Source: an uncultured virus (IMG/VR IMGVR_UViG_3300022925_000007)
Lineage: Duplodnaviria; Heunggongvirae; Uroviricota; Caudoviricetes
Virus record (IMG/VR): IMGVR_UViG_3300022925_000007
Reading direction: 5' to 3' (one strand)
DNA length: 64,000 nucleotides
Under the pieces are notes generated by a model. That model worked only from the letters and a program-made list of their open reading frames with translations. It did no database searches and was not told the DNA's origin. How positions within the stretch are numbered: position 1 is the first letter of the stretch; the number at the start of each line of letters is the position of its first letter. Position numbers and translations under genes: made by a program. Below are positions 1 to 64,000 of this stretch, piece by piece.

Positions 1-1
1 T

Positions 2-658
2 GATTTATTCACCAAGTTCGGCGTAGAGATACGTGATGCTGCTACGTTCATACTTGCGCGCCGACGTTGGAATCAAACCGTTGGACGTTTAGAAGGGTAC
101 GATAGCAACAAGTTTTATCGTCCAAGAGAAGGTGATGTAATTTACCTTCCGCTATCGCAAACCACATTCCAGATAATGAGCGTGCAATCTGAGTTGCCGT
201 TTTATCAGGTTAGCGACCTGCCTGTATTTAAACTGCGCTGTGAAGTATTCGAGTACAGCGACGAGGACTTCGATACTGGCATCGATGAGATTGATAGAGT
301 TGAGGAGTTTGCTGCATATCAATATGTTCTTACTATGGACTCAGCATCCACTGGGTTTGATCGCAACGAAACGATCACGCAAACCTTTGACGATTACAGT
401 ATCACTGGCGAAGTTGTTCGTTGGTCTGACTCCGATCTTAAACTATACGTTGCGCACATTGGTTCTAGCGATGGTCTTTACAGAGACTTCACGACAACTA
501 GAACATTAACAGGTTCAGAGTCTTCTGCCGTTGCCACGCCCACGCTGGTACAGCAACTTCAGAATATACAAGAGTCGGCGAAAGAAGTGACCTTTGATGC
601 TTCTACGTTTGAGTTTATTGACTTCAGCGAAAGCAATCCGTTTGGGGATCCACAATAA
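2..658 (+). CDS. gp14: Neck protein gp14 (5' truncated by window edge)
   Basis: Frame is open from position 2 (DLFTKFGVEIRD...RPREGDVIYLP); C-terminal DFSESNPFG; lies just upstream of gp15. Confidence 0.9.
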   Translation, partial: DLFTKFGVEIRDAATFILARRRWNQTVGRLEGYDSNKFYRPREGDVIYLPLSQTTFQIMSVQSELPFYQVSDLPVFKLRCEVFEYSDEDFDTGIDEIDRVEEFAAYQYVLTMDSASTGFDRNETITQTFDDYSITGEVVRWSDSDLKLYVAHIGSSDGLYRDFTTTRTLTGSESSAVATPTLVQQLQNIQESAKEVTFDASTFEFIDFSESNPFGDPQ

Positions 659-1455
659 TGTTTGGCGCTCACTTTTATAATCAGAGGATTCGTAAATCCG
701 TAGCAACATTTGGTACGTTATTCGATAATCTTTATGTCGTGCGCAAGGCAGGCAGCACGTCAGTCTCTCAGGTCAAGGTCCCGCTGAGTTATGGACCAAA
801 GCGAAAGTTTCTTGAGCGTATCGCCGATATGGAAAACGGTGAAGAGGCAGAACGCCAATTAGCAATTAAACTGCCGCGTATGTCATTTGAAATGACGGAT
901 ATGTCTTATGATGCCACACGACAGTTGCCCAAGAACAACAATTACAAGCGGTCTATAAGCGGCAGCACCAATACTGCTGGTAAGTATTACGTAGGTGTAC
1001 CATACCTTGTTTCGTTTCAACTGAACGTATATGCGAGGTCTCAGGACGATGCTTTACAGATAGTAGAGCAAATCGTTCCTTACTTCGGACCAAGTTACAC
1101 GTTGACTATATATCCATATGACGGCGTGACTGATATCGTTGAAGATGTACAGGTTACTCTCTCAGGCGTTTCGTTTAGTGACGAATACGAAGGAGAGATG
1201 GCACAGCGTAGGACAATCATCTATACGCTGGACTTTGAAATGAAGATAAACTTCTACGGTCCGGACCCTGCTAATTCTGGCGGCACGAAAATTATTCGCG
1301 AGATCAATACGAATTTATATTTTATGGACGAGGGATTGAACGATTCGGACTTATTTGCTGAAGCGGCGCAAATAAAACCCGTTCCGTTGAACGTGAGTTT
1401 GGACAGCGATTATACTTATGACTTTAGCATATTAGATAGCGCACAATTACCATGA
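658..1455 (+). CDS. gp15: Tail sheath stabilizer/terminator gp15
   Basis: FGTLFDN, VPLSYGPK, LPRMSFE and QIVEQIVPYF motifs; synteny. Confidence 0.93.
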   Translation: MFGAHFYNQRIRKSVATFGTLFDNLYVVRKAGSTSVSQVKVPLSYGPKRKFLERIADMENGEEAERQLAIKLPRMSFEMTDMSYDATRQLPKNNNYKRSISGSTNTAGKYYVGVPYLVSFQLNVYARSQDDALQIVEQIVPYFGPSYTLTIYPYDGVTDIVEDVQVTLSGVSFSDEYEGEMAQRRTIIYTLDFEMKINFYGPDPANSGGTKIIREINTNLYFMDEGLNDSDLFAEAAQIKPVPLNVSLDSDYTYDFSILDSAQLP

Positions 1456-1805
1456 GCGATGACAAATATAAGAACGACTACAATTATACCAAAGAAACTC
1501 TTTACGATTTAATTGAAAAGGGTCGAGAAGGTATAGAAGAAATGATAGAGGTCGCGCGCACGAGCGAACACCCGCGTGCGTACGAGGTCCTTGCTAAACT
1601 GATCAAAGATACCGCAGACGTATCCGATAAATTGATGGACTTAAATAAAAAGCACAAGGAAATCAATCGCGAAGATCAAAAGCAACTCCCCGCGTCGCAA
1701 ACGACGAACAATGTTTTTATCGGTAGCACTACTGACTTACAGCGAATGCTGCAGGATAGTAACATAAAAGATGTAACGCCTGAACATGATAGAACTGAAG
1801 GATAG
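1452..1805 (+). CDS. gp16: Terminase small subunit
   Basis: HPRAYEV and NNVFIGSTTDLQ motifs; upstream of gp17. Confidence 0.93.
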   Translation: MSDDKYKNDYNYTKETLYDLIEKGREGIEEMIEVARTSEHPRAYEVLAKLIKDTADVSDKLMDLNKKHKEINREDQKQLPASQTTNNVFIGSTTDLQRMLQDSNIKDVTPEHDRTEG

Positions 1806-3399
1806 TTATCTAGGGAACGCTAATGTTAAACGTGATGGCGTTTCTCAACAGTGGACTCAAGAACAGGTTCTAGAATATGCCAAGTGCATGCAAGACCCAT
1901 CGTACTTCACTAAAAAATATGTAAAAATTATTTCTCTCGATAAAGGATTGGTACCATTTAACCTATACCCTTATCAAGAAGAAATGTTCAATCATTTCAA
2001 TAACCATCGTTTTAATATCGTGCTCGCTGCCCGTCAGTCTGGCAAGACTATCGGCGTGGTTGCTTATCTGTTGTGGTATGCTTTATTTCACTCGGAAAAA
2101 ACCGTAGCGATACTTGCTAACAAAAGGGCAACCGCTCTTGAGATTCTATCACGTATTACTCTTGCCTTGGAAAACATTCCATTCTTTTTACAACCAGGAT
2201 GTAAGGCACTGAATAAAGGCAACATCGAGTTCTCGAATAATACCGAGATACTTGCTGCTTCAACGAGTAACAGTTCTATTCGTGGTAAGTCGGTCAACTT
2301 ATTATACCTTGACGAGTTTGCTTTCGTTGAGCGAGACGCTACTTTCTATACATCCACCTATCCTGTTATTACTGCCGGTACAACAACCAAGGTAATAATT
2401 ACTTCAACGGCAAACGGTATCGGAAACACCTTTCATAAGATATGGGAAGGCGCTTTACAGGGAATAAACTCCTACAAACCGTTTAGAATTGACTGGTGGG
2501 ACGTGCCAGGACGCGATGATCAATGGAAAGAAGAAACCATTGCGAATACATCGAATCGACAGTTTGATCAGGAAATGGGTAACACGTTCTTCGGCACGGG
2601 CGATACTTTGATTAACGCGGAGACGCTCATGAGTTTGAGAGCGAAACCGCCGATTAGAGTACTGGATGATCACAGTGTAAAAATATATGAAGAACCTATC
2701 CCCAACCATGATTATGTAATGCTAGTCGATGTATCTAAAGGTAGGGGCCAAGACTACTCAACCTTCAACATAATAGACATCAGCGTCAGACCGTTTAAAC
2801 AGGTTGCCGTTTACCGCAACAATTTAATCTCGCCGATACTATTTCCAAACGTGATATATAAGTATGCGAAACTTTATAATGAAGCATATGTGGTCATAGA
2901 AGCAAATGATCAGGGCAGCGTTGTATGTAACGGTTTATATTATGACTTAGAATATGAAGAAGTGCACACGTCTTCTGCCATAAAAGCAAACAGTATCGGC
3001 GTAGAGATGAACAGAAAAACCAAGCGCATCGGATGCTCAGGGTTTAAAGATCTACTCGAAACAAACAAGTTGGACGTGGTTGACGACCAAACGATATTAG
3101 AAATATCCACGTTTGTCGCAAGAGGAACATCATACGAAGCATCTGACGGTAACCATGATGACTTGGTTATGAACCTTGTGCTGCTTGGTTACTTTGTGAC
3201 CACAAGTTATTTTGAAGATCGAACGGATATTAATATCAAGGATTTGATGTTCAAGCAAAAGATGAAAGAAATAGAAGACGACGTGCTTCCATTCGGTTTC
3301 ATCGACAATGGACTGAGCGATATACCGCCCGAAGATGCCGATGATCCGTGGGAAATAAGAAGCGATGCTATGGGCGGCATGGCTGTCAATGATTGGTGA
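1786..3399 (+). CDS. gp17: Terminase large subunit
   Basis: Walker A ARQSGKT, Walker B LYLDEFAF, TSTANG, nuclease HDDLVM. Confidence 0.97.
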   Translation: MIELKDSYLGNANVKRDGVSQQWTQEQVLEYAKCMQDPSYFTKKYVKIISLDKGLVPFNLYPYQEEMFNHFNNHRFNIVLAARQSGKTIGVVAYLLWYALFHSEKTVAILANKRATALEILSRITLALENIPFFLQPGCKALNKGNIEFSNNTEILAASTSNSSIRGKSVNLLYLDEFAFVERDATFYTSTYPVITAGTTTKVIITSTANGIGNTFHKIWEGALQGINSYKPFRIDWWDVPGRDDQWKEETIANTSNRQFDQEMGNTFFGTGDTLINAETLMSLRAKPPIRVLDDHSVKIYEEPIPNHDYVMLVDVSKGRGQDYSTFNIIDISVRPFKQVAVYRNNLISPILFPNVIYKYAKLYNEAYVVIEANDQGSVVCNGLYYDLEYEEVHTSSAIKANSIGVEMNRKTKRIGCSGFKDLLETNKLDVVDDQTILEISTFVARGTSYEASDGNHDDLVMNLVLLGYFVTTSYFEDRTDINIKDLMFKQKMKEIEDDVLPFGFIDNGLSDIPPEDADDPWEIRSDAMGGMAVNDW

Positions 3400-3411
3400 G
3401 AACAAATTATT

Positions 3412-3419
3412 TATAAATA
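3412..3419 (+). promoter_or_regulatory. T4-type late promoter TATAAATA (gp18)
   Basis: Exact gp55 consensus in the intergenic region before the sheath gene. Confidence 0.85.
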
Positions 3420-3481
3420 ATAGCAGCGATTCTCAACCGTATTATGTTTTCTTATAATTAGACAACGAGAAGGATATAAAA

Positions 3482-5266
3482 ATGGGACTATTTACTTCAT
3501 CTTTATCTCCTGCAGTAACTGTAAAAGAAATCGACCTTACTGGTGTATCACCTAATGTCGCAACTTCTATTGCTGGTATTGTTGGAGCATATAAATGGGG
3601 TCCTGTTTTAGAACCAACCACCATCGCTAACGAGGGCGAGTTGGCTGAAACATTTGGTACTCCATCATTAACAACAGCAGTTGATTATTTTTCTGCTGCA
3701 AATTTTTTAAAGTACTCCGGTAATCTAATCGTATGCCGTAACGTTGGTGATAGCGCATTAAATGCGGTATCTGGTGTTGACACGTTCGGTTTTCTAGATT
3801 CCGGTGATGTACGAACCAGAGTTTTAATCAAGAACGACGACGATTATGATACTCAAAAGAGCACGCTGTTGGCAAAGAAAACTGGCGCTTGGGTAGCAAA
3901 ATATCCTGGCGCATTAGGAAACTCTTTATCAGTTTCTATCTGGGCTGCTGATAGTGGCGGCGCAGCATTCTCAACTTGGGATTATTCTGACGAGTTTGGT
4001 GCTGACGTTGGCACCAGTACTTGGGCGACAAACCAAGCTGCTGCGTTGACCAACGATGAGATTCACGTTGCCGTTATTGACCGCAACGGTGCTTTCAGCG
4101 GAACCGCTGGCGCTGTTCTCGAAACGTATCCATTCCTTTCTGTAGCGAAAGGTGCAAAGACCACTGACGGAAGCGTAAATTATTTCGCTGACGTAATTGA
4201 TCGTGCTTCTCAGTATGTTAAGTTTGCAGGTTTTGATTCATCTTGGAGCTATGGCACCAACTGGAACACGGAAGCAGATAGCGCAGGCGTCAGCATTAAC
4301 TTTGATGCAGGTTATACGCGCAGCAACAGTTCTGCAACCGAAACGCTTTCCGGAGGTTCTGATGGTGCAGCATTAGGAACTTCTGAATTTGCCTTGGGAT
4401 ATGATGAGTTTGAAGATCAGGATGCTGTTGATGTTCAGATTCTTATCGCGCCAGGAATGGCATCTAGTTCCGATCAAGTCACGATAGTCAACGACCTTGT
4501 TTCAATCGCGTCAGGTACTCGTAAGGACTGTATCGTAACCGCATCACCTGACCGCAACGCTGTAGTGCGTCAGTCTGATCCAGTTAACGAAACATTGGCA
4601 ACTGTTGCTCAATTTACTGCATCAAATTACTTGGTTGTCGACAACAACTACTTGAAGGTCTACGACAAGTATAACGATCAGTTCGTGTTCATCCCAGGTG
4701 CTTCAGCAACAGCAGGTTGTTGTGCTGCTACTGACGCAAACTTTGGCCCATGGTATTCACCAGCAGGTCAAAAGCGCGGTAACATTCTGGGTGTAACAGG
4801 ACTCGCTTATACTGCCAGTAAGACACAGCGTGACAGTCTGTACAAGGTTGGTGTCAATCCAATCGTACAGTTGCCAGGACAGGGCACTATTCTGTTCGGC
4901 GACAAGACTAAAGAGTCGCGCCCATCAGCGTTTGATCGTATCAATGTTCGCCGTTTGTTCCTTGCTATCGAGAAGTCTATTTCTCTGGCAGCGCGGAACT
5001 TCTTGTTTGAGTTCAACGATGAATTCACGCGCTCGGAGTTTGTTGGTATCGTAGAACCTGTCCTACGGGAAATCCAAGCACGTCGCGGTATTACTAACTA
5101 CTATATACAATGTGATGAGAGTAATAACACGCCAGCAGTTGTCGATAGAAATGAACTTATTGCTTCTATCTTCGTTAAACCTGCTCGCTCTATTAACTTC
5201 ATTACTCTTAACTTTGTAGCAGTAAGAAGCGGCATTCAGTTTGAAGAAGTTGTTGGGACTGTATAA
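3482..5266 (+). CDS. gp18: Tail sheath protein
   Basis: SPAVTVKEIDLT, WGP, AKYPGALGN, FDRINVRRLF, KPARSINFITLNF. Confidence 0.97.
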   Translation: MGLFTSSLSPAVTVKEIDLTGVSPNVATSIAGIVGAYKWGPVLEPTTIANEGELAETFGTPSLTTAVDYFSAANFLKYSGNLIVCRNVGDSALNAVSGVDTFGFLDSGDVRTRVLIKNDDDYDTQKSTLLAKKTGAWVAKYPGALGNSLSVSIWAADSGGAAFSTWDYSDEFGADVGTSTWATNQAAALTNDEIHVAVIDRNGAFSGTAGAVLETYPFLSVAKGAKTTDGSVNYFADVIDRASQYVKFAGFDSSWSYGTNWNTEADSAGVSINFDAGYTRSNSSATETLSGGSDGAALGTSEFALGYDEFEDQDAVDVQILIAPGMASSSDQVTIVNDLVSIASGTRKDCIVTASPDRNAVVRQSDPVNETLATVAQFTASNYLVVDNNYLKVYDKYNDQFVFIPGASATAGCCAATDANFGPWYSPAGQKRGNILGVTGLAYTASKTQRDSLYKVGVNPIVQLPGQGTILFGDKTKESRPSAFDRINVRRLFLAIEKSISLAARNFLFEFNDEFTRSEFVGIVEPVLREIQARRGITNYYIQCDESNNTPAVVDRNELIASIFVKPARSINFITLNFVAVRSGIQFEEVVGTV

Positions 5267-5278
5267 TAGGAGATAACA

Positions 5279-5806
5279 ATGCCAATTTTAAGAGTAGATG
5301 ACTTTAAAGGTAAACTGTCAGGAGGTGGCGCTCGCGCCAACCTCTTCGATGTCAACATAGTATTTCCAGCATACGCTGGCGGTGACACCGAACTGACGAA
5401 CTTTATGTGTCGCGCGACAAACATGCCAGGATCAACGATCGCAACAATCCCCGTATTGTTCCGTGGTCGTGAGGTCAAGGTAGCAGGAGATAGGACTTTC
5501 GAAGACTGGTCTATCACTGTTTACAACGATACGAACTTCTCGGTTCGCAATTCATTCGAGACTTGGATGAACGGTATCAATGCTCATGAAGAAAATAGCG
5601 GTCTTACTTCACCTACTGCATATCAATCAGATATGCAGGTTCGTCAATTAGACAAGAACGGTGACGTATTAAAGACGTATCAGCTTCGTGGGGCGTTTCC
5701 GATAACCGTTTCACCAATCGAACTTACTTACGATCAGGCAGGTGCGATCGAAGAGTTTGAAGTTACGATCGCGTATCAGTACTGGACTTCGGATACTACA
5801 TCCTAG
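5279..5806 (+). CDS. gp19: Tail tube protein
   Basis: GGARANLF, FRGREVKVAGDRTFEDW. Confidence 0.96.
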   Translation: MPILRVDDFKGKLSGGGARANLFDVNIVFPAYAGGDTELTNFMCRATNMPGSTIATIPVLFRGREVKVAGDRTFEDWSITVYNDTNFSVRNSFETWMNGINAHEENSGLTSPTAYQSDMQVRQLDKNGDVLKTYQLRGAFPITVSPIELTYDQAGAIEEFEVTIAYQYWTSDTTS

Positions 5807-5876
5807 TTTTAGCGTGGTACTAAATAGTGTACAGGGAGGTATCTCCTCCCTGTCATTTTTATATTAGGAATAATCA

Positions 5877-7409
5877 ATGGCCGATTCAACTTTCAACATA
5901 TTTGGTTTCGAAATCAAAAGGAAGAAAGAGAAGCAAGCAGAAAAACTTGTTTCTGTCGTTCCTCCTACTGACGAAGATGGCGCGGGATACGTTACTGCGT
6001 CGGGGCATCATTATGGTTACTATGTTGATATGGATGGCGGTGCGAATGCTAAGGATAACTTGCAACTTATACGCAAGTATCGTGGCGTTGCACAGCATCC
6101 AGAAGTTGACATGGCGATCGAAGAAATCGTCAACGAATCAATTGTCACTGGCGATAACAAAGCATCTGTACAACTCTCACTTGACGAAGTCGAAACATCG
6201 GAGTCAGTCAAGAAAAAAATTCAGGAAGAGTTCGATAACATTTATTCCATGCTCAACTTTAATGACTATGGGCATGACATCTTTCGTTCTTGGTACATTG
6301 ACGGAAGAATATATCACCACTTGGTTGTCGATGCCGGCAACGAAAAGGCAGGCATTCAAGAAATACGTTATATTGACTCGTCTAAGATAAGAAAGGTCAA
6401 GGAAGTAAAGCATAAGACTGACCAGAAGAGTGGTGTGAAAGTTGTTGATGAGGTCAAAGAGTTTTATATCTATGAAGAAAAACCAGGCAACAAAACCAAT
6501 GTAATCAAACTTTCTACTGACAGCGTCAGTTATGTTACGTCCGGTTTGCTAGACGAGAATAAGCGTCGAGTGGTTTCTTATCTTCATAAGGCAATTAAAC
6601 CAATTAATCAGTTGCGCATGATGGAAGACAGTTTGGTTATCTACCGTCTCTCACGTGCACCTGAGCGAAGAATCTTTTATATCGACGTGGGTAACCTGCC
6701 ACGCGGTAAAGCAGAACAATATCTAAAAGACATTATGGCGCGATACAGAAATAAACTTGTATATGACGCCAACACGGGCGAACTGAAAGACGATCGAAAG
6801 CATATGTCTATGCTTGAGGACTTTTGGTTACCACGTAGGGAAGGTGGTAAAGGTACAGAGATATCTACGCTTCCTGGTGGCGAAAACCTTGGTCAGATCG
6901 ATGATATAATCTATTTCCAGAAGCGCGTGTACCGTGCGTTGAACGTACCAGTAAACCGTCTAGAACAAGAAGCGCAGTTCTCGCTCGGGCGAACCAGCGA
7001 GATATCTCGGGACGAAGTGAAGTTTCAGAAGTTTGTCGATCGCCTTCGCGCTCGTTTCGGTAAGTTGTTCTTAGGTATTCTGAAAAAGCAATTACTGCTT
7101 AAGAATATTATTACCGAACAAGACTGGGAAGAAATGAAAAGCGATATCTTCGTTGACTATATGCGTGATAATCACTTTACTGAATTGAAGGATAGTGAAA
7201 TACTACGTGAAAGAATTGCTACCCTTGATCAAATTTCTCAATATGTTGGCACTTACTTTACACAAGAGTGGGTCATGCGTAATGTTCTACAACTTTCTGA
7301 CGATGACATAAAAGAATTGCAGAAAGACGTTGAGAAAGAAGACCCGCCGGAAGACGGCGATAACATGGATATTGAAGCAGAACCTGCAGGAGAAGAAGAT
7401 AATGAGTGA
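5877..7409 (+). CDS. gp20: Portal vertex protein
   Basis: YRLSRAPERRIFYIDVGNLP, EDFWLPRREGGKGTEI. Confidence 0.97.
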   Translation: MADSTFNIFGFEIKRKKEKQAEKLVSVVPPTDEDGAGYVTASGHHYGYYVDMDGGANAKDNLQLIRKYRGVAQHPEVDMAIEEIVNESIVTGDNKASVQLSLDEVETSESVKKKIQEEFDNIYSMLNFNDYGHDIFRSWYIDGRIYHHLVVDAGNEKAGIQEIRYIDSSKIRKVKEVKHKTDQKSGVKVVDEVKEFYIYEEKPGNKTNVIKLSTDSVSYVTSGLLDENKRRVVSYLHKAIKPINQLRMMEDSLVIYRLSRAPERRIFYIDVGNLPRGKAEQYLKDIMARYRNKLVYDANTGELKDDRKHMSMLEDFWLPRREGGKGTEISTLPGGENLGQIDDIIYFQKRVYRALNVPVNRLEQEAQFSLGRTSEISRDEVKFQKFVDRLRARFGKLFLGILKKQLLLKNIITEQDWEEMKSDIFVDYMRDNHFTELKDSEILRERIATLDQISQYVGTYFTQEWVMRNVLQLSDDDIKELQKDVEKEDPPEDGDNMDIEAEPAGEEDNE

Positions 7410-7653
7410 AGATATTTTAAAGATGATTGACGCGATTAATTCCAAAGAATACAACGACGCGAACGATACGTTTAATGGTTTGATTGCACAAAAATTAGAT
7501 CAGGCATTAGAGCAAGAAAAAGTTAGTGTTGCCTCTAGTGTTTTCGGTAGCAAAGAAGAAAACGAATTCGACCAAGAAGTGGAAGATGCCCTAGAGGTCG
7601 AGGAAGTCGAAGAAGAACCAGAAACTACGGAGCACGAGGATGAAGATCTTTGA
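7402..7653 (+). CDS. gp67: Prohead core protein gp67-like (acidic)
   Basis: Small acidic protein directly after portal; ATG at 7402. Confidence 0.6.
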   Translation: MSEDILKMIDAINSKEYNDANDTFNGLIAQKLDQALEQEKVSVASSVFGSKEENEFDQEVEDALEVEEVEEEPETTEHEDEDL

Positions 7654-8563
7654 CGAAATGCGTCATCATTTAAAGGAGTCGATGGATCCACGCGACTTTA
7701 CTGACAAACCAGGATACGTCGTGGTTGTCAAATTTAAGAAAGGCGGAGAAGAAATTAAATACTACTCCGAAAAAGAGCAAGCGGCAAAGAAATATGCTGA
7801 TCGAGTTAACAAGGTTAACAAGGTCGGAGATGTGGCGCGTGTTCTTAAGACTGATGGTCGTAAGATAATGGAAGCAGTAGATCCTGCTGATACTGGCGGG
7901 GCAGAAGAAACAAATATGGCAGTAAAACAGATTGCTGCTATGCGTCACTTCCTCGACGGAATTGAGTCTCGTGTCAAGAAAGAAGGCGATATGGAGGAGT
8001 GGTTTCAGAACAAACTCACCAAAGCAAACGATTATCTTAAGACGCTATACTCATATGGTAAGGGTGATGTTGCTGAATCTGTGGGGGAAGAAATTGATGA
8101 AGCAGTTGAGTTTCACGTTAGACTGGATCACCTTGACGGCGATAAGAGAATGAAAGGTGCTCTCGATTTGCTAAAGAAATACGAAAAGTCTAAGAAGATT
8201 GATTTCGAAGGCGAAACTGATAAGGGTGTTGCCTTTTCTGCCAAAAGCAAGTCTGATATATCTAAACTGGATAGGGAACTCAAAAAGTTTGCTACAGGTG
8301 CTCAGATGAATGAAGAACAGGATCCTCTTCTTGCTGATGAAAATCCAGTCACGGAAAATGGTCAGGACTGTGCGAAATCATTCCAAGATATAAGGGAAGC
8401 AAAATCCGTAGTGTTCTCTAAAAAAATTAAGGGTATGCACGGCGAAGTCAAGAAAACAAACAAGGGGTTTGTTGCTTATATTGACGGCGACGAACTTGAT
8501 ACCTACAAGAATTTGAACGATGCCAAGAAGGGCATTGAAGTAGCAATGAAAGAATTGTCATAG
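7640..8563 (+). CDS. Putative prohead core/internal head polyprotein (gp68 position)
   Basis: Between gp67 and gp21; N-terminus MKIFDEMRHHLKE; modules separated by Glu sites. Confidence 0.5.
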   Translation: MKIFDEMRHHLKESMDPRDFTDKPGYVVVVKFKKGGEEIKYYSEKEQAAKKYADRVNKVNKVGDVARVLKTDGRKIMEAVDPADTGGAEETNMAVKQIAAMRHFLDGIESRVKKEGDMEEWFQNKLTKANDYLKTLYSYGKGDVAESVGEEIDEAVEFHVRLDHLDGDKRMKGALDLLKKYEKSKKIDFEGETDKGVAFSAKSKSDISKLDRELKKFATGAQMNEEQDPLLADENPVTENGQDCAKSFQDIREAKSVVFSKKIKGMHGEVKKTNKGFVAYIDGDELDTYKNLNDAKKGIEVAMKELS

Positions 8564-8579
8564 TCAAGATCAAAATTAT

Positions 8580-8587
8580 TATAAATA
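8580..8587 (+). promoter_or_regulatory. Late promoter TATAAATA (gp21)
   Basis: Exact consensus, intergenic. Confidence 0.85.
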
Positions 8588-8610
8588 AACTATAAAACAC
8601 GGAAACGATT

Positions 8611-9270
8611 ATGAAACTAATTGCCGAATACACCGAAAGCGATGTTCAATGCATCGTAGAAAAAAGGGAAGATGGTACTAAAAAGTACATCATCGAAGGT
8701 GTCTTTGCGCAAGCAGATAAGAAGAATCGTAACGGACGTGTTTATCCAAAAGCAATCATGGAAGGTGCTGTTGGTAAATACGTTGACGAACAAGTATCTA
8801 AGCAACGTGCGGTCGGTGAATTAAATCACCCTGAAGGACCAACTGTTAACTTAGACAAAGTTTCACACCTCATTACCGACCTTCGATTCGAGGGGAATAA
8901 TGTGGTGGGAAAGGCATCTATACTTGAAACTCCTATGGGTAAAATCGTTCAAGGTTTACTCGACGGTGGTGTAAGACTAGGTGTCTCGACTCGTGGTATG
9001 GGTAGTCTTGAGCAGAGAAATGATGCAATGTACGTTAAAGAAGACTTCATGTTGAATGCGGTCGATATCGTACAGGATCCGTCAGCGCCAAATGCATTTG
9101 TTAATGGAGTTATGGAAGGTGTTGAGTGGGTTTGGAATAACGGCATCATCGAACCTCAAGTAATTGAGAAAGTAGAGACTGAAATTAAGAGAGCTCCAAG
9201 CAAGCGACTTTACGAGACGCAGGTTCGCGAGTTTAAAAATTTCCTCTCGTCACTGACTAAAAGCATATAA
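8611..9270 (+). CDS. gp21: Prohead protease
   Basis: NRNGRVYP, GELNHP, GVSTRGMGS, DIVQDPSAP. Confidence 0.97.
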   Translation: MKLIAEYTESDVQCIVEKREDGTKKYIIEGVFAQADKKNRNGRVYPKAIMEGAVGKYVDEQVSKQRAVGELNHPEGPTVNLDKVSHLITDLRFEGNNVVGKASILETPMGKIVQGLLDGGVRLGVSTRGMGSLEQRNDAMYVKEDFMLNAVDIVQDPSAPNAFVNGVMEGVEWVWNNGIIEPQVIEKVETEIKRAPSKRLYETQVREFKNFLSSLTKSI

Positions 9271-9282
9271 TAGGAGATAAGC

Positions 9283-10356
9283 ATGAATCCAGAACAGGAA
9301 AATGTTGAGCTCCACGATGACGAGCAGGAAATCGTGGAAGCTGCTGCAGAAAAAATGCCAGTCGGCACCGAAGACGACTCAGAGAAATCTGTGGCGAAAG
9401 CGGGCGACGCAACTGGTAAAGCACCACTGCCTTCAACTGGCACTGCATCTCACAATACTAAGCAAGAGCCAATGCCACGCACCAAGGCAGGTATGGTAAA
9501 TGCTATGTATGGTAAGATGAATGCTATGAAGAAGGTTGAACTTCAAGCAGCGTATAACAAAATGATGGGCGAAGAAGTTGAGATGGAAGACGAAGACGTC
9601 GTAACAGAAACCCGTGCGGTTGAAGTTAAGGTTGACTTCTCTGAAGATCTGAATGCTTTGATTGAGTCTGAAGCAACTCTTTCTGAAGAGTTCAAGGACA
9701 AGACTGCTGTAATCTTTGAAGCAGCTCTTAAGAGCAAACTCTCTACTGAAATTGATCGATTGGAAGAACAGTATCGTACCGAACTCGATGAGGAAATTGT
9801 CCGCACTCGAGATGACATGGTCGAGAAAGTTGATTCCTACCTTAACTACGTGGTTGAGAACTGGATGGAAGAAAACAAACTTGCTGTACGGCAAGGTTTG
9901 CGTACTGAAATTGCAGAAGATTTCATGAACGGTCTTAAGACTCTGTTCACTGAATCTTATGTAGACGTACCTGAGTCCAAGGTCGACCTCGTTGACGAAT
10001 TAGCGCAGCAAGTAGCAGAACTCGAAGAGTCTCTGAACAAGACTACTGAAAGTGCTATTCAAATGTCTGAGGCAATTGAGGGTTATCAGCGCGAAGCGAT
10101 TATTCGTGAGCATGCTGAAGGTCTTGCTGCTACTCAGATTGATAAATTACGCTCTCTTGTAGAAGACGTGGACTTTGACGACGAAGAATCTTTCTCTAAG
10201 AAAGTTAAGACCGTCAAAGAGTCATACTTCAACAGCAAGAAAGTATCTGCTGATGAGTCTATCGTAGAAGAAACTGAAGGCGAGGCAGATGATACTGTCG
10301 AGACTTCTAGTTCTACTTCTCAGTACCTCTCAGCGCTGAAGCGTTTTAACCAGTAA
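9283..10356 (+). CDS. gp22: Prohead core scaffold protein
   Basis: Acidic coiled coil; YLNYVVENW, FMNGLKTLFTE, VKESYF; precedes gp23. Confidence 0.93.
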   Translation: MNPEQENVELHDDEQEIVEAAAEKMPVGTEDDSEKSVAKAGDATGKAPLPSTGTASHNTKQEPMPRTKAGMVNAMYGKMNAMKKVELQAAYNKMMGEEVEMEDEDVVTETRAVEVKVDFSEDLNALIESEATLSEEFKDKTAVIFEAALKSKLSTEIDRLEEQYRTELDEEIVRTRDDMVEKVDSYLNYVVENWMEENKLAVRQGLRTEIAEDFMNGLKTLFTESYVDVPESKVDLVDELAQQVAELEESLNKTTESAIQMSEAIEGYQREAIIREHAEGLAATQIDKLRSLVEDVDFDDEESFSKKVKTVKESYFNSKKVSADESIVEETEGEADDTVETSSSTSQYLSALKRFNQ

Positions 10357-10379
10357 AAAAATAATAGGAGAAATATCTA

Positions 10380-11723
10380 ATGGATATTAACTATCAATCT
10401 TTAGTTGAGAAGTGGAGTCCCATCCTCGACGAAAATAGTGCGGGTGACATCAAAGATGCATACCGTCGTAAAGTAACTGCTGCTGTTCTTGAGAACCAAG
10501 AGCGTGCATTGCGTGAAGAGCGTTCTCAAGAGAGCGGTTTCCTCACAGAAGCAGCACCTGCTAACAACACTGCTAACGTAGGCACTTGGGATCCTGTCCT
10601 GATCGCTCTCGTTCGTCGTGCTATGCCTAACCTCATCGCTTATGATGTGTGTGGCGTACAACCTATGTCTGGTCCTACTGGTCTCATCTTCGCGATGCGT
10701 TCACAGTACAAGACTACCAAAGCTGGCGTTTCTGCGGGCGACGAAGCATTGTTCAACGAAGCAGCGGTCGGTTTCTCTGGCGACTCTTCTACTACTGGCA
10801 ACGGCACTGGTCCTTCAGGTCTTTCTGGTCTGACTGACTCTAACGGTGACTCTTCACTCAATAACGACCGTACTGGTCCTTATGCTGGTGACGCTTACAC
10901 TACTGCTGAAGCAGAAGCATTGGGCGACGGCGTTGGTGAGACCTTCGCTGAAATGGGTTTCGCAATCGAGAAGTCAACTGTTACTGCTAAGAGCCGTGCG
11001 TTGAAAGCAGAGTACACTCTTGAACTTGCTCAAGACTTGAAAGCAATTCATGGTCTTGACGCTGAGCAAGAGTTGGCGAACATTCTTTCTCAAGAAATCC
11101 TTGCAGAAATCAACCGCGAAGTAATTCGCACCATCAACTCTCAGGCGAAAACTGGTTGCTTGCAGTCTAACACTGCTATCAACGGTATCTTCAACCTTGA
11201 GACTGATGCTGATGGTCGTTGGTCTGTAGAGAAGTTCAAGGGTCTGATGGTTCAACTCGATCGCGAAGCAAACATCATTGCTAAAGAAACTCGTCGCGGT
11301 AAGGGTAACGTAGTAATCTGTTCTTCTGATGTTGCTACTGCTCTGCACGCTGCTGGTATGCTTGACTACAGTCCTGCTCTGTCTGCTAACCTTCAGGTTG
11401 ACGACACTGGTAACACTTTCGCAGGTGTACTGAACGGTCGTATGCGTGTATACATTGATCCATATGCAGAAGCAGACTATGTTACTGTTGGATTCAAGGG
11501 TACTAACCCATATGACGCTGGTGTATTCTACTGCCCATACGTACCTCTTCAGATGGTTCGTGCGGTTGGCGAAGATAACTTCCAGCCACGTATCGGGTTC
11601 AAGACTCGTTACGGCATGGCGTCTAACCCATTCGTTGGTGGTCCACACACTAACCAATTGGCGACTGCTAAGACTAACCAATACTACCGCATCTTCCGCG
11701 TTGACGGAATCCTTGCATCATAG
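10380..11723 (+). CDS. gp23: Major capsid protein
   Basis: GVQPMSGPTGLIFAMR, KSRALKAEYTLELAQDLKAIHGLDAE, FQPRIGFKTRYG. Confidence 0.98.
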   Translation: MDINYQSLVEKWSPILDENSAGDIKDAYRRKVTAAVLENQERALREERSQESGFLTEAAPANNTANVGTWDPVLIALVRRAMPNLIAYDVCGVQPMSGPTGLIFAMRSQYKTTKAGVSAGDEALFNEAAVGFSGDSSTTGNGTGPSGLSGLTDSNGDSSLNNDRTGPYAGDAYTTAEAEALGDGVGETFAEMGFAIEKSTVTAKSRALKAEYTLELAQDLKAIHGLDAEQELANILSQEILAEINREVIRTINSQAKTGCLQSNTAINGIFNLETDADGRWSVEKFKGLMVQLDREANIIAKETRRGKGNVVICSSDVATALHAAGMLDYSPALSANLQVDDTGNTFAGVLNGRMRVYIDPYAEADYVTVGFKGTNPYDAGVFYCPYVPLQMVRAVGEDNFQPRIGFKTRYGMASNPFVGGPHTNQLATAKTNQYYRIFRVDGILAS

Positions 11724-11760
11724 GTTAGACAATAAAAAGAATCCTTTAAAGGATCGTTTT

Positions 11761-11787
11761 GGGGGCACCTTCGGGTGCCCTTTTTTT
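11761..11787 (+). terminator. Rho-independent terminator after gp23
   Basis: GGGCACC-TTCG-GGTGCCC followed by T7. Confidence 0.92.
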
Positions 11788-11792
11788 ATGCG

Positions 11793-11800
11793 TATAAATA
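11793..11800 (+). promoter_or_regulatory. Late promoter TATAAATA (gp3)
   Basis: Exact consensus right after the terminator. Confidence 0.85.
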
Positions 11801-11822
11801 ATGTCATAGCATGGAGTGACCT

Positions 11823-12326
11823 ATGGCAACCCTAACAGAAAACACAAATTTCTTTCAACAAGCAGGATTTAAAGTCAATGTGGATAGGAAAAACTATCCG
11901 AACTTTGAGTTCTTTGCTCAGTCAGTTTCGCATCCATCAGTCTCCCTGCCGGCAGCAGAGAACGCAACAACCTCGCGTATACAGTCAGTTCCGCAGCCAG
12001 GCGATACCTTGACTTTTGACGAACTTTCAGTTATAATACTACTAGACGAAGATTTTAATTCGTATGTAGAAATTTTCAACTGGATGGTAAGAATGGTAAA
12101 TACAAAGCAGACTAGCGCATACGATGCTAGAATAACAGAAAACGGTGTACCCACTTTCTGCGACATAACAGTGTCCGCGCTCAGCAGTCATAACAATACG
12201 TCTAAGAAGTTCGTTTATCGTGATGCCTTTCCCATATCATTAGGCAACGTAGACTTTGAGGCAAACTCCACAGAATTCCTTACAGTACCAGTTGGATTTA
12301 GATACACATATTTTGACATCTCTTAA
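11823..12326 (+). CDS. gp3: Tail tube terminator/completion protein gp3-like
   Basis: PGDTLTFDEL, LDEDFNSYVEIFNW, DAFPISL; position after gp23. Confidence 0.85.
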   Translation: MATLTENTNFFQQAGFKVNVDRKNYPNFEFFAQSVSHPSVSLPAAENATTSRIQSVPQPGDTLTFDELSVIILLDEDFNSYVEIFNWMVRMVNTKQTSAYDARITENGVPTFCDITVSALSSHNNTSKKFVYRDAFPISLGNVDFEANSTEFLTVPVGFRYTYFDIS

Positions 12327-12343
12327 TATCATTGGAGTATATT

Positions 12344-12784
12344 ATGAATCTCGAGGACATTCTGAATGAATGGGAACAAGATTGTAAGATTGGTAATGAT
12401 CTAGCAGAAGCATCTAAACAAACACCATCCCACCACGCCAAGTATCTGCAGTTGCTTTCTATAGCAAAGTTGCGCCTGAAGAAACTTGAGTCAGAGCAAA
12501 AGATACTGCTAAAAGAAAAGTGGTTGTGGTATAATGGTAAGATGTGCGAGGATGAACTCAAAGAAAAAGGTTGGGACCCTGACCCTTTTAATGGACTGAA
12601 GATCATGAAAGGTGATATGGATTATTATTATGACTCTGACCCAGAGATACAGAAGTCCGAAGAAAAAATTCAGTACTTTAAGACCATTATAGATACTTTG
12701 AAGGAAATCGTTGACACTTTGCGTTGGCGGCATCAGACTGTCAGCAATATTATAAAGTGGAAACAATTCGAACGTGGCGACTAA
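12344..12784 (+). CDS. uvsY: Recombination mediator UvsY
   Basis: HAKYL, KWLWYNGK, IIKWKQF; upstream of uvsW. Confidence 0.88.
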   Translation: MNLEDILNEWEQDCKIGNDLAEASKQTPSHHAKYLQLLSIAKLRLKKLESEQKILLKEKWLWYNGKMCEDELKEKGWDPDPFNGLKIMKGDMDYYYDSDPEIQKSEEKIQYFKTIIDTLKEIVDTLRWRHQTVSNIIKWKQFERGD

Positions 12785-12790
12785 TTCGTT

Positions 12791-13144
12791 ATGAGCGAAA
12801 AGAAAGGTGGACATTTACTGCCATATGGTAGCAGTATATCCGCGCCAAAGATTACAGTGCCCGATATTGGACGTTTTAAGAATGAGTCGGTAACTAGGGC
12901 ATCCAATTATTTCCAAGAGCGTGTGGAGTCGCTGCAGCGCCAGTACGAGGAAGTGCTGAAACAGGTACAGGAAACTGAACTGGTTTACACGGCAAGATAT
13001 AACTTCATTCCTGTAGTTGGTAAGACCTATTACCTCTACCACACAGGGGAAGATTATATTCTTAGCATGATTGAAAACTGGAGCAGGTTTGAGATGATCG
13101 GCGCATTTATCTTCACTGCTGATAACGTATGGGAAAAGGTTTAG
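12791..13144 (+). CDS. Conserved hypothetical protein (DUF2452-like)
   Basis: LPYGSSISAPKI...YNFIPVVGKTYYLY pattern. Confidence 0.6.
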   Translation: MSEKKGGHLLPYGSSISAPKITVPDIGRFKNESVTRASNYFQERVESLQRQYEEVLKQVQETELVYTARYNFIPVVGKTYYLYHTGEDYILSMIENWSRFEMIGAFIFTADNVWEKV

Positions 13145-14608
13145 TTGGATACACTAAAAATAAAACTTAAGAATCATTCCATGCTGACCATCGACTGCGA
13201 ACCATCGGTGCGTCACGAACTCAGTGAATTTTTCTCATTCTATGTTCCTGGTTATAAGTTCATGCCAGCATACAGAAACCGTATCTGGGACGGTAAGATA
13301 CGTATGTACAATGGTATGAACGGTGAGATAAACGCAGGTCTCTATCATAAGATAAAGTATTTTGCCGCTGATAGAAACTATGGCATCGAGTTAGAGGAAA
13401 CTGACTACGGCACGCCCTTCGTTAAGAACAAGGTAAATCATCAGCAGGTCGTCAAGTTTATCGACTCATTAAACCTTCCCTTTGAGATGCGCGACTATCA
13501 GTATGAAGCATTCTGCCATGGCATCGAGAATAAGCGTGCGGTGCTTGTTTCGCCAACAGGATCCGGTAAGTCCCTAATTATATATGCTATCCTCCGTTGG
13601 TATCTCGAGTATTATAATAAAAAATTGTTAATTATTGTTCCGACAACGGGTCTGGTCGAACAGATGTATAATGATTTCAAGGACTATGGTTATGCGAGTG
13701 AAGATAACTGCCACATCATTTACTCGGGTAAGGATAAGGTAACGAACAAACCTGTTATCATATCGACTTGGCAGAGCATACACAAACTTAGACCTGAGTG
13801 GTTCAAACAGTTTGGTTGTATCATAGGTGACGAGTGTCATGGATTCAAGGCGAAGTCGCTTTCCAGTATCATGAACAAAGCAACTGAAGCAGAGTATCGC
13901 TTTGGTACAACCGGAACCCTTGACGGAACGCAAACACACAAGCTTGTGCTTGAGGGGTTATTCGGACCTGTAAAGAAAGTTATCACAACGAAGCAGTTAC
14001 AGGAAAAGGATGCATTAGCAGACCTGCAGATTGATTTGCTTGTACTAAAATACTCTGCCGGAGAATGTAGGGATAACGCCAAACGAAAGTATCAGGATGA
14101 GATAGACTTTATCGTGCGGCATGAAGAACGCAATAAGTTTATACGCAACCTCGCGCTCACGCGCACGGGTAACACGCTGGTGCTATTTCAGTTCGTCGAG
14201 AAGCACGGCGAAAAGTTATTTACTATGATACGCGAAAAGGGTGAGAACGTCTACTATGTGCACGGTGGCACTGATACTTCCGATCGCGAGTCTATACGCG
14301 GCATCGTAGAAAGCAAAAAGAATGCTATCATCGTAGCGTCCTACGGTACATTTTCAACAGGCATAAATATAAGAAACCTGCACAATATTATATTCGCTTC
14401 ACCGTACAAGAGTCAGATAAAAGTGCTGCAGTCTATCGGACGCGGGTTGAGAAAAAGTGATGATGGGAGGACAACGGTGCTTTATGATATTATTGACGAC
14501 TTGCACTGGAAGGGAACTAAGAACTTTGCGCTGAAGCATTCAGAAGAACGTGCAAAAATATATGCGAACGAGCAGTTTAAATTCGACTTACACGAGGTGG
14601 AGTTATGA
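13145..14608 (+). CDS. uvsW: SF2 DNA helicase UvsW
   Basis: PTGSGKS, DECH, GTTGT, QSIGRGLR. Confidence 0.96.
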   Translation: MDTLKIKLKNHSMLTIDCEPSVRHELSEFFSFYVPGYKFMPAYRNRIWDGKIRMYNGMNGEINAGLYHKIKYFAADRNYGIELEETDYGTPFVKNKVNHQQVVKFIDSLNLPFEMRDYQYEAFCHGIENKRAVLVSPTGSGKSLIIYAILRWYLEYYNKKLLIIVPTTGLVEQMYNDFKDYGYASEDNCHIIYSGKDKVTNKPVIISTWQSIHKLRPEWFKQFGCIIGDECHGFKAKSLSSIMNKATEAEYRFGTTGTLDGTQTHKLVLEGLFGPVKKVITTKQLQEKDALADLQIDLLVLKYSAGECRDNAKRKYQDEIDFIVRHEERNKFIRNLALTRTGNTLVLFQFVEKHGEKLFTMIREKGENVYYVHGGTDTSDRESIRGIVESKKNAIIVASYGTFSTGINIRNLHNIIFASPYKSQIKVLQSIGRGLRKSDDGRTTVLYDIIDDLHWKGTKNFALKHSEERAKIYANEQFKFDLHEVEL

Positions 14609-15063
14609 GCGAAGGGTCGGCGGGACCATTTTTTCAGCAAATGAAACTTACCAACGGCGAAGAAATAATTGCTGAGGTTGAAGTCTGGGATGAGCATGAC
14701 GTGATTGTGAAGAACGTTCTTAAGATCACCACCAACATTTTCGAAACCCTGAATGAAGAAAACGGCGATCCATACAACTACTACCACTATGGTCTGAAAC
14801 CATGGATGGCATATAGCATACATAGTGACGGCAACATATCTATGAGTGAATCTAACATTGTAGGAACCTGTTATCCGTCAGAGATGCTTTTGGGCGAATA
14901 CGCGGTAGCACTCGCTTCCATTAAAAAATTCAACGAGGAAATGCTTGAGTCTTATAGAGACTACAAAGAGCAGGAAAAATCTGAACCTAAAAAGACAGCG
15001 AAAAAGACCAGCAGTAATGTATTCAGGTTATTCCGAGGAGACGATGACGACACTGTACATTGA
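14605..15063 (+). CDS. Hypothetical protein (Sm-like fold possible)
   Basis: KLTNGEEIIA...LKPWM; occupies the slot between uvsW and gp55. Confidence 0.6.
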   Translation: MSEGSAGPFFQQMKLTNGEEIIAEVEVWDEHDVIVKNVLKITTNIFETLNEENGDPYNYYHYGLKPWMAYSIHSDGNISMSESNIVGTCYPSEMLLGEYAVALASIKKFNEEMLESYRDYKEQEKSEPKKTAKKTSSNVFRLFRGDDDDTVH

Positions 15064-15173
15064 CCCCTGCGGCAGGAACAGCTTCTATTATAATGATAAA
15101 AAATAGAAAGTAAACCTTTCTTTCCCAATTAAAATTTAGTACAATAGTGTTTTGAATTTCTTGGGGACAAACA

Positions 15174-15776
15174 ATGAATAAACCAGCAAACGCACACTAC
15201 GTCGACAACGCAAAATTTTCTCAGGCGGTTTTAGACTACGTAAAGAAAGCAAACGAATGCAGAAAAAGAGGAGAGGACAACCCCGTAGTTGACGACTACA
15301 TCGCTCAGTGCTTTCTTAGAATAGCAGAAGGACTATCATTCAAATCAAACTTTTCAGGGTACACCTATCGAGAGGAAATGGCGATGGACGCAGTAGAGAA
15401 CTGCCTCCGTGCTATTCGCAACTATGATATAGACGCGGCAACTCGAACAGGCAAACCAAACGCATTCGCCTACTTCACGCAAATATCTTGGTATGCTTTT
15501 CTTCGAAGAATCGCCAAAGAAAAAAAGCAACAGGATCTCAAACTCAAATACCTCGCGGAGTCAGGCTATGAAGAGTTTATGATTAACAACGAAGAAGACC
15601 CTGAGTCAGCACGTGCGATTCAAAGTTTCATCGATAGTTTGCGGCAGAGAATCGACGAGATAAAGGAAAAGGATTCGAAATTCGAAGATTACAAAAAAAC
15701 GCATCGTACGCGAGCGCGCAAGACACAAGACTCTGACCTATCAGTATTCTTTGACATGGACGAATTAGAAGTATGA
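15174..15776 (+). CDS. gp55: Late transcription sigma factor
   Basis: HYVDN, NFSGYTYREEM, NAFAYFTQI, AFLRRIAKEKKQ. Confidence 0.96.
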   Translation: MNKPANAHYVDNAKFSQAVLDYVKKANECRKRGEDNPVVDDYIAQCFLRIAEGLSFKSNFSGYTYREEMAMDAVENCLRAIRNYDIDAATRTGKPNAFAYFTQISWYAFLRRIAKEKKQQDLKLKYLAESGYEEFMINNEEDPESARAIQSFIDSLRQRIDEIKEKDSKFEDYKKTHRTRARKTQDSDLSVFFDMDELEV

Positions 15777-16840
15777 AAATAGCAATCCTCAATGATACTC
15801 ATTGTGGCATAAGGAACTCTTCGGATATCTTCATAGATTATCAGGAGGAGTTTTACCGCGACGTGTTCTTTCCGTATCTTTTAGAAAATGATATTAAAAA
15901 CATCATTCACCTTGGGGATTACTATGAGCACCGCCGATACATAAACTTCAAAGCACTTAACAGCAATCGTAAAGTATTCTTAGAGAAACTGCGCGACTAC
16001 GGTATCACCATGGATATCATTCCAGGAAACCACGATACTTACTACAAAAACACCAACGAACTAAACTCCCTGAAAGAACTGCTCGGGCATTACATGAATG
16101 AAGTCAATATCGTCATGAAACCGAAAGTGATGGAATACGGAAGTTTGAAAGTTGCTTTGGTCCCTTGGATTGCTCCAGATGTAGAAAAAGAAACCTATGA
16201 GTTTCTAGAGAACTGTGGTGCTGATGTGATCGGCGGTCACTTTGAACTTGAAGGGTTCGATATGTTGCGCGGCATACCCTGTACGCATGGCATGAAGACT
16301 GACATACTTGAGCGGTTTGAGTTAGCAGTCTCTGGTCACTTTCATACTAAGTCTCAGCAGGGGAATATTCATTACCTTGGTTCACAGATGGAGTTTTTCT
16401 GGTCTGACGCGCATGATCCGAAATACTTTCACGTCCTTGACACCGAAGCACGTGAACTAACTCCCGTGCGTAATCCGGTTACGCTATTTGAAAAGATCAC
16501 CTATGACGACTCACAAAACGAAGATCAGTATTTGGAGATGAACCTAGACCATCTCGACAGGAAGTTTGTCAAGGTTGTTGTCGTAAACAAGACAAACAGC
16601 TTTACTTTTGATCGATTTTTAGATAGAATACAAAGTAGAAGTATTCATGAGTTGAAGATCGCCGAGAACTTCTCCGAGTTTATCGGCGAGAACGTAGAAG
16701 ATGAGAACATATCAGCAGAGGACACAGAGTCGCTTTTAAGAACGTACATCGAGTCGGTCGAGACATCACTGGACAAGAACCGAATACAAACTCAGGTGCA
16801 CGAACTTATGATAGAGGCACAGACTCAAGAAATAGCATGA
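15773..16840 (+). CDS. gp47: Recombination endonuclease subunit (Mre11/SbcD-like)
   Basis: DTH, HLGD, GNHD, SGHFH metallophosphoesterase motifs. Confidence 0.95.
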   Translation: MKIAILNDTHCGIRNSSDIFIDYQEEFYRDVFFPYLLENDIKNIIHLGDYYEHRRYINFKALNSNRKVFLEKLRDYGITMDIIPGNHDTYYKNTNELNSLKELLGHYMNEVNIVMKPKVMEYGSLKVALVPWIAPDVEKETYEFLENCGADVIGGHFELEGFDMLRGIPCTHGMKTDILERFELAVSGHFHTKSQQGNIHYLGSQMEFFWSDAHDPKYFHVLDTEARELTPVRNPVTLFEKITYDDSQNEDQYLEMNLDHLDRKFVKVVVVNKTNSFTFDRFLDRIQSRSIHELKIAENFSEFIGENVEDENISAEDTESLLRTYIESVETSLDKNRIQTQVHELMIEAQTQEIA

Positions 16841-17073
16841 TAACCACCCACGATAAATGGCGTGCGCTTAAAGAAGCGTGCGTCGACACTGCTGCTGGCG
16901 CACTTATAAACATACCCATAAACTGGGCATTACTATCCCTTGCCTTTGCGACAGAGATGACGGCACTTCAGGCAACGATACTGATCACTACAGTTATCAC
17001 CTGTATAGCGATTGCCAGAAAAATGTATATACGGTTACACTTCCATAAAAGGATGTTGAATGATCAGGTTTAA
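16837..17073 (+). CDS. Small two-TM membrane protein
   Basis: Hydrophobic helices; overlaps both gp47 stop and gp46 start. Confidence 0.6.
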   Translation: MITTHDKWRALKEACVDTAAGALINIPINWALLSLAFATEMTALQATILITTVITCIAIARKMYIRLHFHKRMLNDQV

Positions 17074-18778
17074 CAGAGTCCGGTATAAGAACTTTCTTTC
17101 GACCGGAGATAAATTCACAGAGATTGATTTAAACGCAACGAAGACTACGCTCATCGTTGGACAAAACGGTTCCGGCAAGTCTACGATGCTTGACGCTATA
17201 TCGTTTGCCCTGTTTGGTAAACCGCACCGCAATATTAATAAACCGCAGTTGGTCAACTCTGTCAATAAAAAAGGGTGTGTCGTCGAGGTTGAGTTTGAGA
17301 TAAATAAAAATCAGTTCAAGGTAGTTCGCTCGATTAAACGCTCGCGGTTTGAGATATGGAAGAACGGCACACTTCTAAATCAGAACTCGCACAGCAAAGA
17401 ATATCAGAAAATTCTAGAGCAGAATATACTGAAGTTGAACCATAAAACCTTTCATCAGGTAGTGGTGCTAGGGTCTTCATCGTTTATACCTTTTATGCAA
17501 TTATCTGCGAACAACCGCAGGGAGGTAATCGAAGACCTACTGGACATCAACGTATTCAGCAAGATGAATCAGCTGCAGCGCGAGAAGAACGCTGCGCTGA
17601 AGGATAGGGTCAATGATAACCTGCACAAGATCGACTTGATCTCAACCAAAGAAGAGGGGCAGAGAAAATACATACGCGAGATATCTAGGATCAACGATGA
17701 CGTCAAGCAAGAGAAAGAGGATCTTATACAGAGATACCGAACGGAAAAGGACACGCACGTTGCTGCTGTAACAGCGCTGAATGATAAGATAGCAGCGAAT
17801 AACGCAGGGTTGGACGAGGAGTTAAATGCCGCGCGATTGGAAGTGACTGGATTGCGCGATGCCGAAACAGAAATCACGACTAAAATAAAAGCACTGGTAA
17901 AGGAAACAAAGTTTTATGAGAACAACCAATCGTGTCCGACCTGCGAGCAGGACATCGACGAAGATCTCAAGCAAAGCAAGGTCGGACAAGCAAGAGTCAA
18001 GGCAACCGAGTTTCAATCACGTATTGCTGAAATCGCTTCGAGAAAAAGCGAAGCAACCGACAAACTAACACGTGCCGAGGAAAGACTGCGGCAAAATACT
18101 GAATGGCAATCAGAAATACAAACCAAACAGAATCTGATACGCAACTGCGATGCCGAGATCAGCATAGCGCAAGAAGATATAAACAACCTGACCAATGATA
18201 AGTCAGACCTGACCAAAGCAAAGCAAGATCACGATGCGCTATTGGAAGAAAGTAGAAAACTGCAAGAAACCAAACTGCAACTTAATGAGCAGCAGCAATA
18301 TAATACGGTTGTGCTTGAGTTGCTCAAAGATACAGGGTTTAAGACTAAGATTATTAAGCAGTATTTACCAGTTATCAATAAATTGGTCAACACCTATCTA
18401 CAGGTACTTGACTTCTTTGTGCATTTTAATTTAGATGAAAACTTTGACGAGTCGATTCGGTCACGATACCGTGATTCCTTTAGTTATGATTCATTTAGTG
18501 AAGGCGAAAAGCAGCGGATCGACCTCGCCTTGTTGTTCACGTGGCGGCAGATTGCTAAAATGAAGAACAGCGTTTCTACCAACCTCCTAGTGTTGGATGA
18601 AACCTTTGACTCATCCCTCGACCATGATGGTATTGAAAACCTAATGAAGATATTACATACACTCGGTGATGATACGAATATATTTGTAATATCCCATAAG
18701 GGTGACTTGCTCGAGGGCAAGTTTGATAGCAAAATCGAATTTGTTAAGCACAAAAATTTCTCAAAGATGAAGGTATAA
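17060..18778 (+). CDS. gp46: Recombination ATPase subunit (Rad50/SbcC-like)
   Basis: GQNGSGKS, CPTC zinc hook, FSEGEK, LDETFD, ISH. Confidence 0.96.
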   Translation: MIRFNRVRYKNFLSTGDKFTEIDLNATKTTLIVGQNGSGKSTMLDAISFALFGKPHRNINKPQLVNSVNKKGCVVEVEFEINKNQFKVVRSIKRSRFEIWKNGTLLNQNSHSKEYQKILEQNILKLNHKTFHQVVVLGSSSFIPFMQLSANNRREVIEDLLDINVFSKMNQLQREKNAALKDRVNDNLHKIDLISTKEEGQRKYIREISRINDDVKQEKEDLIQRYRTEKDTHVAAVTALNDKIAANNAGLDEELNAARLEVTGLRDAETEITTKIKALVKETKFYENNQSCPTCEQDIDEDLKQSKVGQARVKATEFQSRIAEIASRKSEATDKLTRAEERLRQNTEWQSEIQTKQNLIRNCDAEISIAQEDINNLTNDKSDLTKAKQDHDALLEESRKLQETKLQLNEQQQYNTVVLELLKDTGFKTKIIKQYLPVINKLVNTYLQVLDFFVHFNLDENFDESIRSRYRDSFSYDSFSEGEKQRIDLALLFTWRQIAKMKNSVSTNLLVLDETFDSSLDHDGIENLMKILHTLGDDTNIFVISHKGDLLEGKFDSKIEFVKHKNFSKMKV

Positions 18779-18779
18779 T

Positions 18780-18959
18780 ATGAGCAAGAAGAAAAAGTTG
18801 AAGGTCGGCGATTTGATTAGACACACGGTTCAGTCAACGGGCGATATTAGAACGGGAACGGTTCACCAGATGCTATCCACGCAGTTCACCTACAAGGCAG
18901 ACAACGGCGAACTATATTTCTGCTTCTATAACGAATCTTGGAAAATGCTTGAGAATTGA
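18780..18959 (+). CDS. Small hypothetical protein (59 aa, below the ORF-track cutoff)
   Basis: ATG just after gp46 stop; MSKKKKLKVGDLIRH... Confidence 0.55.
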   Translation: MSKKKKLKVGDLIRHTVQSTGDIRTGTVHQMLSTQFTYKADNGELYFCFYNESWKMLEN

Positions 18960-18977
18960 TTTTTATTCAGGTACAAT
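18949..18977 (+). promoter_or_regulatory. Sigma70-like promoter of the DNA-modification operon
   Basis: TTGAGA-N17-TACAAT. Confidence 0.6.
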
Positions 18978-19003
18978 AGTGTTGTGTTTATAGGAAGGTG
19001 CAA

Positions 19004-20416
19004 ATGGATACGGTAACTATCGGCGATTACTGCTGGAAAAAATTCAAAGGCGACGAGGGGCAGGACGTCTATGTTGCTCAGTTCAAGATTGATGACGATA
19101 CGGTACTCGGGCAGTATGTCGACGAGGGATCTTATGACATTCTAGTCGATTCTGATGCTGACTTTTATTTGCCTAGCGAATCATTGGACGAAGGCAAACT
19201 CACAGAAGATAGACTCGCGTTCAAGTTTCGTAAGAATGTCTTCACCCCAGAAGAGCAGAAAGGTGCGCTCGAAGGTCTTTGGAGTGCAGCGAGTGAATCG
19301 AACAACCGTGGACTAGCAGCTGGTCCGCGCGAGGAACGAAACAAAGATCGCGACTGGGTAACAAACTATCAGACTGAAGTTTTGGAATGGTACATAAAAG
19401 GTCAACCGCAGAGCATTACAGGCGAAGATCCTATTGACGTTATCAAGAGTAAAATAGCAAAGAAAGAAGCGAGGGGCGAGAACGTCATTCGTGGAGAAGT
19501 TTGGTTGCGCAGTTCTATCGAAAAGGAATATGAGAGTTACGAGAACTTCTTCCCTGCGCTGGAAAAGAAACTTGCCGGCATGCCCATAACTATGGCACAG
19601 GCAGAGGCAAAGCAAGTCAAGGCGAAGTATATCTCTGATACTTCATACGCCACTGCCATCTGGTCGGGTATCGCAGGTTTCTATGGACGTTATCCGCGTA
19701 TACCTTATGGTCGGCCAACAGCATATACAGAGCATAATCCGCAGGACTTTGAAAAGTGTTATCCGTTTGCGCGTAAACTCGAGAAGACTTTCGCCGAACT
19801 GATTCCTGGGCGTCATGCGGCACAGAAGAAATATGCCGATGCTCTTGATAAAAGGTTTTTAATTGGGGAGGATACCACCTTCACTACCATTACAGTCAAT
19901 ACGACAACCCATGAACGTAATGCTCGGATGGCATGCCACCGCGATGCTGGTTCGCTCAATGACGGGTTCTCGAATCTAACTGTAATTAGTGACGGGCAGA
20001 AACACTGGAAAGGTGGTTATCTAGTCGCGCCCGAAGTACGTGCAGCCATCAACGTGCGGCCAGGCGACTTGTTATTAATCGACAACATGCGAGTGATACA
20101 TGGTAATACTCCTATCGAAGCACCCGATAGTGGTAAGGAAGATCTACTGCGTATGTCGTTGGTGTTTTACTTCCGCGAAGATATGCAGCATCTGGGTAGT
20201 TGGGAGTATGAAAAGATGCGCAGGACTTATGTCGACGAACGACGGTTGAATAAAGATCATCCGTTATGGCGGCAGTCATGGAATGGTGTGAGTCCTGGCA
20301 TGTGGGATGAACGCGAGTGGTATGATTGGTTAGAAACCAATGGCGGGAAAAATATGTTAACCGAATACCACCCCAAAGCATCTGAAGAAGAAGGCACGCT
20401 AGAGGCATTTTTCTAA
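19004..20416 (+). CDS. TET/JBP-family 2OG-Fe(II) dioxygenase (putative DNA thymine hydroxylase)
   Basis: FTTITVN, HxD (ACHRDAG), distal His (IHGNTP), RMSLVFYFRE. Confidence 0.85.
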   Translation: MDTVTIGDYCWKKFKGDEGQDVYVAQFKIDDDTVLGQYVDEGSYDILVDSDADFYLPSESLDEGKLTEDRLAFKFRKNVFTPEEQKGALEGLWSAASESNNRGLAAGPREERNKDRDWVTNYQTEVLEWYIKGQPQSITGEDPIDVIKSKIAKKEARGENVIRGEVWLRSSIEKEYESYENFFPALEKKLAGMPITMAQAEAKQVKAKYISDTSYATAIWSGIAGFYGRYPRIPYGRPTAYTEHNPQDFEKCYPFARKLEKTFAELIPGRHAAQKKYADALDKRFLIGEDTTFTTITVNTTTHERNARMACHRDAGSLNDGFSNLTVISDGQKHWKGGYLVAPEVRAAINVRPGDLLLIDNMRVIHGNTPIEAPDSGKEDLLRMSLVFYFREDMQHLGSWEYEKMRRTYVDERRLNKDHPLWRQSWNGVSPGMWDEREWYDWLETNGGKNMLTEYHPKASEEEGTLEAFF

Positions 20417-21636
20417 TGATTCTGGGAAGGCACTCGGAAATACATGAACAAAAAGAAATAAGCGTCCTTGAAGAGGGGATCGACTTTAGGAATCCTCTTG
20501 TCCGCCGCGAGGTGTTTTTCCGTTTTTATCATTTCCACTTGAAGTATAGAGCACATCCTGGTGCCGTTTATTATGTCATGCCATTTCTGTCAAAGAAGTT
20601 TGACTGGAGTTTTGAAGAAAAACTTTGGTTTGCGTTTATCAATGGCGCCACTCAAAACCCATTAACTTCTTGGGTCATCTTCAATCATTTTCCAGACCCC
20701 CACTCGACTACTGTTGATGAGATGGAATTGTGGCACCGCAAATACTGGAAGAACCTAGATTACGACATTGATAGAAGGTATCAAAAGGGTCACTTTGTTG
20801 AGATGTTTGAAGATTATAAAAAGCATCTTGGCGGCAGATCTCAAAAAGAATTTTTCGAATCGCTAGCGAACACCGACGACCCTTATCGCAATTTTCAAAA
20901 TGTGTGGGACTATGTGTTCAACAACTTTTTTATGTACGGTCGTTTGTCAACCTTTTCATATCTTGAATATCTTAAGATCATGGGTTTGAGCATCGACTGT
21001 GACAGTTTATTCATATATGATAAGTCTGGTTCTGCTAGTCATCGCGCAGGATTGTGTTATGTGCTTGGAAGGGATGAGTTTGATGTTCATAAGAACAACG
21101 TAAATATGCACCCTGAAGTTTCAAACGGACACACTAAGGAAATAATGGATTGGTTGTTTGTTGAGGGCGAACTCTTACTAAAAGAGGCAAAGGAAAGGTT
21201 TAGAGGAGAGGAGTTCTTTCATGACGTCAATTATTTCACTCTCGAATCAACGTTGTGCTGCTATAAGTCATGGCATCGTGTCAACAGAAGATACCCCAAT
21301 GTTTACAACGATATGTTCCATGATAGAATAAGAAAGGCAGAAACAAGAGACTGGAGCAAGATAGACGGTTCCGATATAAAATTTGATATTTTCTGGGAGG
21401 CGAGGAAAGAAATGCTTCCAGAAAATATCAGAGTTGAGGACAACCCAAAAGATCCAGGACTTGTGAAGGTGAAACAAAACTGGTATCGTTTGACTGGCGA
21501 GGTTCCTGTTCTAGAACACTTTGACCCTGTTTTCAAATCGTCATTTTCTGATAGGTGGAGACAAATGTCAGTCGAATGGTATAAAGAAAAGATAAAAGAA
21601 GAAACCGACATATCAACACTTGAGGCATTTCTTTGA
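20416..21636 (+). CDS. Amino acid:DNA transferase (aGPT-PPlase family, HhH-glycosylase-like)
   Basis: WFAFING, DRRYQK, GRLSTFSYLEYL, TLESTLCCYK motifs; adjacent to kinase and TET genes. Confidence 0.75.
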   Translation: MILGRHSEIHEQKEISVLEEGIDFRNPLVRREVFFRFYHFHLKYRAHPGAVYYVMPFLSKKFDWSFEEKLWFAFINGATQNPLTSWVIFNHFPDPHSTTVDEMELWHRKYWKNLDYDIDRRYQKGHFVEMFEDYKKHLGGRSQKEFFESLANTDDPYRNFQNVWDYVFNNFFMYGRLSTFSYLEYLKIMGLSIDCDSLFIYDKSGSASHRAGLCYVLGRDEFDVHKNNVNMHPEVSNGHTKEIMDWLFVEGELLLKEAKERFRGEEFFHDVNYFTLESTLCCYKSWHRVNRRYPNVYNDMFHDRIRKAETRDWSKIDGSDIKFDIFWEARKEMLPENIRVEDNPKDPGLVKVKQNWYRLTGEVPVLEHFDPVFKSSFSDRWRQMSVEWYKEKIKEETDISTLEAFL

Positions 21637-22208
21637 TTGTTCGAAAACTAAAAAACAGAGATGAATATGCTAAGTTGGTGACCAAAGAGAATAAGAAAAA
21701 GGATAAGTTCTGCGGCAGGTTTCTCAGCAAAACAGATAAAATGGATGCATGGGACAGAGTCTGGTGTGTTTTTGACCAAGACGATTTAACAATGATGGGC
21801 GCGGTCATGGTTACCGTTGCCAAAAGAAAGGCAGGAAACATTGCTAATCTTCAACTTCTTCACACTTGGTATGATCATAGAAGAAAGGGTGTCGCAAACG
21901 TTCTTGTTCAGAAAGCATTTGAAGTTGCTAAGTCCCAAGCAAAGTATATGAGGATCTCAATGATTGCCGACGAAGGTTCGTTAGCGTTTTATAGAAGCGT
22001 TGGATTTGTTATTATGGGAATGCAGAAAGCAGGGTCTTATTTCTCGATGTGCCGTTTGTCCGGCGATAGTCTTCACGACTCGCACTTTGACTTGATGGAT
22101 CCAGTCATTCGCGGAGTTGCTTGCTCAGGAACAATGGGTTCGGTCGTTAAGTTTCTCGTTGACCTGCCTGAAATGAATCACGAAGAAAATCTTGAATGTT
22201 TGCTTTGA
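21633..22208 (+). CDS. GNAT-family acetyltransferase
   Basis: Motif A RRKGVA and motif B AFYRSVGF. Confidence 0.82.
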   Translation: MIVRKLKNRDEYAKLVTKENKKKDKFCGRFLSKTDKMDAWDRVWCVFDQDDLTMMGAVMVTVAKRKAGNIANLQLLHTWYDHRRKGVANVLVQKAFEVAKSQAKYMRISMIADEGSLAFYRSVGFVIMGMQKAGSYFSMCRLSGDSLHDSHFDLMDPVIRGVACSGTMGSVVKFLVDLPEMNHEENLECLL

Positions 22209-22226
22209 ATGAGGTAGAATAGAATT

Positions 22227-22793
22227 ATGAAATATATCTATCTGATTGGAATCCCTGGGACAGGGAAGACCACCATTATGAAGAGATTCATGGAGTCTCG
22301 AGAATGGAGGCAAGAACGAGTTGTCGATCTTCTCGATACTCACGTCTCGGACAATGTTCGCGTCTTAGGAAAATATGAAGAAAACGAAACTTTTTCTGGC
22401 ACGGATAAACTGAGTATGGCAGTCGCGCCAAAAGTTATTGAGTGGTTAAACACATCCCCCGACGAGATAATCGTCGGCGAGGGAGATCGTCTCAACTCTA
22501 GGGCAGTATTTGAAACAGCAAAGAAAAATGGTGAACTAATAATCGTGCACCTTACAGTTTCTGCTGGAGAAAGAGAACGTCGATATGACCTTCGCGGTTC
22601 TGAACAATCCGAGAAGTTCATCCAAACCACAACAACTAAGTGTAAGAACGTCATCGAAACCTTCGGTGATCAGGATACCCTTTTCGGTGTCGAGAAGGGG
22701 AACGTCGTCGAGTTTGCTCATGAGAACCCTTCAGATACCGACAAAATCGTTGCTTTCCTGAATGAGCAAACCTCCTCCTCGCTAAGTCCCTGA
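22227..22793 (+). CDS. P-loop kinase (putative 5-hmU DNA kinase)
   Basis: GIPGTGKT, LGKY...FSGTD, EGDRL, ERERR lid; operon context. Confidence 0.78.
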   Translation: MKYIYLIGIPGTGKTTIMKRFMESREWRQERVVDLLDTHVSDNVRVLGKYEENETFSGTDKLSMAVAPKVIEWLNTSPDEIIVGEGDRLNSRAVFETAKKNGELIIVHLTVSAGERERRYDLRGSEQSEKFIQTTTTKCKNVIETFGDQDTLFGVEKGNVVEFAHENPSDTDKIVAFLNEQTSSSLSP

Positions 22794-22843
22794 TTTTGTT
22801 AGGGATTTTACTGCTTTACTTTTGACCGTATAGTAGTCATAAT
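22783..22843 (+). promoter_or_regulatory. Early promoter cassette, copy 1 (IHF-like site + TTTACT-N17-CATAAT)
   Basis: TAAGTCCCTGATT (one mismatch to the IHF consensus) starts 32 bp before TTTACT. Confidence 0.8.
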
Positions 22844-22866
22844 ATGACTCAAATATAGGAGTCTTT

Positions 22867-25083
22867 ATGGATATTCACAACAAATCAATCGTAGCAAAAT
22901 TACTCGCGGCAGAGAACATCACTGTCGTGCAGGAAAAGGTATCTACTGCTTCCTTCGATGTCAAAAACCGTGTCCTTAGACTTCCCCTCTGGGCGGACGT
23001 CGAGGATTATGTTAGCGATCACCTGATCGGTCACGAGGTGGGTCATGCACTATACACTCCCCTTGAAGGTTGGCATGAAGCAGTTTGCGGCAAAGGTCGG
23101 GCATACAAGTCATTCCTCAACGTTGTTGAGGATGCGCGTATCGAGCGTTTGATACAGAAAAAGTATCCTGGCCTTCGCCGCAGTTTTATTAAGTCATACC
23201 GCAAACTTCTAAAGGACGGGTTCTTTGGTAAGGACGCAAGCGAGATCAATAAGATGAACCTTATTGACCGCATCAACGTATTCTTCAAGTGCGGCGAAAC
23301 CATCGGCGTTCGTTTTACTGCTGAGGAGCGCGTTTGGTTGGATAGAATATCTGCCGCCGAAACTTGGGAAGACGTTCAGCGCGTGACCGAGGACCTCTTC
23401 GCTTTCTGTAAGGAAAAGGCAGAAGAAGAGCAGCAGCAACTCCAGGAGATGATGACCGCCATGCCCGAAGAAGGCGAGAACGACCAAGAGGACGAAGAAG
23501 AAGGTTCCGGCGATGAATATGACGATGAATATGACGAAGGGGATGACGATGGCATCAATGATGCGTACGAAGACCTCTTTGGCGATGAAAATGACGGCGA
23601 GGAAGGGGCAGGTAAAGAAGGCGGACTAGAGCACTCAATCGCGTCAGAAACTGACGAAGAAGTTCGTAAGGCAATCGACCATATCTATAATGAGGACATT
23701 GCCGGCAATGTCTATAATTACAAACTCCAAGACCTCAAGAAAAACTGGAACGAATATGTTATCAGTTACAAGACGGTTTTGAAAGAGGTGGAATCCAAAT
23801 TAGATCATCCCTATGCTCCAACTAATTCGCTAATGCGTGTTGGTGAGGCATTATATGATGCGTGGTACGTTCAGAATAACAAACTCGTTAATCATATGGT
23901 CAAGGAGTTTGAGATGCGCAAGTCAGCAGCGCAGTATGCTCGTGCTAGCGTATCCAAGACTGGCGTTATCGACACGGTCTTGATGAACAACTACAAAATC
24001 ACCGACGACATATTCAAGAAGGTCACGGTGGTTCCAGAAGGTAAGAACCACGGGTTCATTATGTATTTGGACATGTCTGGTTCTATGAATACCTGTATGA
24101 AAGAGACGGTCGACCAACTGATGTTACTTGCACAGTTTACGCGCAAGATCGGCGTTCCCTTCCGCGTGTATGGTTTTAGCACATATGTGCCGCAAAATTA
24201 TGAGTCAGATGCGACGTCCCGAAGAACCTTGACCAAGGTAGAAGATAAGACAATATGTGTGCACCCCAGGAGCATGAGTCTTATCGAACTTTTTAATGAA
24301 AATATGAGCGGGTTAGAATTTACGACGATGGGTAAGATATTACTCGGTTCATATGTGTCTCGTCAGTCATACCCCTGGGATCACCCCACTCTTGACAGGA
24401 GAGAATTCCATTTAAGGCATGTTCCTCACATGTTGCAGTTGGGCGGCACGCCTCTGGATCATGCTATAACGTTAGGCATACCTCTTGCGCGCGAGTTCCG
24501 CAAGCAAAAGCAAATCGATATACTCAATACCATCTTCCTCACAGACGGCGCTTCTCACCCCATGGGCATATGGAATGCTGATGAGACGATTGAGGGAGGT
24601 CGCTACATCGACTGGTTACCAAGATATAAAGATTGCTATCTGACCATTGGTTACGAGAACAAACTTTACCGTCCGTCGGTGCAGAAATTCTCCGGCAGGG
24701 TCGACTGGACGAGTTGCCTTATGGAGATCTATCGCGAGGCGACAGGCAGCATTAACGTTGGTTACCGCATAGTAGAAAATGGTCCGCGAGCGGTTGAGCG
24801 CGAAGTATCCAACAGCAAGCGTGTTCCTTTCCTGGATTTTGAAACTGCACAAAAAGTAACAAAGCAGTATAAAGAGAAGGGATATGTGAGTGTTCAGGAT
24901 AACCGTGGCACCGACGAGCAGTTCTTCCTGCCAATGAAAATGTTGCGCATCGCCTCGAGCAAGATGGATGATATAAAAGAGAACGCCACGAAAGCACAAA
25001 TACGAACTGCGTTTAAAAAGACTAACACTAGTAACAAGTCATCGCGTTTGATGCTTGTAGAATTGATGAAGAGGGTAGCATAA
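22867..25083 (+). CDS. CobT-like protein: HExxH metallopeptidase + acidic linker + VWA domain
   Basis: HEVGH, NVVEDARIE, MIDAS DMSGS, GGTPL, LTDG. Confidence 0.82.
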   Translation: MDIHNKSIVAKLLAAENITVVQEKVSTASFDVKNRVLRLPLWADVEDYVSDHLIGHEVGHALYTPLEGWHEAVCGKGRAYKSFLNVVEDARIERLIQKKYPGLRRSFIKSYRKLLKDGFFGKDASEINKMNLIDRINVFFKCGETIGVRFTAEERVWLDRISAAETWEDVQRVTEDLFAFCKEKAEEEQQQLQEMMTAMPEEGENDQEDEEEGSGDEYDDEYDEGDDDGINDAYEDLFGDENDGEEGAGKEGGLEHSIASETDEEVRKAIDHIYNEDIAGNVYNYKLQDLKKNWNEYVISYKTVLKEVESKLDHPYAPTNSLMRVGEALYDAWYVQNNKLVNHMVKEFEMRKSAAQYARASVSKTGVIDTVLMNNYKITDDIFKKVTVVPEGKNHGFIMYLDMSGSMNTCMKETVDQLMLLAQFTRKIGVPFRVYGFSTYVPQNYESDATSRRTLTKVEDKTICVHPRSMSLIELFNENMSGLEFTTMGKILLGSYVSRQSYPWDHPTLDRREFHLRHVPHMLQLGGTPLDHAITLGIPLAREFRKQKQIDILNTIFLTDGASHPMGIWNADETIEGGRYIDWLPRYKDCYLTIGYENKLYRPSVQKFSGRVDWTSCLMEIYREATGSINVGYRIVENGPRAVEREVSNSKRVPFLDFETAQKVTKQYKEKGYVSVQDNRGTDEQFFLPMKMLRIASSKMDDIKENATKAQIRTAFKKTNTSNKSSRLMLVELMKRVA

Positions 25084-25661
25084 TGGCGAATCATGTAAAT
25101 TCTTATTTGAGGTTCGAGTCAATCAGCGATGATGGCAAGAAAAGATTGAAGGAGGTTATAGACCTTATAAAGTCAAGAAGCGACCACATATATGAGCACC
25201 ACTTGGCGCTTTTTGCAAACGAATCGCTCGATGGTGTTGACATCAATTGGATGTGTGATAATGTTGGAGCGAAGTGGGCATATGCTACGGATATGGATGA
25301 GGACGGAATATCAATGTACTCAGCGTGGTCCCCGACCTCTGCCTTTTGTAAATGGTTGGTCGAGTATATCGGCGAGGTCGATGATTCGGTGACGGGGACT
25401 CACACGTATGAGGATGAGATGCCCAACTTTATCGGCGTTGACATATATGATGCCGGTGGTCACTTCGACGGCATTGAAATCGACAGCGAAGAAATGTTCG
25501 AGGAGATTACCACTGAGCACCCCGACTTACTTGAACTCTGGGACGAAGAAGAAGAATGCTGGAAGGATGACGGCGAGCAATACCAAGAAGTCCTATATGA
25601 TTGGATCGCCGACTGGCAATGGCGGCAAACAAAGTGTATGCTTGAGGCAGTGCCCTCCTAA
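25083..25661 (+). CDS. Hypothetical acidic protein (YubB/DUF1281-like ferredoxin fold possible)
   Basis: MANHV...GAKWA...SAWSP...YEDE. Confidence 0.55.
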   Translation: MANHVNSYLRFESISDDGKKRLKEVIDLIKSRSDHIYEHHLALFANESLDGVDINWMCDNVGAKWAYATDMDEDGISMYSAWSPTSAFCKWLVEYIGEVDDSVTGTHTYEDEMPNFIGVDIYDAGGHFDGIEIDSEEMFEEITTEHPDLLELWDEEEECWKDDGEQYQEVLYDWIADWQWRQTKCMLEAVPS

Positions 25662-25719
25662 GTCATTGATTTTGCTATGAATTATTATGCTTTACTTTGA
25701 CCCTATATTGAGGCATAAT
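25659..25719 (+). promoter_or_regulatory. Early promoter cassette, copy 2
   Basis: TAAGTCATTGATT; TTTACT 25691; CATAAT 25714. Confidence 0.85.
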
Positions 25720-25753
25720 AGTATTTCTAGTTGAGTGGTTGAGGAGAAAAGTT

Positions 25754-25954
25754 ATCAAAAACCTTAAAGAAAAGCGTATTCAACAGATTTTAGCATTAAA
25801 ACCCGCCGCCATAGCAGCAGGTTACGAATACCCCGAATATCACGCGGGGACGGAAAAGGCATTACGAGATTATACCCTAGAAGATTTAGAAGATTTTAGG
25901 GTAGATTTAATAGACCACCTAGTAGATACCAACCATTACTACGGAGGGGTATAG
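25754..25954 (+). CDS. Small hypothetical protein with apparent ATC start; ORF contains no TG
   Basis: GAGGAG SD 7 nt before ATC; open frame to TAG; the in-frame TTG at 25739 has no good SD. Confidence 0.55.
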   Translation: MKNLKEKRIQQILALKPAAIAAGYEYPEYHAGTEKALRDYTLEDLEDFRVDLIDHLVDTNHYYGGV

Positions 25955-26018
25955 GGGAAGCGGAATAACGCATGACGCGTTGTATTGATTGAGAAGAAAG
26001 TAGTTATGGAGATATATT

Positions 26019-27167
26019 ATGAGCGATAAATTATTTGAAGCACTGGTCAACGTATACGGCAACGAACCGCGTGTACTCACCAAAGCAGAGATACGCCAAG
26101 TGGCGATCGATAATGGCATTAAGTCCACCCAGTCACTTCTGAAAACCATGGGTCGCGTATCGCGCGGCAAGTATCAGTTCCCCCCATCATCGGGTAACAA
26201 TGTTGTGCCCATCCCCAAACCAACGGAGGCATCCACATTGACCAGTACTGGCGACAATGGTTTTACCGATAACCTGATTCCTCAGGCGGACGACCTGTTC
26301 GTTCCGTTCGGTAACTACAAAATGGTGCGTGACGTGATCAAGTCGCGTATGTTCTATCCTATGTTCGTCACGGGTCTATCCGGCAACGGCAAAACTCAGA
26401 TGGTGCTCCAGGCATGCGCCGAAACGAAACGCGAAGTGATTCGCGTGAACTTCACGATCGAGACTGACGAGGACGACCTCATCGGTGGTTTCCGTTTGGT
26501 GAACGGCGAGACCAAGTTCTTCAAAGGACCAGTGATCAAAGCGATGGAGCGTGGCGCTGTCCTGCTCTGTGATGAGATCGACCTCGCTAACCCAGCGAAG
26601 GTAATGTGCCTTCAGTCTATCCTCGAGGGTTCGGGTTACTTTATCAAAAAGACTGGCGAGTACATCGCTCCCGCTCCTGGGTTCACCGTAATCTCCACCG
26701 CCAACACCAAAGGTAAAGGTTCGGAGAACGGACAGTTCATCGGTACTAATATCATGAACGAAGCATTCCTAGAGCGGTTCCCTATCACCTGTGAGCAGTC
26801 GTATCCGACCGTTACAGTGGAGCGCAAGATACTCGATAGGGTATTCGCCTCGGTGGGCAAAACCGCTGACAGCGATCTTGAGTTCGCTCAGAAGCTCGTT
26901 GACTGGGCGGATATAATTCGTAAGACTTACTATGACGGTGGCGTGGATGAGATTATCTCAACTCGGCGTCTCGTGCATATCGTGCGCGCCTATGCCATCT
27001 TCGGCAAGCGCGACCGTGCTATCGAACTCTGCATCAACCGTTTCGATGATGAGATCAAGGATGCTTTCTTCTCCCTCTACGAAAAGATAGACGCTGACGT
27101 TGCTGGTGCATCTGAAGAAAATTCAGATAATGACTTTACTTCTGATTCTACATCAGTAGAATATTGA
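26019..27167 (+). CDS. cobS: CobS-like MoxR/AAA+ ATPase
   Basis: GLSGNGKT, LCDEID, TANTKGKG, NEAFLERF, ISTRRL. Confidence 0.9.
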   Translation: MSDKLFEALVNVYGNEPRVLTKAEIRQVAIDNGIKSTQSLLKTMGRVSRGKYQFPPSSGNNVVPIPKPTEASTLTSTGDNGFTDNLIPQADDLFVPFGNYKMVRDVIKSRMFYPMFVTGLSGNGKTQMVLQACAETKREVIRVNFTIETDEDDLIGGFRLVNGETKFFKGPVIKAMERGAVLLCDEIDLANPAKVMCLQSILEGSGYFIKKTGEYIAPAPGFTVISTANTKGKGSENGQFIGTNIMNEAFLERFPITCEQSYPTVTVERKILDRVFASVGKTADSDLEFAQKLVDWADIIRKTYYDGGVDEIISTRRLVHIVRAYAIFGKRDRAIELCINRFDDEIKDAFFSLYEKIDADVAGASEENSDNDFTSDSTSVEY

Positions 27168-27191
27168 TATTGCTTGAGATTGGAGAACATA

Positions 27192-27875
27192 ATGCAATTA
27201 ACTGATAAAACTATCACCCTGCTAAAGAACTTTGCCTCGATACAACCCAACCTTGTGGTTACGAAAGGCAATACTATCAAGACCATCGCAGAAGCGAAGA
27301 ACATCATCGCGAGTGCTACTCTTGAGCAGGAGTTTCCTGTTGACTTCGGTATCTATGACCTCGATGAGTTTCTCGGCGTGATTGACTTGGTCGACTCGCC
27401 GACCCTAGTCTTCGATGACGATTACTTGACGGTTAGCGATTCGAACGGCACGTCCAAGGTTCGGTATTACTACTCGGCGGCAGATAACCTGACGACCATG
27501 AGTAAAGAAGTTAGCATGCCCAACACGGTTATCGAGTTGAAGTTGACCAAGGCAACCTTGGAAAAGATTCGCCGTGCTTCTGCTGCTCTGGGTCATGATA
27601 AACTGTTGATTCAGGACAACGACGGTTCTATTTCTTTATCGGTTACTGATCTGAAGGATGATACCTCCAACTCCTTTACGATTGAGGTTCCTGGAACGTA
27701 TGAGGAGGGTGCTAAGTTTAGTATGCTAATCAATATAGCGAACTTCAAGTTAGTACCTGACGATTACACCGTATATCTTGCGGATAAACTAATCTCGAAA
27801 TTTGAGAGTGCTTCGGGTGATGTCAACTACTTAATTGCTCTCGACAAATCATCAACATACGAAGGAGGTAATTGA
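27192..27875 (+). CDS. gp45: Sliding clamp
   Basis: LKNFASIQ, FGIYDLDEFL; upstream of gp44. Confidence 0.93.
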   Translation: MQLTDKTITLLKNFASIQPNLVVTKGNTIKTIAEAKNIIASATLEQEFPVDFGIYDLDEFLGVIDLVDSPTLVFDDDYLTVSDSNGTSKVRYYYSAADNLTTMSKEVSMPNTVIELKLTKATLEKIRRASAALGHDKLLIQDNDGSISLSVTDLKDDTSNSFTIEVPGTYEEGAKFSMLINIANFKLVPDDYTVYLADKLISKFESASGDVNYLIALDKSSTYEGGN

Positions 27876-28087
27876 TGACAAACAAAAAGCAAGTGAATGA
27901 AGAGATGAACGAAATTGTTGATCTCTCCAATCGAGCGTCACGCAGCATGATTGCTGTGATTGACACCATGGTTCAGCGCGGTGCCGTTCGCGGCGAAGAA
28001 CTATCTACCATTGGTCAACTGCGCGATCAATGTGTACAAATAGCACAAATGTGCGAAAACCAACATTCTCAAACAGAGGAATCATAA
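27875..28087 (+). CDS. Hypothetical protein
   Basis: GGAGG SD; IDTMVQRGAVRGEEL. Confidence 0.65.
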   Translation: MTNKKQVNEEMNEIVDLSNRASRSMIAVIDTMVQRGAVRGEELSTIGQLRDQCVQIAQMCENQHSQTEES

Positions 28088-28089
28088 TT

Positions 28090-28335
28090 ATGTCACAATC
28101 AGCTAAACTCCTGAACATTCTGACGTCTGGCCAGCAGGTTACTGCTAAGCAGATCCGGAACCGCACTGGCGCAAAGAACCCTTACGAGGCAGTTCGTTCG
28201 CTACGTGAAAAGGGATACGCCGTCTATTGTAACGAGCGTACCAATTCAAAAGGTGAGACGAAGTCTTTCTACCGATTGGGTACACCTACTCGCGCAATGG
28301 TCGCGGCAGCATACGCCATGGGCGTGAGTGCTTAA
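28090..28335 (+). CDS. Small winged-HTH DNA-binding protein
   Basis: TAKQI...VRSLREKGYAVY...YRLG. Confidence 0.65.
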   Translation: MSQSAKLLNILTSGQQVTAKQIRNRTGAKNPYEAVRSLREKGYAVYCNERTNSKGETKSFYRLGTPTRAMVAAAYAMGVSA

Positions 28336-28352
28336 AGCACCAACAGTGAAAC

Positions 28353-28373
28353 GGGGAGCGATGCTCCCCTTTT
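28353..28373 (+). terminator. Rho-independent terminator
   Basis: GGGGAGC-GAT-GCTCCCC-TTTT. Confidence 0.85.
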
Positions 28374-28396
28374 ATTTTCTTTGAGAAAGGTATATT

Positions 28397-29335
28397 ATGA
28401 ATCACGATTCTTTGTGGGTTGAGAAGTATCGTCCTAGAACTGTCGACGATTGTATTCTCCCCAATAATCTAAAAGAAACTTTCAACAACATTGTCCGGAC
28501 GGGTAAAATACCCAACATGCTTTTTACTGGCACGGCAGGGTTGGGTAAAACCACCATCGCGCGTGCTATCTGCGATACGCTAGACCTTGACTATATTCTT
28601 ATCAATGGATCGGAGCAGGGCAACATTGATACCCTGCGTGGTAAGATTAAGCAGTTCGCCTCCTCGGTTTCGCTCTCCGGTGGATATAAGGTAGTCATCC
28701 TTGATGAGGCAGACTATCTGAATCCACAGTCTACGCAACCTGCGCTTCGCGGATTCATCGAGGAGTTCTCTGATAATTGTCGATTTATCTTAACATGTAA
28801 TTTCAAAAACCGTATAATTGAACCGTTACATTCAAGATGCGGTGTCTATGAGTTCAACACGAACAAGCAGTCAATGGCAGACCTCTGCCCTGCCTTTATG
28901 AAACGACTGCAGTTTATCTTGAAGGAAGAGGGGGTCACCTATAGTAATGACGTCCTAGCGAACCTGATAATGCGTTATGCGCCCGACTGGAGGCGTATCA
29001 TAAACGAGTGTCAGCGTCACTCGGTAGACGGCGAACTCAGGGTAGAAGTGTTGAGCAAAGGCAGTCAGCAGGAGTATGATAACCTGTTCGCCTGCCTCAA
29101 GCAAAAGGACTTTAAGAAAATGCGACGTTGGGTGACTGATAATGTTGACGTTGACGCAACGTCTATCTTCCGTGGCGTGTATGATAATATGTACGACTCG
29201 GTGGCGCCCAATAGCATACCGCAGTTGGTATTGATACTGGCGGACTATCAGTTTAAGCAAGCATTCGTTGCGGACACTGAGTTGAATCTGGTTGCCTGTT
29301 TTACGGAGGTCATGGCAAATGTCGAGTTCGCCTAA
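28397..29335 (+). CDS. gp44: Clamp loader large subunit
   Basis: LWVEKYRP, GTAGLGKT, DEAD, SRC. Confidence 0.96.
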   Translation: MNHDSLWVEKYRPRTVDDCILPNNLKETFNNIVRTGKIPNMLFTGTAGLGKTTIARAICDTLDLDYILINGSEQGNIDTLRGKIKQFASSVSLSGGYKVVILDEADYLNPQSTQPALRGFIEEFSDNCRFILTCNFKNRIIEPLHSRCGVYEFNTNKQSMADLCPAFMKRLQFILKEEGVTYSNDVLANLIMRYAPDWRRIINECQRHSVDGELRVEVLSKGSQQEYDNLFACLKQKDFKKMRRWVTDNVDVDATSIFRGVYDNMYDSVAPNSIPQLVLILADYQFKQAFVADTELNLVACFTEVMANVEFA

Positions 29336-29621
29336 GATCAATTACAAGTTTTGCGAAGATAAGTTGATCGCCGAGTTCAGTAAGTATATCGACACAACGT
29401 ATTCCGGTCACTATGGTCAGGGTGGACTCCAGTCTGCCGAGATTATAGTTGATCGCGGTCATGGCATGGGGTTCTTTTCTGGTAACATCGACAAGTATAA
29501 CGATCGCTATGGTAAGAAAGGCGATAACCCTGAGGACTGGCGCAAGGATATACTGAAAACCATTCACTATGGGTTTCTTAAGTTGTATGAGCACGATCGC
29601 GTCCATGGGCGTTGTAAATGA
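29319..29621 (+). CDS. Hypothetical protein (DUF3310-like)
   Basis: TYSGHY, GNIDKYNDRYGKK, DILKTIHY. Confidence 0.65.
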   Translation: MSSSPKINYKFCEDKLIAEFSKYIDTTYSGHYGQGGLQSAEIIVDRGHGMGFFSGNIDKYNDRYGKKGDNPEDWRKDILKTIHYGFLKLYEHDRVHGRCK

Positions 29622-30355
29622 AAATCCTACTTACAGGAACCCAAGGGTATCGCCGTGGGTTTATCGCCAACCGATTCCTCGAGTTATACCGTGACAAGTA
29701 TGACATCGAAGAATACGAGTACGATATTCGCACCGGTGTCTTTCTTGACAGATATGATATGGTTGTCCACCTTGCTGCTATGGCAGGTGTTCGCCGTTCG
29801 CACGAGGAACCGGAGTTATACTGGGACGTGAACGTGAAGGCATCCCAGCGCCTGTTCAAGTTCTACAGTGAACGCAACGTCCCCGTGGTTTATGCCTCCT
29901 CTTCTTCAATCTACGAATGGTGGTTGTCACCGTATGCCAGTACCAAGTGGATGATGGAATGCATTGCCCCCGAGGAATCCCTCGGTCTCCGCTTTCATAC
30001 AGTGTATGGACCAAACAGTCGTGAAGATATGCTTTACGATATGCTTATCAAGCGGAAGGTGGGTTACCTGACCAACCACACGCGCGACTGGACGCATGTT
30101 GATGACGTCTGCGCCGCCATTGATATCTGTATCGAGAACTTCAAATCCATGAAGCAATATCGGTCGATTGATGTTGGTAATGGTATGCCCGTATCAGTTG
30201 TCGATATGGCGAATAAGGTATGGCCAAATAACAACCTGCCAGTCAAGGAAGTGACTGGCGAACGCGAACACACGCTTGCCGACCCGACTATTCTCAAACG
30301 ATACGGTTGGAACGCCGAGCATCATATTATGACGGATCTTGTTTATGAGCAGTAA
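29618..30355 (+). CDS. NAD-dependent nucleotide-sugar epimerase/dehydratase
   Basis: HLAAMAGVR, ASSSS, YxxxK (YASTK), RFHTVYG, RDWTHVDD. Confidence 0.88.
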   Translation: MKILLTGTQGYRRGFIANRFLELYRDKYDIEEYEYDIRTGVFLDRYDMVVHLAAMAGVRRSHEEPELYWDVNVKASQRLFKFYSERNVPVVYASSSSIYEWWLSPYASTKWMMECIAPEESLGLRFHTVYGPNSREDMLYDMLIKRKVGYLTNHTRDWTHVDDVCAAIDICIENFKSMKQYRSIDVGNGMPVSVVDMANKVWPNNNLPVKEVTGEREHTLADPTILKRYGWNAEHHIMTDLVYEQ

Positions 30356-30740
30356 TCCATTTGATTATCTAAATGCTATTAACTCTACCAAGGAAGACCT
30401 TCTTAAGGATGCGCTTCCTGAGGACGAGAAGAAGTATAACGCATTCATCGTTAACCGTGGTCTGAGTTATTTCTCGGACTCGGTGCTCTTCGCGAATGAG
30501 ATGAATCGCTATCATATGATCGACAATAAACTGCAGTTTGACTTCCTTCGCCTTGCGCTTAGACCACGAAAGCGATTCTCCAAGTGGAATAAGGTAGAGG
30601 AGAACGAAGCGATTGATATGATCAAGGAGCGGTACAACTACAGCGAGCAGAAAGCGAGGCAAGTGCTAGACCTGTTTAGTCCAGAGGATTTAATCCTGCT
30701 AAAGAAAAGTCTCTTCAAAGGAGGAAAGAAAAAAATATAA
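30345..30740 (+). CDS. gp62: Clamp loader small subunit
   Basis: FIVNRGLS, ANEMN, QFDF, RKRFSKW. Confidence 0.93.
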   Translation: MSSNPFDYLNAINSTKEDLLKDALPEDEKKYNAFIVNRGLSYFSDSVLFANEMNRYHMIDNKLQFDFLRLALRPRKRFSKWNKVEENEAIDMIKERYNYSEQKARQVLDLFSPEDLILLKKSLFKGGKKKI

Positions 30741-30743
30741 ATA
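30736..30743 (+). promoter_or_regulatory. Late promoter TATAAATA (regA)
   Basis: Exact consensus overlapping the gp62 stop. Confidence 0.65.
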
Positions 30744-30810
30744 CTTTAGCATGCATTATATCATAATGTAGAATAATAACAATTTTGTATATTTGAATGG
30801 ATTAAATTGT

Positions 30811-31218
30811 ATGGACAACAATATTGTAGATTGGTCCCCAGATAAAATGCTGGAAGTGACCCTGAATGAGCCTGATGATTTTCTGAAAGTCCGCGAGACA
30901 CTAACACGTATCGGTGTTGCTAGTAAGCGTGAGCAGAAACTCTTTCAATCTTGCCACATACTTCATAAGCAGGGAAGGTACTTTATCGTACACTTCAAAG
31001 AGCTCTTCCTGCTCGATGGTAAGAAGTCAACTCTAGAAGAAACCGACATTATGCGCAGGAATACGATAGCGACCCTGCTCAGCGACTGGGGTTTAGTCGA
31101 GGTGGTGAATACAGAAGCATGTAAGAACCTTGCCCCATTAAGACAGATAAAGATTATCTCTTTCAGGGACAAAGATGCTTGGACTTTATGCGCGAAATAT
31201 GATATAGGAAAGAAGTGA
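30811..31218 (+). CDS. regA: Translational repressor RegA
   Basis: DDFLKVRETLTRIG, CHILHKQGRYFIVHFKELF. Confidence 0.97.
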   Translation: MDNNIVDWSPDKMLEVTLNEPDDFLKVRETLTRIGVASKREQKLFQSCHILHKQGRYFIVHFKELFLLDGKKSTLEETDIMRRNTIATLLSDWGLVEVVNTEACKNLAPLRQIKIISFRDKDAWTLCAKYDIGKK

Positions 31219-31491
31219 CTAGGTGGTGACGATAGTAGTCACCGCACAGTATTTTCCTTTACCAAATTTTATCTTAGTCCCCTCGACAACCATTTTAGAT
31301 CGAATGGTGAATTCGTTGATCTCATCAATGTGAATATCGCAATCTGTTTCGACAACGTATTCGTTTCCTTTTTTATCTTTAAGGACAAACACTTCTGAGT
31401 CGTAACGAACTACAGGTAGCAAGTCAGATGATTTTACGTCTGCGAATGAGAGGGATGGAATGATGAGCAGAATGAGTGCTATGTTTTTCAT
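31219..31491 (-). CDS. Small secreted protein; the only credible minus-strand gene
   Basis: AGGAGA SD, signal peptide MKNIALILLIIPSLSFA, own late promoter. Confidence 0.7.
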   Translation of the reverse strand: MKNIALILLIIPSLSFADVKSSDLLPVVRYDSEVFVLKDKKGNEYVVETDCDIHIDEINEFTIRSKMVVEGTKIKFGKGKYCAVTTIVTT

Positions 31492-31536
31492 GGATTTTTC
31501 TCCTACCGTTTCACAACGGGTTGTCGCCTCACGGCG

Positions 31537-31580
31537 TGTAATATAACTGTAATACAACTGTAGTATTATTGTAATACTGA
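31537..31580. repeat. Four tandem 11-bp direct repeats (Pho-box-like)
   Basis: TGTAATATAAC, TGTAATACAAC, TGTAGTATTAT, TGTAATACTGA. Confidence 0.7.
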
Positions 31581-31583
31581 ATT

Positions 31584-31591
31584 TATTTATA
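31584..31591 (-). promoter_or_regulatory. Late promoter TATAAATA on the minus strand
   Basis: TATTTATA on +, upstream of the minus-strand ORF. Confidence 0.7.
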
Positions 31592-31617
31592 CGAATTCTA
31601 ATTTTGAATTGGACTTG

Positions 31618-31625
31618 TATAAATA
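31618..31625 (+). promoter_or_regulatory. Late promoter TATAAATA (hsp20)
   Basis: Exact consensus. Confidence 0.8.
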
Positions 31626-31630
31626 ATACC

Positions 31631-31722
31631 GGCGATACCGTGGGATACGGGTCGCCACCTCTCTACGCAGAATGGTCTGGTAGAGTATAACAACAATCTT
31701 GCTTAATATAAGGAGATCCGTT
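31631..31722 (+). promoter_or_regulatory. ROSE-like RNA thermometer in the hsp20 leader
   Basis: Three hairpins; the last is TCTTGCTT-AATAT-AAGGAGA, pairing over the SD with a bulged G. Confidence 0.7.
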
Positions 31723-32169
31723 ATGGTATCTAAAGCATTTTCTTTTCCACGTTCACACTTCATTGGTTTCGATCACGTATGGTCAGAGATTGAGAGACTG
31801 TCAGATATGGCAGACAACAAACTCTATCCTCCACACAACGTAGTCAAGCACGATGATGTCAACTTCACTGTAGAACTTGCCTTGGCAGGTTATAGCAAAG
31901 ACGACCTCACTATTGAAGTGAAGGACGGTATCTTGGTTGTAACTGGTGACAAGTCAAGCGAAGAACGTGAGTATCTACATCGCGGTATTTCTTCAAAGAA
32001 GTTTACGCGCACATTTAGGTTGTCAGAACACGTTGTTGTAAGCGGAGCGGATTTTGTGGATGGACTACTGGTCATAGACCTGAAAGTAGAGATCCCAAAA
32101 GAGAAGCTGCCTCGCGCTATCCCAATTGGCAAAACTAAGGGTAAGAAGCAACTTTTAACTGAGGACTAA
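31723..32169 (+). CDS. hsp20: Small heat-shock protein (Hsp20/IbpA-like)
   Basis: IGFD, YPPHN, ELALAG, YLHRGIS, DGLL. Confidence 0.95.
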   Translation: MVSKAFSFPRSHFIGFDHVWSEIERLSDMADNKLYPPHNVVKHDDVNFTVELALAGYSKDDLTIEVKDGILVVTGDKSSEEREYLHRGISSKKFTRTFRLSEHVVVSGADFVDGLLVIDLKVEIPKEKLPRAIPIGKTKGKKQLLTED

Positions 32170-32170
32170 A

Positions 32171-32377
32171 ATGAAAGCATTGGCACTAATTGCCTTATGT
32201 TTTCTTTCTTCGTTTGCATGTGCTACTGATATCGAAGAAGTCGTTGCGAAAGCAAGACGAATCGAAATTATTATGGTTAAATTAGCAGAGAAACATCAAC
32301 AGGATCCTGCTACTGGAGACTGGTATTATGTTGAACAAAAGAAAGAATTAAATAAGGAACAGAAGAAAAAAACCTAA
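32171..32377 (+). CDS. Small secreted protein with a TonB-box-like N-terminus
   Basis: Signal peptide followed by DIEEVVAKARR. Confidence 0.65.
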   Translation: MKALALIALCFLSSFACATDIEEVVAKARRIEIIMVKLAEKHQQDPATGDWYYVEQKKELNKEQKKKT

Positions 32378-32380
32378 ATA

Positions 32381-32401
32381 AAGGGGGATTCGTCCCCCTT
32401 T
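32381..32401. terminator. Hairpin terminator
   Basis: AAGGGGGA-TTCG-TCCCCCTTT. Confidence 0.75.
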
Positions 32402-32416
32402 CCCATACAAAAGGAT

Positions 32417-33343
32417 GTGCAAATGAAACGTGTACTATTCTTTGTTATGATGCTTTTTTCTTTTTCACCCAACTCTCAAGAAGCCGGCATGATTGATTTG
32501 AGAGTTAATCCTGGTCCAGTCGGCGGTGCGGGGCACTGGTATTCACTGCGAACTATGAAAGGATCGGAATACTGGAAGGAACCTGCTTTGCTTCCTGATA
32601 TTATTGAAAATGAAGATGGCACGTATAGTATGGCAGGAGAAACGCCGATCAGCCTCGCTATTGTTTTACATCCGGAGTATTACGCAGACAGTGAACCGTG
32701 GCGACGAGCAATCAACGAAGTGCGCGAAGTAGAGCAAATGTTTCGTAATTCTGGTGTTCCAATTAGATTTATTATTGAGTCGATTGAATACATGGTTGAT
32801 ATGGACGACTCAACATATGGCGCATTTCAACAACTGAAAGCAAAAGTATCAAGTATTGCGGTGAGGACTGGCGCCGACCTTGTTATAGGTTTAAAACCTC
32901 AGTATTTTGGTGATCAATATTGCGGTGTTGCCACTATAGGCGACGACCAATTGTATACAACTTTGCCGGCAATTTCAGCATGTGGTCCAAAAACTCTGGC
33001 GCACGAATTGGGGCATAACTTTGGGTTGCACCACAGTTTTAATCCAAAACCTGACCAGAGAGGTTATTGTCGAAAAGGTGATGATGGTTATGAATGCGAA
33101 GAAGGCACGGTGATGAGTTATGCAAAAAAACGATTAAAATTTTTCGCAAACAAAAATGCAAAATACAAAGGATTGCCACTCGGCATCGAAGGGTATGATG
33201 CAGTAGAGTGGTTGAATAGAGTGAAAACAGGCAGAGGTCTTGCCTACGAACTACGGTATGAAGGAGCAAATATGTTACTGACTGACGATTCCTTTTTAAC
33301 AGATGATATTTTTTGTGGTAATACGCTTTCTGAAGACGATTAA
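32417..33343 (+). CDS. Secreted metzincin (reprolysin-like) metallopeptidase
   Basis: HELGHNFGLHH and Met-turn TVMSY; signal peptide. Confidence 0.85.
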   Translation: MQMKRVLFFVMMLFSFSPNSQEAGMIDLRVNPGPVGGAGHWYSLRTMKGSEYWKEPALLPDIIENEDGTYSMAGETPISLAIVLHPEYYADSEPWRRAINEVREVEQMFRNSGVPIRFIIESIEYMVDMDDSTYGAFQQLKAKVSSIAVRTGADLVIGLKPQYFGDQYCGVATIGDDQLYTTLPAISACGPKTLAHELGHNFGLHHSFNPKPDQRGYCRKGDDGYECEEGTVMSYAKKRLKFFANKNAKYKGLPLGIEGYDAVEWLNRVKTGRGLAYELRYEGANMLLTDDSFLTDDIFCGNTLSEDD

Positions 33344-33405
33344 TCATTTCTTTTTCGTTTTAAATGTTATATAATATGCATACTTGATTGAATAATGGAG
33401 AAAGA

Positions 33406-35931
33406 GTGAAGTTTTACACATCAGTATCTAAGATAGGTGATTCCATAGCATATCGCGGTTACCATAACGGTGACCGCATTCAAAAGAAAATCAACTTCGG
33501 TCCTACCCTTTTTCGCAAAGCAGAGTATGACACCAAGTGGCGTACTCTCGAAGGCGAACCATTAGAACCCATACTATTTAAAAGTATCGGGGAAGCGTAC
33601 CAATATAACAACCAATACAAAGAAGTGCCGAACGCAAAAATCTACGGCATGCACAATTATGTTACGCAGTTCATTCAAAAACTGTATCCCGCTGAAATTA
33701 AATTCGATAAGAGCGTGGTAAACGTAGTCACGATCGATATCGAGGTTGCCTCAGACGATGGGTTTCCTGAACCTGAGGATGCGAACCATGAGGTCATCTC
33801 TATCTGTTTCAAGAGCAGTAAGACCAAGGACTTTATAGTCTGGGGTCTCGGGGAGTATGACTCAAGCAAAAGCATAGTCGGTGAGGAGAACGTGCGGTAT
33901 GTTCACTGCGACGATGAGACTGATCTACTTCTAAAGTTTGTTGAGTACTGGGAGGGCAAGGACACGTCCCCCGATATCGTCACAGGTTGGAACGTGCGCC
34001 TGTTTGATATCCCTTACTTGGTCAACCGTATCTCCAAGATCATTGATGACTCTACTGTAAAACGCCTATCGCCTTGGAAGCAGATACGCGACCGATCCTT
34101 TGGTCTCAACGGTAAGACGCAACAAGCATATGACCTAATCGGCATACAGCAACTTGACTATTGGGATCTGTTTCAAAAGTTTGGCGTGTACTCCTATGGC
34201 GTACAGGAGTCCTATAAGCTGGATCACATAGCGAACGTGGTACTCGGGGAGAAGAAACTATCCTATGAGGAGTTCGGTTCCCTTCACTCGCTCTATAAGC
34301 ACGACCACCAAAAATTCATCGACTATAATATCAAGGACGTGCAACTTGTCGAACGCCTCGACGATAAAGTAGACCTGATCAATCTAGCGATGACAATTGC
34401 GTATAAGGCAGGGTCAAACTATACCGATGCTTTCGGGACTACCACGCTCTGGGATAATTACATCTATCGCGAATTATGTAAGAAGCATATCGCCGTCCCG
34501 CCCAAGAGAGTAAAGGAGGGGAAGGATGATATTCCTGGTGGGTTTGTAAAACCGCCCAAGATAGGAAGGCATAGTTGGGTAGTCTCCTTCGACTTAAACT
34601 CTCTGTATCCTCACCTGATCATGCAGTATAATATGTCCCCCGAAACTGTAGTCGGCGAACGTATTGATGGGGTGACGGTACAGCGTTGCCTATCTAAAAG
34701 CATGGATAGTATCAGCGAATCCAAGTATGCGGTTGCCGCCAACGGTATTCAGTTTCGTAAGGATATACGTGGCGTGATTCCTACGGTGATTGATGACCTG
34801 TACGCTGAGCGGAAAGCAATCAAGAAGGAGATGCTCCTCGAGCAGCAGAATGTTGAGGAGGAGGGTAAGACATACCAGTCTGAGAAACTTATCGCCACGT
34901 TGGATAGTCAGCAGATGGCAATTAAAATTATGATGAACTCCCTTTATGGTGCTTTGGGCAATCGCTTTTTTCGATACTATGATAATCGTATCGCTGAGGC
35001 AATTACTCTATCGGGGCAGTTATCTATTCTCTGGGCAGAGAAAGCAGTCAATGAGTTCATGAGTAAAATACTCAAGGACGAGAAAGATTATGTAATCGCG
35101 ATTGATACCGACTCGCTGTATATTGACTTTGCCCCGATGGTACGTATGCTACAGGGGCATAACAAGTCAACGCTAGAGGTTGTGCAGCTGCTAGATAAAG
35201 TATGCGCCGATCAGTTTGAACCGATGTTACAGAGTTCGTATGGCGACCTTGCGGCATATATGAGTGCCTACGAGAATAAAATGGTAATGGGTCGCGAGGT
35301 GATTGCCGATGCAGGTATCTGGACAGCGAAGAAACGATATATCCTCAACGTGCATAACAGCGAGGGTGTACAGTATGCCAAACCTAAACTGAAGATCATG
35401 GGCATCGAGGCAGTCAAGTCTTCTACTCCTGGTTCCTGCCGTGACGCATTGAAGGAACTGTTTAAGGTGTTGATCTCTGGCACTGAAAAGGATACGCAGA
35501 ATGCGATACAGATATTCCGCGATCATTTCAACTCACTGCCGCCGCATGAGATTGCCTTTCCGCGTGGCGCGTCCAAGGTAAGGCAGTGGAAGGATCGCGA
35601 TAAAATCTATAAGAAGGGTTGCCCGATACACGTGCGCGGGTGTCTGCTATATAATTACTATCTGAAAGATAAAGGACTTCAGAAAAAATACACTGAGGTC
35701 AAGGATGGTGAAAAAATCAAGTTCGTCTATCTTAAGAAACCTAATCCTATCAAGGAAAACATAATCGCATTCCCCGACTACTTGCCCGAGGAGTTTAATC
35801 TACACAAGTATGTCGATTATGATACGCAGTTCGATAAAGCATTCCTAGCAGTAGTCCGTCCCGTCCTAGAGGCAATCGGTTGGCGCGAAGAGGAATCCGA
35901 AGAAGCGACTCTTGAAGATTTCTTCTGTTAG
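33406..35931 (+). CDS. gp43: Family B DNA polymerase
   Basis: Exo [32 protein letters not shown] start with GGAG SD. Confidence 0.98.
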
Positions 35932-35968
35932 TATTTACATTCCATTTTACATATAGTATCATATTGGC

Positions 35969-36889
35969 ATGTATTCTTTGACTATATTCAAAAATCAGTT
36001 CGACAACAAGACGCATCGTAAAATGGAGTTTACCGATTGGGCAAGTTTCACTCAGTTACTGATGAATCTGTCCAAAATACCCCGCGCGGGTAAAAAAGAT
36101 GCGGAGTTGATATCTCCTGCCGTGTATGAGCAGGGGACTACAAGAGCAAATAAAAATGTCATACACTGGGGCAAGTGGGCAGCGGTTGACGTTGACGATT
36201 ATGAGGGAACTTTAGAAGATGTGGTTAGAAAAATTGAGCATTATAATTTTGTTATTTACTCTACTGCCTCTAGCAAACGTGGCAAACCAAAGTTCCGTAT
36301 TGTATTTGACCTTAACAGATCTGTCGAAAAAGAAGAAGTTAGACACTTTTGGTTCGCCCTCAATAAGTCCCTTGGAGATCTGGGAGATCCGCAAACTAAA
36401 GACAGCAGTCGCATGTATTACGTCCCTGCGGAATACGTTGGTGCTTTTAATTTTATACAATGTAACAGTGGCGCTCCAGTCGATGTCGATGAATTAAAAG
36501 CGAAGTATGAGTTCGTTGATGATAAGGGTAAGAATTTTATTGACTCCCTTCCTGACGAATTACAGAAGAAGGTAATCGAATATCGTATGGGGCGGTTGGA
36601 GAATGTAGATTATCGATGGAGCAGTTATCGCGACTGCCCCTTCTTTCCCCGTAAACTTGCCGCCGAATATCGCACCATATCCAGCGCAGGTTGGTACCAT
36701 ACTATGTATCGTATAATGGTTGCGATTGCTCTAAAGGCAATATCAAAAGGATACCCGATCACTGTAAGCGAGATATCACAACTCTGCCGTGAGTTTGATC
36801 GCGACACAGGTAACTGGTATGAGAATCGTCCGTTTGAGCGTGAAGCAAACAGCGCGTTGAGGTATGCGTACAAAAATGCTGAAATATGA
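35969..36889 (+). CDS. AEP-superfamily primase-polymerase-like protein
   Basis: SPAVY, AVDVDD, YSTASS, KFRIV, DSSRMYYVP. Confidence 0.65.
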   Translation: MYSLTIFKNQFDNKTHRKMEFTDWASFTQLLMNLSKIPRAGKKDAELISPAVYEQGTTRANKNVIHWGKWAAVDVDDYEGTLEDVVRKIEHYNFVIYSTASSKRGKPKFRIVFDLNRSVEKEEVRHFWFALNKSLGDLGDPQTKDSSRMYYVPAEYVGAFNFIQCNSGAPVDVDELKAKYEFVDDKGKNFIDSLPDELQKKVIEYRMGRLENVDYRWSSYRDCPFFPRKLAAEYRTISSAGWYHTMYRIMVAIALKAISKGYPITVSEISQLCREFDRDTGNWYENRPFEREANSALRYAYKNAEI

Positions 36890-36907
36890 TTTAATTGAGA
36901 GGAACCT

Positions 36908-37828
36908 ATGAAAGAAAATAAAAGTCTATTCTTGCCGTCTGTGGTTGAGGGCAAGAAACCGTTACTCGGTATCGTTGGCCACGGTTATGTAGGAAGTGCT
37001 GTTGAGTCGTCTTTCGGCGCAAACTTTGAGCGGTTTATCGTCGACACGAAGATAGGCACTAACATCGATCAACTGATTGATGCACAACCGCACATTACCT
37101 TTGTATGTTTACCGACGCCCATGAGTGATAGTGGAAGGATTAATGCCACTCATGTAGAGGATGCGGTACTGAAACTGATGTCTCGTACAAAGAGTGCAAT
37201 AATTCTAAAGTCAACCGTCACACCAGATATCATTGAGCGCATCATTCGATCGTTCAATCATCAGGAGGACTTTCACCGGTTTGTTTACGTGCCCGAGTTT
37301 TTGAAAGAGAACTCATCAGTTGAAGATTATCTGAATCCTGAGTTTATGATCATGGGCGGTATGGATTCATCCTTGTCCGAACTGCTTACTATCTATGAAA
37401 AATCGACGCATATAGTTCTCCCCAAGGGCAACGTCTACATGATGAATCCTGTGGAGGCATCGTTTGTCAAATATGGCATTAATACATTCCTAGCATTGAA
37501 GGTCACGTTCTTCAATCAGTTGTTTGATGTGATGACCACTGACGCTGGCGGTGCGGTTGACCCATGGGTAGTCAGTAAGGCATTCCTCGCGGACAAACGG
37601 TTGGGCAACTCGCACTGGCGTGTGCCAGGACCTGATGGGCGACGTGGGTTCGGCGGTTCATGTTTTCCGAAAGATCTATCCGCGTTTATTAACTACACGT
37701 CTAAGATGACGTTATTGAATGAAGTAAAAGAAGTGAACGATGTGTATCGTTCTGAATACGAACTAAGTGAGAGAGAGGAAGAGCAAAATGTCAATTATGG
37801 ACAAGCTGAAAAAGAACAGCAAGATTAG
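36908..37828 (+). CDS. UDP-glucose/GDP-mannose dehydrogenase-like protein (short form)
   Basis: GHGYVG, CLPTP, KSTV, PEFLKE, GFGGSCFPKD. Confidence 0.88.
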   Translation: MKENKSLFLPSVVEGKKPLLGIVGHGYVGSAVESSFGANFERFIVDTKIGTNIDQLIDAQPHITFVCLPTPMSDSGRINATHVEDAVLKLMSRTKSAIILKSTVTPDIIERIIRSFNHQEDFHRFVYVPEFLKENSSVEDYLNPEFMIMGGMDSSLSELLTIYEKSTHIVLPKGNVYMMNPVEASFVKYGINTFLALKVTFFNQLFDVMTTDAGGAVDPWVVSKAFLADKRLGNSHWRVPGPDGRRGFGGSCFPKDLSAFINYTSKMTLLNEVKEVNDVYRSEYELSEREEEQNVNYGQAEKEQQD

Positions 37829-38834
37829 TGAAACGTCTGTTCTATCGGAGTCAATATTTTTTACTGAATCGGATATGGTGGCAACTGATGTTCCGATGAT
37901 CAACGTTGCTCTTTCGGGTTCGTTAGACGGTGGTATCACGCCAGGACTGACTGTACTCGCCGGACCATCCAAGCACTTCAAGACGTCATTCGCCTTGAAG
38001 ATGGCAGCGTCATACCTGCGCGAGAAACCCGAATCGGTTGTGTTGTTCTATGATTCTGAGTTTGGTTCGCCACAGTCATACTTCGAGACTTTCGGTATCG
38101 ACACTAATCGCGTGCTTCATATTCCGGTGACTAATGTCGAGGAACTGAAGTTTGATATTATAAGTCAACTTGAAGGCATCGACCGTGCCGATGACGTGAT
38201 TATCGTAATCGACTCAATCGGTAATCTTGCTTCTAAGAAAGAACTCGAGGATGCGATCAATGAAAAAGCAGTAGCAGATATGTCACGCGCTAAATCATTG
38301 AAAGGATTGTTTCGAATGGTCACGCCATACCTGACCAAGAAGAACGTCCCATTGCTTGCGATCAATCACACGTACAAGGAGATGGGGTTGTTTCCTAAGG
38401 ACGTGGTATCAGGTGGCACAGGCATTTACTACTCTGCCGATAATATATGGATTATTGGTCGCAGACAGAATAAAACAGGTACGGAGGTGACCGGATATGA
38501 TTTCATTGTCAACATTGAAAAATCTCGATATGTCAAAGAGAAGTCCAAGATTCCTATTAGTGTGTCTTGGGACGGTGGTATCGAACGCTATTCAGGTTTG
38601 CTTGATGTTGCTCTTGCTGGCGGTTTTGTTGTTAAACCTTCCAATGGTTGGTATCAGTTGGTGGATACTGACACGGGCGCAGCAGTGGGAACAAAATGTC
38701 GTGAAAAAGAAACCTTGACTTTTGACTTTTGGTCGGGTATCATTGATAATGAAAAGTTCAGGACCTTCGTGAAGAACCAATACTCTGTTGGTCTGAAGTT
38801 AGAAGTCGAGTTTGACGAAATAGTTGGAGAATAA
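37788..38834 (+). CDS. uvsX: RecA-like recombinase UvsX
   Basis: GPSKHFKT, YDSEFG, DSIGNLAS, SGGTG. Confidence 0.96.
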   Translation: MSIMDKLKKNSKISETSVLSESIFFTESDMVATDVPMINVALSGSLDGGITPGLTVLAGPSKHFKTSFALKMAASYLREKPESVVLFYDSEFGSPQSYFETFGIDTNRVLHIPVTNVEELKFDIISQLEGIDRADDVIIVIDSIGNLASKKELEDAINEKAVADMSRAKSLKGLFRMVTPYLTKKNVPLLAINHTYKEMGLFPKDVVSGGTGIYYSADNIWIIGRRQNKTGTEVTGYDFIVNIEKSRYVKEKSKIPISVSWDGGIERYSGLLDVALAGGFVVKPSNGWYQLVDTDTGAAVGTKCREKETLTFDFWSGIIDNEKFRTFVKNQYSVGLKLEVEFDEIVGE

Positions 38835-38835
38835 A

Positions 38836-39129
38836 ATGAAATATGAAGCAATAGACGTGATCATTCCTGAACAGCAAACAACAAAAGTATCCCTTCGCCT
38901 TTTAGAAGGCAAGTATGCAGATACGGTCGTTAGGATTGAGAAAGCGGGTGTGGATCAGGAAAACACTGCCGAGCTCAAAGTTGATTACACTTTGGTCAGT
39001 AGTCCAATCGAAGGACTGCTAGAAGATGATCTTGGTCTTCAGGAAGCACTCATTGAAGTGTTTACTGATATCGTAAACGAAACGGCAGATAACTTGTTAG
39101 AAGAAGATCCAGAAGAAGATACTGAATGA
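38836..39129 (+). CDS. Hypothetical protein (gp40-like by position)
   Basis: Acidic protein between uvsX and gp41. Confidence 0.5.
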   Translation: MKYEAIDVIIPEQQTTKVSLRLLEGKYADTVVRIEKAGVDQENTAELKVDYTLVSSPIEGLLEDDLGLQEALIEVFTDIVNETADNLLEEDPEEDTE

Positions 39130-40535
39130 GTGAAATAAGCAAAAACATTTCTGAACTGATACTGCGCAATCTGCTTACGAGTGAAGCATATATGCGCAGG
39201 GTCATTCCTTTTATGGAACCAGCATACTTTGAAGGTGTTGAGAAAGAACTGTTTAAGTATTATGCTAAGTATGTCGCCAAGTACAATGCGCAACCAACGC
39301 TTCAGTCGTTCCGCATATTCATCGATGAGTCTGAAGCAACAATGTCTGAAGATGGGTATCGGCAAGCAATGGAAATGCTTCCGGTGCTTTTCGAGAAAGT
39401 TGAGACCAACGAAAACTGGTTGATTGACGCAACTGAAAAGTGGTGCCAAGACCGTGCGTTGTTTAATGCAGTTATGGAATCAATAAGTATCATTGACGGC
39501 AAGCACAAGACGTTGACTAAAAATGCTTTGCCCGATGTTTTGAGTAAAGCATTATCTGTTACCTTTGACTCGAACATTGGTCATGACTACATTGAAAACG
39601 CTGAGGAACGCTATGACTTTTATCACGAAGTTGAAGAACGTATTCCATTCGACATGGAATACTTTAACAAGATCACCAAGGGTGGCCTCCCTAATAAATC
39701 CCTCAACATTGTACTCGCAGGAACTGGGGTTGGTAAGTCTCTTTTTATGTGTCATTGTGCTGCTAATGCTCTAGCACAGGGCAAGAACGTATTATACATT
39801 ACTATGGAGATGGCAGAGGAACGTATCGCTGAGCGTATTGACGCGAACCTGCTAGACCTGCCTATGGATCAGGTTGAGGCACTGTCCAAGGATTTGTTTC
39901 AGTCTAAGGTATCAAAGATTGCAGCAAAGACCAGCGGCAAACTCATCATCAAAGAGTATCCCACAGGACAGGCGCATGCTGGGCACTTTCGTGCTCTGCT
40001 AAATGAACTAAAACTCAAGAAGAAGTTCACGCCAGACTTAGTGTTTATTGACTATTTGAATATCTGTGCTTCTTCACGCATGAAAGGAATGGGCGGTGCA
40101 ATCAATTCATACTCTTACATTAAGGCAATTGCTGAGGAGATACGTGGACTTGCGGTGGAGTTCAACGTACCGATCATGTCTGCAACGCAGACGACTCGTT
40201 CGGGTTATGGTTCTTCGGATCCTGGGTTGGAAGATACGTCCGAGTCTTTTGGATTACCCGCAACAGCAGATCTCATGTTTGCGCTTATAAGCAACGATGA
40301 GTTGACGGCAAAGAATCAGATACTGGTAAAGCAGTTGAAGAATAGATATAATGATCCGAATCATAATAAGAGGTTCGTCATCGGAGTAAACCGCTCTAAG
40401 ATGAAACTCTATGATGTGAACGAAAACGAACAAAAAGGGTTGGTCAATGACTCGCCAGTCATAGAAGATTCAGGTCCGTTGTTTGATAATACGACTGCCG
40501 GAAAACGTATCAGCGCAGAGGGTTTTCTAGTATAA
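39126..40535 (+). CDS. gp41: Replicative DnaB-like helicase
   Basis: AGTGVGKS, IKEYPT, IDYLNIC, SATQTTR, QLKNRY. Confidence 0.97.
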   Translation: MSEISKNISELILRNLLTSEAYMRRVIPFMEPAYFEGVEKELFKYYAKYVAKYNAQPTLQSFRIFIDESEATMSEDGYRQAMEMLPVLFEKVETNENWLIDATEKWCQDRALFNAVMESISIIDGKHKTLTKNALPDVLSKALSVTFDSNIGHDYIENAEERYDFYHEVEERIPFDMEYFNKITKGGLPNKSLNIVLAGTGVGKSLFMCHCAANALAQGKNVLYITMEMAEERIAERIDANLLDLPMDQVEALSKDLFQSKVSKIAAKTSGKLIIKEYPTGQAHAGHFRALLNELKLKKKFTPDLVFIDYLNICASSRMKGMGGAINSYSYIKAIAEEIRGLAVEFNVPIMSATQTTRSGYGSSDPGLEDTSESFGLPATADLMFALISNDELTAKNQILVKQLKNRYNDPNHNKRFVIGVNRSKMKLYDVNENEQKGLVNDSPVIEDSGPLFDNTTAGKRISAEGFLV

Positions 40536-40723
40536 TGCATAAACGTATAACATACACACACCTCACTAAAGGTCACGAGGTTGTCATCAAAGCTCGCATT
40601 GCTGAGAACAAGTATAACAATCCTGCAAGTGATAAGTTGATTGTGTGGAGTTATACACATGATAACTTTATGGATATCGAGAAACACACCATTCTAAACA
40701 TAGAGGATTGGAAAGATGATTGA
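40535..40723 (+). CDS. Hypothetical protein
   Basis: TAATG coupling to gp41. Confidence 0.6.
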   Translation: MHKRITYTHLTKGHEVVIKARIAENKYNNPASDKLIVWSYTHDNFMDIEKHTILNIEDWKDD

Positions 40724-40852
40724 TGAATCAGTACGTGGATTGAATTGGTGGATGAGTCCTGTGCGAGACAGCACTTATCAGTGGTGGTGGGGTTATCGAA
40801 AAGTTTGTATGGTGGTTTTATCTGAAACTGAAAAGCAAAAGTTCTTGGAGAA

Positions 40853-41038
40853 ATGTCGATGTATGTGAAAATAGAAAAATGTTCGCACGGTGGTTGGTAC
40901 AAAAATCATATCGGCGAAACTTGGTATGTTTATGAGGATTGCGGAAACGAGTATAAGTGCCGATCCTCTGATGGTTATATCAATTTTATTCTAAAAAGTG
41001 ATTGTGTAATATCTGAGGAATTAGAGCATGTCAGGTGA
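40853..41038 (+). CDS. Hypothetical protein
   Basis: GGAG SD; overlaps the next gene. Confidence 0.55.
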   Translation: MSMYVKIEKCSHGGWYKNHIGETWYVYEDCGNEYKCRSSDGYINFILKSDCVISEELEHVR

Positions 41039-41315
41039 TATATTTGACTTCGGGTTCACGGCATTAGACGAACAAGAACTCGAAGCAGTACAGGTAAAGA
41101 CTGAGAACCAGTTAAAACTCGAAGAAGAGAACACCACGCTTTCTACCAGTTTGAGCGAGTGCCAGAATAGACTGGATAAGTTGTACTCAGCAGTCCAACC
41201 ACTTCTTAACAATCTGAAGGTCAACCCAGATAAAGATTACATTTACTGGCCGGATAGAGGCGCGAAGGTAGATGCTTTCTCCGCGCACTTGTCTAAAATA
41301 TACCAAGGTAAATAA
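41028..41315 (+). CDS. Conserved hypothetical phage protein
   Basis: FDFGFTA...PLLNNLK.NPDKDYIYWP. Confidence 0.7.
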   Translation: MSGDIFDFGFTALDEQELEAVQVKTENQLKLEEENTTLSTSLSECQNRLDKLYSAVQPLLNNLKVNPDKDYIYWPDRGAKVDAFSAHLSKIYQGK

Positions 41316-42163
41316 TGCTGCCCAAGAAATGTAAGACGCCAATAAGATACATGGGCGGCAAGTCGCGCGCGACCAAAACGCTTCTGAAGTATCTCCCTAG
41401 CACGGAAATAGAACAGTATATCGAACCATTCATTGGCGGTGGATCGATGGCGATTGCGTTTGCACGTAACAATCCAGATGTTCCGGTATGGATCAATGAC
41501 AAGTATTATAATTTGTATTGCTTTTGGATAACGCTGCGGGATAACCCACTCGATCTCCAGGAAATTCTATACAAGAAAAAGCAAGAAGCAATGAATCGCG
41601 ATGCGCATAGAGAATTATTTGATTTATGTAAAGCGACTATTAATGAGTGCGGTGAAGAAAAACACGAAAGGGCATGGAGATTCTATGTGCTCAATAAGTG
41701 TTCGTTCTCTGGATTGGGCGAGTCGTCAGGATTTTCTGCTTCTGCTTCCATATCCAACTTCAGCGAGGCAGGTATAAACAACCTCATCGCTTACCACCGT
41801 CTGATAAAAGATTGGAAGATAACAAACCTAGAATACACAGATTGCCTTACTAACTCGGAGAAGGCATTTGTCTATCTCGATCCACCATACGCCAAAGTCG
41901 GTAAAAGCGGCAAGTCCTTTCTCTATGGAAAGGGCGGCGAACTCCATAAGTCATTTGATCACGATAACTTCAAAGCGAACGTTTGTTCGCACCGCTCCCC
42001 TATGATGATATCCTACGATAACAACGACCTCATCAAGTCGATGTACGCGGACTGGAATCAACTCACCTTTGACCTCACCTATACCCTTCATTCCGGACAA
42101 AACTACCGTTCAGACGAGAAAAACCGGAAGGAATTGCTCCTTACCAACTACCCCGCACCGTAA
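41315..42163 (+). CDS. dam: D12-class N6-adenine DNA methyltransferase
   Basis: YMGGKS, EPFIGGGS, YLDPPY, ELLLTNY. Confidence 0.9.
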   Translation: MLPKKCKTPIRYMGGKSRATKTLLKYLPSTEIEQYIEPFIGGGSMAIAFARNNPDVPVWINDKYYNLYCFWITLRDNPLDLQEILYKKKQEAMNRDAHRELFDLCKATINECGEEKHERAWRFYVLNKCSFSGLGESSGFSASASISNFSEAGINNLIAYHRLIKDWKITNLEYTDCLTNSEKAFVYLDPPYAKVGKSGKSFLYGKGGELHKSFDHDNFKANVCSHRSPMMISYDNNDLIKSMYADWNQLTFDLTYTLHSGQNYRSDEKNRKELLLTNYPAP

Positions 42164-42221
42164 GTCCTTGATTTTGTTAGGGTTTTTACTGCTTTACTTT
42201 GACCCTATATTGAGGCATAAT
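42161..42221 (+). promoter_or_regulatory. Early promoter cassette, copy 3
   Basis: TAAGTCCTTGATT; TTTACT 42193; CATAAT 42216. Confidence 0.85.
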
Positions 42222-42248
42222 AGTATTTCTGGTTGAGGAGAGACACAC

Positions 42249-42437
42249 ATGGATATTCACACACTGACTGCTGTTCTTGAGGAAGCGATTCGTCTGCGCG
42301 TGCAGTTTGGCATGCAAGATGCGGAGCAGGAGACTGACTTCACCATGGGCAAGGTTGTTGCACTGGACCACATGATCTCTGTTCTACGTGACTCCATTGA
42401 TCATGAAGATACACTTCGCGCACAGGAGGCAGCGTAA
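42249..42437 (+). CDS. Small early protein ending EAA
   Basis: GAGGAG SD; follows a promoter cassette. Confidence 0.7.
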   Translation: MDIHTLTAVLEEAIRLRVQFGMQDAEQETDFTMGKVVALDHMISVLRDSIDHEDTLRAQEAA

Positions 42438-42465
42438 TGCTCCCAGAGTCCGATAGGAAGGTTCT

Positions 42466-42759
42466 ATGAAACGAGTAAGGGTCTATCGAACGGAGAGAGA
42501 AGCAATCATTGGAGGTAGGTCTAGGAAGATCTATAGGCACCTTCGAAGCAAGCGTAGAGCGTTTGCGCAACGTCGACAATGTCGATCGTTACGATCTCCC
42601 AGCGATTGGTTGCCTGAGCGGAAGGTGGCACGAAGAGAGTTCTACAGGCATTACAATATGGAGGGTCGTATGTATGCTCCCGTAACTCAATGTCCATCAA
42701 GTATGTTTTTCGTCTGGAAGCGAATCCCCATATGGAGACAGCTGTATGCAAGTTATTGA
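42466..42759 (+). CDS. Arg-rich hypothetical protein
   Basis: AGGAAGG SD; stop lies inside the next cassette. Confidence 0.5.
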   Translation: MKRVRVYRTEREAIIGGRSRKIYRHLRSKRRAFAQRRQCRSLRSPSDWLPERKVARREFYRHYNMEGRMYAPVTQCPSSMFFVWKRIPIWRQLYASY

Positions 42760-42809
42760 TTTTGCTACGGTTTTTGATGCTTTACTTTGACCCCGTTTCA
42801 GGGCATAAT
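42749..42809 (+). promoter_or_regulatory. Early promoter cassette, copy 4
   Basis: CAAGTTATTGATT; TTTACT 42781; CATAAT 42804. Confidence 0.85.
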
Positions 42810-42846
42810 AGTATCATAAATTGGTTAATTGATAAGGATTTTAGTA

Positions 42847-43056
42847 ATGGATATTATGACTTTAAACGCTGTTATCGCTCGCCTGCAGAAAGACGTGAAC
42901 ATGTGCGATGAGTTGATGCAGTTAGCGAACAAGAGGGGTGACGAAGATGTCACCGGCATGTGGATTCACGCCAAGATTCAAGCACAGCATTCTTTGAATG
43001 CAGTCAGCAGCATGCTTGACGATGAACTGGAAGCACGCGACCGGGAGGCAGCGTAA
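42847..43056 (+). CDS. Small early protein ending EAA
   Basis: AAGGA SD; N-terminus MDIMTLNAV resembles the 42249 ORF. Confidence 0.7.
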   Translation: MDIMTLNAVIARLQKDVNMCDELMQLANKRGDEDVTGMWIHAKIQAQHSLNAVSSMLDDELEARDREAA

Positions 43057-43187
43057 TGAAAGACTTTAATGTTCTTGACTTTATGATCAAGTTTGAGGAT
43101 GTGATGGACAATGAGTTCCGCACAGCTGATTCGTTTTTGCTCGCGTATGCTATGCGATTGCAAGAGACCGCTATGGAGGCAGCGTAA
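43056..43187 (+). CDS. 43-aa early protein ending EAA (below the ORF-track cutoff)
   Basis: MKDFNVLDFMIKF...AMEAA; TAATG coupled at both ends. Confidence 0.65.
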   Translation: MKDFNVLDFMIKFEDVMDNEFRTADSFLLAYAMRLQETAMEAA

Positions 43188-43417
43188 TGATTAATGATAT
43201 AGTTGGTCTAATGACCCGAACCTACAAGCTGAAGAACGGCACGGTCATGACTGCTGAAAACAAGAGTGGAAATTGGGACGTGAGCGTGACAGATAATCAT
43301 GGACGCAACGTCACCGATAAGATATTCCATCTTGGGGACGTCATATATGAAGTCTCTCACGATAAACTTGACTTTCTTCTGGTTGAATCGCGCAAATGGG
43401 ACAGCAAGAGCAAGTAA
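43187..43417 (+). CDS. Hypothetical protein
   Basis: GGAGG SD, TAATG coupling. Confidence 0.6.
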   Translation: MINDIVGLMTRTYKLKNGTVMTAENKSGNWDVSVTDNHGRNVTDKIFHLGDVIYEVSHDKLDFLLVESRKWDSKSK

Positions 43418-43432
43418 TAATAAGGGACTCCT

Positions 43433-43645
43433 ATGTCTTATAGAGTGCATAATGACAAGACTGGTACATATCAGGATGTCGAAGGTTACGATGAGTTGAT
43501 TCGCCTACAATGGGAAGCGAAGGGAGAATATGTGCCACGTGTAACTTATACTCCCCCACACGATATTCCTATCTGGGGTTATGTGAATCCTCATGTAATG
43601 AGAAATGATTTTATTAAGTCGACTGACGACGTAATAATGGGATAA
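43433..43645 (+). CDS. Hypothetical protein
   Basis: AAGGGA SD. Confidence 0.55.
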   Translation: MSYRVHNDKTGTYQDVEGYDELIRLQWEAKGEYVPRVTYTPPHDIPIWGYVNPHVMRNDFIKSTDDVIMG

Positions 43646-43877
43646 TAAATGTTATTCACCGCGTATTAAGCGTAGATTAGACGGTTTATTCTCATGATCG
43701 ACAAAATGGATCCTGCGCGGGATGGGTGGAGGCATCTGCTCAATGGGGGCGAGCAACGAAGAAAGGTTTAGCGCACAGCCTGATTCCCCTCGAAATGTGT
43801 ATATGTTAATGACACTTCGTTGCTCACTTTTTCGGGAACGTTCGAATCACTCAAATGAAACAGCAAGAGGAAGTGAT

Positions 43878-44198
43878 ATGTCTTTGGTAAATACCAACAC
43901 CGTGCGCTATGATACGACCGGTCGTCGCCGTAAGAAGCGCAAGGCAAAAGGCGAGGTGTATCGTAAGTACACGCCACCTCCCTTTCAGGAGTTGACCCGT
44001 GATCCTATGCCGTACAGGAGAGGCGCTGACGTCGTCTACAAGTCGGCAGAAGACACCTCGGGGGTTGCCTCGCGCCCCGAACCAAAACGATACACAGGGT
44101 CGCTGGTAAAGGGCATCGCCACGATGCACAAGAGCAACGCGGTTCCAATCATTGACGACCAGCAGGCGAAAGATATATCTGCGATGAGGCGAGGATGA
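43878..44198 (+). CDS. Conserved basic hypothetical phage protein
   Basis: GAGGA SD; YTG...GIATMHKSNAVP motif. Confidence 0.7.
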   Translation: MSLVNTNTVRYDTTGRRRKKRKAKGEVYRKYTPPPFQELTRDPMPYRRGADVVYKSAEDTSGVASRPEPKRYTGSLVKGIATMHKSNAVPIIDDQQAKDISAMRRG

Positions 44199-44860
44199 AT
44201 AAACCACCATTAGCATTCTTCGAACCAATGGAGTATTATGTCTATTGGTATGAGAAGGCAAGCGAAATCTACTACGTGGGCAAGGGGATCAATGATCGTT
44301 GCTGGCAACACGTAGTGGAAAAGGGATATGATCCCGCCGACCTGCATATCGTTGCTCAAAACTTGACTGAGCGCGAAGCATTCCTACTCGAATCTTATTT
44401 AATTTTTACTCACCAACCTCGAGACAATAAAGTCTCTGGTAAACATCAGGAGCGTTTTATTATGGCGTCTATTGCTGGACTTTTTGATTCATATTCTGCT
44501 GGTCTTCGTAACATGCATACGGAAATGCATGAGTTTATGACTGAGCACGATCTTTACAACCTAGTCAGTTTGACGACTAGTCGAAGTGGTTCGTTCTTAC
44601 TTCAGACACCAACCAAGAAATCTTTCTGGTTGTCGCTGATCGTTTCAACCGAAACGCCAGAGTTTGTGGTTCGTTTCGCGACTAATAAACCATCCGAGTT
44701 TGACAGTCTACTCGAACGACTCGATGAACGTCTTGGTTCAGAGTACGAACTTCAAACTAAGGAGTCGTTGAAGGGGACGGATAGCGACCTTCCTGCTAAT
44801 CATGTTCAGGTCGTTGTCGACAGTGCTGAAGAAGCAGTCTCTTTTTTCAAGGAGTTTTAA
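44195..44860 (+). CDS. GIY-YIG-like nuclease domain protein
   Basis: YVY...YVGKG..DRCWQH...E...N. Confidence 0.7.
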   Translation: MNKPPLAFFEPMEYYVYWYEKASEIYYVGKGINDRCWQHVVEKGYDPADLHIVAQNLTEREAFLLESYLIFTHQPRDNKVSGKHQERFIMASIAGLFDSYSAGLRNMHTEMHEFMTEHDLYNLVSLTTSRSGSFLLQTPTKKSFWLSLIVSTETPEFVVRFATNKPSEFDSLLERLDERLGSEYELQTKESLKGTDSDLPANHVQVVVDSAEEAVSFFKEF

Positions 44861-44918
44861 GTTTTTGATTTTGTTAGGGTTTTGGGTGCTTTACTTCCAC
44901 CTAGATGTATAGCATAAT
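44858..44918 (+). promoter_or_regulatory. Early promoter cassette, copy 5
   Basis: TAAGTTTTTGATT; TTTACT 44890; CATAAT 44913. Confidence 0.85.
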
Positions 44919-44954
44919 ATGACAGTTGTTTCGTTGAATAGTAAAGGAGAGTTC

Positions 44955-45161
44955 ATGAACGTTTTAACTTTAAAGACCCCGTTGGAAGAGCGCGTAGCAA
45001 ATTTTCTTCAGTTCCGTCCAGACGCGGAGTACATACCGTTACACCCCGAAGATTACTTTTATCTTCAATTCGAGGGCAACCTCGGTAAATTCGACCGTCC
45101 GGTCAAAATGTTAGGGCGGATCGGTCACCGTAAAAACCAGGAGGAGTCAGAAAATGGCTAG
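44955..45161 (+). CDS. Hypothetical early protein
   Basis: AAGGAG SD. Confidence 0.65.
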   Translation: MNVLTLKTPLEERVANFLQFRPDAEYIPLHPEDYFYLQFEGNLGKFDRPVKMLGRIGHRKNQEESENG

Positions 45162-45312
45162 AGCGTGGCGCAAGAACAACGAGAAGGGTCGGCGTCTCGT
45201 CGCCCTTCAAAACCTCAAGAACGCAAAGTTCTTCGAGAAGAATGGACGCACCGAGGATGCTTGGCAAGCACGCAAGGATGTTGAGATCGCGATCTTGGAG
45301 AGAAGAGTTTAA
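45154..45312 (+). CDS. Small basic protein (52 aa)
   Basis: GGAGGAG SD; MARAWRKNNEKG... Confidence 0.6.
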   Translation: MARAWRKNNEKGRRLVALQNLKNAKFFEKNGRTEDAWQARKDVEIAILERRV

Positions 45313-45452
45313 ATGTTAATGATCATCCTAGTTACTTGGGCGGCACTGTCGCCCCTGTATGTTTATTCGGCATATTGCCTCGGTAAGTCTAGAGGGTATC
45401 TCGAAGGTATAGAAGAGGCGCTGGAAGTTGAGCGCCAGATAGGAGGCAAACG

Positions 45453-45722
45453 GTGAAAGCATTAGACGTCCCAGGACGCAAGGTTCGTTGGCGCCCATCG
45501 GGTGTTCATGAGTATCTATCGGGCGAGGTGTTAAAAGTCTGGTACGATATTGGCGCTGATCCGCGATACCCCAAAGGTTCGCGTGGTTACAAGAACGGCA
45601 TCCGTGCTTTGTTTACAAAGATGTCAGTTCAGATAGGCGACGGTCGCATTTTTGTAATGTCTGCTGAGCATGAGGATTTGAAAAAAATCAAGATGATGGC
45701 AGACGGCGGAGATGATGACTAA
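45453..45722 (+). CDS. Hypothetical protein
   Basis: GGAGG SD before GTG. Confidence 0.6.
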   Translation: MKALDVPGRKVRWRPSGVHEYLSGEVLKVWYDIGADPRYPKGSRGYKNGIRALFTKMSVQIGDGRIFVMSAEHEDLKKIKMMADGGDDD

Positions 45723-45730
45723 ATAAATGA

Positions 45731-46537
45731 ATGGCATATCTCACATTTCTAGTTTCCTTAACCATCGCGGCAGTAGCAGCGTGGTACAGCATCGCCGGTC
45801 TCACGGCGATATTTGCTGGTGCCGTGATACCAGTGATCGTTATGGGATCAGTGCTGGAAGTTGGAAAACTGGTGACTGCCAGTTGGTTGTATCGAAACTG
45901 GCGTCTGGCGCCATTCATTATGAAGACATACCTTCTTTCCGCGATTGTCATTTTAATGGTAATCACTTCGATGGGCATTTTCGGGTTTCTCTCGAAAGCA
46001 CATCTCGAGCACTCCATCTCCATAGGGGGAAACAATGAAATTCAGATCGATGCGCTGGAGCGCCAGATTGCGCGTCAGCAGGATATTATCAACGACGCAG
46101 AGACAGTCCTCTCTCAACTTGACGCAGCAGTCCAAACACTTATTGACGCTCAACGGATTAGAGGGACCTCTGGTTCGATTGCGGTCAGAGAGATGCAGAA
46201 GCAAGAGAGGGAAAGTCTCAACAACACGATCGCTGATGCGTACGGAAGAATTGAACAGATCACCCAAGATCTACTCCCGCTACAGAAACAACAGCTCAGC
46301 ATTGAAGTTGAAGTTGGTCCACTCAAGTATATCGCCGAATTAATTTATGGCGACGATGCGAACGATCACTTTGACTCTGCTGTTAGATGGGTTATAATTC
46401 TGATCGTGCTTGTGTTTGACCCGCTCGCCGTCATATTATTAATTGCGGCGAACATGTCTTTTGCAGCAAAACGAAAAGGAGTGAACGAAGACGGGAAGTT
46501 TGTATTAGACCCCGATAATGTATCTGTTATTGAGTAA
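45731..46537 (+). CDS. Membrane protein with coiled coil (DUF4407-like)
   Basis: Three N-terminal TM helices, ITSMGIFGFLSKAH, EVGPLKYIA, FDPLAV. Confidence 0.8.
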   Translation: MAYLTFLVSLTIAAVAAWYSIAGLTAIFAGAVIPVIVMGSVLEVGKLVTASWLYRNWRLAPFIMKTYLLSAIVILMVITSMGIFGFLSKAHLEHSISIGGNNEIQIDALERQIARQQDIINDAETVLSQLDAAVQTLIDAQRIRGTSGSIAVREMQKQERESLNNTIADAYGRIEQITQDLLPLQKQQLSIEVEVGPLKYIAELIYGDDANDHFDSAVRWVIILIVLVFDPLAVILLIAANMSFAAKRKGVNEDGKFVLDPDNVSVIE

Positions 46538-46541
46538 TGTT

Positions 46542-47108
46542 ATGAATATATTTTATCTCCACAAAAACCCCAAGATCTGTGCTGCGTATCACAATGATAA
46601 GCACTGCGTTAAAATGTGCGTGGAGTATGCTCAGTTACTATCTACCGCGCATCGAGTTCTAGACGGTGAGGAGTATATCGACAAGACCGCTAACGGTCGT
46701 AGGATTAGACGCTGGCGTCTTGATGAGCATGACGATGTCATCTATAAGGCATGTCATGTAAACCATCCTAGTGCTATCTGGGCGAGGCAGAATCAAGCGA
46801 ATTATGTTTGGTTGTACAACTTGTGGGCAGAACTTGCCGAGGAGTACACGCATCGCTACGGAAAGGTACATGAGTGCTGGCGCAAACTTGGTGGCGTGCT
46901 TTGCTTTGTTCCGCGCAATATTGAGATTGGTACTGGCATGCATGATATGACTGATCCAACACCTGCGATGAAACACTTTCCGCAGTGTATAGTTCCTGGC
47001 GACTCTCTCGCTTCCTACCACAACTATTACAGGGAAGCGAAAGCATACTTCTCTAAATGGACTAACAGAGAAGTCCCCCCATTCATGTCAGGAGTTGCTC
47101 ATGTATAG
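46542..47108 (+). CDS. Pyrimidine dimer DNA glycosylase (DenV-family)-like protein
   Basis: MNIFYL...DKHCVKM..EYAQLLSTAH, HVNHPS..W, EYTHRYGKVH. Confidence 0.8.
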   Translation: MNIFYLHKNPKICAAYHNDKHCVKMCVEYAQLLSTAHRVLDGEEYIDKTANGRRIRRWRLDEHDDVIYKACHVNHPSAIWARQNQANYVWLYNLWAELAEEYTHRYGKVHECWRKLGGVLCFVPRNIEIGTGMHDMTDPTPAMKHFPQCIVPGDSLASYHNYYREAKAYFSKWTNREVPPFMSGVAHV

Positions 47109-47311
47109 TCTACCCGTAGTTCTTTTATCCATTACCGCCACTTTTATTTTTGCTTGGTTCGTTGGCAATCGTAATGGTTTTGAGCAAGGGTATGACCGTT
47201 GTAAGTTAGACATGATGATACTCATGCTTGCAGAGATGGAAGAGAAGGTGAATTCGACTAGGGAAACTGAAGAAGAATAAATAACCTATATACTTTTTCA
47301 GGAGTAATCTA

Positions 47312-47569
47312 ATGGCTTGGAACTATCGAGTATGCTATCGTCCGTCAGTGACTGGCGGAGGTTATCAAATACACGAAGTGTTCTATGACGAAGACGGCGG
47401 CATTAAATTTTATTCTGCGAAGCCTGTGTCACCACACGGAGATATCGTCGATGAGTTGTATGAAGATGTTGCTAAATTTTGGAAAGCATTTGACCGTGAA
47501 CCATTGAATTTGGATTTAATTGATAAACTTTATAGAGAGAAAAGAGAGCATGAAAAGCGAAATGATTAA
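47312..47569 (+). CDS. Hypothetical protein
   Basis: WNYRV...IHEVFYD; AGGAG SD. Confidence 0.7.
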   Translation: MAWNYRVCYRPSVTGGGYQIHEVFYDEDGGIKFYSAKPVSPHGDIVDELYEDVAKFWKAFDREPLNLDLIDKLYREKREHEKRND

Positions 47570-47831
47570 TCAGGTTGTTGTAGTTGTTACCAATATGGGC
47601 GAGATCGTTGGTCGAGTCACAGAAGAAACCGAGCAGTATGTTAAACTGAAGAACCCACGTTTATTTCTTCAGCAAGGCGAGAAGGCAGGGTTCGTTCCTG
47701 GCGTCTCTGCTGCCGGCAGTGTTGACCCGACAGAGTTGAAATTTTACAAGTCAATGATCATTACTATCTGTGATCCCAACCCAGACATCGAAACTGGTTG
47801 GCAGCAACAGACGTCTGGTATTATTCTATGA
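47550..47831 (+). CDS. Hypothetical protein (Sm-like fold possible)
   Basis: GEIVGR...LKNPR...TSGII. Confidence 0.6.
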   Translation: MKSEMINQVVVVVTNMGEIVGRVTEETEQYVKLKNPRLFLQQGEKAGFVPGVSAAGSVDPTELKFYKSMIITICDPNPDIETGWQQQTSGIIL

Positions 47832-48028
47832 ACGGAAAGGGTAGCAAACCTAGACCCATCGAAGTAGATCGTGTAGTATTTGAATCCAACTGGGATCGAA
47901 TCTTCAGCAAGAAAGATGATACTTGGACACACAATTGTGAAGTCGAAGGTCTGCATGCTGTTGGTAAAGGCGAGCAATGTAACTGGTGTGGTTGCATAGA
48001 AGGAAAAGAAACAAGGAGTGATTCATGA
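47828..48028 (+). CDS. Small Cys-containing hypothetical protein
   Basis: GKGSKPRP...NWDRIF...CNWCG. Confidence 0.6.
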   Translation: MNGKGSKPRPIEVDRVVFESNWDRIFSKKDDTWTHNCEVEGLHAVGKGEQCNWCGCIEGKETRSDS

Positions 48029-48219
48029 AGCATTTTTTAGTGTTGCCGTTGATTGCCTTATTGTTCACGTTTTCAGGATGCGTCACTGAACCTGAGGTCG
48101 TGGAAAGTGGAAACAGAAAAATGGAAGGTGAAGAAAACGCATTCCGCAAACTCAAGATTGAGGGGTACGAGGACATGTGTAAGCGTGAACCTGAATCCAA
48201 ACTCTGCGAGGACAAGTAA
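48025..48219 (+). CDS. Putative lipoprotein
   Basis: Signal peptide with FSGC lipobox. Confidence 0.65.
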   Translation: MKHFLVLPLIALLFTFSGCVTEPEVVESGNRKMEGEENAFRKLKIEGYEDMCKREPESKLCEDK

Positions 48220-48617
48220 TGAGCGAGTTAGTAATCCTAGAGGAACTGCAGGAAAAATGCTGGCGTCTCTTTGACTACGTATACGATAAACGTCAGTACA
48301 TGGTAGAAGAGCACTGGACTTCTCATGCTGAGGAAGTTGAGGATGGGATCAGGTTTAGGGATGACTGCGATGGATATGCTTGTACCATGGCAGAACTTTT
48401 GCTCAACAATGGAATACCTGAGGACAGGATTCATCTGATCTACTGTATCTGCGAGAACGGCGAAGCACATCTGGTTTGCGGTTGTACGATTGGCGAAGAT
48501 ACCTATATCGCTGAGAACCGTTACAAGAAAGTGTACCGTTGGGTAGATCGAAAAGACTATCAGTGGATGTACATGATGCATCTAAGCGATAAGGGTAATT
48601 GGAAAAAGGTACTCTGA
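48219..48617 (+). CDS. Transglutaminase-like cysteine peptidase (BTLCP-like)
   Basis: DDCDGYA, GEAHLV. Confidence 0.7.
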   Translation: MSELVILEELQEKCWRLFDYVYDKRQYMVEEHWTSHAEEVEDGIRFRDDCDGYACTMAELLLNNGIPEDRIHLIYCICENGEAHLVCGCTIGEDTYIAENRYKKVYRWVDRKDYQWMYMMHLSDKGNWKKVL

Positions 48618-48632
48618 TCCTCTTTCTATATT

Positions 48633-49376
48633 ATGATAATACACTGGAAGGGTAAAATAGGATACGGCGACTTCATGTCGCCGCTCCTTTATGCGTATAA
48701 CGAGAGCGTGCGTCAGAATACGCAAGTTGATCTTATTTACCTTTTCGAAACCAGCGAGGGGCATAAGTATAAACCCCAAGACCCCGAAACGCTGACGGAA
48801 AGAATCAAGTTTGTCGATGCCCACACGTTTAAAGGCGATATATCCAAGCGTGTGAATGTTGAGTTTGAATATGGTGTGGCGATGCCCCAGGAATTCAATC
48901 ACACCAACTACCACGATACCAACACCGGACTTCATAACCTGCGCTTCAGCGATACATACCGTTGGTCAAAAGGGGAGGGCAGTCACGTAGCAGTTATCAG
49001 TACCGTAAAGAACAAGGAACCGTTTCCTGAGTACAAAGCATGGAAGGATCCGCTACAGGGAAGATGGAAGGAAAGACTTCCAATGATATCCAATAGCATG
49101 CTAATAGATTATGAGACGCCGATCGAAACTGCTTGTCAATTATTGTCCACCGCCAAGTATGCTATCACGTATCACGGCAGTGCTGCTTGGTTGTGTAAAT
49201 GGATTGGCGTGCCCATGATAGTTGTGACGGGCAACCCTGATTGGAGCAAAACTGTATTTCCTTGGTGTGTGACAACGAATGACGTGACATATGATATGTC
49301 ATCCTTAGCGAAGCAGAGTTTAGATATGTTAAGTAATGCTGAGAACGCACTAATGGATTATCTGAAATGTCTATGA
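48633..49376 (+). CDS. Putative GT-B glycosyltransferase
   Basis: GYGD N-terminal motif; ITYHGSAAWL...GVPMIV. Confidence 0.5.
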   Translation: MIIHWKGKIGYGDFMSPLLYAYNESVRQNTQVDLIYLFETSEGHKYKPQDPETLTERIKFVDAHTFKGDISKRVNVEFEYGVAMPQEFNHTNYHDTNTGLHNLRFSDTYRWSKGEGSHVAVISTVKNKEPFPEYKAWKDPLQGRWKERLPMISNSMLIDYETPIETACQLLSTAKYAITYHGSAAWLCKWIGVPMIVVTGNPDWSKTVFPWCVTTNDVTYDMSSLAKQSLDMLSNAENALMDYLKCL

Positions 49377-50032
49377 ATGTTTATGTTGGATATGATCCAA
49401 GAGAAGAAGAAGCATACAAAACCTGCGTTCACTCGATTAAAATGCAGTCGACTGTTGAAGTGCACAAGTTGTACAGTGAAGACATGCCTTGCTACTCCAG
49501 AAACTTGGGCGAACCGCAGTCGACCGACTTTACCTTCACTAGATTCTTGGTTCCGCACCTCTCAGGGTTTCAGGGATATTCATTGTTTTGCGATTGTGAC
49601 TTTCTGTTTCTCGCTGACCCATTAGAACTCATGAAGTATGTAACTATGGATAAGGCAGTTTATGTCGTAAAGCATCCAAGGTACATACCCAACTCGCAAA
49701 AGAAAATGGACGACATACAGCAAAACGTCTACTGGCGAAAGAACTGGTCGAGTCTAATGCTTTTCGATAACTCTCACCCTGCGCTTCGTAAGTTATCGCC
49801 TGAGTATATCAACGAGGGTTACTGTACCGGACTTGAACTTCATCAGTTCAACTGGTTACCTGATGACCTCATAGGCGAACTGCCCCTAGATTGGAATTGC
49901 CTTGACGAGTATTACTACCTTGAGAACCCGAAGGCGATACACTATACCGATGGCGGACCGTGGTTCGAAACCCGCCAAAATACCCCATATGCCTCCTTAT
50001 GGAGGAGGTTGCACGCCGAGGTCCCTCGCTAA
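49367..50032 (+). CDS. GT-A glycosyltransferase (GT8-like)
   Basis: STDFTFTRF, DCD, RKNWSS, WN, HYTDGGPW. Confidence 0.85.
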   Translation: MSMNVYVGYDPREEEAYKTCVHSIKMQSTVEVHKLYSEDMPCYSRNLGEPQSTDFTFTRFLVPHLSGFQGYSLFCDCDFLFLADPLELMKYVTMDKAVYVVKHPRYIPNSQKKMDDIQQNVYWRKNWSSLMLFDNSHPALRKLSPEYINEGYCTGLELHQFNWLPDDLIGELPLDWNCLDEYYYLENPKAIHYTDGGPWFETRQNTPYASLWRRLHAEVPR

Positions 50033-50090
50033 GTCCTTGATTTTGCTAGGTTTTTTTATGCTTTACTTTGACCCCGTTTTACGTCATAAT
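50030..50090 (+). promoter_or_regulatory. Early promoter cassette, copy 6
   Basis: TAAGTCCTTGATT; TTTACT 50062; CATAAT 50085. Confidence 0.85.
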
Positions 50091-50122
50091 AGTATCATAA
50101 ATTGGTTAAAGGGAATCGTAAT

Positions 50123-50356
50123 ATGTTATCAAATTTTGTAGTGAATACCCCTGTGAGCGCGTACCCCTGTCAGGTCGAGTTCGACCGATACTTTCTGAGT
50201 GGTACTCTGGAAGGCACCACCCACACTGACAAGATGGGTTTCATGTCCTGGGACGATGCCTGCACTTGGGCAGGACTCGTTACCAAGAATGTAAATGTGG
50301 ATTACGTGGTACTTGAAATGCGTGATCTTAACACTGGCGCTCTGGAGAACTTCTAA
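50123..50356 (+). CDS. Hypothetical early protein
   Basis: Follows cassette 6; coupled to the next gene. Confidence 0.6.
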   Translation: MLSNFVVNTPVSAYPCQVEFDRYFLSGTLEGTTHTDKMGFMSWDDACTWAGLVTKNVNVDYVVLEMRDLNTGALENF

Positions 50357-50715
50357 TGACCGATCAAATGAATGAAGCACTGGACAACCTCGTAGACTGG
50401 ATCGTTGACGACTTTGCTCGTCGTGCGCGACCTAATCCAGAGGACAGAAGTCAAGTTGACCTGTTTCACGCTGGCATCGACTTTGAAGAAGGTCGAAAGT
50501 ACATCAAGGTGACCAAAAAGTTGGGCAACCAAAAGATGGTTTGGGGTTTCATCGTCAAGGAAGACGAACCAAAGAAGGAAGGGAAGTGGGACTTCAAGGC
50601 AGGAGATATCCTCAAGGCAGCAACTTGGTCGGCACCTGCTCGCAACAAACCACGAGGCAACATCCTTCAGGGTGACTTCTCATGGGTACGCTGGACTGGT
50701 CCAGAGTACCTGTAA
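50356..50715 (+). CDS. Conserved hypothetical phage protein
   Basis: GRKYIKV, GDILKAATWSAPA, WTGPEYL. Confidence 0.75.
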   Translation: MTDQMNEALDNLVDWIVDDFARRARPNPEDRSQVDLFHAGIDFEEGRKYIKVTKKLGNQKMVWGFIVKEDEPKKEGKWDFKAGDILKAATWSAPARNKPRGNILQGDFSWVRWTGPEYL

Positions 50716-50948
50716 TGAAGATATTGAAGGAGATAACTGTGTGGGATCGGTGTGAATACGCTGTTCCCAATCACACGTATGCGCTCAACGATCAAGGTAA
50801 GATGGTTGCGTATCGTAAGGAGGGTGGCACTTGGGAGTTCATGAGTTCACCCAGATTTTTTCAACGCACGCGGCGAAAGTTCGTGACGCTCAAACCTGAG
50901 AAGAGCGAAGTCGCCGCTGAATTTATGAGGTTACTCGATGCCGTTTAA
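50715..50948 (+). CDS. Hypothetical protein
   Basis: EITVW...PNHTY...RRKF; TAATG coupling. Confidence 0.65.
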   Translation: MKILKEITVWDRCEYAVPNHTYALNDQGKMVAYRKEGGTWEFMSSPRFFQRTRRKFVTLKPEKSEVAAEFMRLLDAV

Positions 50949-51612
50949 ACTGAATCTCATCACAGAGATTCCCAAACTGAAGCGTGTCAATATCAACGGA
51001 AAGCGTCACTATGTGATCGAGGGGGAGGAGCATCCAGTTCCTTTCCCTTCAGTCACGTCAGTCCTTGGGGCAGACAAGGCAAAGAAGAAGGCACTACATG
51101 AGTGGCGGCGAAGGGTAGGCGAGGAGACGGCAAATAAGATTTCCCGTCAAGCGGCAGGGCGAGGTACTGCCGCCCACCTGCTCATCGAGGACTACGTGCA
51201 GGGTAAGGAGTTGAGGAATGATAACCCAATGCACCTTGACCTCTTCAGTCGCCTCCGCAAGGTCGCTGACGACCACATAGATAACGTGCGTATGATCGAG
51301 GGGCAAATGTACTCGAAGCACCTGCGCGCAGCAGGGACGGTGGATATGATCGCTGAGTTTGACGGTAAACTATCAGTCATCGACTGGAAGACCGCCAAGA
51401 AAGCAAAGGGGCGTAGCAGAATCGAGTCCTACTTCGTTCAGGAGTCGGCGTATGCGGTTATGTTCGAGGAGGTGACAGGCATACCTGTAGCAAACCTAGT
51501 CACGGTCATCACGACCGAGGAAGGCGAGACACAGGTCTTTCAGGAGCGCAGGGACGACTGGATAGGTCGCTTCCTTGAACTCCGCGAGGAATATGATAGG
51601 CAGAATTCTTGA
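50938..51612 (+). CDS. PD-(D/E)XK exonuclease
   Basis: PSVTSVL, RGT..H, GTVD, IDWKT, QESAY. Confidence 0.88.
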   Translation: MPFKLNLITEIPKLKRVNINGKRHYVIEGEEHPVPFPSVTSVLGADKAKKKALHEWRRRVGEETANKISRQAAGRGTAAHLLIEDYVQGKELRNDNPMHLDLFSRLRKVADDHIDNVRMIEGQMYSKHLRAAGTVDMIAEFDGKLSVIDWKTAKKAKGRSRIESYFVQESAYAVMFEEVTGIPVANLVTVITTEEGETQVFQERRDDWIGRFLELREEYDRQNS

Positions 51613-51621
51613 GGTATTGAT

Positions 51622-51876
51622 ATGTTCAGCACTTCTTTTGTATCTTTCAATTATTTTTTGTATGCGATAGGCGCATGGGCAACGGGTTCGACGACATGGA
51701 TCTTGCCTCTGAATCAATGGGCACCAGAACCCACGGTTGTTATACTCGTGTTATTCAATATGGTTGCACTAGTCTTTTATGCGATATTCAGTTGGATTAG
51801 TCGCACGTTGGTTGGTGTCATAAACTTGATGTTGGTCGCGTTATCTACTTACTTGATATTTGGATCTTTATTATGA
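51622..51876 (+). CDS. Membrane protein
   Basis: Three hydrophobic segments; GAGG SD. Confidence 0.6.
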   Translation: MFSTSFVSFNYFLYAIGAWATGSTTWILPLNQWAPEPTVVILVLFNMVALVFYAIFSWISRTLVGVINLMLVALSTYLIFGSLL

Positions 51877-52304
51877 AACAGAAATTAAACTTATGTTTGC
51901 CAGACCGCCCACGTTATCTGAGCGACTTCGCCATCAAAGCATGCTTCTACCTTGACCTCTTCAGGTATGACGCCGAAATCATCATAGACGTGAAGCGAAG
52001 TCTTGACGATGAGTGCTACGGTAGTTGCGTTGGGGATAGGAAGAACGTTCAGATTGAACTGGCGGTAAGGTCTTTCGGCGAGTTAGTGGACAAAGAGACG
52101 CGCCTGCGCACGTGTGCGCACGAGCTCGTACACGCGAAGCAATATCTTAGCGGCAAGTTAAGAGACGTCGAGAAGGGTAATGGGTACGAGGTAATCTGGG
52201 GTAAGAATATATATAAGTGGCGAAGCAATATGGCGCTTGCCCGTCAACCTTGGGAAGCAGAAGCATACTCCCTAGAAAATGAAATTTATGAAGCGTGTAG
52301 GTAA
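51873..52304 (+). CDS. HExxH metallopeptidase-like protein
   Basis: AHELVHAKQ...PWEAEAY. Confidence 0.78.
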   Translation: MKQKLNLCLPDRPRYLSDFAIKACFYLDLFRYDAEIIIDVKRSLDDECYGSCVGDRKNVQIELAVRSFGELVDKETRLRTCAHELVHAKQYLSGKLRDVEKGNGYEVIWGKNIYKWRSNMALARQPWEAEAYSLENEIYEACR

Positions 52305-52436
52305 GAATTATGACTAGCGAAGATTTAGAATTCTACCCTTGGGTAGAAGATAAGTACTCCCGTAAGATTCGGAAGTGGATAATCGTTGCTGCCGTTTGTG
52401 GCATATCGGGCATCGCTGTATTCGTTTGGGGATTGT

Positions 52437-52444
52437 TATAAATA
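52437..52444 (+). promoter_or_regulatory. Late promoter TATAAATA
   Basis: Exact consensus at the start of a late cluster. Confidence 0.8.
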
Positions 52445-52474
52445 GAAGTACAACACAATTCTTGAGCAATATTA

Positions 52475-53254
52475 ATGGCCCAGTTCAATAAAGATAAAAA
52501 TCAATTACTGTCCAACAACGGAACCTTATACGAAGTTGTCATGCTTGGTGATAAAGACGGCAACATCATCAACTCGTTTGGTTCAGCATCTAATATTCCG
52601 ATTGCTGCTGGCGAAGTAGATGGTTATTCTCATATCAACAAGTTCGGTTATACTGGCACAGATCAGAACGGAACTGCCACAGTTTGGGATGCAAACAACA
52701 CCACTGCGATCTATCCTTATCCTGCTGCTGGAGTTGTAACGATGACTTCTACTGCTGGTGGGGATACAGGAGCAGAAGTAGAGATTCAAGGACTCGATGG
52801 CGACTATAACCAAGTTACAGAAAATGTCAATATCGGTTCGACTGGTGCGGTGACGTTTTCTCGTATCTTTCGTGCACGTATGACTAGTGTGAGCAATGCT
52901 GGTGATGTTACAATTAATCAAGGCGGTAATCTAGCAGCAAAGATTCTTACTGGAAACGGGCAGACTCTTATGGCAGTCTACACGATCCCTGCTGGCAAGA
53001 CTGGATACCTGTTGAAGTTTCAGGGAAGCATGGACAAGTCAAATGCTCCAGTAAAGTTTAAGTTGTTTGCAAGACCATTTGGAAGCGGTTTCAATCTGAA
53101 GGGGCAGTGGGGCACACAAGGTGGTAACTCAGTAGACTATGATTATCCTGTGCCTCTGGTATTTGCTGAAAAAACCGACCTGAGAGTCGATGTTGAGACA
53201 AGCGGCACCTGTGGTAATGGTGCAATCTTTGATTTAATCTTGGTAGATAACTAA
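52475..53254 (+). CDS. Putative virion structural protein
   Basis: Late promoter; G/T/N-rich beta composition. Confidence 0.6.
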   Translation: MAQFNKDKNQLLSNNGTLYEVVMLGDKDGNIINSFGSASNIPIAAGEVDGYSHINKFGYTGTDQNGTATVWDANNTTAIYPYPAAGVVTMTSTAGGDTGAEVEIQGLDGDYNQVTENVNIGSTGAVTFSRIFRARMTSVSNAGDVTINQGGNLAAKILTGNGQTLMAVYTIPAGKTGYLLKFQGSMDKSNAPVKFKLFARPFGSGFNLKGQWGTQGGNSVDYDYPVPLVFAEKTDLRVDVETSGTCGNGAIFDLILVDN

Positions 53255-53263
53255 GGAAGAAAG

Positions 53264-53491
53264 ATGTCCTGGCAAAGCATACCAAACAATCCTAACTGGG
53301 AATATCAGAATAGTCCACCCGATCCTGGGGCAGGAAGTCCTCTACGACCGCTGTGGTTAAAACAGACTGGAGGCGTGCGCACTGACGGAACGCATCAGGT
53401 GTATACGCAGGTGCGCAGAATACCGAAGGACGCTGGTGATGCTAACGCAAACCGTGGCGAACTGAGTAAGACATACTGGGATAATAAGTAA
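53264..53491 (+). CDS. Hypothetical late protein
   Basis: AAGGA SD. Confidence 0.6.
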   Translation: MSWQSIPNNPNWEYQNSPPDPGAGSPLRPLWLKQTGGVRTDGTHQVYTQVRRIPKDAGDANANRGELSKTYWDNK

Positions 53492-53694
53492 TGGCATTGG
53501 TATTACTCGACTCGTCTGATAATTTTAATCAGTTCATTGACAAGTTCAACAATATGTCAACATTGTCTGGCGACGCTGACTTACTGAGCATCGCCAATCT
53601 GGTTGAACGAGTAAACAATTTAGATAGTGACGTTGACAATAATTTGACAGGACGCTTGATTGACATATATGATTCTGCTGGCAATTTGATATGA
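53491..53694 (+). CDS. Hypothetical late protein
   Basis: Coupled at both ends. Confidence 0.55.
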   Translation: MALVLLDSSDNFNQFIDKFNNMSTLSGDADLLSIANLVERVNNLDSDVDNNLTGRLIDIYDSAGNLI

Positions 53695-54920
53695 TAAATT
53701 TTTCTGAATTCATTACAGAGCAAAAGAACACTCACATGACACACATCGAGGACAAGGTTCTCTATGGCGGTGTCAGCGGTACACGTGAGGCGATCAATGC
53801 TCTACGGGAACTACGTGACGTCTTGAAAGGCGAACGTGCTAGTGACGTATCAGTAAAGTGGGACGGTGCCCCTGCTATCTTTGCGGGGATCGATCCGACT
53901 GACGGTCAGTTCTTCGTAGCAAAGAAAGGCATATTCAATAAGAACCCCAAGGTCTATAAGACAAAAGCAGACGTTGATGCTGATACGTCCGGAGACCTGA
54001 ATACCAAACTCAACGCTGCCCTCGAAGAACTCCCTGCGCTTGGCATTAAAGGTGTCATTCAGGGAGACTTCTTGTTTGGTCCTGGGGATATTTCAACTAA
54101 AAAGATAAGCGGAGAAAGTTATGTTACTTTCCACCCTAATACTATTGTCTATGCTATTCCTTCTAAGAGCAATGCCGCTAAGCAAGTTCGCTCGGCACGC
54201 ATCGGCATTGTATGGCATACCACTTACAAAGGCAAGAGCTTCGAATCAATGAAAGCGTCCTATGGTGTTGACGTGAGCAAACTCAAAAGCAGTAAAAAGG
54301 TTTGGTCACAAGATGCTATGCTACGCGACCTTTCAGTTGCTACTTTTAACAAAAGGGAAACCAAAGCAGTTGACGAAAAGTTGTCGCAGATAGGCAAGTT
54401 GTTCAATAAAGTATCCGGTTCTACTCTTCGCGAACTTGAGGGGAATCAGCAACTTGCTCAAATGATCGAGCAGTTCAATAACACGTATGTTCGCAGGGGG
54501 CAGGTCATCGGCGATACCAAAAAGCATACTTCTGCACTCCTTCGTTGGGTGAAGGACAAGTACAAAGCAGAGGCAGCAAAACGCAAGACCGATAAAGGGC
54601 AACAAGCGCAGATACAAAAAATGCAGGAGATATTGAAATTCTTCTCGCCCACCAATCGTGCTTCGTTAGAGAATATGTTCGAGTTACAGAAACTCATCGT
54701 TGAGGTTAAACTCAAACTCATTGGTAAACTAAATCAACTGTCAAATATCGATACCTTCGTACGGACTAGTCAAGGTTACAAGGTAACTGGCGCCGAAGGT
54801 TTCGTAGCGATTGATAAGTTGAAGGGCGACGCGGTTAAACTGGTTGACCGCATGGAGTTTTCATACAATAACTTCTCGCCAGATATACTGAAAGGGTGGC
54901 AGTCATCATCTAGAAATTAA
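53691..54920 (+). CDS. DUF6267-like protein with RNA-ligase-type nucleotidyltransferase motifs
   Basis: SVKWDG, IQGDF, EGFVA, VKLV; N-terminus MINFSEFITE. Confidence 0.65.
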   Translation: MINFSEFITEQKNTHMTHIEDKVLYGGVSGTREAINALRELRDVLKGERASDVSVKWDGAPAIFAGIDPTDGQFFVAKKGIFNKNPKVYKTKADVDADTSGDLNTKLNAALEELPALGIKGVIQGDFLFGPGDISTKKISGESYVTFHPNTIVYAIPSKSNAAKQVRSARIGIVWHTTYKGKSFESMKASYGVDVSKLKSSKKVWSQDAMLRDLSVATFNKRETKAVDEKLSQIGKLFNKVSGSTLRELEGNQQLAQMIEQFNNTYVRRGQVIGDTKKHTSALLRWVKDKYKAEAAKRKTDKGQQAQIQKMQEILKFFSPTNRASLENMFELQKLIVEVKLKLIGKLNQLSNIDTFVRTSQGYKVTGAEGFVAIDKLKGDAVKLVDRMEFSYNNFSPDILKGWQSSSRN

Positions 54921-54924
54921 AAGG

Positions 54925-54932
54925 TATAAATA
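54925..54932 (+). promoter_or_regulatory. Late promoter TATAAATA
   Basis: Exact consensus, intergenic. Confidence 0.8.
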
Positions 54933-54978
54933 TATCCAGTTGACTAATTATATTACATGGGAATTACGAGGAAAAGAG

Positions 54979-55323
54979 TTGTTAAGTTTTAAAGAATTCA
55001 CTGAAGATCTTAGTGTTGCCCAGCGCAGAAAAGCAGGAAGAATGCTCAAGCGCAAGAAGGCAGTCATGAAGATGGCGCGTAGACGTGCTCTGAGAAGGAC
55101 GGCGGATAAAAAAACGCTACAGAGGCGTGCGCGCAAACAAGCGAGAGGCGAAATCTTTCGCAAGTTATCCAAAGGCAAGTCTGCCAGTCAGTTACCCATC
55201 GTCAGAAGAATGGCAATTCAAAAACGCCTGAAGCGTCTTAACAAACGCATAGGAATTCTCACGAGACGTAAGATTCCAATCGCTCGTAGAATGGACGCTC
55301 GGCGCAAGATAGGTGGTAAGTGA
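54979..55323 (+). CDS. Highly basic Arg/Lys-rich putative internal head protein
   Basis: GAGGA SD before TTG; MLSFKEFTE followed by an R/K-rich body. Confidence 0.65.
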   Translation: MLSFKEFTEDLSVAQRRKAGRMLKRKKAVMKMARRRALRRTADKKTLQRRARKQARGEIFRKLSKGKSASQLPIVRRMAIQKRLKRLNKRIGILTRRKIPIARRMDARRKIGGK

Positions 55324-56708
55324 TGATTAGTTCATTCAGTCAGTATCTTGTCGAGGAGCAGAAGACTGCTTATTTTACCTTTGGTCGCATGAATCCTCCG
55401 ACTATCGGACACGGCAAACTCCTGGACAAGCTCTCTTCTGCTGCCGGAAAGAATCCATACTTCGTATACCTTTCGCAGTCGCAAAGCGAGAAGAAGGATC
55501 CACTATCCTACTCTGATAAAGTAAAGCATGCGCGTAAAATGTTCCCGAAGCATGCGCGATCTATTCTAATCAATAAGTCTATCAAGACAGCGATAGATGT
55601 ATTGGTCGATCTGTATGGCAAAGGATTCAACAACGTGGTCATGGTTGTTGGTTCTGATCGAATCAATGAATTCGATATTCTTCTAAACAAGTACAATAAT
55701 AAGAAGGCGCGGCACGGGTTCTATAACTTCGAAACGATCAAGATTGTATCTGCCGGTGACCGCGACCCTGACGCTGAAGGTGTCGAGGGTATGTCTGCCT
55801 CTAAGCAAAGAGAAAATGCAGCGAACAATGACTTCACTTCATTTACTCAAGGATTGCCTAAGCAGATGAACAACCGCGATGCGCGAAAGTTGTTCAACGA
55901 TGTTCGTAAAGGTATGGGTCTATCGGAGCAGAACTCCTTTAAGAATCATATTGCTCTTTCCCCAGTATCAGAAGAACGCGAAGAATATATCAAGGGCGAA
56001 CTCTTTGACCTTGGCGATACTGTAGCAGTCAAGGAGAGCGGTCAGATAGGCACTATCACTCACCTCGGCAGCAACTATGTTATCGTAGAGTTTTCTGAGG
56101 ATAACTTTGCGCGCAAGTGGATCAAGGACGTAGAGAAAGTCGAAGAACAATGCTGGGACGGTTACACACAAAAGGGGATGAAGAAGAAAGGCGATAAGGT
56201 AGTCCCCAACTGCGTACCAGTAAAAGAAAAAGAAGATCCAGATATCGGCGATAAGAAGGGTTCGCAACCTGCCAAGTATCATACAGGATTATCCAAGTCT
56301 ACTAAGTCAAAGCGTGACGCGCACTTTAAGAAAGGTGCGAAGATGGATGACGATAACCCAGCAGCATATAAACCTGCTCCTGGTGATAAAGGATCGGATA
56401 CCAAACCGTCAAAGTATACCAATAAATTCAAGCAGATGTACGGCGAGGAGTTTAAGCGCAAGGATACTCCTTTCTATATCAGCGAAAATGCCAAAGCAGC
56501 GATCGAGAAGAAGGCGAAGAAAACAGGTTGGTCTTATTCTGTCTTAAAGAAAGTATACGATCGAGGCGTCGCGGCATGGCGCACAGGGCATCGCCCAGGA
56601 ACAACTCCTCAGCAGTGGGGACTTGCACGTGTAAACTCATTTGTCACTGGTGGTAAAACCACTAAGACCGCTGACAAAGATTTACACAGCAAAGGTAAAT
56701 CAGGATGA
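55320..56708 (+). CDS. Cytidylyltransferase-like (HIGH) domain protein with appended modules
   Basis: FGRMNPPTIGH, VGSDR, MSAS; C-terminal QQWGLARVNSF module. Confidence 0.8.
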   Translation: MMISSFSQYLVEEQKTAYFTFGRMNPPTIGHGKLLDKLSSAAGKNPYFVYLSQSQSEKKDPLSYSDKVKHARKMFPKHARSILINKSIKTAIDVLVDLYGKGFNNVVMVVGSDRINEFDILLNKYNNKKARHGFYNFETIKIVSAGDRDPDAEGVEGMSASKQRENAANNDFTSFTQGLPKQMNNRDARKLFNDVRKGMGLSEQNSFKNHIALSPVSEEREEYIKGELFDLGDTVAVKESGQIGTITHLGSNYVIVEFSEDNFARKWIKDVEKVEEQCWDGYTQKGMKKKGDKVVPNCVPVKEKEDPDIGDKKGSQPAKYHTGLSKSTKSKRDAHFKKGAKMDDDNPAAYKPAPGDKGSDTKPSKYTNKFKQMYGEEFKRKDTPFYISENAKAAIEKKAKKTGWSYSVLKKVYDRGVAAWRTGHRPGTTPQQWGLARVNSFVTGGKTTKTADKDLHSKGKSG

Positions 56709-57313
56709 GTGATAAATACTCAACAGACAAACACGAATGGGGAACCGACGCGGGAACCAAACTGGCCAAGGATATGACTCCAGGAGAAAATAAAAAAATG
56801 AAAAGGTTTAAAGAATTCGCGCAAAGTGCTGATAAAGTTCCGCAGAATTATCGCGATCCAGAAACAGGCAAAACTAAAGTTCGAATGGTTCCCAAAGACA
56901 AAGAAATCATTAAAAAAGAAGAAGTCGAACTTGATGAAGGCGCAGTTATTTCTACCACTGTTCGTAAAGAAATAATGAAGAATGGCGGTAAAAATGTCGG
57001 TCAAAATAATAAAGAAATTTATTTTACACTGAAAGGTAAGAAACATTCGGTGCCACTTTACAAAAACTTTGTTTCTGATAAAGACTACATGAAACTGCAG
57101 GATACTTTAAATGAAGAAGTCGAACTTGAAGAGAAGGCAGTATCACAAGCACAACAAAAATTCTTCGGCATGGTTCGTGCTAAGCAAAAGGGTGAGATGG
57201 ATAATGCGTCTCCAGCAGTAGCAAAGGCAGCGAAGTCCATGAGCAAGAAAGACGTCAAAGATTTTGCTGCTACCAAGCACAAAGGTTTGCCTAAAAAGAA
57301 AGATGAAGATTAA
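56705..57313 (+). CDS. Modular putative internal head protein
   Basis: MKRFKEF, two EEVEL[D/E]E repeats, AVSQAQQKFFGMV...ATKHKGLP module. Confidence 0.65.
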   Translation: MSDKYSTDKHEWGTDAGTKLAKDMTPGENKKMKRFKEFAQSADKVPQNYRDPETGKTKVRMVPKDKEIIKKEEVELDEGAVISTTVRKEIMKNGGKNVGQNNKEIYFTLKGKKHSVPLYKNFVSDKDYMKLQDTLNEEVELEEKAVSQAQQKFFGMVRAKQKGEMDNASPAVAKAAKSMSKKDVKDFAATKHKGLPKKKDED

Positions 57314-57854
57314 GTCCTTCAACAATCACGTTATCTCTGAAGATATACGTTATCACGTAGAGAATGATGTTCCTCTTGGGGAACTGTACCGCATAGGTTC
57401 AGAGTCATACTACAGAGTATATCGTGAGGCGCGCAAACTGAATAACGAAGGCGTGGTAGAGCTCGATGGTCTGACAAAGAAAATAATTGAGGAGTCAGAT
57501 ATTGGTGAGTTTGGTTTGTACGAAGGCGTTAATGTCCCGCTAGATTCGCCCATGTTAGTTGAGGCAGAGAAAGCAGGTAGAGATGTAGAGTTAAACAAAC
57601 CCAAGGCAGGCGGTCCTAAGAAATACTATGTTTATGTGAAGGACCCCTCAACAGGCAACGTAAAGAAAGTTTCATGGGGCGACACCTCGGGATTGAAAAT
57701 TAAATTGAACGACCCAGAAGCAAGAAAGAGTTTTGCGGCGAGGCATAAGTGCGACACCCGCAAAGATAAAACCAAAGCATCGTACTGGGCATGTCGCATG
57801 CCATACTTTGCTAAACAACTAGGACTTTCAGGAGGCGGGAATTATTTCTGGTAA
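57303..57854 (+). CDS. Conserved hypothetical late protein
   Basis: KKYYVYVK, RKSFAARHKC, YWAC. Confidence 0.75.
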   Translation: MKIKSFNNHVISEDIRYHVENDVPLGELYRIGSESYYRVYREARKLNNEGVVELDGLTKKIIEESDIGEFGLYEGVNVPLDSPMLVEAEKAGRDVELNKPKAGGPKKYYVYVKDPSTGNVKKVSWGDTSGLKIKLNDPEARKSFAARHKCDTRKDKTKASYWACRMPYFAKQLGLSGGGNYFW

Positions 57855-57860
57855 TCGCTT

Positions 57861-58160
57861 ATGCTTAATTCGATCCTTTCAATGTTTAATAAAAAACCCT
57901 ACAAAGACTTTTTCTGTCGCGACTTTTTTTACAGAAAATTCAATGAGGACGTACAACCATCTGCCTTAGTCTGGCACCGAGATTCTTGTAACAGAGTCGT
58001 TAAGGTTTATGCCGGACGTGGTTGGAAAATTCAGTTTGACGATGAGTTGCCAAGGGAATTAACCATAAACGAAGAAGTCATTATACCTAAATACCGTTAC
58101 CATAGATTAATCAAAGGAGAGGGCGAACTTCTTCTTAAGATACACTGCGATGGAGAGTAA
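57861..58160 (+). CDS. Cupin-like protein
   Basis: LVWHRD...IPKYRYHRLIKG. Confidence 0.65.
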   Translation: MLNSILSMFNKKPYKDFFCRDFFYRKFNEDVQPSALVWHRDSCNRVVKVYAGRGWKIQFDDELPRELTINEEVIIPKYRYHRLIKGEGELLLKIHCDGE

Positions 58161-58161
58161 G

Positions 58162-58653
58162 ATGCGTTCCTTTATGGATTATTTGTCAGAGTTAACTGCT
58201 AAGCAAAAAGCAGAAATAGCAGATCGGAAAGCAAGGCGCACAGGTGGAAGACTCGTAAAGATGGGCGCACCAAAGAAGAAACCAGCTGCGCCTAAGCAAG
58301 AACCAGAAAAGAAAGTCAAGAAAGTATACGATAGCGAACGAGCGCGTAAAGACGCTGTTCGGGATGGCGCTGGTAAAAGCGATAGACCGTTGAGTAAAGC
58401 AGTGGTGACTAAGGGTGATGGAACTGGCGTCAATAAAAAAGGCGACGAGCATATAGTCATGGCACTGCGTAAAGCACAGGACGCTCAAAAGATGGGCGGC
58501 GATTCGTCAATTAAAGTTTCCCCAACAGGTAAGAAGGTAAAGGTAAGCAAGAAGTCTGTAGATCGTTTGCTTGGCATTTACGATAAGTTAGATAAACCCG
58601 AAGACAAGCGGAAGTTTAGAGTTTCTTTAATTAAGAAATTGCGTTCGGTATGA
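58162..58653 (+). CDS. Basic putative internal head protein
   Basis: GGAG SD; MRSFMDYLSE. Confidence 0.6.
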   Translation: MRSFMDYLSELTAKQKAEIADRKARRTGGRLVKMGAPKKKPAAPKQEPEKKVKKVYDSERARKDAVRDGAGKSDRPLSKAVVTKGDGTGVNKKGDEHIVMALRKAQDAQKMGGDSSIKVSPTGKKVKVSKKSVDRLLGIYDKLDKPEDKRKFRVSLIKKLRSV

Positions 58654-59033
58654 TCTATAAGTTCTACAGTTATCTTATTTCTTTTGGTATATTGGCAGGT
58701 GTTGTTGGTGCGGGTTACTTGTACTACAAGGATTCACAAAAGAAAATAGCACAACTGACAGAAAGTAATGCCGAACTAAAATTTACCGCCGAACTTTGCG
58801 AACGGACAGTTGACAGTTTATCAAAGGACATCCTTAGAACACAACGATTGGTGACAGATCTAGAAGAAAAGAATAAAGAAGCAGAAGAATACAGTAGTGA
58901 GTTGTTGCGTAGACTTCAGGAGCATGACCTTGTAGCACTGACGTTTAACAAACCAGGTCTGATAGAGAAAAGAGTGAACAATGCAACTAAAAAAGTTTTT
59001 AGAGACATCGAGTCTATTACTGCTCTCGATTAG
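58650..59033 (+). CDS. Inner-membrane spanin (Rz-like)
   Basis: N-terminal TM, coiled coil, KPGLIEKRVN; overlaps a lipoprotein gene. Confidence 0.75.
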   Translation: MIYKFYSYLISFGILAGVVGAGYLYYKDSQKKIAQLTESNAELKFTAELCERTVDSLSKDILRTQRLVTDLEEKNKEAEEYSSELLRRLQEHDLVALTFNKPGLIEKRVNNATKKVFRDIESITALD

Positions 59034-59418
59034 TTTATTTGGTTGCGCTGGAGTACAGGATACTGTAGTACAAACTAAATATATAAACCAGAACATACAA
59101 TTACAATCAAGACCAAGTCCTGTTAACTTGCTTGATGTAACTTTTTACGCAGTAAGCGAGAAAAACCTAGATGAGTTTTTAGGGAAGATTGAAGAAAAGG
59201 ATGGTGACATTGTATTCTTTGCTATATCAGTGGCGGGTTATGAGAACCTTTCGCTGAACGTTGCTGAATTGAGGCGCTATATTGAACAGCAGAAATCTCT
59301 GATTGTGTACTATGAAGAAAACATAGAAGAAAGTAACAAGAAGACACGAGAAGACGAGGAAGAAGTTGTTCAAACTGGATCGATCACTCGATTAAAAGAA
59401 ACGCTGGGCATAGAATAA
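58981..59418 (+). CDS. Outer-membrane spanin lipoprotein (Rz1-like)
   Basis: LFGC lipobox; overlaps the i-spanin. Confidence 0.75.
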   Translation: MQLKKFLETSSLLLLSISLFGCAGVQDTVVQTKYINQNIQLQSRPSPVNLLDVTFYAVSEKNLDEFLGKIEEKDGDIVFFAISVAGYENLSLNVAELRRYIEQQKSLIVYYEENIEESNKKTREDEEEVVQTGSITRLKETLGIE

Positions 59419-59431
59419 TAAAGGACCCATA

Positions 59432-59746
59432 ATGGAACACGATAGTATCACGTACAACAGACGTGCGACTGATGTACGGTTAGAACGTATAGAAACCAAG
59501 TTAGATGAACTTGGTAAAGTTTTAATTGCTCTTGCAAGAACCGAAGAGAAGGTTCATGCAATGGAAGACGACAAAATAGTACAATGGGAAGTGTTAAATA
59601 AGTTGGAAGCGAAGATTGACATTATGGAAGTTCAACTAAACGATGCAGCAAGAACTATGAAGATAATCCATAAATTCTTTTGGATCGCTGTTGCTGGCGC
59701 GGCAACTTATTTCATGCCATCATTATTAGGAACCTTTCCAGTATAA
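59432..59746 (+). CDS. Coiled-coil protein with C-terminal TM (holin-like possible)
   Basis: Follows the spanins; FWIAVAGAATYF. Confidence 0.5.
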   Translation: MEHDSITYNRRATDVRLERIETKLDELGKVLIALARTEEKVHAMEDDKIVQWEVLNKLEAKIDIMEVQLNDAARTMKIIHKFFWIAVAGAATYFMPSLLGTFPV

Positions 59747-59749
59747 ATA
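59742..59749 (+). promoter_or_regulatory. Late promoter TATAAATA
   Basis: Exact consensus. Confidence 0.75.
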
Positions 59750-59774
59750 GAATAAAATACCCTTGGAGGATAAA

Positions 59775-60470
59775 ATGGATATTCGTAAATTAGCAAATGT
59801 ATATAAGGAGATGGCGGAAGCTTTGTCTCCTAAGCAAAAGAAACTCGACGTTGACGGCGACGGAGACATCGAGGGCGATGATCTTGCTGCATTGCGCGCA
59901 AAGAAAGCTAAGAAAGAAGAGCGCGAAGAGTGTCCGAAGTGCGAGGGCAAAGGTTGCGACCACTGTGATGGCAAAGGTTATCACGAAGTCAGCGAAGAAA
60001 CAGAAGTCAGCGAAGAAACAGAAGTCACCGAAGGCGAACTTCCGCCTGCCCTCAAAAAGGCAATGAAGAAGAAAGAAGAAAGTGATGACGACGATGACGA
60101 TGATGACGATGATGACGATGATGACGATGATGAGTCGAAGAAAAAGAAAGTCGAAAGCAAGAAGATGAAGAAAGAAGATATCGACCTTGAGTCTATGTCA
60201 GGTAAAACTTGGCGCGACCTTTTGCTTTCCGTTTATGAAGATAAGGCACAGCATACAAAAGGTGCCACCAAACCAGAAACTCATGATAGCAAAGAGTCTG
60301 GTAAGGCGAAAGAATTTGCAAACATGCACAAGAAGTCCGAGAAGGAATACGAGGACCAAGAAGAGAAGGGGCATGAAGACGCATCCAAAGCAGGTCGTGT
60401 GACTAGTCAGGCACCTGCTCGGAACGCTGCTGACAAACTGAACGTCGGCGATAAGAAAGTTGTTAAATAA
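59775..60470 (+). CDS. Low-complexity charged late protein (DxDxDG loop, CxxCxGxG, poly-Asp)
   Basis: DVDGDGDIE, CPKCEGKGCDHCDGKG, D16. Confidence 0.7.
   Translation: MDIRKLANVYKEMAEALSPKQKKLDVDGDGDIEGDDLAALRAKKAKKEEREECPKCEGKGCDHCDGKGYHEVSEETEVSEETEVTEGELPPALKKAMKKKEESDDDDDDDDDDDDDDDDESKKKKVESKKMKKEDIDLESMSGKTWRDLLLSVYEDKAQHTKGATKPETHDSKESGKAKEFANMHKKSEKEYEDQEEKGHEDASKAGRVTSQAPARNAADKLNVGDKKVVK
60084..60131 (+). repeat. (GAY)16 poly-Asp microsatellite
   Basis: GAT/GAC tandem run. Confidence 0.9.
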
Positions 60471-60483
60471 CCAGGAGTAAACT

Positions 60484-60720
60484 ATGGACATTATTGTTTT
60501 AGCATTGTTAGCAGGTGCAGTGGGATTCGTCATTTGGCGTATGTCAAAAGGCGAAGGTTCGTCTGAGGGCGTTGGCGGTGTACCAACCTTCACGGATGAA
60601 GAATTGATGAAGATGAAGAAGGATTCGATTGAAGAAGTCGGACGCAATCACGGCATCGAACTTGATCGACGTATGACCAAGGCAAATATGATTAAGGAAC
60701 TTCGTAAGCAACTTCCCTAA
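60484..60720 (+). CDS. Membrane-anchored protein with HeH/Rho-N-like motif
   Basis: N-terminal TM; LMKMKK...GIELDRRMTKANMI. Confidence 0.6.
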   Translation: MDIIVLALLAGAVGFVIWRMSKGEGSSEGVGGVPTFTDEELMKMKKDSIEEVGRNHGIELDRRMTKANMIKELRKQLP

Positions 60721-60740
60721 TCTAGCCGAAAGGATTATTA

Positions 60741-61109
60741 ATGCAACTTTTTGAAGAGCTGGACGATAAAAACTTTTTGTGGTATGCAGCGAAAAATTAT
60801 TATAATCCTACCTGTATAGATGCCGAAGAATTTTTTGATGACCTCAAGCGTTTCAATTATCTGAAACGCTTGGTCAATCGCTACAAGGATAACGATGACT
60901 TATCAGAGCGATTGATGTTGAATCATATCATTATCATCTTCAACGTCTTTGGTATTGAACCAGGATTGAAAATGCTAGAGTTCAAACTGGGTCTGAATAA
61001 TTGGTATATTATCAAACCCTTTCTAGTGTTTCTCAAATTAATTAGAAACGACCAGTACGTGGATGTGGTTATGGATCCAAGAATAGTAGAAGTTTTGAGG
61101 CAAATCTGA
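60741..61109 (+). CDS. Conserved hypothetical T4-like phage protein
   Basis: YYNP.C...EFFDDLKRF.YLKRL...LNHII. Confidence 0.8.
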   Translation: MQLFEELDDKNFLWYAAKNYYNPTCIDAEEFFDDLKRFNYLKRLVNRYKDNDDLSERLMLNHIIIIFNVFGIEPGLKMLEFKLGLNNWYIIKPFLVFLKLIRNDQYVDVVMDPRIVEVLRQI

Positions 61110-61690
61110 TGGGGTTACTCTCTAGAGCAGGCGATTTAGTCTACACTCTCAGATTCCTGAGACTCCTCACTACAAAATTCGAAGACACGAACGCATACAA
61201 GTTGGGTCTAATAGACGATAAGGGCGCGAAACTCAGGAAACCCCAAACGTCTGATGAGAAGTCTGCTTATAATATCTTTCACCGTTTGGTGTTCAATCTT
61301 AAAAAACTCTTAGCGAAAGCTCCTGGCGGTTCAAGCAAGATCGCCTCATATGCAGCTGCTTTGTTTCTTATCAAAGAAAAGTATAATATGAGCGAGGAAA
61401 GTCTTGAGCGTATTCTCAAGGAATCGGGGTTAGAAGTAATAGATATCCTAAACGAAAGCAATACATGGTTCTTATCCGAGAACAAAATGTTATCGCCAGG
61501 GATATATAAAGTTCGTAACGAAAAACTTCTGAACTCTACTTGCGAAGAACTTGTTTCCCCCAAGGATAAGGTGCGTGTCTCAGAAGACGCTTATCCTATC
61601 GGTGATGTATTTGGTATGGATATATATGAAGCAACTCACGTAAACACCGGTCAAAAGATATATGTCACAATCGGAGAACTAGAAAAATGA
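61109..61690 (+). CDS. Conserved hypothetical T4-like phage protein
   Basis: AYKLGLIDDKG, FHRLVFNLKK, YAAALFLIKE. Confidence 0.8.
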   Translation: MGLLSRAGDLVYTLRFLRLLTTKFEDTNAYKLGLIDDKGAKLRKPQTSDEKSAYNIFHRLVFNLKKLLAKAPGGSSKIASYAAALFLIKEKYNMSEESLERILKESGLEVIDILNESNTWFLSENKMLSPGIYKVRNEKLLNSTCEELVSPKDKVRVSEDAYPIGDVFGMDIYEATHVNTGQKIYVTIGELEK

Positions 61691-61845
61691 AATCGTTTGT
61701 AGACCTAAGGAAGGAGATGATGACATCTGCTGATGCAGGTATTCCGCAAGATACTGCGAATATGGGTCCTAAGAAAAAGAAACTGTATCCTATCACACGT
61801 AGATTCATAGAGGTAAACGGCAAGCGCAAAAAAATACTGCGATAA
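61687..61845 (+). CDS. Small basic protein (52 aa)
   Basis: ATGA coupling; MKSFVDLRKE. Confidence 0.6.
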   Translation: MKSFVDLRKEMMTSADAGIPQDTANMGPKKKKLYPITRRFIEVNGKRKKILR

Positions 61846-61853
61846 TGTTATGC

Positions 61854-61882
61854 TTTACTTTTGACTTCAATTAAAGTATTAT
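61854..61882 (+). promoter_or_regulatory. Sigma70-like promoter for nrdA (cassette core without the IHF site)
   Basis: TGC-TTTACT-N17-TATTAT. Confidence 0.6.
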
Positions 61883-61941
61883 AGATAAAACAAGGGTAGT
61901 GGTGTCCCCTTGTTTTTTTTTATTTTTATAAGAGAGAGAAT

Positions 61942-63744
61942 ATGTCTAAGAAAGAATATATGGGAATCGTGATTGACTACTCTAGGGATGAACTGTTTGA
62001 CAAACTAGGGCATCAAAGGTTGATTGAAAGTTATATGATGGAAAGTGAGACGTCTCCCCAAGAGCGATTCGCATATGTCAGTAAGACATTTTCCAGTAAC
62101 GATGAGCACGCACAACGTCTTTATGATTATGCTTCAAAGCATTGGTTATCATATTCTACGCCGATACTCTCATACGGTCGCTCCAGACGCGGCATGCCGA
62201 TCTCATGCTTCTTAAATTATATCAACGATACCGCTGAAGGGTTGGTGGAAAACCTCTCTGAGACGAACTGGCTTTCCATGCTGGGGGGTGGCGTTGGTAT
62301 CGGGTTTGGTATTCGTGCCTCTGATGATAAGTCCACTGGTGTTATGCCACACCTTAAAACCTATGACGCTTCTTCTCTCGCTTATCGTCAGGGTCGTACA
62401 CGCCGTGGTTCCTATGCTGCTTATCTAGATATTTCACATCCCGATATCATGATGTTCCTCGAGATGCGTAAACCAACAGGCGATCAGAATATTCGCTGTT
62501 TGAACCTACATCATGGTTTAAACATTTCCGACCGTTTCATGGAATTAATCGAGCGTTGTATGCAAGACGCTGACGCTGATGACGGTTGGAACCTCTGTGA
62601 TCCAAATACAGGCGAGGTGCGCGAAACCGTATCGGCACGTGCTCTATGGCAGAAGATTCTAGAACTGCGTATGGAAACAGGCGAACCGTACTTGCACTTC
62701 ATCGACACCAGCAACCGTTTAATGCCTGAGTTTCAAAAAGAGAAAGGACTGCGTATTAATCAGTCTAACCTATGCTCTGAGATTATTCTTCCAACCAGCA
62801 AAGATCGCACTGCGGTTTGCTGCTTATCTTCGGTGAACCTAGAGCATTACGACTCGTGGTCGAAGAACGGTCAGTTTCTAAAAGATATGGCAGAGATGCT
62901 TGATAACGTGCTCGCTCACTTTATTGAGCATGCACCTGACGCAGTAAGTCGAGCAAAGTTCTCCGCAAGGCAAGAACGCAGTATCGGTATAGGCGCACTC
63001 GGATTTCATGCTTACCTACAAAAGCATATGATCGAGTGGGAATCATGGCAAGCGACTAGCGCAAATGTAAGGATGTTTAAACACATCAGGAGTAAGTTAG
63101 ATGAAGCAAACATGGAACTTGGTGAAGAACGAGGTGAAGCGCCTGATGCGGCAGGCACAGGAAGAAGATTTAGTCACGTTATGGCTATCGCTCCCAATGC
63201 TAGTAGTAGTATTATTATGGGTAACACTTCACCGTCTATTGAACCATTTAGAGCAAATGCTTACAGGCAAGACACGCTATCTGGAGCGCATCTCAATAAG
63301 AATAAGTATTTGGCAAAACTGGTTAAAGTCAAAATTGAAGCAGGGGAAACTAGATTAAGCGAAGATGAGATCTGGTCATCTATAATCTCTAGCGATGGTT
63401 CCTGTCAACACCTAACCTTCCTGAGTCAGGATGAGAAGAACGTGTTCAAGACGGCAATGGAAATCGACCAGCGTTGGATCGTCGACCATGCGGCAAAGCG
63501 CCAGATGTTTATTGATCAGGCACAATCCTTAAATATCTTTTTTAGACCCGATGTGCATATCAAGTATCTCCATGCTGTTCACTTTCTTGCTTGGAAGAAC
63601 GGTCTTAAGACGTTATACTACTGCCGCTCAGAGAAACTCGGTAAAGCAGATAAAGTCTCGAGGCGTATCGAACGTGATGTCATTAAGGAGATTAACCTCG
63701 GTGATATAGTCGAGGACGGCGGATGCCTCGCCTGTGAAGGTTGA
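61942..63744 (+). CDS. nrdA: Ribonucleotide reductase class I alpha subunit
   Basis: ISCFL, SNLCSEI, APNASSS, KTLYY, C-terminal CLACEG. Confidence 0.95.
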   Translation: MSKKEYMGIVIDYSRDELFDKLGHQRLIESYMMESETSPQERFAYVSKTFSSNDEHAQRLYDYASKHWLSYSTPILSYGRSRRGMPISCFLNYINDTAEGLVENLSETNWLSMLGGGVGIGFGIRASDDKSTGVMPHLKTYDASSLAYRQGRTRRGSYAAYLDISHPDIMMFLEMRKPTGDQNIRCLNLHHGLNISDRFMELIERCMQDADADDGWNLCDPNTGEVRETVSARALWQKILELRMETGEPYLHFIDTSNRLMPEFQKEKGLRINQSNLCSEIILPTSKDRTAVCCLSSVNLEHYDSWSKNGQFLKDMAEMLDNVLAHFIEHAPDAVSRAKFSARQERSIGIGALGFHAYLQKHMIEWESWQATSANVRMFKHIRSKLDEANMELGEERGEAPDAAGTGRRFSHVMAIAPNASSSIIMGNTSPSIEPFRANAYRQDTLSGAHLNKNKYLAKLVKVKIEAGETRLSEDEIWSSIISSDGSCQHLTFLSQDEKNVFKTAMEIDQRWIVDHAAKRQMFIDQAQSLNIFFRPDVHIKYLHAVHFLAWKNGLKTLYYCRSEKLGKADKVSRRIERDVIKEINLGDIVEDGGCLACEG

Positions 63745-64000
63745 GGATCATTTCAAAATCGAAAGAATACTTGACGCAGCAGATATGAAAAGTCTGCTCG
63801 AGTATTTTGATTCTGCAGATGTTGAAGAATATCATCAGAACTATAATCTATTCGATGTGATCTATCAAAGGGTGCCATCAAAGCACCCTGTTTTGTCTAA
63901 GTTGATAAAGTATGCGGGGATGTCTTTGAAGGCATCCTACATGTTAAAGTATGAAGAAGGTTCCTTCGCTCGCGCTCATCAAGATGATGACTCTGACTTG
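63734..64000 (+). CDS. Putative 2OG-Fe(II) oxygenase (3' truncated by window edge)
   Basis: LKYEEGSFARAHQD (Y..G.....HxD). Confidence 0.55.
   Translation, partial: MKVEDHFKIERILDAADMKSLLEYFDSADVEEYHQNYNLFDVIYQRVPSKHPVLSKLIKYAGMSLKASYMLKYEEGSFARAHQDDDSDL

Follow-up and report, generated by a model that had tools for sequence, protein, structure and literature searches.

Does the block of four co-oriented plus-strand genes at positions 19004-22793 of an uncultured T4-like phage direct the hypermodification of thymine after replication, and if so, which base would it make and how would its enzymes reach the DNA? The initial annotation of the window (the whole stretch of DNA analysed, 64 kb) had placed four adjacent genes here in the order TET/JBP dioxygenase, amino acid:DNA transferase (AADT), GNAT and P-loop kinase, and both the ORF limits and the family matches agree with this layout:

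18949-18977, plus strand: sigma70-like promoter match (TTGAGA-17-TACAAT, 10 of 12 positions) ahead of the cassette
19004 (ATG) or 18998 (GTG) to 20416, plus strand: TET/JBP-family Fe(II)/2OG dioxygenase (TET), 470 aa from the ATG, PF12851
20416-21636, plus strand: AADT (ORF2) of the aGPT-Pplase clade 2 superfamily, 406 aa, phrog_3271
21633-22208, plus strand: GNAT acetyltransferase, 191 aa, starting at a TTG that overlaps the AADT stop
22227-22793, plus strand: P-loop kinase (Ploopntkinase3), putative 5-hmU DNA kinase, 188 aa

Catalytic motifs are intact in all four proteins, and judging from sequence we consider it likely that the cassette is a post-replicative thymine hypermodification operon that includes N-acetylation and clamp recruitment. 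The ATG at 19004, already chosen in the initial annotation, is likely the true TET start rather than the GTG at 18998, since AGGAAGG lies 5 nt upstream of it and the database cluster of the protein is 470 aa long. The genes meet at TAATG (TET/AADT, 1-nt overlap), at TTGA (AADT/GNAT, 4-nt overlap) and across an 18-nt gap with GAGG (GNAT/kinase), three tight junctions that make the set operon-like and indicate translational coupling. The promoter claimed ahead of the cassette is there as a match, but it is weak evidence because such matches are frequent in this region (14 in 18600-23000, with 7.8 ± 2.3 expected).

The first enzyme matches the Tet_JBP profile PF12851, one of the searches suggested at the outset, over residues 247-394 (Pfam scan, 53.8 bits, cut-off 34.9, E 1.7e-14). 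The protein has extensions at both termini, the N-terminal one long and the C-terminal one ending in TLEAFF (20396-20413). Its iron triad HxD...H (H314, D316, H368) and the 2OG-binding R385 do not vary across 23 aligned sequences, and its AF2 model (pLDDT 81.9) has the TET-type jelly-roll fold, the top Foldseek PDB matches being CcTet, NgTET1 and TET2 (E 2e-10 to 1e-8) and CMD1 (E up to 7e-8). That these best structural matches are 5mC-oxidising TETs fits a different substrate, namely 5mC made by a C5-methyltransferase of the host or from outside the window, with kinase, AADT and GNAT then decorating 5-hmC; clade A and clade B phage TETs are likewise 5mC dioxygenases, TET89 has dual activity (PMC8256090), and the visible sequence is 64 kb of the genome. 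Yet no PF00145-type gene was found in the window, whose sole DNA methyltransferase is Dam-type (PF02086, 41315-42163), a C5-methyltransferase co-occurs in only 6% of 5mYOX pathways (PMC13229309), and 5-hmU is the substrate of all characterised AADTs and 5-HMUDKs, making the 5mC route very improbable. From the lack of a C5-methyltransferase in 64 kb and the linkage to 5-hmU enzymes we infer that TET oxidises T, not 5mC, in DNA. Such a scheme resembles base J in trypanosomes, where the TET/JBP enzymes JBP1/2 hydroxylate thymine in DNA before it is decorated, as proposed here; base J, however, is glucosylated, whereas the proposed pathway continues with a kinase, a transferase and an acetyltransferase, and the J-binding domain is absent. 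As a separate observation, some clade C1 enzymes that lack ParB showed no activity in E. coli on T or 5mC (PMC13229309), which counts against the proposed TET activity.

AADT is the current name of what was formerly called aGPT-Pplase clade 2. The earlier assignment of ORF 20416 to this family gained no direct Pfam hit (no family at E ≤ 0.1, PF18724 being missed by ORF2 and likewise by its closest relatives L004-L007), but it stands on other grounds: PF18724 is matched at E ≤ 1e-5 by six of the 11 relatives scanned, and hhalign of ORF2 plus nine relatives against four characterised AADTs (M6 gp51, PaMx11 gp46, phiW-14 gp109 and ViI gp247) gave a probability of 96.6% (E 6.1e-10, 247 columns), with E277 and C281 in TLESTLCC aligning with the essential Glu and Cys of all four. 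The protein, which ends in TLEAFL (21616-21633), also matches phrog_3271 (E 4e-70) and is 38% identical to the annotated aGPT-Pplase 2 of phage Montesquieu and, to its nearest relatives L004-L006, 64-66% identical in the alignment and 66-68% by tblastn. In the tree its clade comprises 14 rows with no characterised enzyme inside; the nearest characterised AADT, ViI gp247 (~29% identity by tblastn in ViI-like phages), lies on the same major branch.

The kinase passes the profile search suggested for it, with PF18751 (Ploopntkinase3) at 53.2 bits against a cut-off of 27 (E 3.4e-14), and has the Walker A motif GIPGTGKT at residues 8-15. It matches phrog_800, labelled 'terminase small subunit', a label also found on the records of M6 gp54 and PaMx11 gp49, and is 27% identical to M6 gp54 over 88 aa (E 1e-5); the validated kinases belong to other Pfam families (M6 gp54 to PF18748, HMUDK_HMUD1; ViI gp243 to PF18747, HMUD2). 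Among 30 related loci (self excluded), 25 have a kinase homologue adjoining the AADT, 10 have a TET by tblastn, with three more found by Pfam among 11 loci scanned, and 24 have a PLP enzyme alongside this AADT clade. The PLP enzyme is missing here: C5-methyltransferase, thymidylate-synthase-like, PLP and radical-SAM families had no match among window ORFs of at least 100 aa (PHROGs, Pfam), and three PLP companions from related loci, used as tblastn queries, found no match in the 64-kb window, in line with the original statement that no C5-methyltransferase, dUMP hydroxymethylase, PLP or radical SAM gene is recognisable there.

In principle, 5-hmdU could be supplied before replication, as in ViI and M6, by a dUMP hydroxymethylase whose gene lies beyond the window, leaving the TET for further oxidation or for cleaning up residual T. 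L004-L006, the nearest relatives of the AADT, do come from phages that lack a TET and have thymidylate-synthase-like genes together with HMUDK kinases. We nevertheless hold this supply route to be very unlikely, a shade more so than the 5mC route, as TET and AADT share one operon with a 1-base overlap, published surveys read TET-linked clusters as free of a hydroxymethylase (PMC8989533) and the window yielded no thymidylate-synthase-like gene.

The GNAT matches PF13508 (28.0 bits, cut-off 27) and PF00583 (27.7 bits, cut-off 20.7), and carries the acetyl-CoA motif (R/Q)xxGxA as RRKGVA at residues 83-88; its C-terminal extension, which is specific to the family, ends in NLECLL (22188-22205). Its AF2 model shows the GNAT fold with N-alpha-acetyltransferases as the best PDB matches; the family comprises 74 representative clusters at E ≤ 1e-3, and tblastn against 50,697 phage records returned no match. 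The closest published parallel is the PaMx11 pathway to 5-acetylaminomethyl-dU (PMC8989533), with gp46 as AADT, gp47 as FAD lyase, gp48 as acetyltransferase and gp49 as kinase: there, too, the AADT is followed by tailoring enzyme(s), then acetyltransferase and kinase, and an amine in the C5 side chain undergoes acetyl-CoA-dependent N-acetylation, as we propose here. It differs in obtaining 5-hmdU through a dUMP hydroxymethylase rather than a TET (a thymidylate synthase-like gene comes next), in needing the FAD lyase, a gene absent from the cassette, to unmask the primary amine, and in its enzymes, the kinases belonging to different Pfam families and the GNATs not being detectably orthologous (GNAT against gp48, BLASTP E 0.008 over 29 aa, generic similarity only).

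That lack of detectable orthology, the promiscuity and frequency of GNATs in phages and structural neighbours that are protein N-terminal acetyltransferases would suit an enzyme that works outside the DNA pathway, on a protein or a small molecule, with the final adduct left unacetylated. Such a role is hard to square with the 4-nt overlap between its start and the AADT stop, with the fusion of family members to 5-hmdU DNA kinases (of the 14 longest members scanned, three have a specific 5-hmdU DNA kinase and three a generic P-loop domain as fusion partner) and with polymerase-type tails on the GNAT and its homologues (KTLEAFF, GTLEDFL); we give it as small a chance as pre-replicative supply. 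In the reading we prefer, the GNAT occupies the place held by the PLP enzyme in most relatives, so the product is probably N-acetylated.

The proposed pathway would begin with hydroxylation of thymine in DNA to 5-hydroxymethyluracil by the TET, followed by phosphorylation of the hydroxymethyl group by the P-loop kinase. Cys281 of the AADT would then attack C6 with Glu277 acting as the acid, the phosphate would leave and an amine or hydroxyl nucleophile would join the exocyclic methylene, whereupon the GNAT would use acetyl-CoA to acetylate the adduct's free amino group. Families, intact motifs and conserved linkage support the sequence of oxidation, activation, conjugation and N-acetylation originally put forward, all of it by homology; the background first given for ViI, M6, PaMx11 and phiW-14, pyrophosphorylation with PPi displaced by an amino acid or amine, is out of date, since PMC8989533 names phosphorylated 5-PmdU, formed by gamma-phosphate transfer. 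The nature of the linkage matters for the last step: PaMx11 gp48 failed to acetylate the secondary amine of N-alpha-GlyT (PMC8989533), and an amino acid linked through its alpha-amine would thus be a poor acceptor. In the Salmonella phage ViI pathway to 5-NeOmdU (serine:DNA transferase gp247, PLP decarboxylase gp226, kinases gp67 and gp243) the amino acid is attached by way of its side chain, so that its alpha-amine stays free to be tailored, although ViI depends on pre-replicative 5-hmdU and tailors by PLP decarboxylation, not acetylation. The probable product is an N-acetylated aminoacyl-thymine such as N-acetyl-O-seryl-T, or else 5-acetamidomethyl-uracil, and an N-acetylated aminoacyl- or aminomethyl-uracil of this kind may be undescribed so far.

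The novelty first claimed for the locus was set too high. What is new is its gene combination, with the PLP enzyme missing and a GNAT between AADT and kinase. Its components are in print: clusters of AADT and kinase linked to TET_JBP (PMC8989533, section 21; PMC13229309), tailoring by an acetyltransferase (PaMx11 gp48, 5-AcNmdU; PMC8989533) and GNAT domains in about 7% of 5mYOX contigs (PMC13229309, Dataset S10), while the Cys/Glu mechanism of AADTs and the phage T-dioxygenases (PMC13229309 among the sources) are published biochemistry.

The C-terminal tails, which the initial annotation had overlooked, bear on how the enzymes may reach the DNA. Three further genes of the window are needed here:

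15174-15776, plus strand: gp55-type late sigma factor (phrog_234) with a hydrophobic-acidic C-terminus, DLSVFFDMDELEV
27174-27875, plus strand: gp45-type sliding clamp (phrog_223, E 2.7e-66), proposed docking partner of the tails
33388-35931, plus strand: family B DNA polymerase, gp43 type (phrog_262, E 0), with the reference tail TLEDFFC (35908-35928)

TET (TLEAFF), AADT (TLEAFL) and GNAT (NLECLL) match the tail of the phage's own polymerase, and of 98 ORFs four, namely the polymerase and these three enzymes, have LE.[FL][FL] at most one residue from the C-terminus (chance expectation, 0.05); the cassette kinase has no clamp-type tail. The motif is present in 119 of the 120 TET homologues listed and in none of 107 clamp homologues. 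In T4 the tails of gp43, gp55 and gp33 bind gp45 (reviewed in PMC2988020, which also describes the gp55 clamp epitope), and in T4 and RB69 these epitopes are interchangeable between proteins of different function. By sequence, the tails of TET, AADT and GNAT belong to this gp45-binding epitope class, and because such polymerase-type acidic-hydrophobic tails occur on all three, the enzymes are probably recruited to gp45 clamps left on newly replicated DNA.

Enzyme tails change in step with that of the polymerase in C48C1, DLP_6, Cr30, ViI and L004/L005; in ViI the tails of gp247 and gp243 resemble that of the polymerase, in a dialect of its own (VNL(L/M)S(M/L)(M/L), then basic residues). Complex prediction with the gp45 trimer and TET residues 425-472 scored 0.54, 0.40 and 0.44 (median 0.44; best of three controls 0.00), with at least 38% of contacts agreeing between runs and a partner pLDDT of at least 39. 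This passes a mark that 116 of the 157 solved complexes and only 2 of the 215 mismatched pairs in the reference sets pass, those passing at ≤ 0.60 comprising 18 of the 157 solved complexes and both mismatches, and the pass may reflect memory as an RB69 clamp-peptide complex is already solved; the prediction is weak support.

The tails could instead bind another common partner, or stem from shared descent or recombination of gene ends. Besides the weak prediction, this is consistent with the lack of a gp45-family (PF09116) match in the records of L005 and L006, although the enzymes there bear WF-type tails (gp45-type clamp homologues carry PF09116), and with a recent study (2025 preprint, now NAR 2026) that found no gp45 binding by the T4 glucosyltransferases alpha-GT and beta-GT, which were C-terminally tagged. 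On the other side, tails match their own polymerase in six lineages with differing motif dialects, they sit on unrelated folds (dioxygenase, HhH-type transferase, GNAT, GT, kinases), and the polymerase tail is an established clamp epitope in T4 and RB69 (PMC2988020). Tails that do not dock on the clamp are the less likely case, and recruitment to gp45 is the reading we retain. L024 has a gp45-like ORF in its record, yet no clear tails, and siphovirus M6, related to PaMx11, is without clamp-type tails. In print the gp45 epitope is assigned to the polymerase and late-transcription proteins (PMC2988020); we found no published report of clamp tails on DNA base-modifying enzymes, either in literature searches or by looking for 'clamp' in PMC8989533, PMC13229309 and PMC8256090.

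More tentatively, thymine hypermodification in clamp-bearing phages may take place on the replication clamp, with TET, AADT and GNAT here docking on gp45 through the polymerase's own tail, as would ViI gp247 and gp243 and, elsewhere, TET-associated glycosyltransferases and hmU kinases. For long T4-type TETs the clamp might then have the loading or activating role that ParB has for short ones, and the product here might be an undescribed N-alpha-acetylated, side-chain-linked aminoacyl-thymine. The ParB-linked cassettes, of the clade C1 '5mYOX' type (PMC13229309), mycobacteriophage Prince genes 1-4 and Rhodococcus phage Tonitrus (PMC11955845), likewise combine TET, AADT and Ploopntkinase3 in one operon and share the AADT clade, and cultured mycobacteriophages have the arrangement ParB-TET-AADT-kinase. 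They differ from the present locus in having ParB, a family without a match among window ORFs of at least 100 aa (PHROGs, Pfam), and the present locus in turn has a GNAT and lacks the usual PLP companion. The short related TETs of L017, L029 and phage Prince have a ParB-like neighbour gene, and the ParB-linked or siphovirus-type TET-family ORFs examined measure 251-324 aa; the TET described here, by comparison, has 470 aa, is extended at both termini and ends in a clamp-type tail.

The cassette at 19004-22793 lies in a T4-like phage fragment with nearly every gene on the + strand, and its four ORFs encode a TET/JBP dioxygenase (ORF1), a putative amino acid:DNA transferase (AADT, formerly aGPT-Pplase clade 2; ORF2), a GNAT (ORF3) and a P-loop kinase (ORF4), with the first three overlapping successively by 1 nt and 4 nt and the last two separated by 18 nt. 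PHROGs labels identified terminase, sheath, tube, portal and gp23-type capsid, UvsY, a UvsW-type helicase, gp47/gp46 (SbcD/SbcC), UvsX and gp41, and further gp55, the gp45 clamp, the gp44/62 loader, RegA, gp43 polymerase and NrdA; the DNA polymerase shares 54% identity with its counterpart in phage C48C1 (Kyanoviridae). The cassette sits between two genes:

17060-18778, gp46, preceding the cassette
22867-25083, CobT-like gene (phrog_459 'peptidase'), following the cassette

The initial annotation had started the first cassette gene at ATG 19004, and an AGGAAGG upstream agrees with this start; a sigma70-like match is present at 18949-18977, in a stretch where matches of that kind are frequent. 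A megablast search of 50,697 phage records with the cassette gave no match, none of the four proteins matched a specific NCBIfam family, and the nearest record, a 23-kb fragment overlapping the window, has no PF00145 match.

Several other genes of this region were recorded. In the interval from the cassette to the clamp gene, the CobT-like gene and a CobS-like AAA gene (26019-27167) bracket a 192-aa ORF (25083-25661). A reprolysin-like (M12B) metallopeptidase ORF (32417-33343) is located directly upstream of the DNA polymerase gene. Sugar-nucleotide-type genes are dispersed through the replication module (29618-30355, 36908-37828, 53691-54920 and 55320-56708), namely an epimerase/dehydratase (partial Pfam domain match), UDP-glucose dehydrogenase N-terminal and central domains, DUF6267 and a cytidylyltransferase-like protein with DUF5824. 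Since a Dam-type N6-adenine DNA methyltransferase gene (PF02086) is found at 41315-42163, the phage DNA is probably adenine-methylated too.

ORF1 is a TET/JBP dioxygenase: it matches PF12851 (E 1.7e-14), its residues H314, D316, H368 and R385 are invariant across 23 aligned sequences, and its AF2 model (pLDDT 81.9) has CcTet, NgTET1 and TET2 as top PDB matches. It belongs to a family of 460-490-residue proteins of environmental T4-like phages (2346 at E<=1e-5 among 7999 candidates scored), with cultured homologues in phage C48C1 (66% identity), Stenotrophomonas phage DLP_6 (50%) and Caulobacter phage Cr30 (39%), where the gene is labelled a hypothetical protein in C48C1 and, wrongly, an SNF2 repair protein in DLP_6 and Cr30. 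We found no Pfam match supporting the 230-residue N-terminal extension as a fused ParB. The TET genes of these three phages and of two viral contigs (L040, L041) likewise lie between gp46 and gp45 and are followed by varied genes: glycosyltransferases in the two contigs, TAGT in DLP_6, UDP-galactopyranose mutase in C48C1, and an AADT with a TAGT-like gene in Cr30.

Judged by its sequence relatives, ORF2 is an AADT despite having no Pfam match of its own. It matches phrog_3271 (E 4e-70) and shares 38% identity with an annotated aGPT-Pplase 2 and about 29% with proteins of ViI-like phages. When ORF2 and nine relatives were combined into a profile, this matched four biochemically characterised AADTs with 96.6% probability; a sequence search against the PDB returned nothing at E<=1. 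ORF2 residues E277 and C281 align with the essential Glu and Cys of the characterised enzymes, whose mutation, according to the text of PMC8989533, abolished activity of M6 gp51 and ViI gp247. Relatives of ORF2 occur at 33 viral contig loci, 3 of them from the same phage as the window. Among the 30 non-self loci, a homologue of the kinase adjoins the AADT in 25 and one of the GNAT in none, and TET was detected by tblastn in 10, Pfam adding three among the 11 loci scanned. The sister group of ORF2 in the AADT tree (support 99/100) comprises three large phages (L004-L006) with thymidylate-synthase-like genes and HMUDK kinases and without TET, a gene content that is that of the pre-replicative route. 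On this evidence the cassette is a modular assembly, because its AADT is sister to those of TET-less pre-replicative phages, whereas its TET belongs to a T4-like family with varied following genes. Reading the nucleophile off the AADT tree was ruled out, as no characterised enzyme falls inside the ORF2 clade. Fused hypermodification genes were also observed, namely PLP-AADT (757 aa, L031:8816-11089), AADT-P-loop kinase (498 aa, L020:9998-11494) and PLP-HMUDK (596 aa, L005:11218-13008), and a PemK/MazF-like toxin ORF (L006:8882-9202) lies among the hypermodification genes of a phage contig of 155 kb.

The companion of the ORF2 AADT clade is an unannotated protein, phrog_3650, present in 24/30 non-self loci, the exceptions being L024 and five short loci that are truncated close to the AADT. 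Although labelled 'unknown function', it resembles a fold-type-II PLP enzyme: it shares 45% identity with a protein that has a PALP Pfam match and 31% with an annotated ACC deaminase, and a language-model atlas groups it with PLP enzymes, which serves as a lead. Pfam misses most members, examples of which are:

L007:1775-2835, phrog_3650
L004:9407-10462, phrog_3650
L010:8855-9862, phrog_3650
L017:11080-12126, phrog_3650

Phrog_3650 is absent across the whole 64-kb window; gene order is TET-PLP-AADT-kinase or AADT-PLP-kinase in the relatives, and TET-AADT-GNAT-kinase in the window phage. PLP enzymes require a free primary amine, as exemplified by ViI gp226 acting on O-seryl-T, and for this reason we infer that the AADT product of the ORF2 clade would retain a free amino group, that the GNAT would acetylate it, and that the final base may be an N-acetyl aminoacyl-thymine, or 5-acetamidomethyl-uracil if the nucleophile is ammonia or a simple amine. 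A glycine-type linkage is disfavoured because the PaMx11 acetyltransferase gp48 failed on N-alpha-GlyT, whose secondary amine it did not acetylate according to the text of PMC8989533. Candidate final products would have masses of 299 u (5-AcNmdU, the value given in PMC8989533) or, calculated from standard masses, about 387 u (N-acetyl-O-seryl-T) or about 370 u (N-acetyl-putrescinyl-T). If correct, this scheme would add one more natural DNA base to a small list and reveal a new tailoring logic, in which acetylation replaces PLP chemistry while the scaffold stays the same.

ORF3 is a GNAT: its Pfam GNAT matches exceed their cut-offs, an RRKGVA motif is present, and its model adopts a GNAT fold with N-alpha-acetyltransferases and AAC(2') as nearest solved structures (E about 1e-5). 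It has no detectable orthology to PaMx11 gp48; tblastn against the 50,697 phage records and a metagenome scan returned no relative, and scanning viral contigs with the GNAT alignment retrieved just the three contigs of the window's own phage. The GNAT's cluster is recorded on a 136,667-base contig. The family is a distinct one, for which an exhaustive search gave 74 representative clusters. Among 14 of its longest members, the fusion partner is a specific 5-hmdU DNA kinase (HMUD2 or HMUDK_HMUD1) in 3 and a generic P-loop domain in another 3; these fusions link the family with thymidine hypermodification irrespective of gene order in the window. Among family proteins P0235-P0298, many keep a conserved motif G(R/K)(R/K)GG(C/V)V(E) near the C-terminus, the counterpart of which in the window GNAT is SGTMGSVVKF. 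ORF4 is a Ploopntkinase3 P-loop kinase of the same family as mycobacteriophage Prince gp4, with weak similarity to the validated kinase M6 gp54.

The general kind of system is already known, since it is described in the text of three papers: PMC8989533 defines AADTs, 5-hmU DNA kinases (5-HMUDKs) and the PaMx11 acetyltransferase and reports metavirome clusters with a TET_JBP gene in place of dUMP hydroxymethylase; PMC13229309 describes oxidation of T in DNA by phage 5mYOX enzymes with ParB-dependent and ParB-independent subclasses, clade C1 being linked to GATases, kinases and AADTs, and about 7% of contigs carrying GNAT domains; and in PMC11955845 a Rhodococcus phage system is annotated as ParB-TET-AADT-kinase. 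Compared with the text of these papers, the GNAT-for-PLP combination without ParB and the joining of a long T4-type TET to an AADT are new, and the contigs of the window phage, L007, L024, L040 and L041 are not listed in the supplementary files examined for PMC8989533 and PMC13229309.

When the C-terminal ends of all 98 non-overlapping + strand ORFs in the window were compared, three cassette enzymes proved to end like the DNA polymerase:

DNA polymerase tail, TLEDFFC
TET (ORF1) tail, TLEAFF
AADT (ORF2) tail, TLEAFL
GNAT (ORF3) tail, NLECLL

The pattern LE.[FL][FL] within one residue of the C-terminus, picked post hoc from the tails themselves, is confined to these 4/98 ORFs (0.05 expected by chance). 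The gp55 late sigma factor ends in DLSVFFDMDELEV. When the gp45 sliding clamp trimer was modelled together with TET residues 425-472, the complex prediction supported docking weakly (median score 0.44, best control 0.00), and this score may reflect memory because a similar RB69 complex is already solved. The motif ends 119/120 TET homologues listed versus 0/107 gp45 homologues, GNAT homologues end in KTLEAFF, GTLEDFL, LNLETL or DLSSYFVTV, and from lineage to lineage the tails of modification enzymes change in step with that of the polymerase.

C-terminal tails in six phages or loci
C48C1: polymerase ATLEDFFG; TET ISLEEFFV
DLP_6: polymerase ATLDSFFA; TET ATLGDFFV; TAGT DLSSFFN
Cr30: polymerase ADLSSLFD; TAGT-like SDLSKLF
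L004: polymerase ELDDWDF; AADT IIDDWA; HMUD2 kinase IFDEW
L005: polymerase KLEEWF; AADT ISEWL
ViI: polymerase VNLLSMMGKKG; gp247 VNLMSLLKR; gp243 VSLLGLMRKA

In ViI (ORFs 20129-23125, 24620-25534 and 26077-27312 of NC_015296), the tails of the experimentally characterised gp243 kinase and gp247 serine:DNA transferase resemble that of the polymerase, and the PLP decarboxylase gp226 has no polymerase-like tail. No such tails were found in M6 or in the ParB-type loci of siphovirus-like phages. Counted against clamp docking are the ORF4 kinase, which has no clamp-type tail, L024, where a gp45-like ORF is present yet clear tails are not, the L005 and L006 records, which have no PF09116 match, and a recent study in which T4 alpha-GT and beta-GT, there C-terminally His-tagged, did not bind gp45. 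No paper reporting clamp tails on base-modifying enzymes was found in the literature searched.

If the tails bind the clamp, this would explain how post-replicative modification keeps up with the fork, may explain why some phage TETs were inactive when expressed alone in E. coli, and would call for caution with C-terminal tags in reconstitution work. The cultured phages ViI and Cr30, the latter with TET, AADT and a TAGT-like gene, are open to direct tests of the clamp idea. In cultured T4-like Cr30 (KF301602), the long TET, AADT and TAGT-like protein are encoded inside 5 kb, among the ORFs at 5995-7323, 9021-10250 and 10232-11158; its AADT matches PF18724 strongly (E 1e-52), and both the AADT and the TAGT-like gene are labelled hypothetical proteins in the record.
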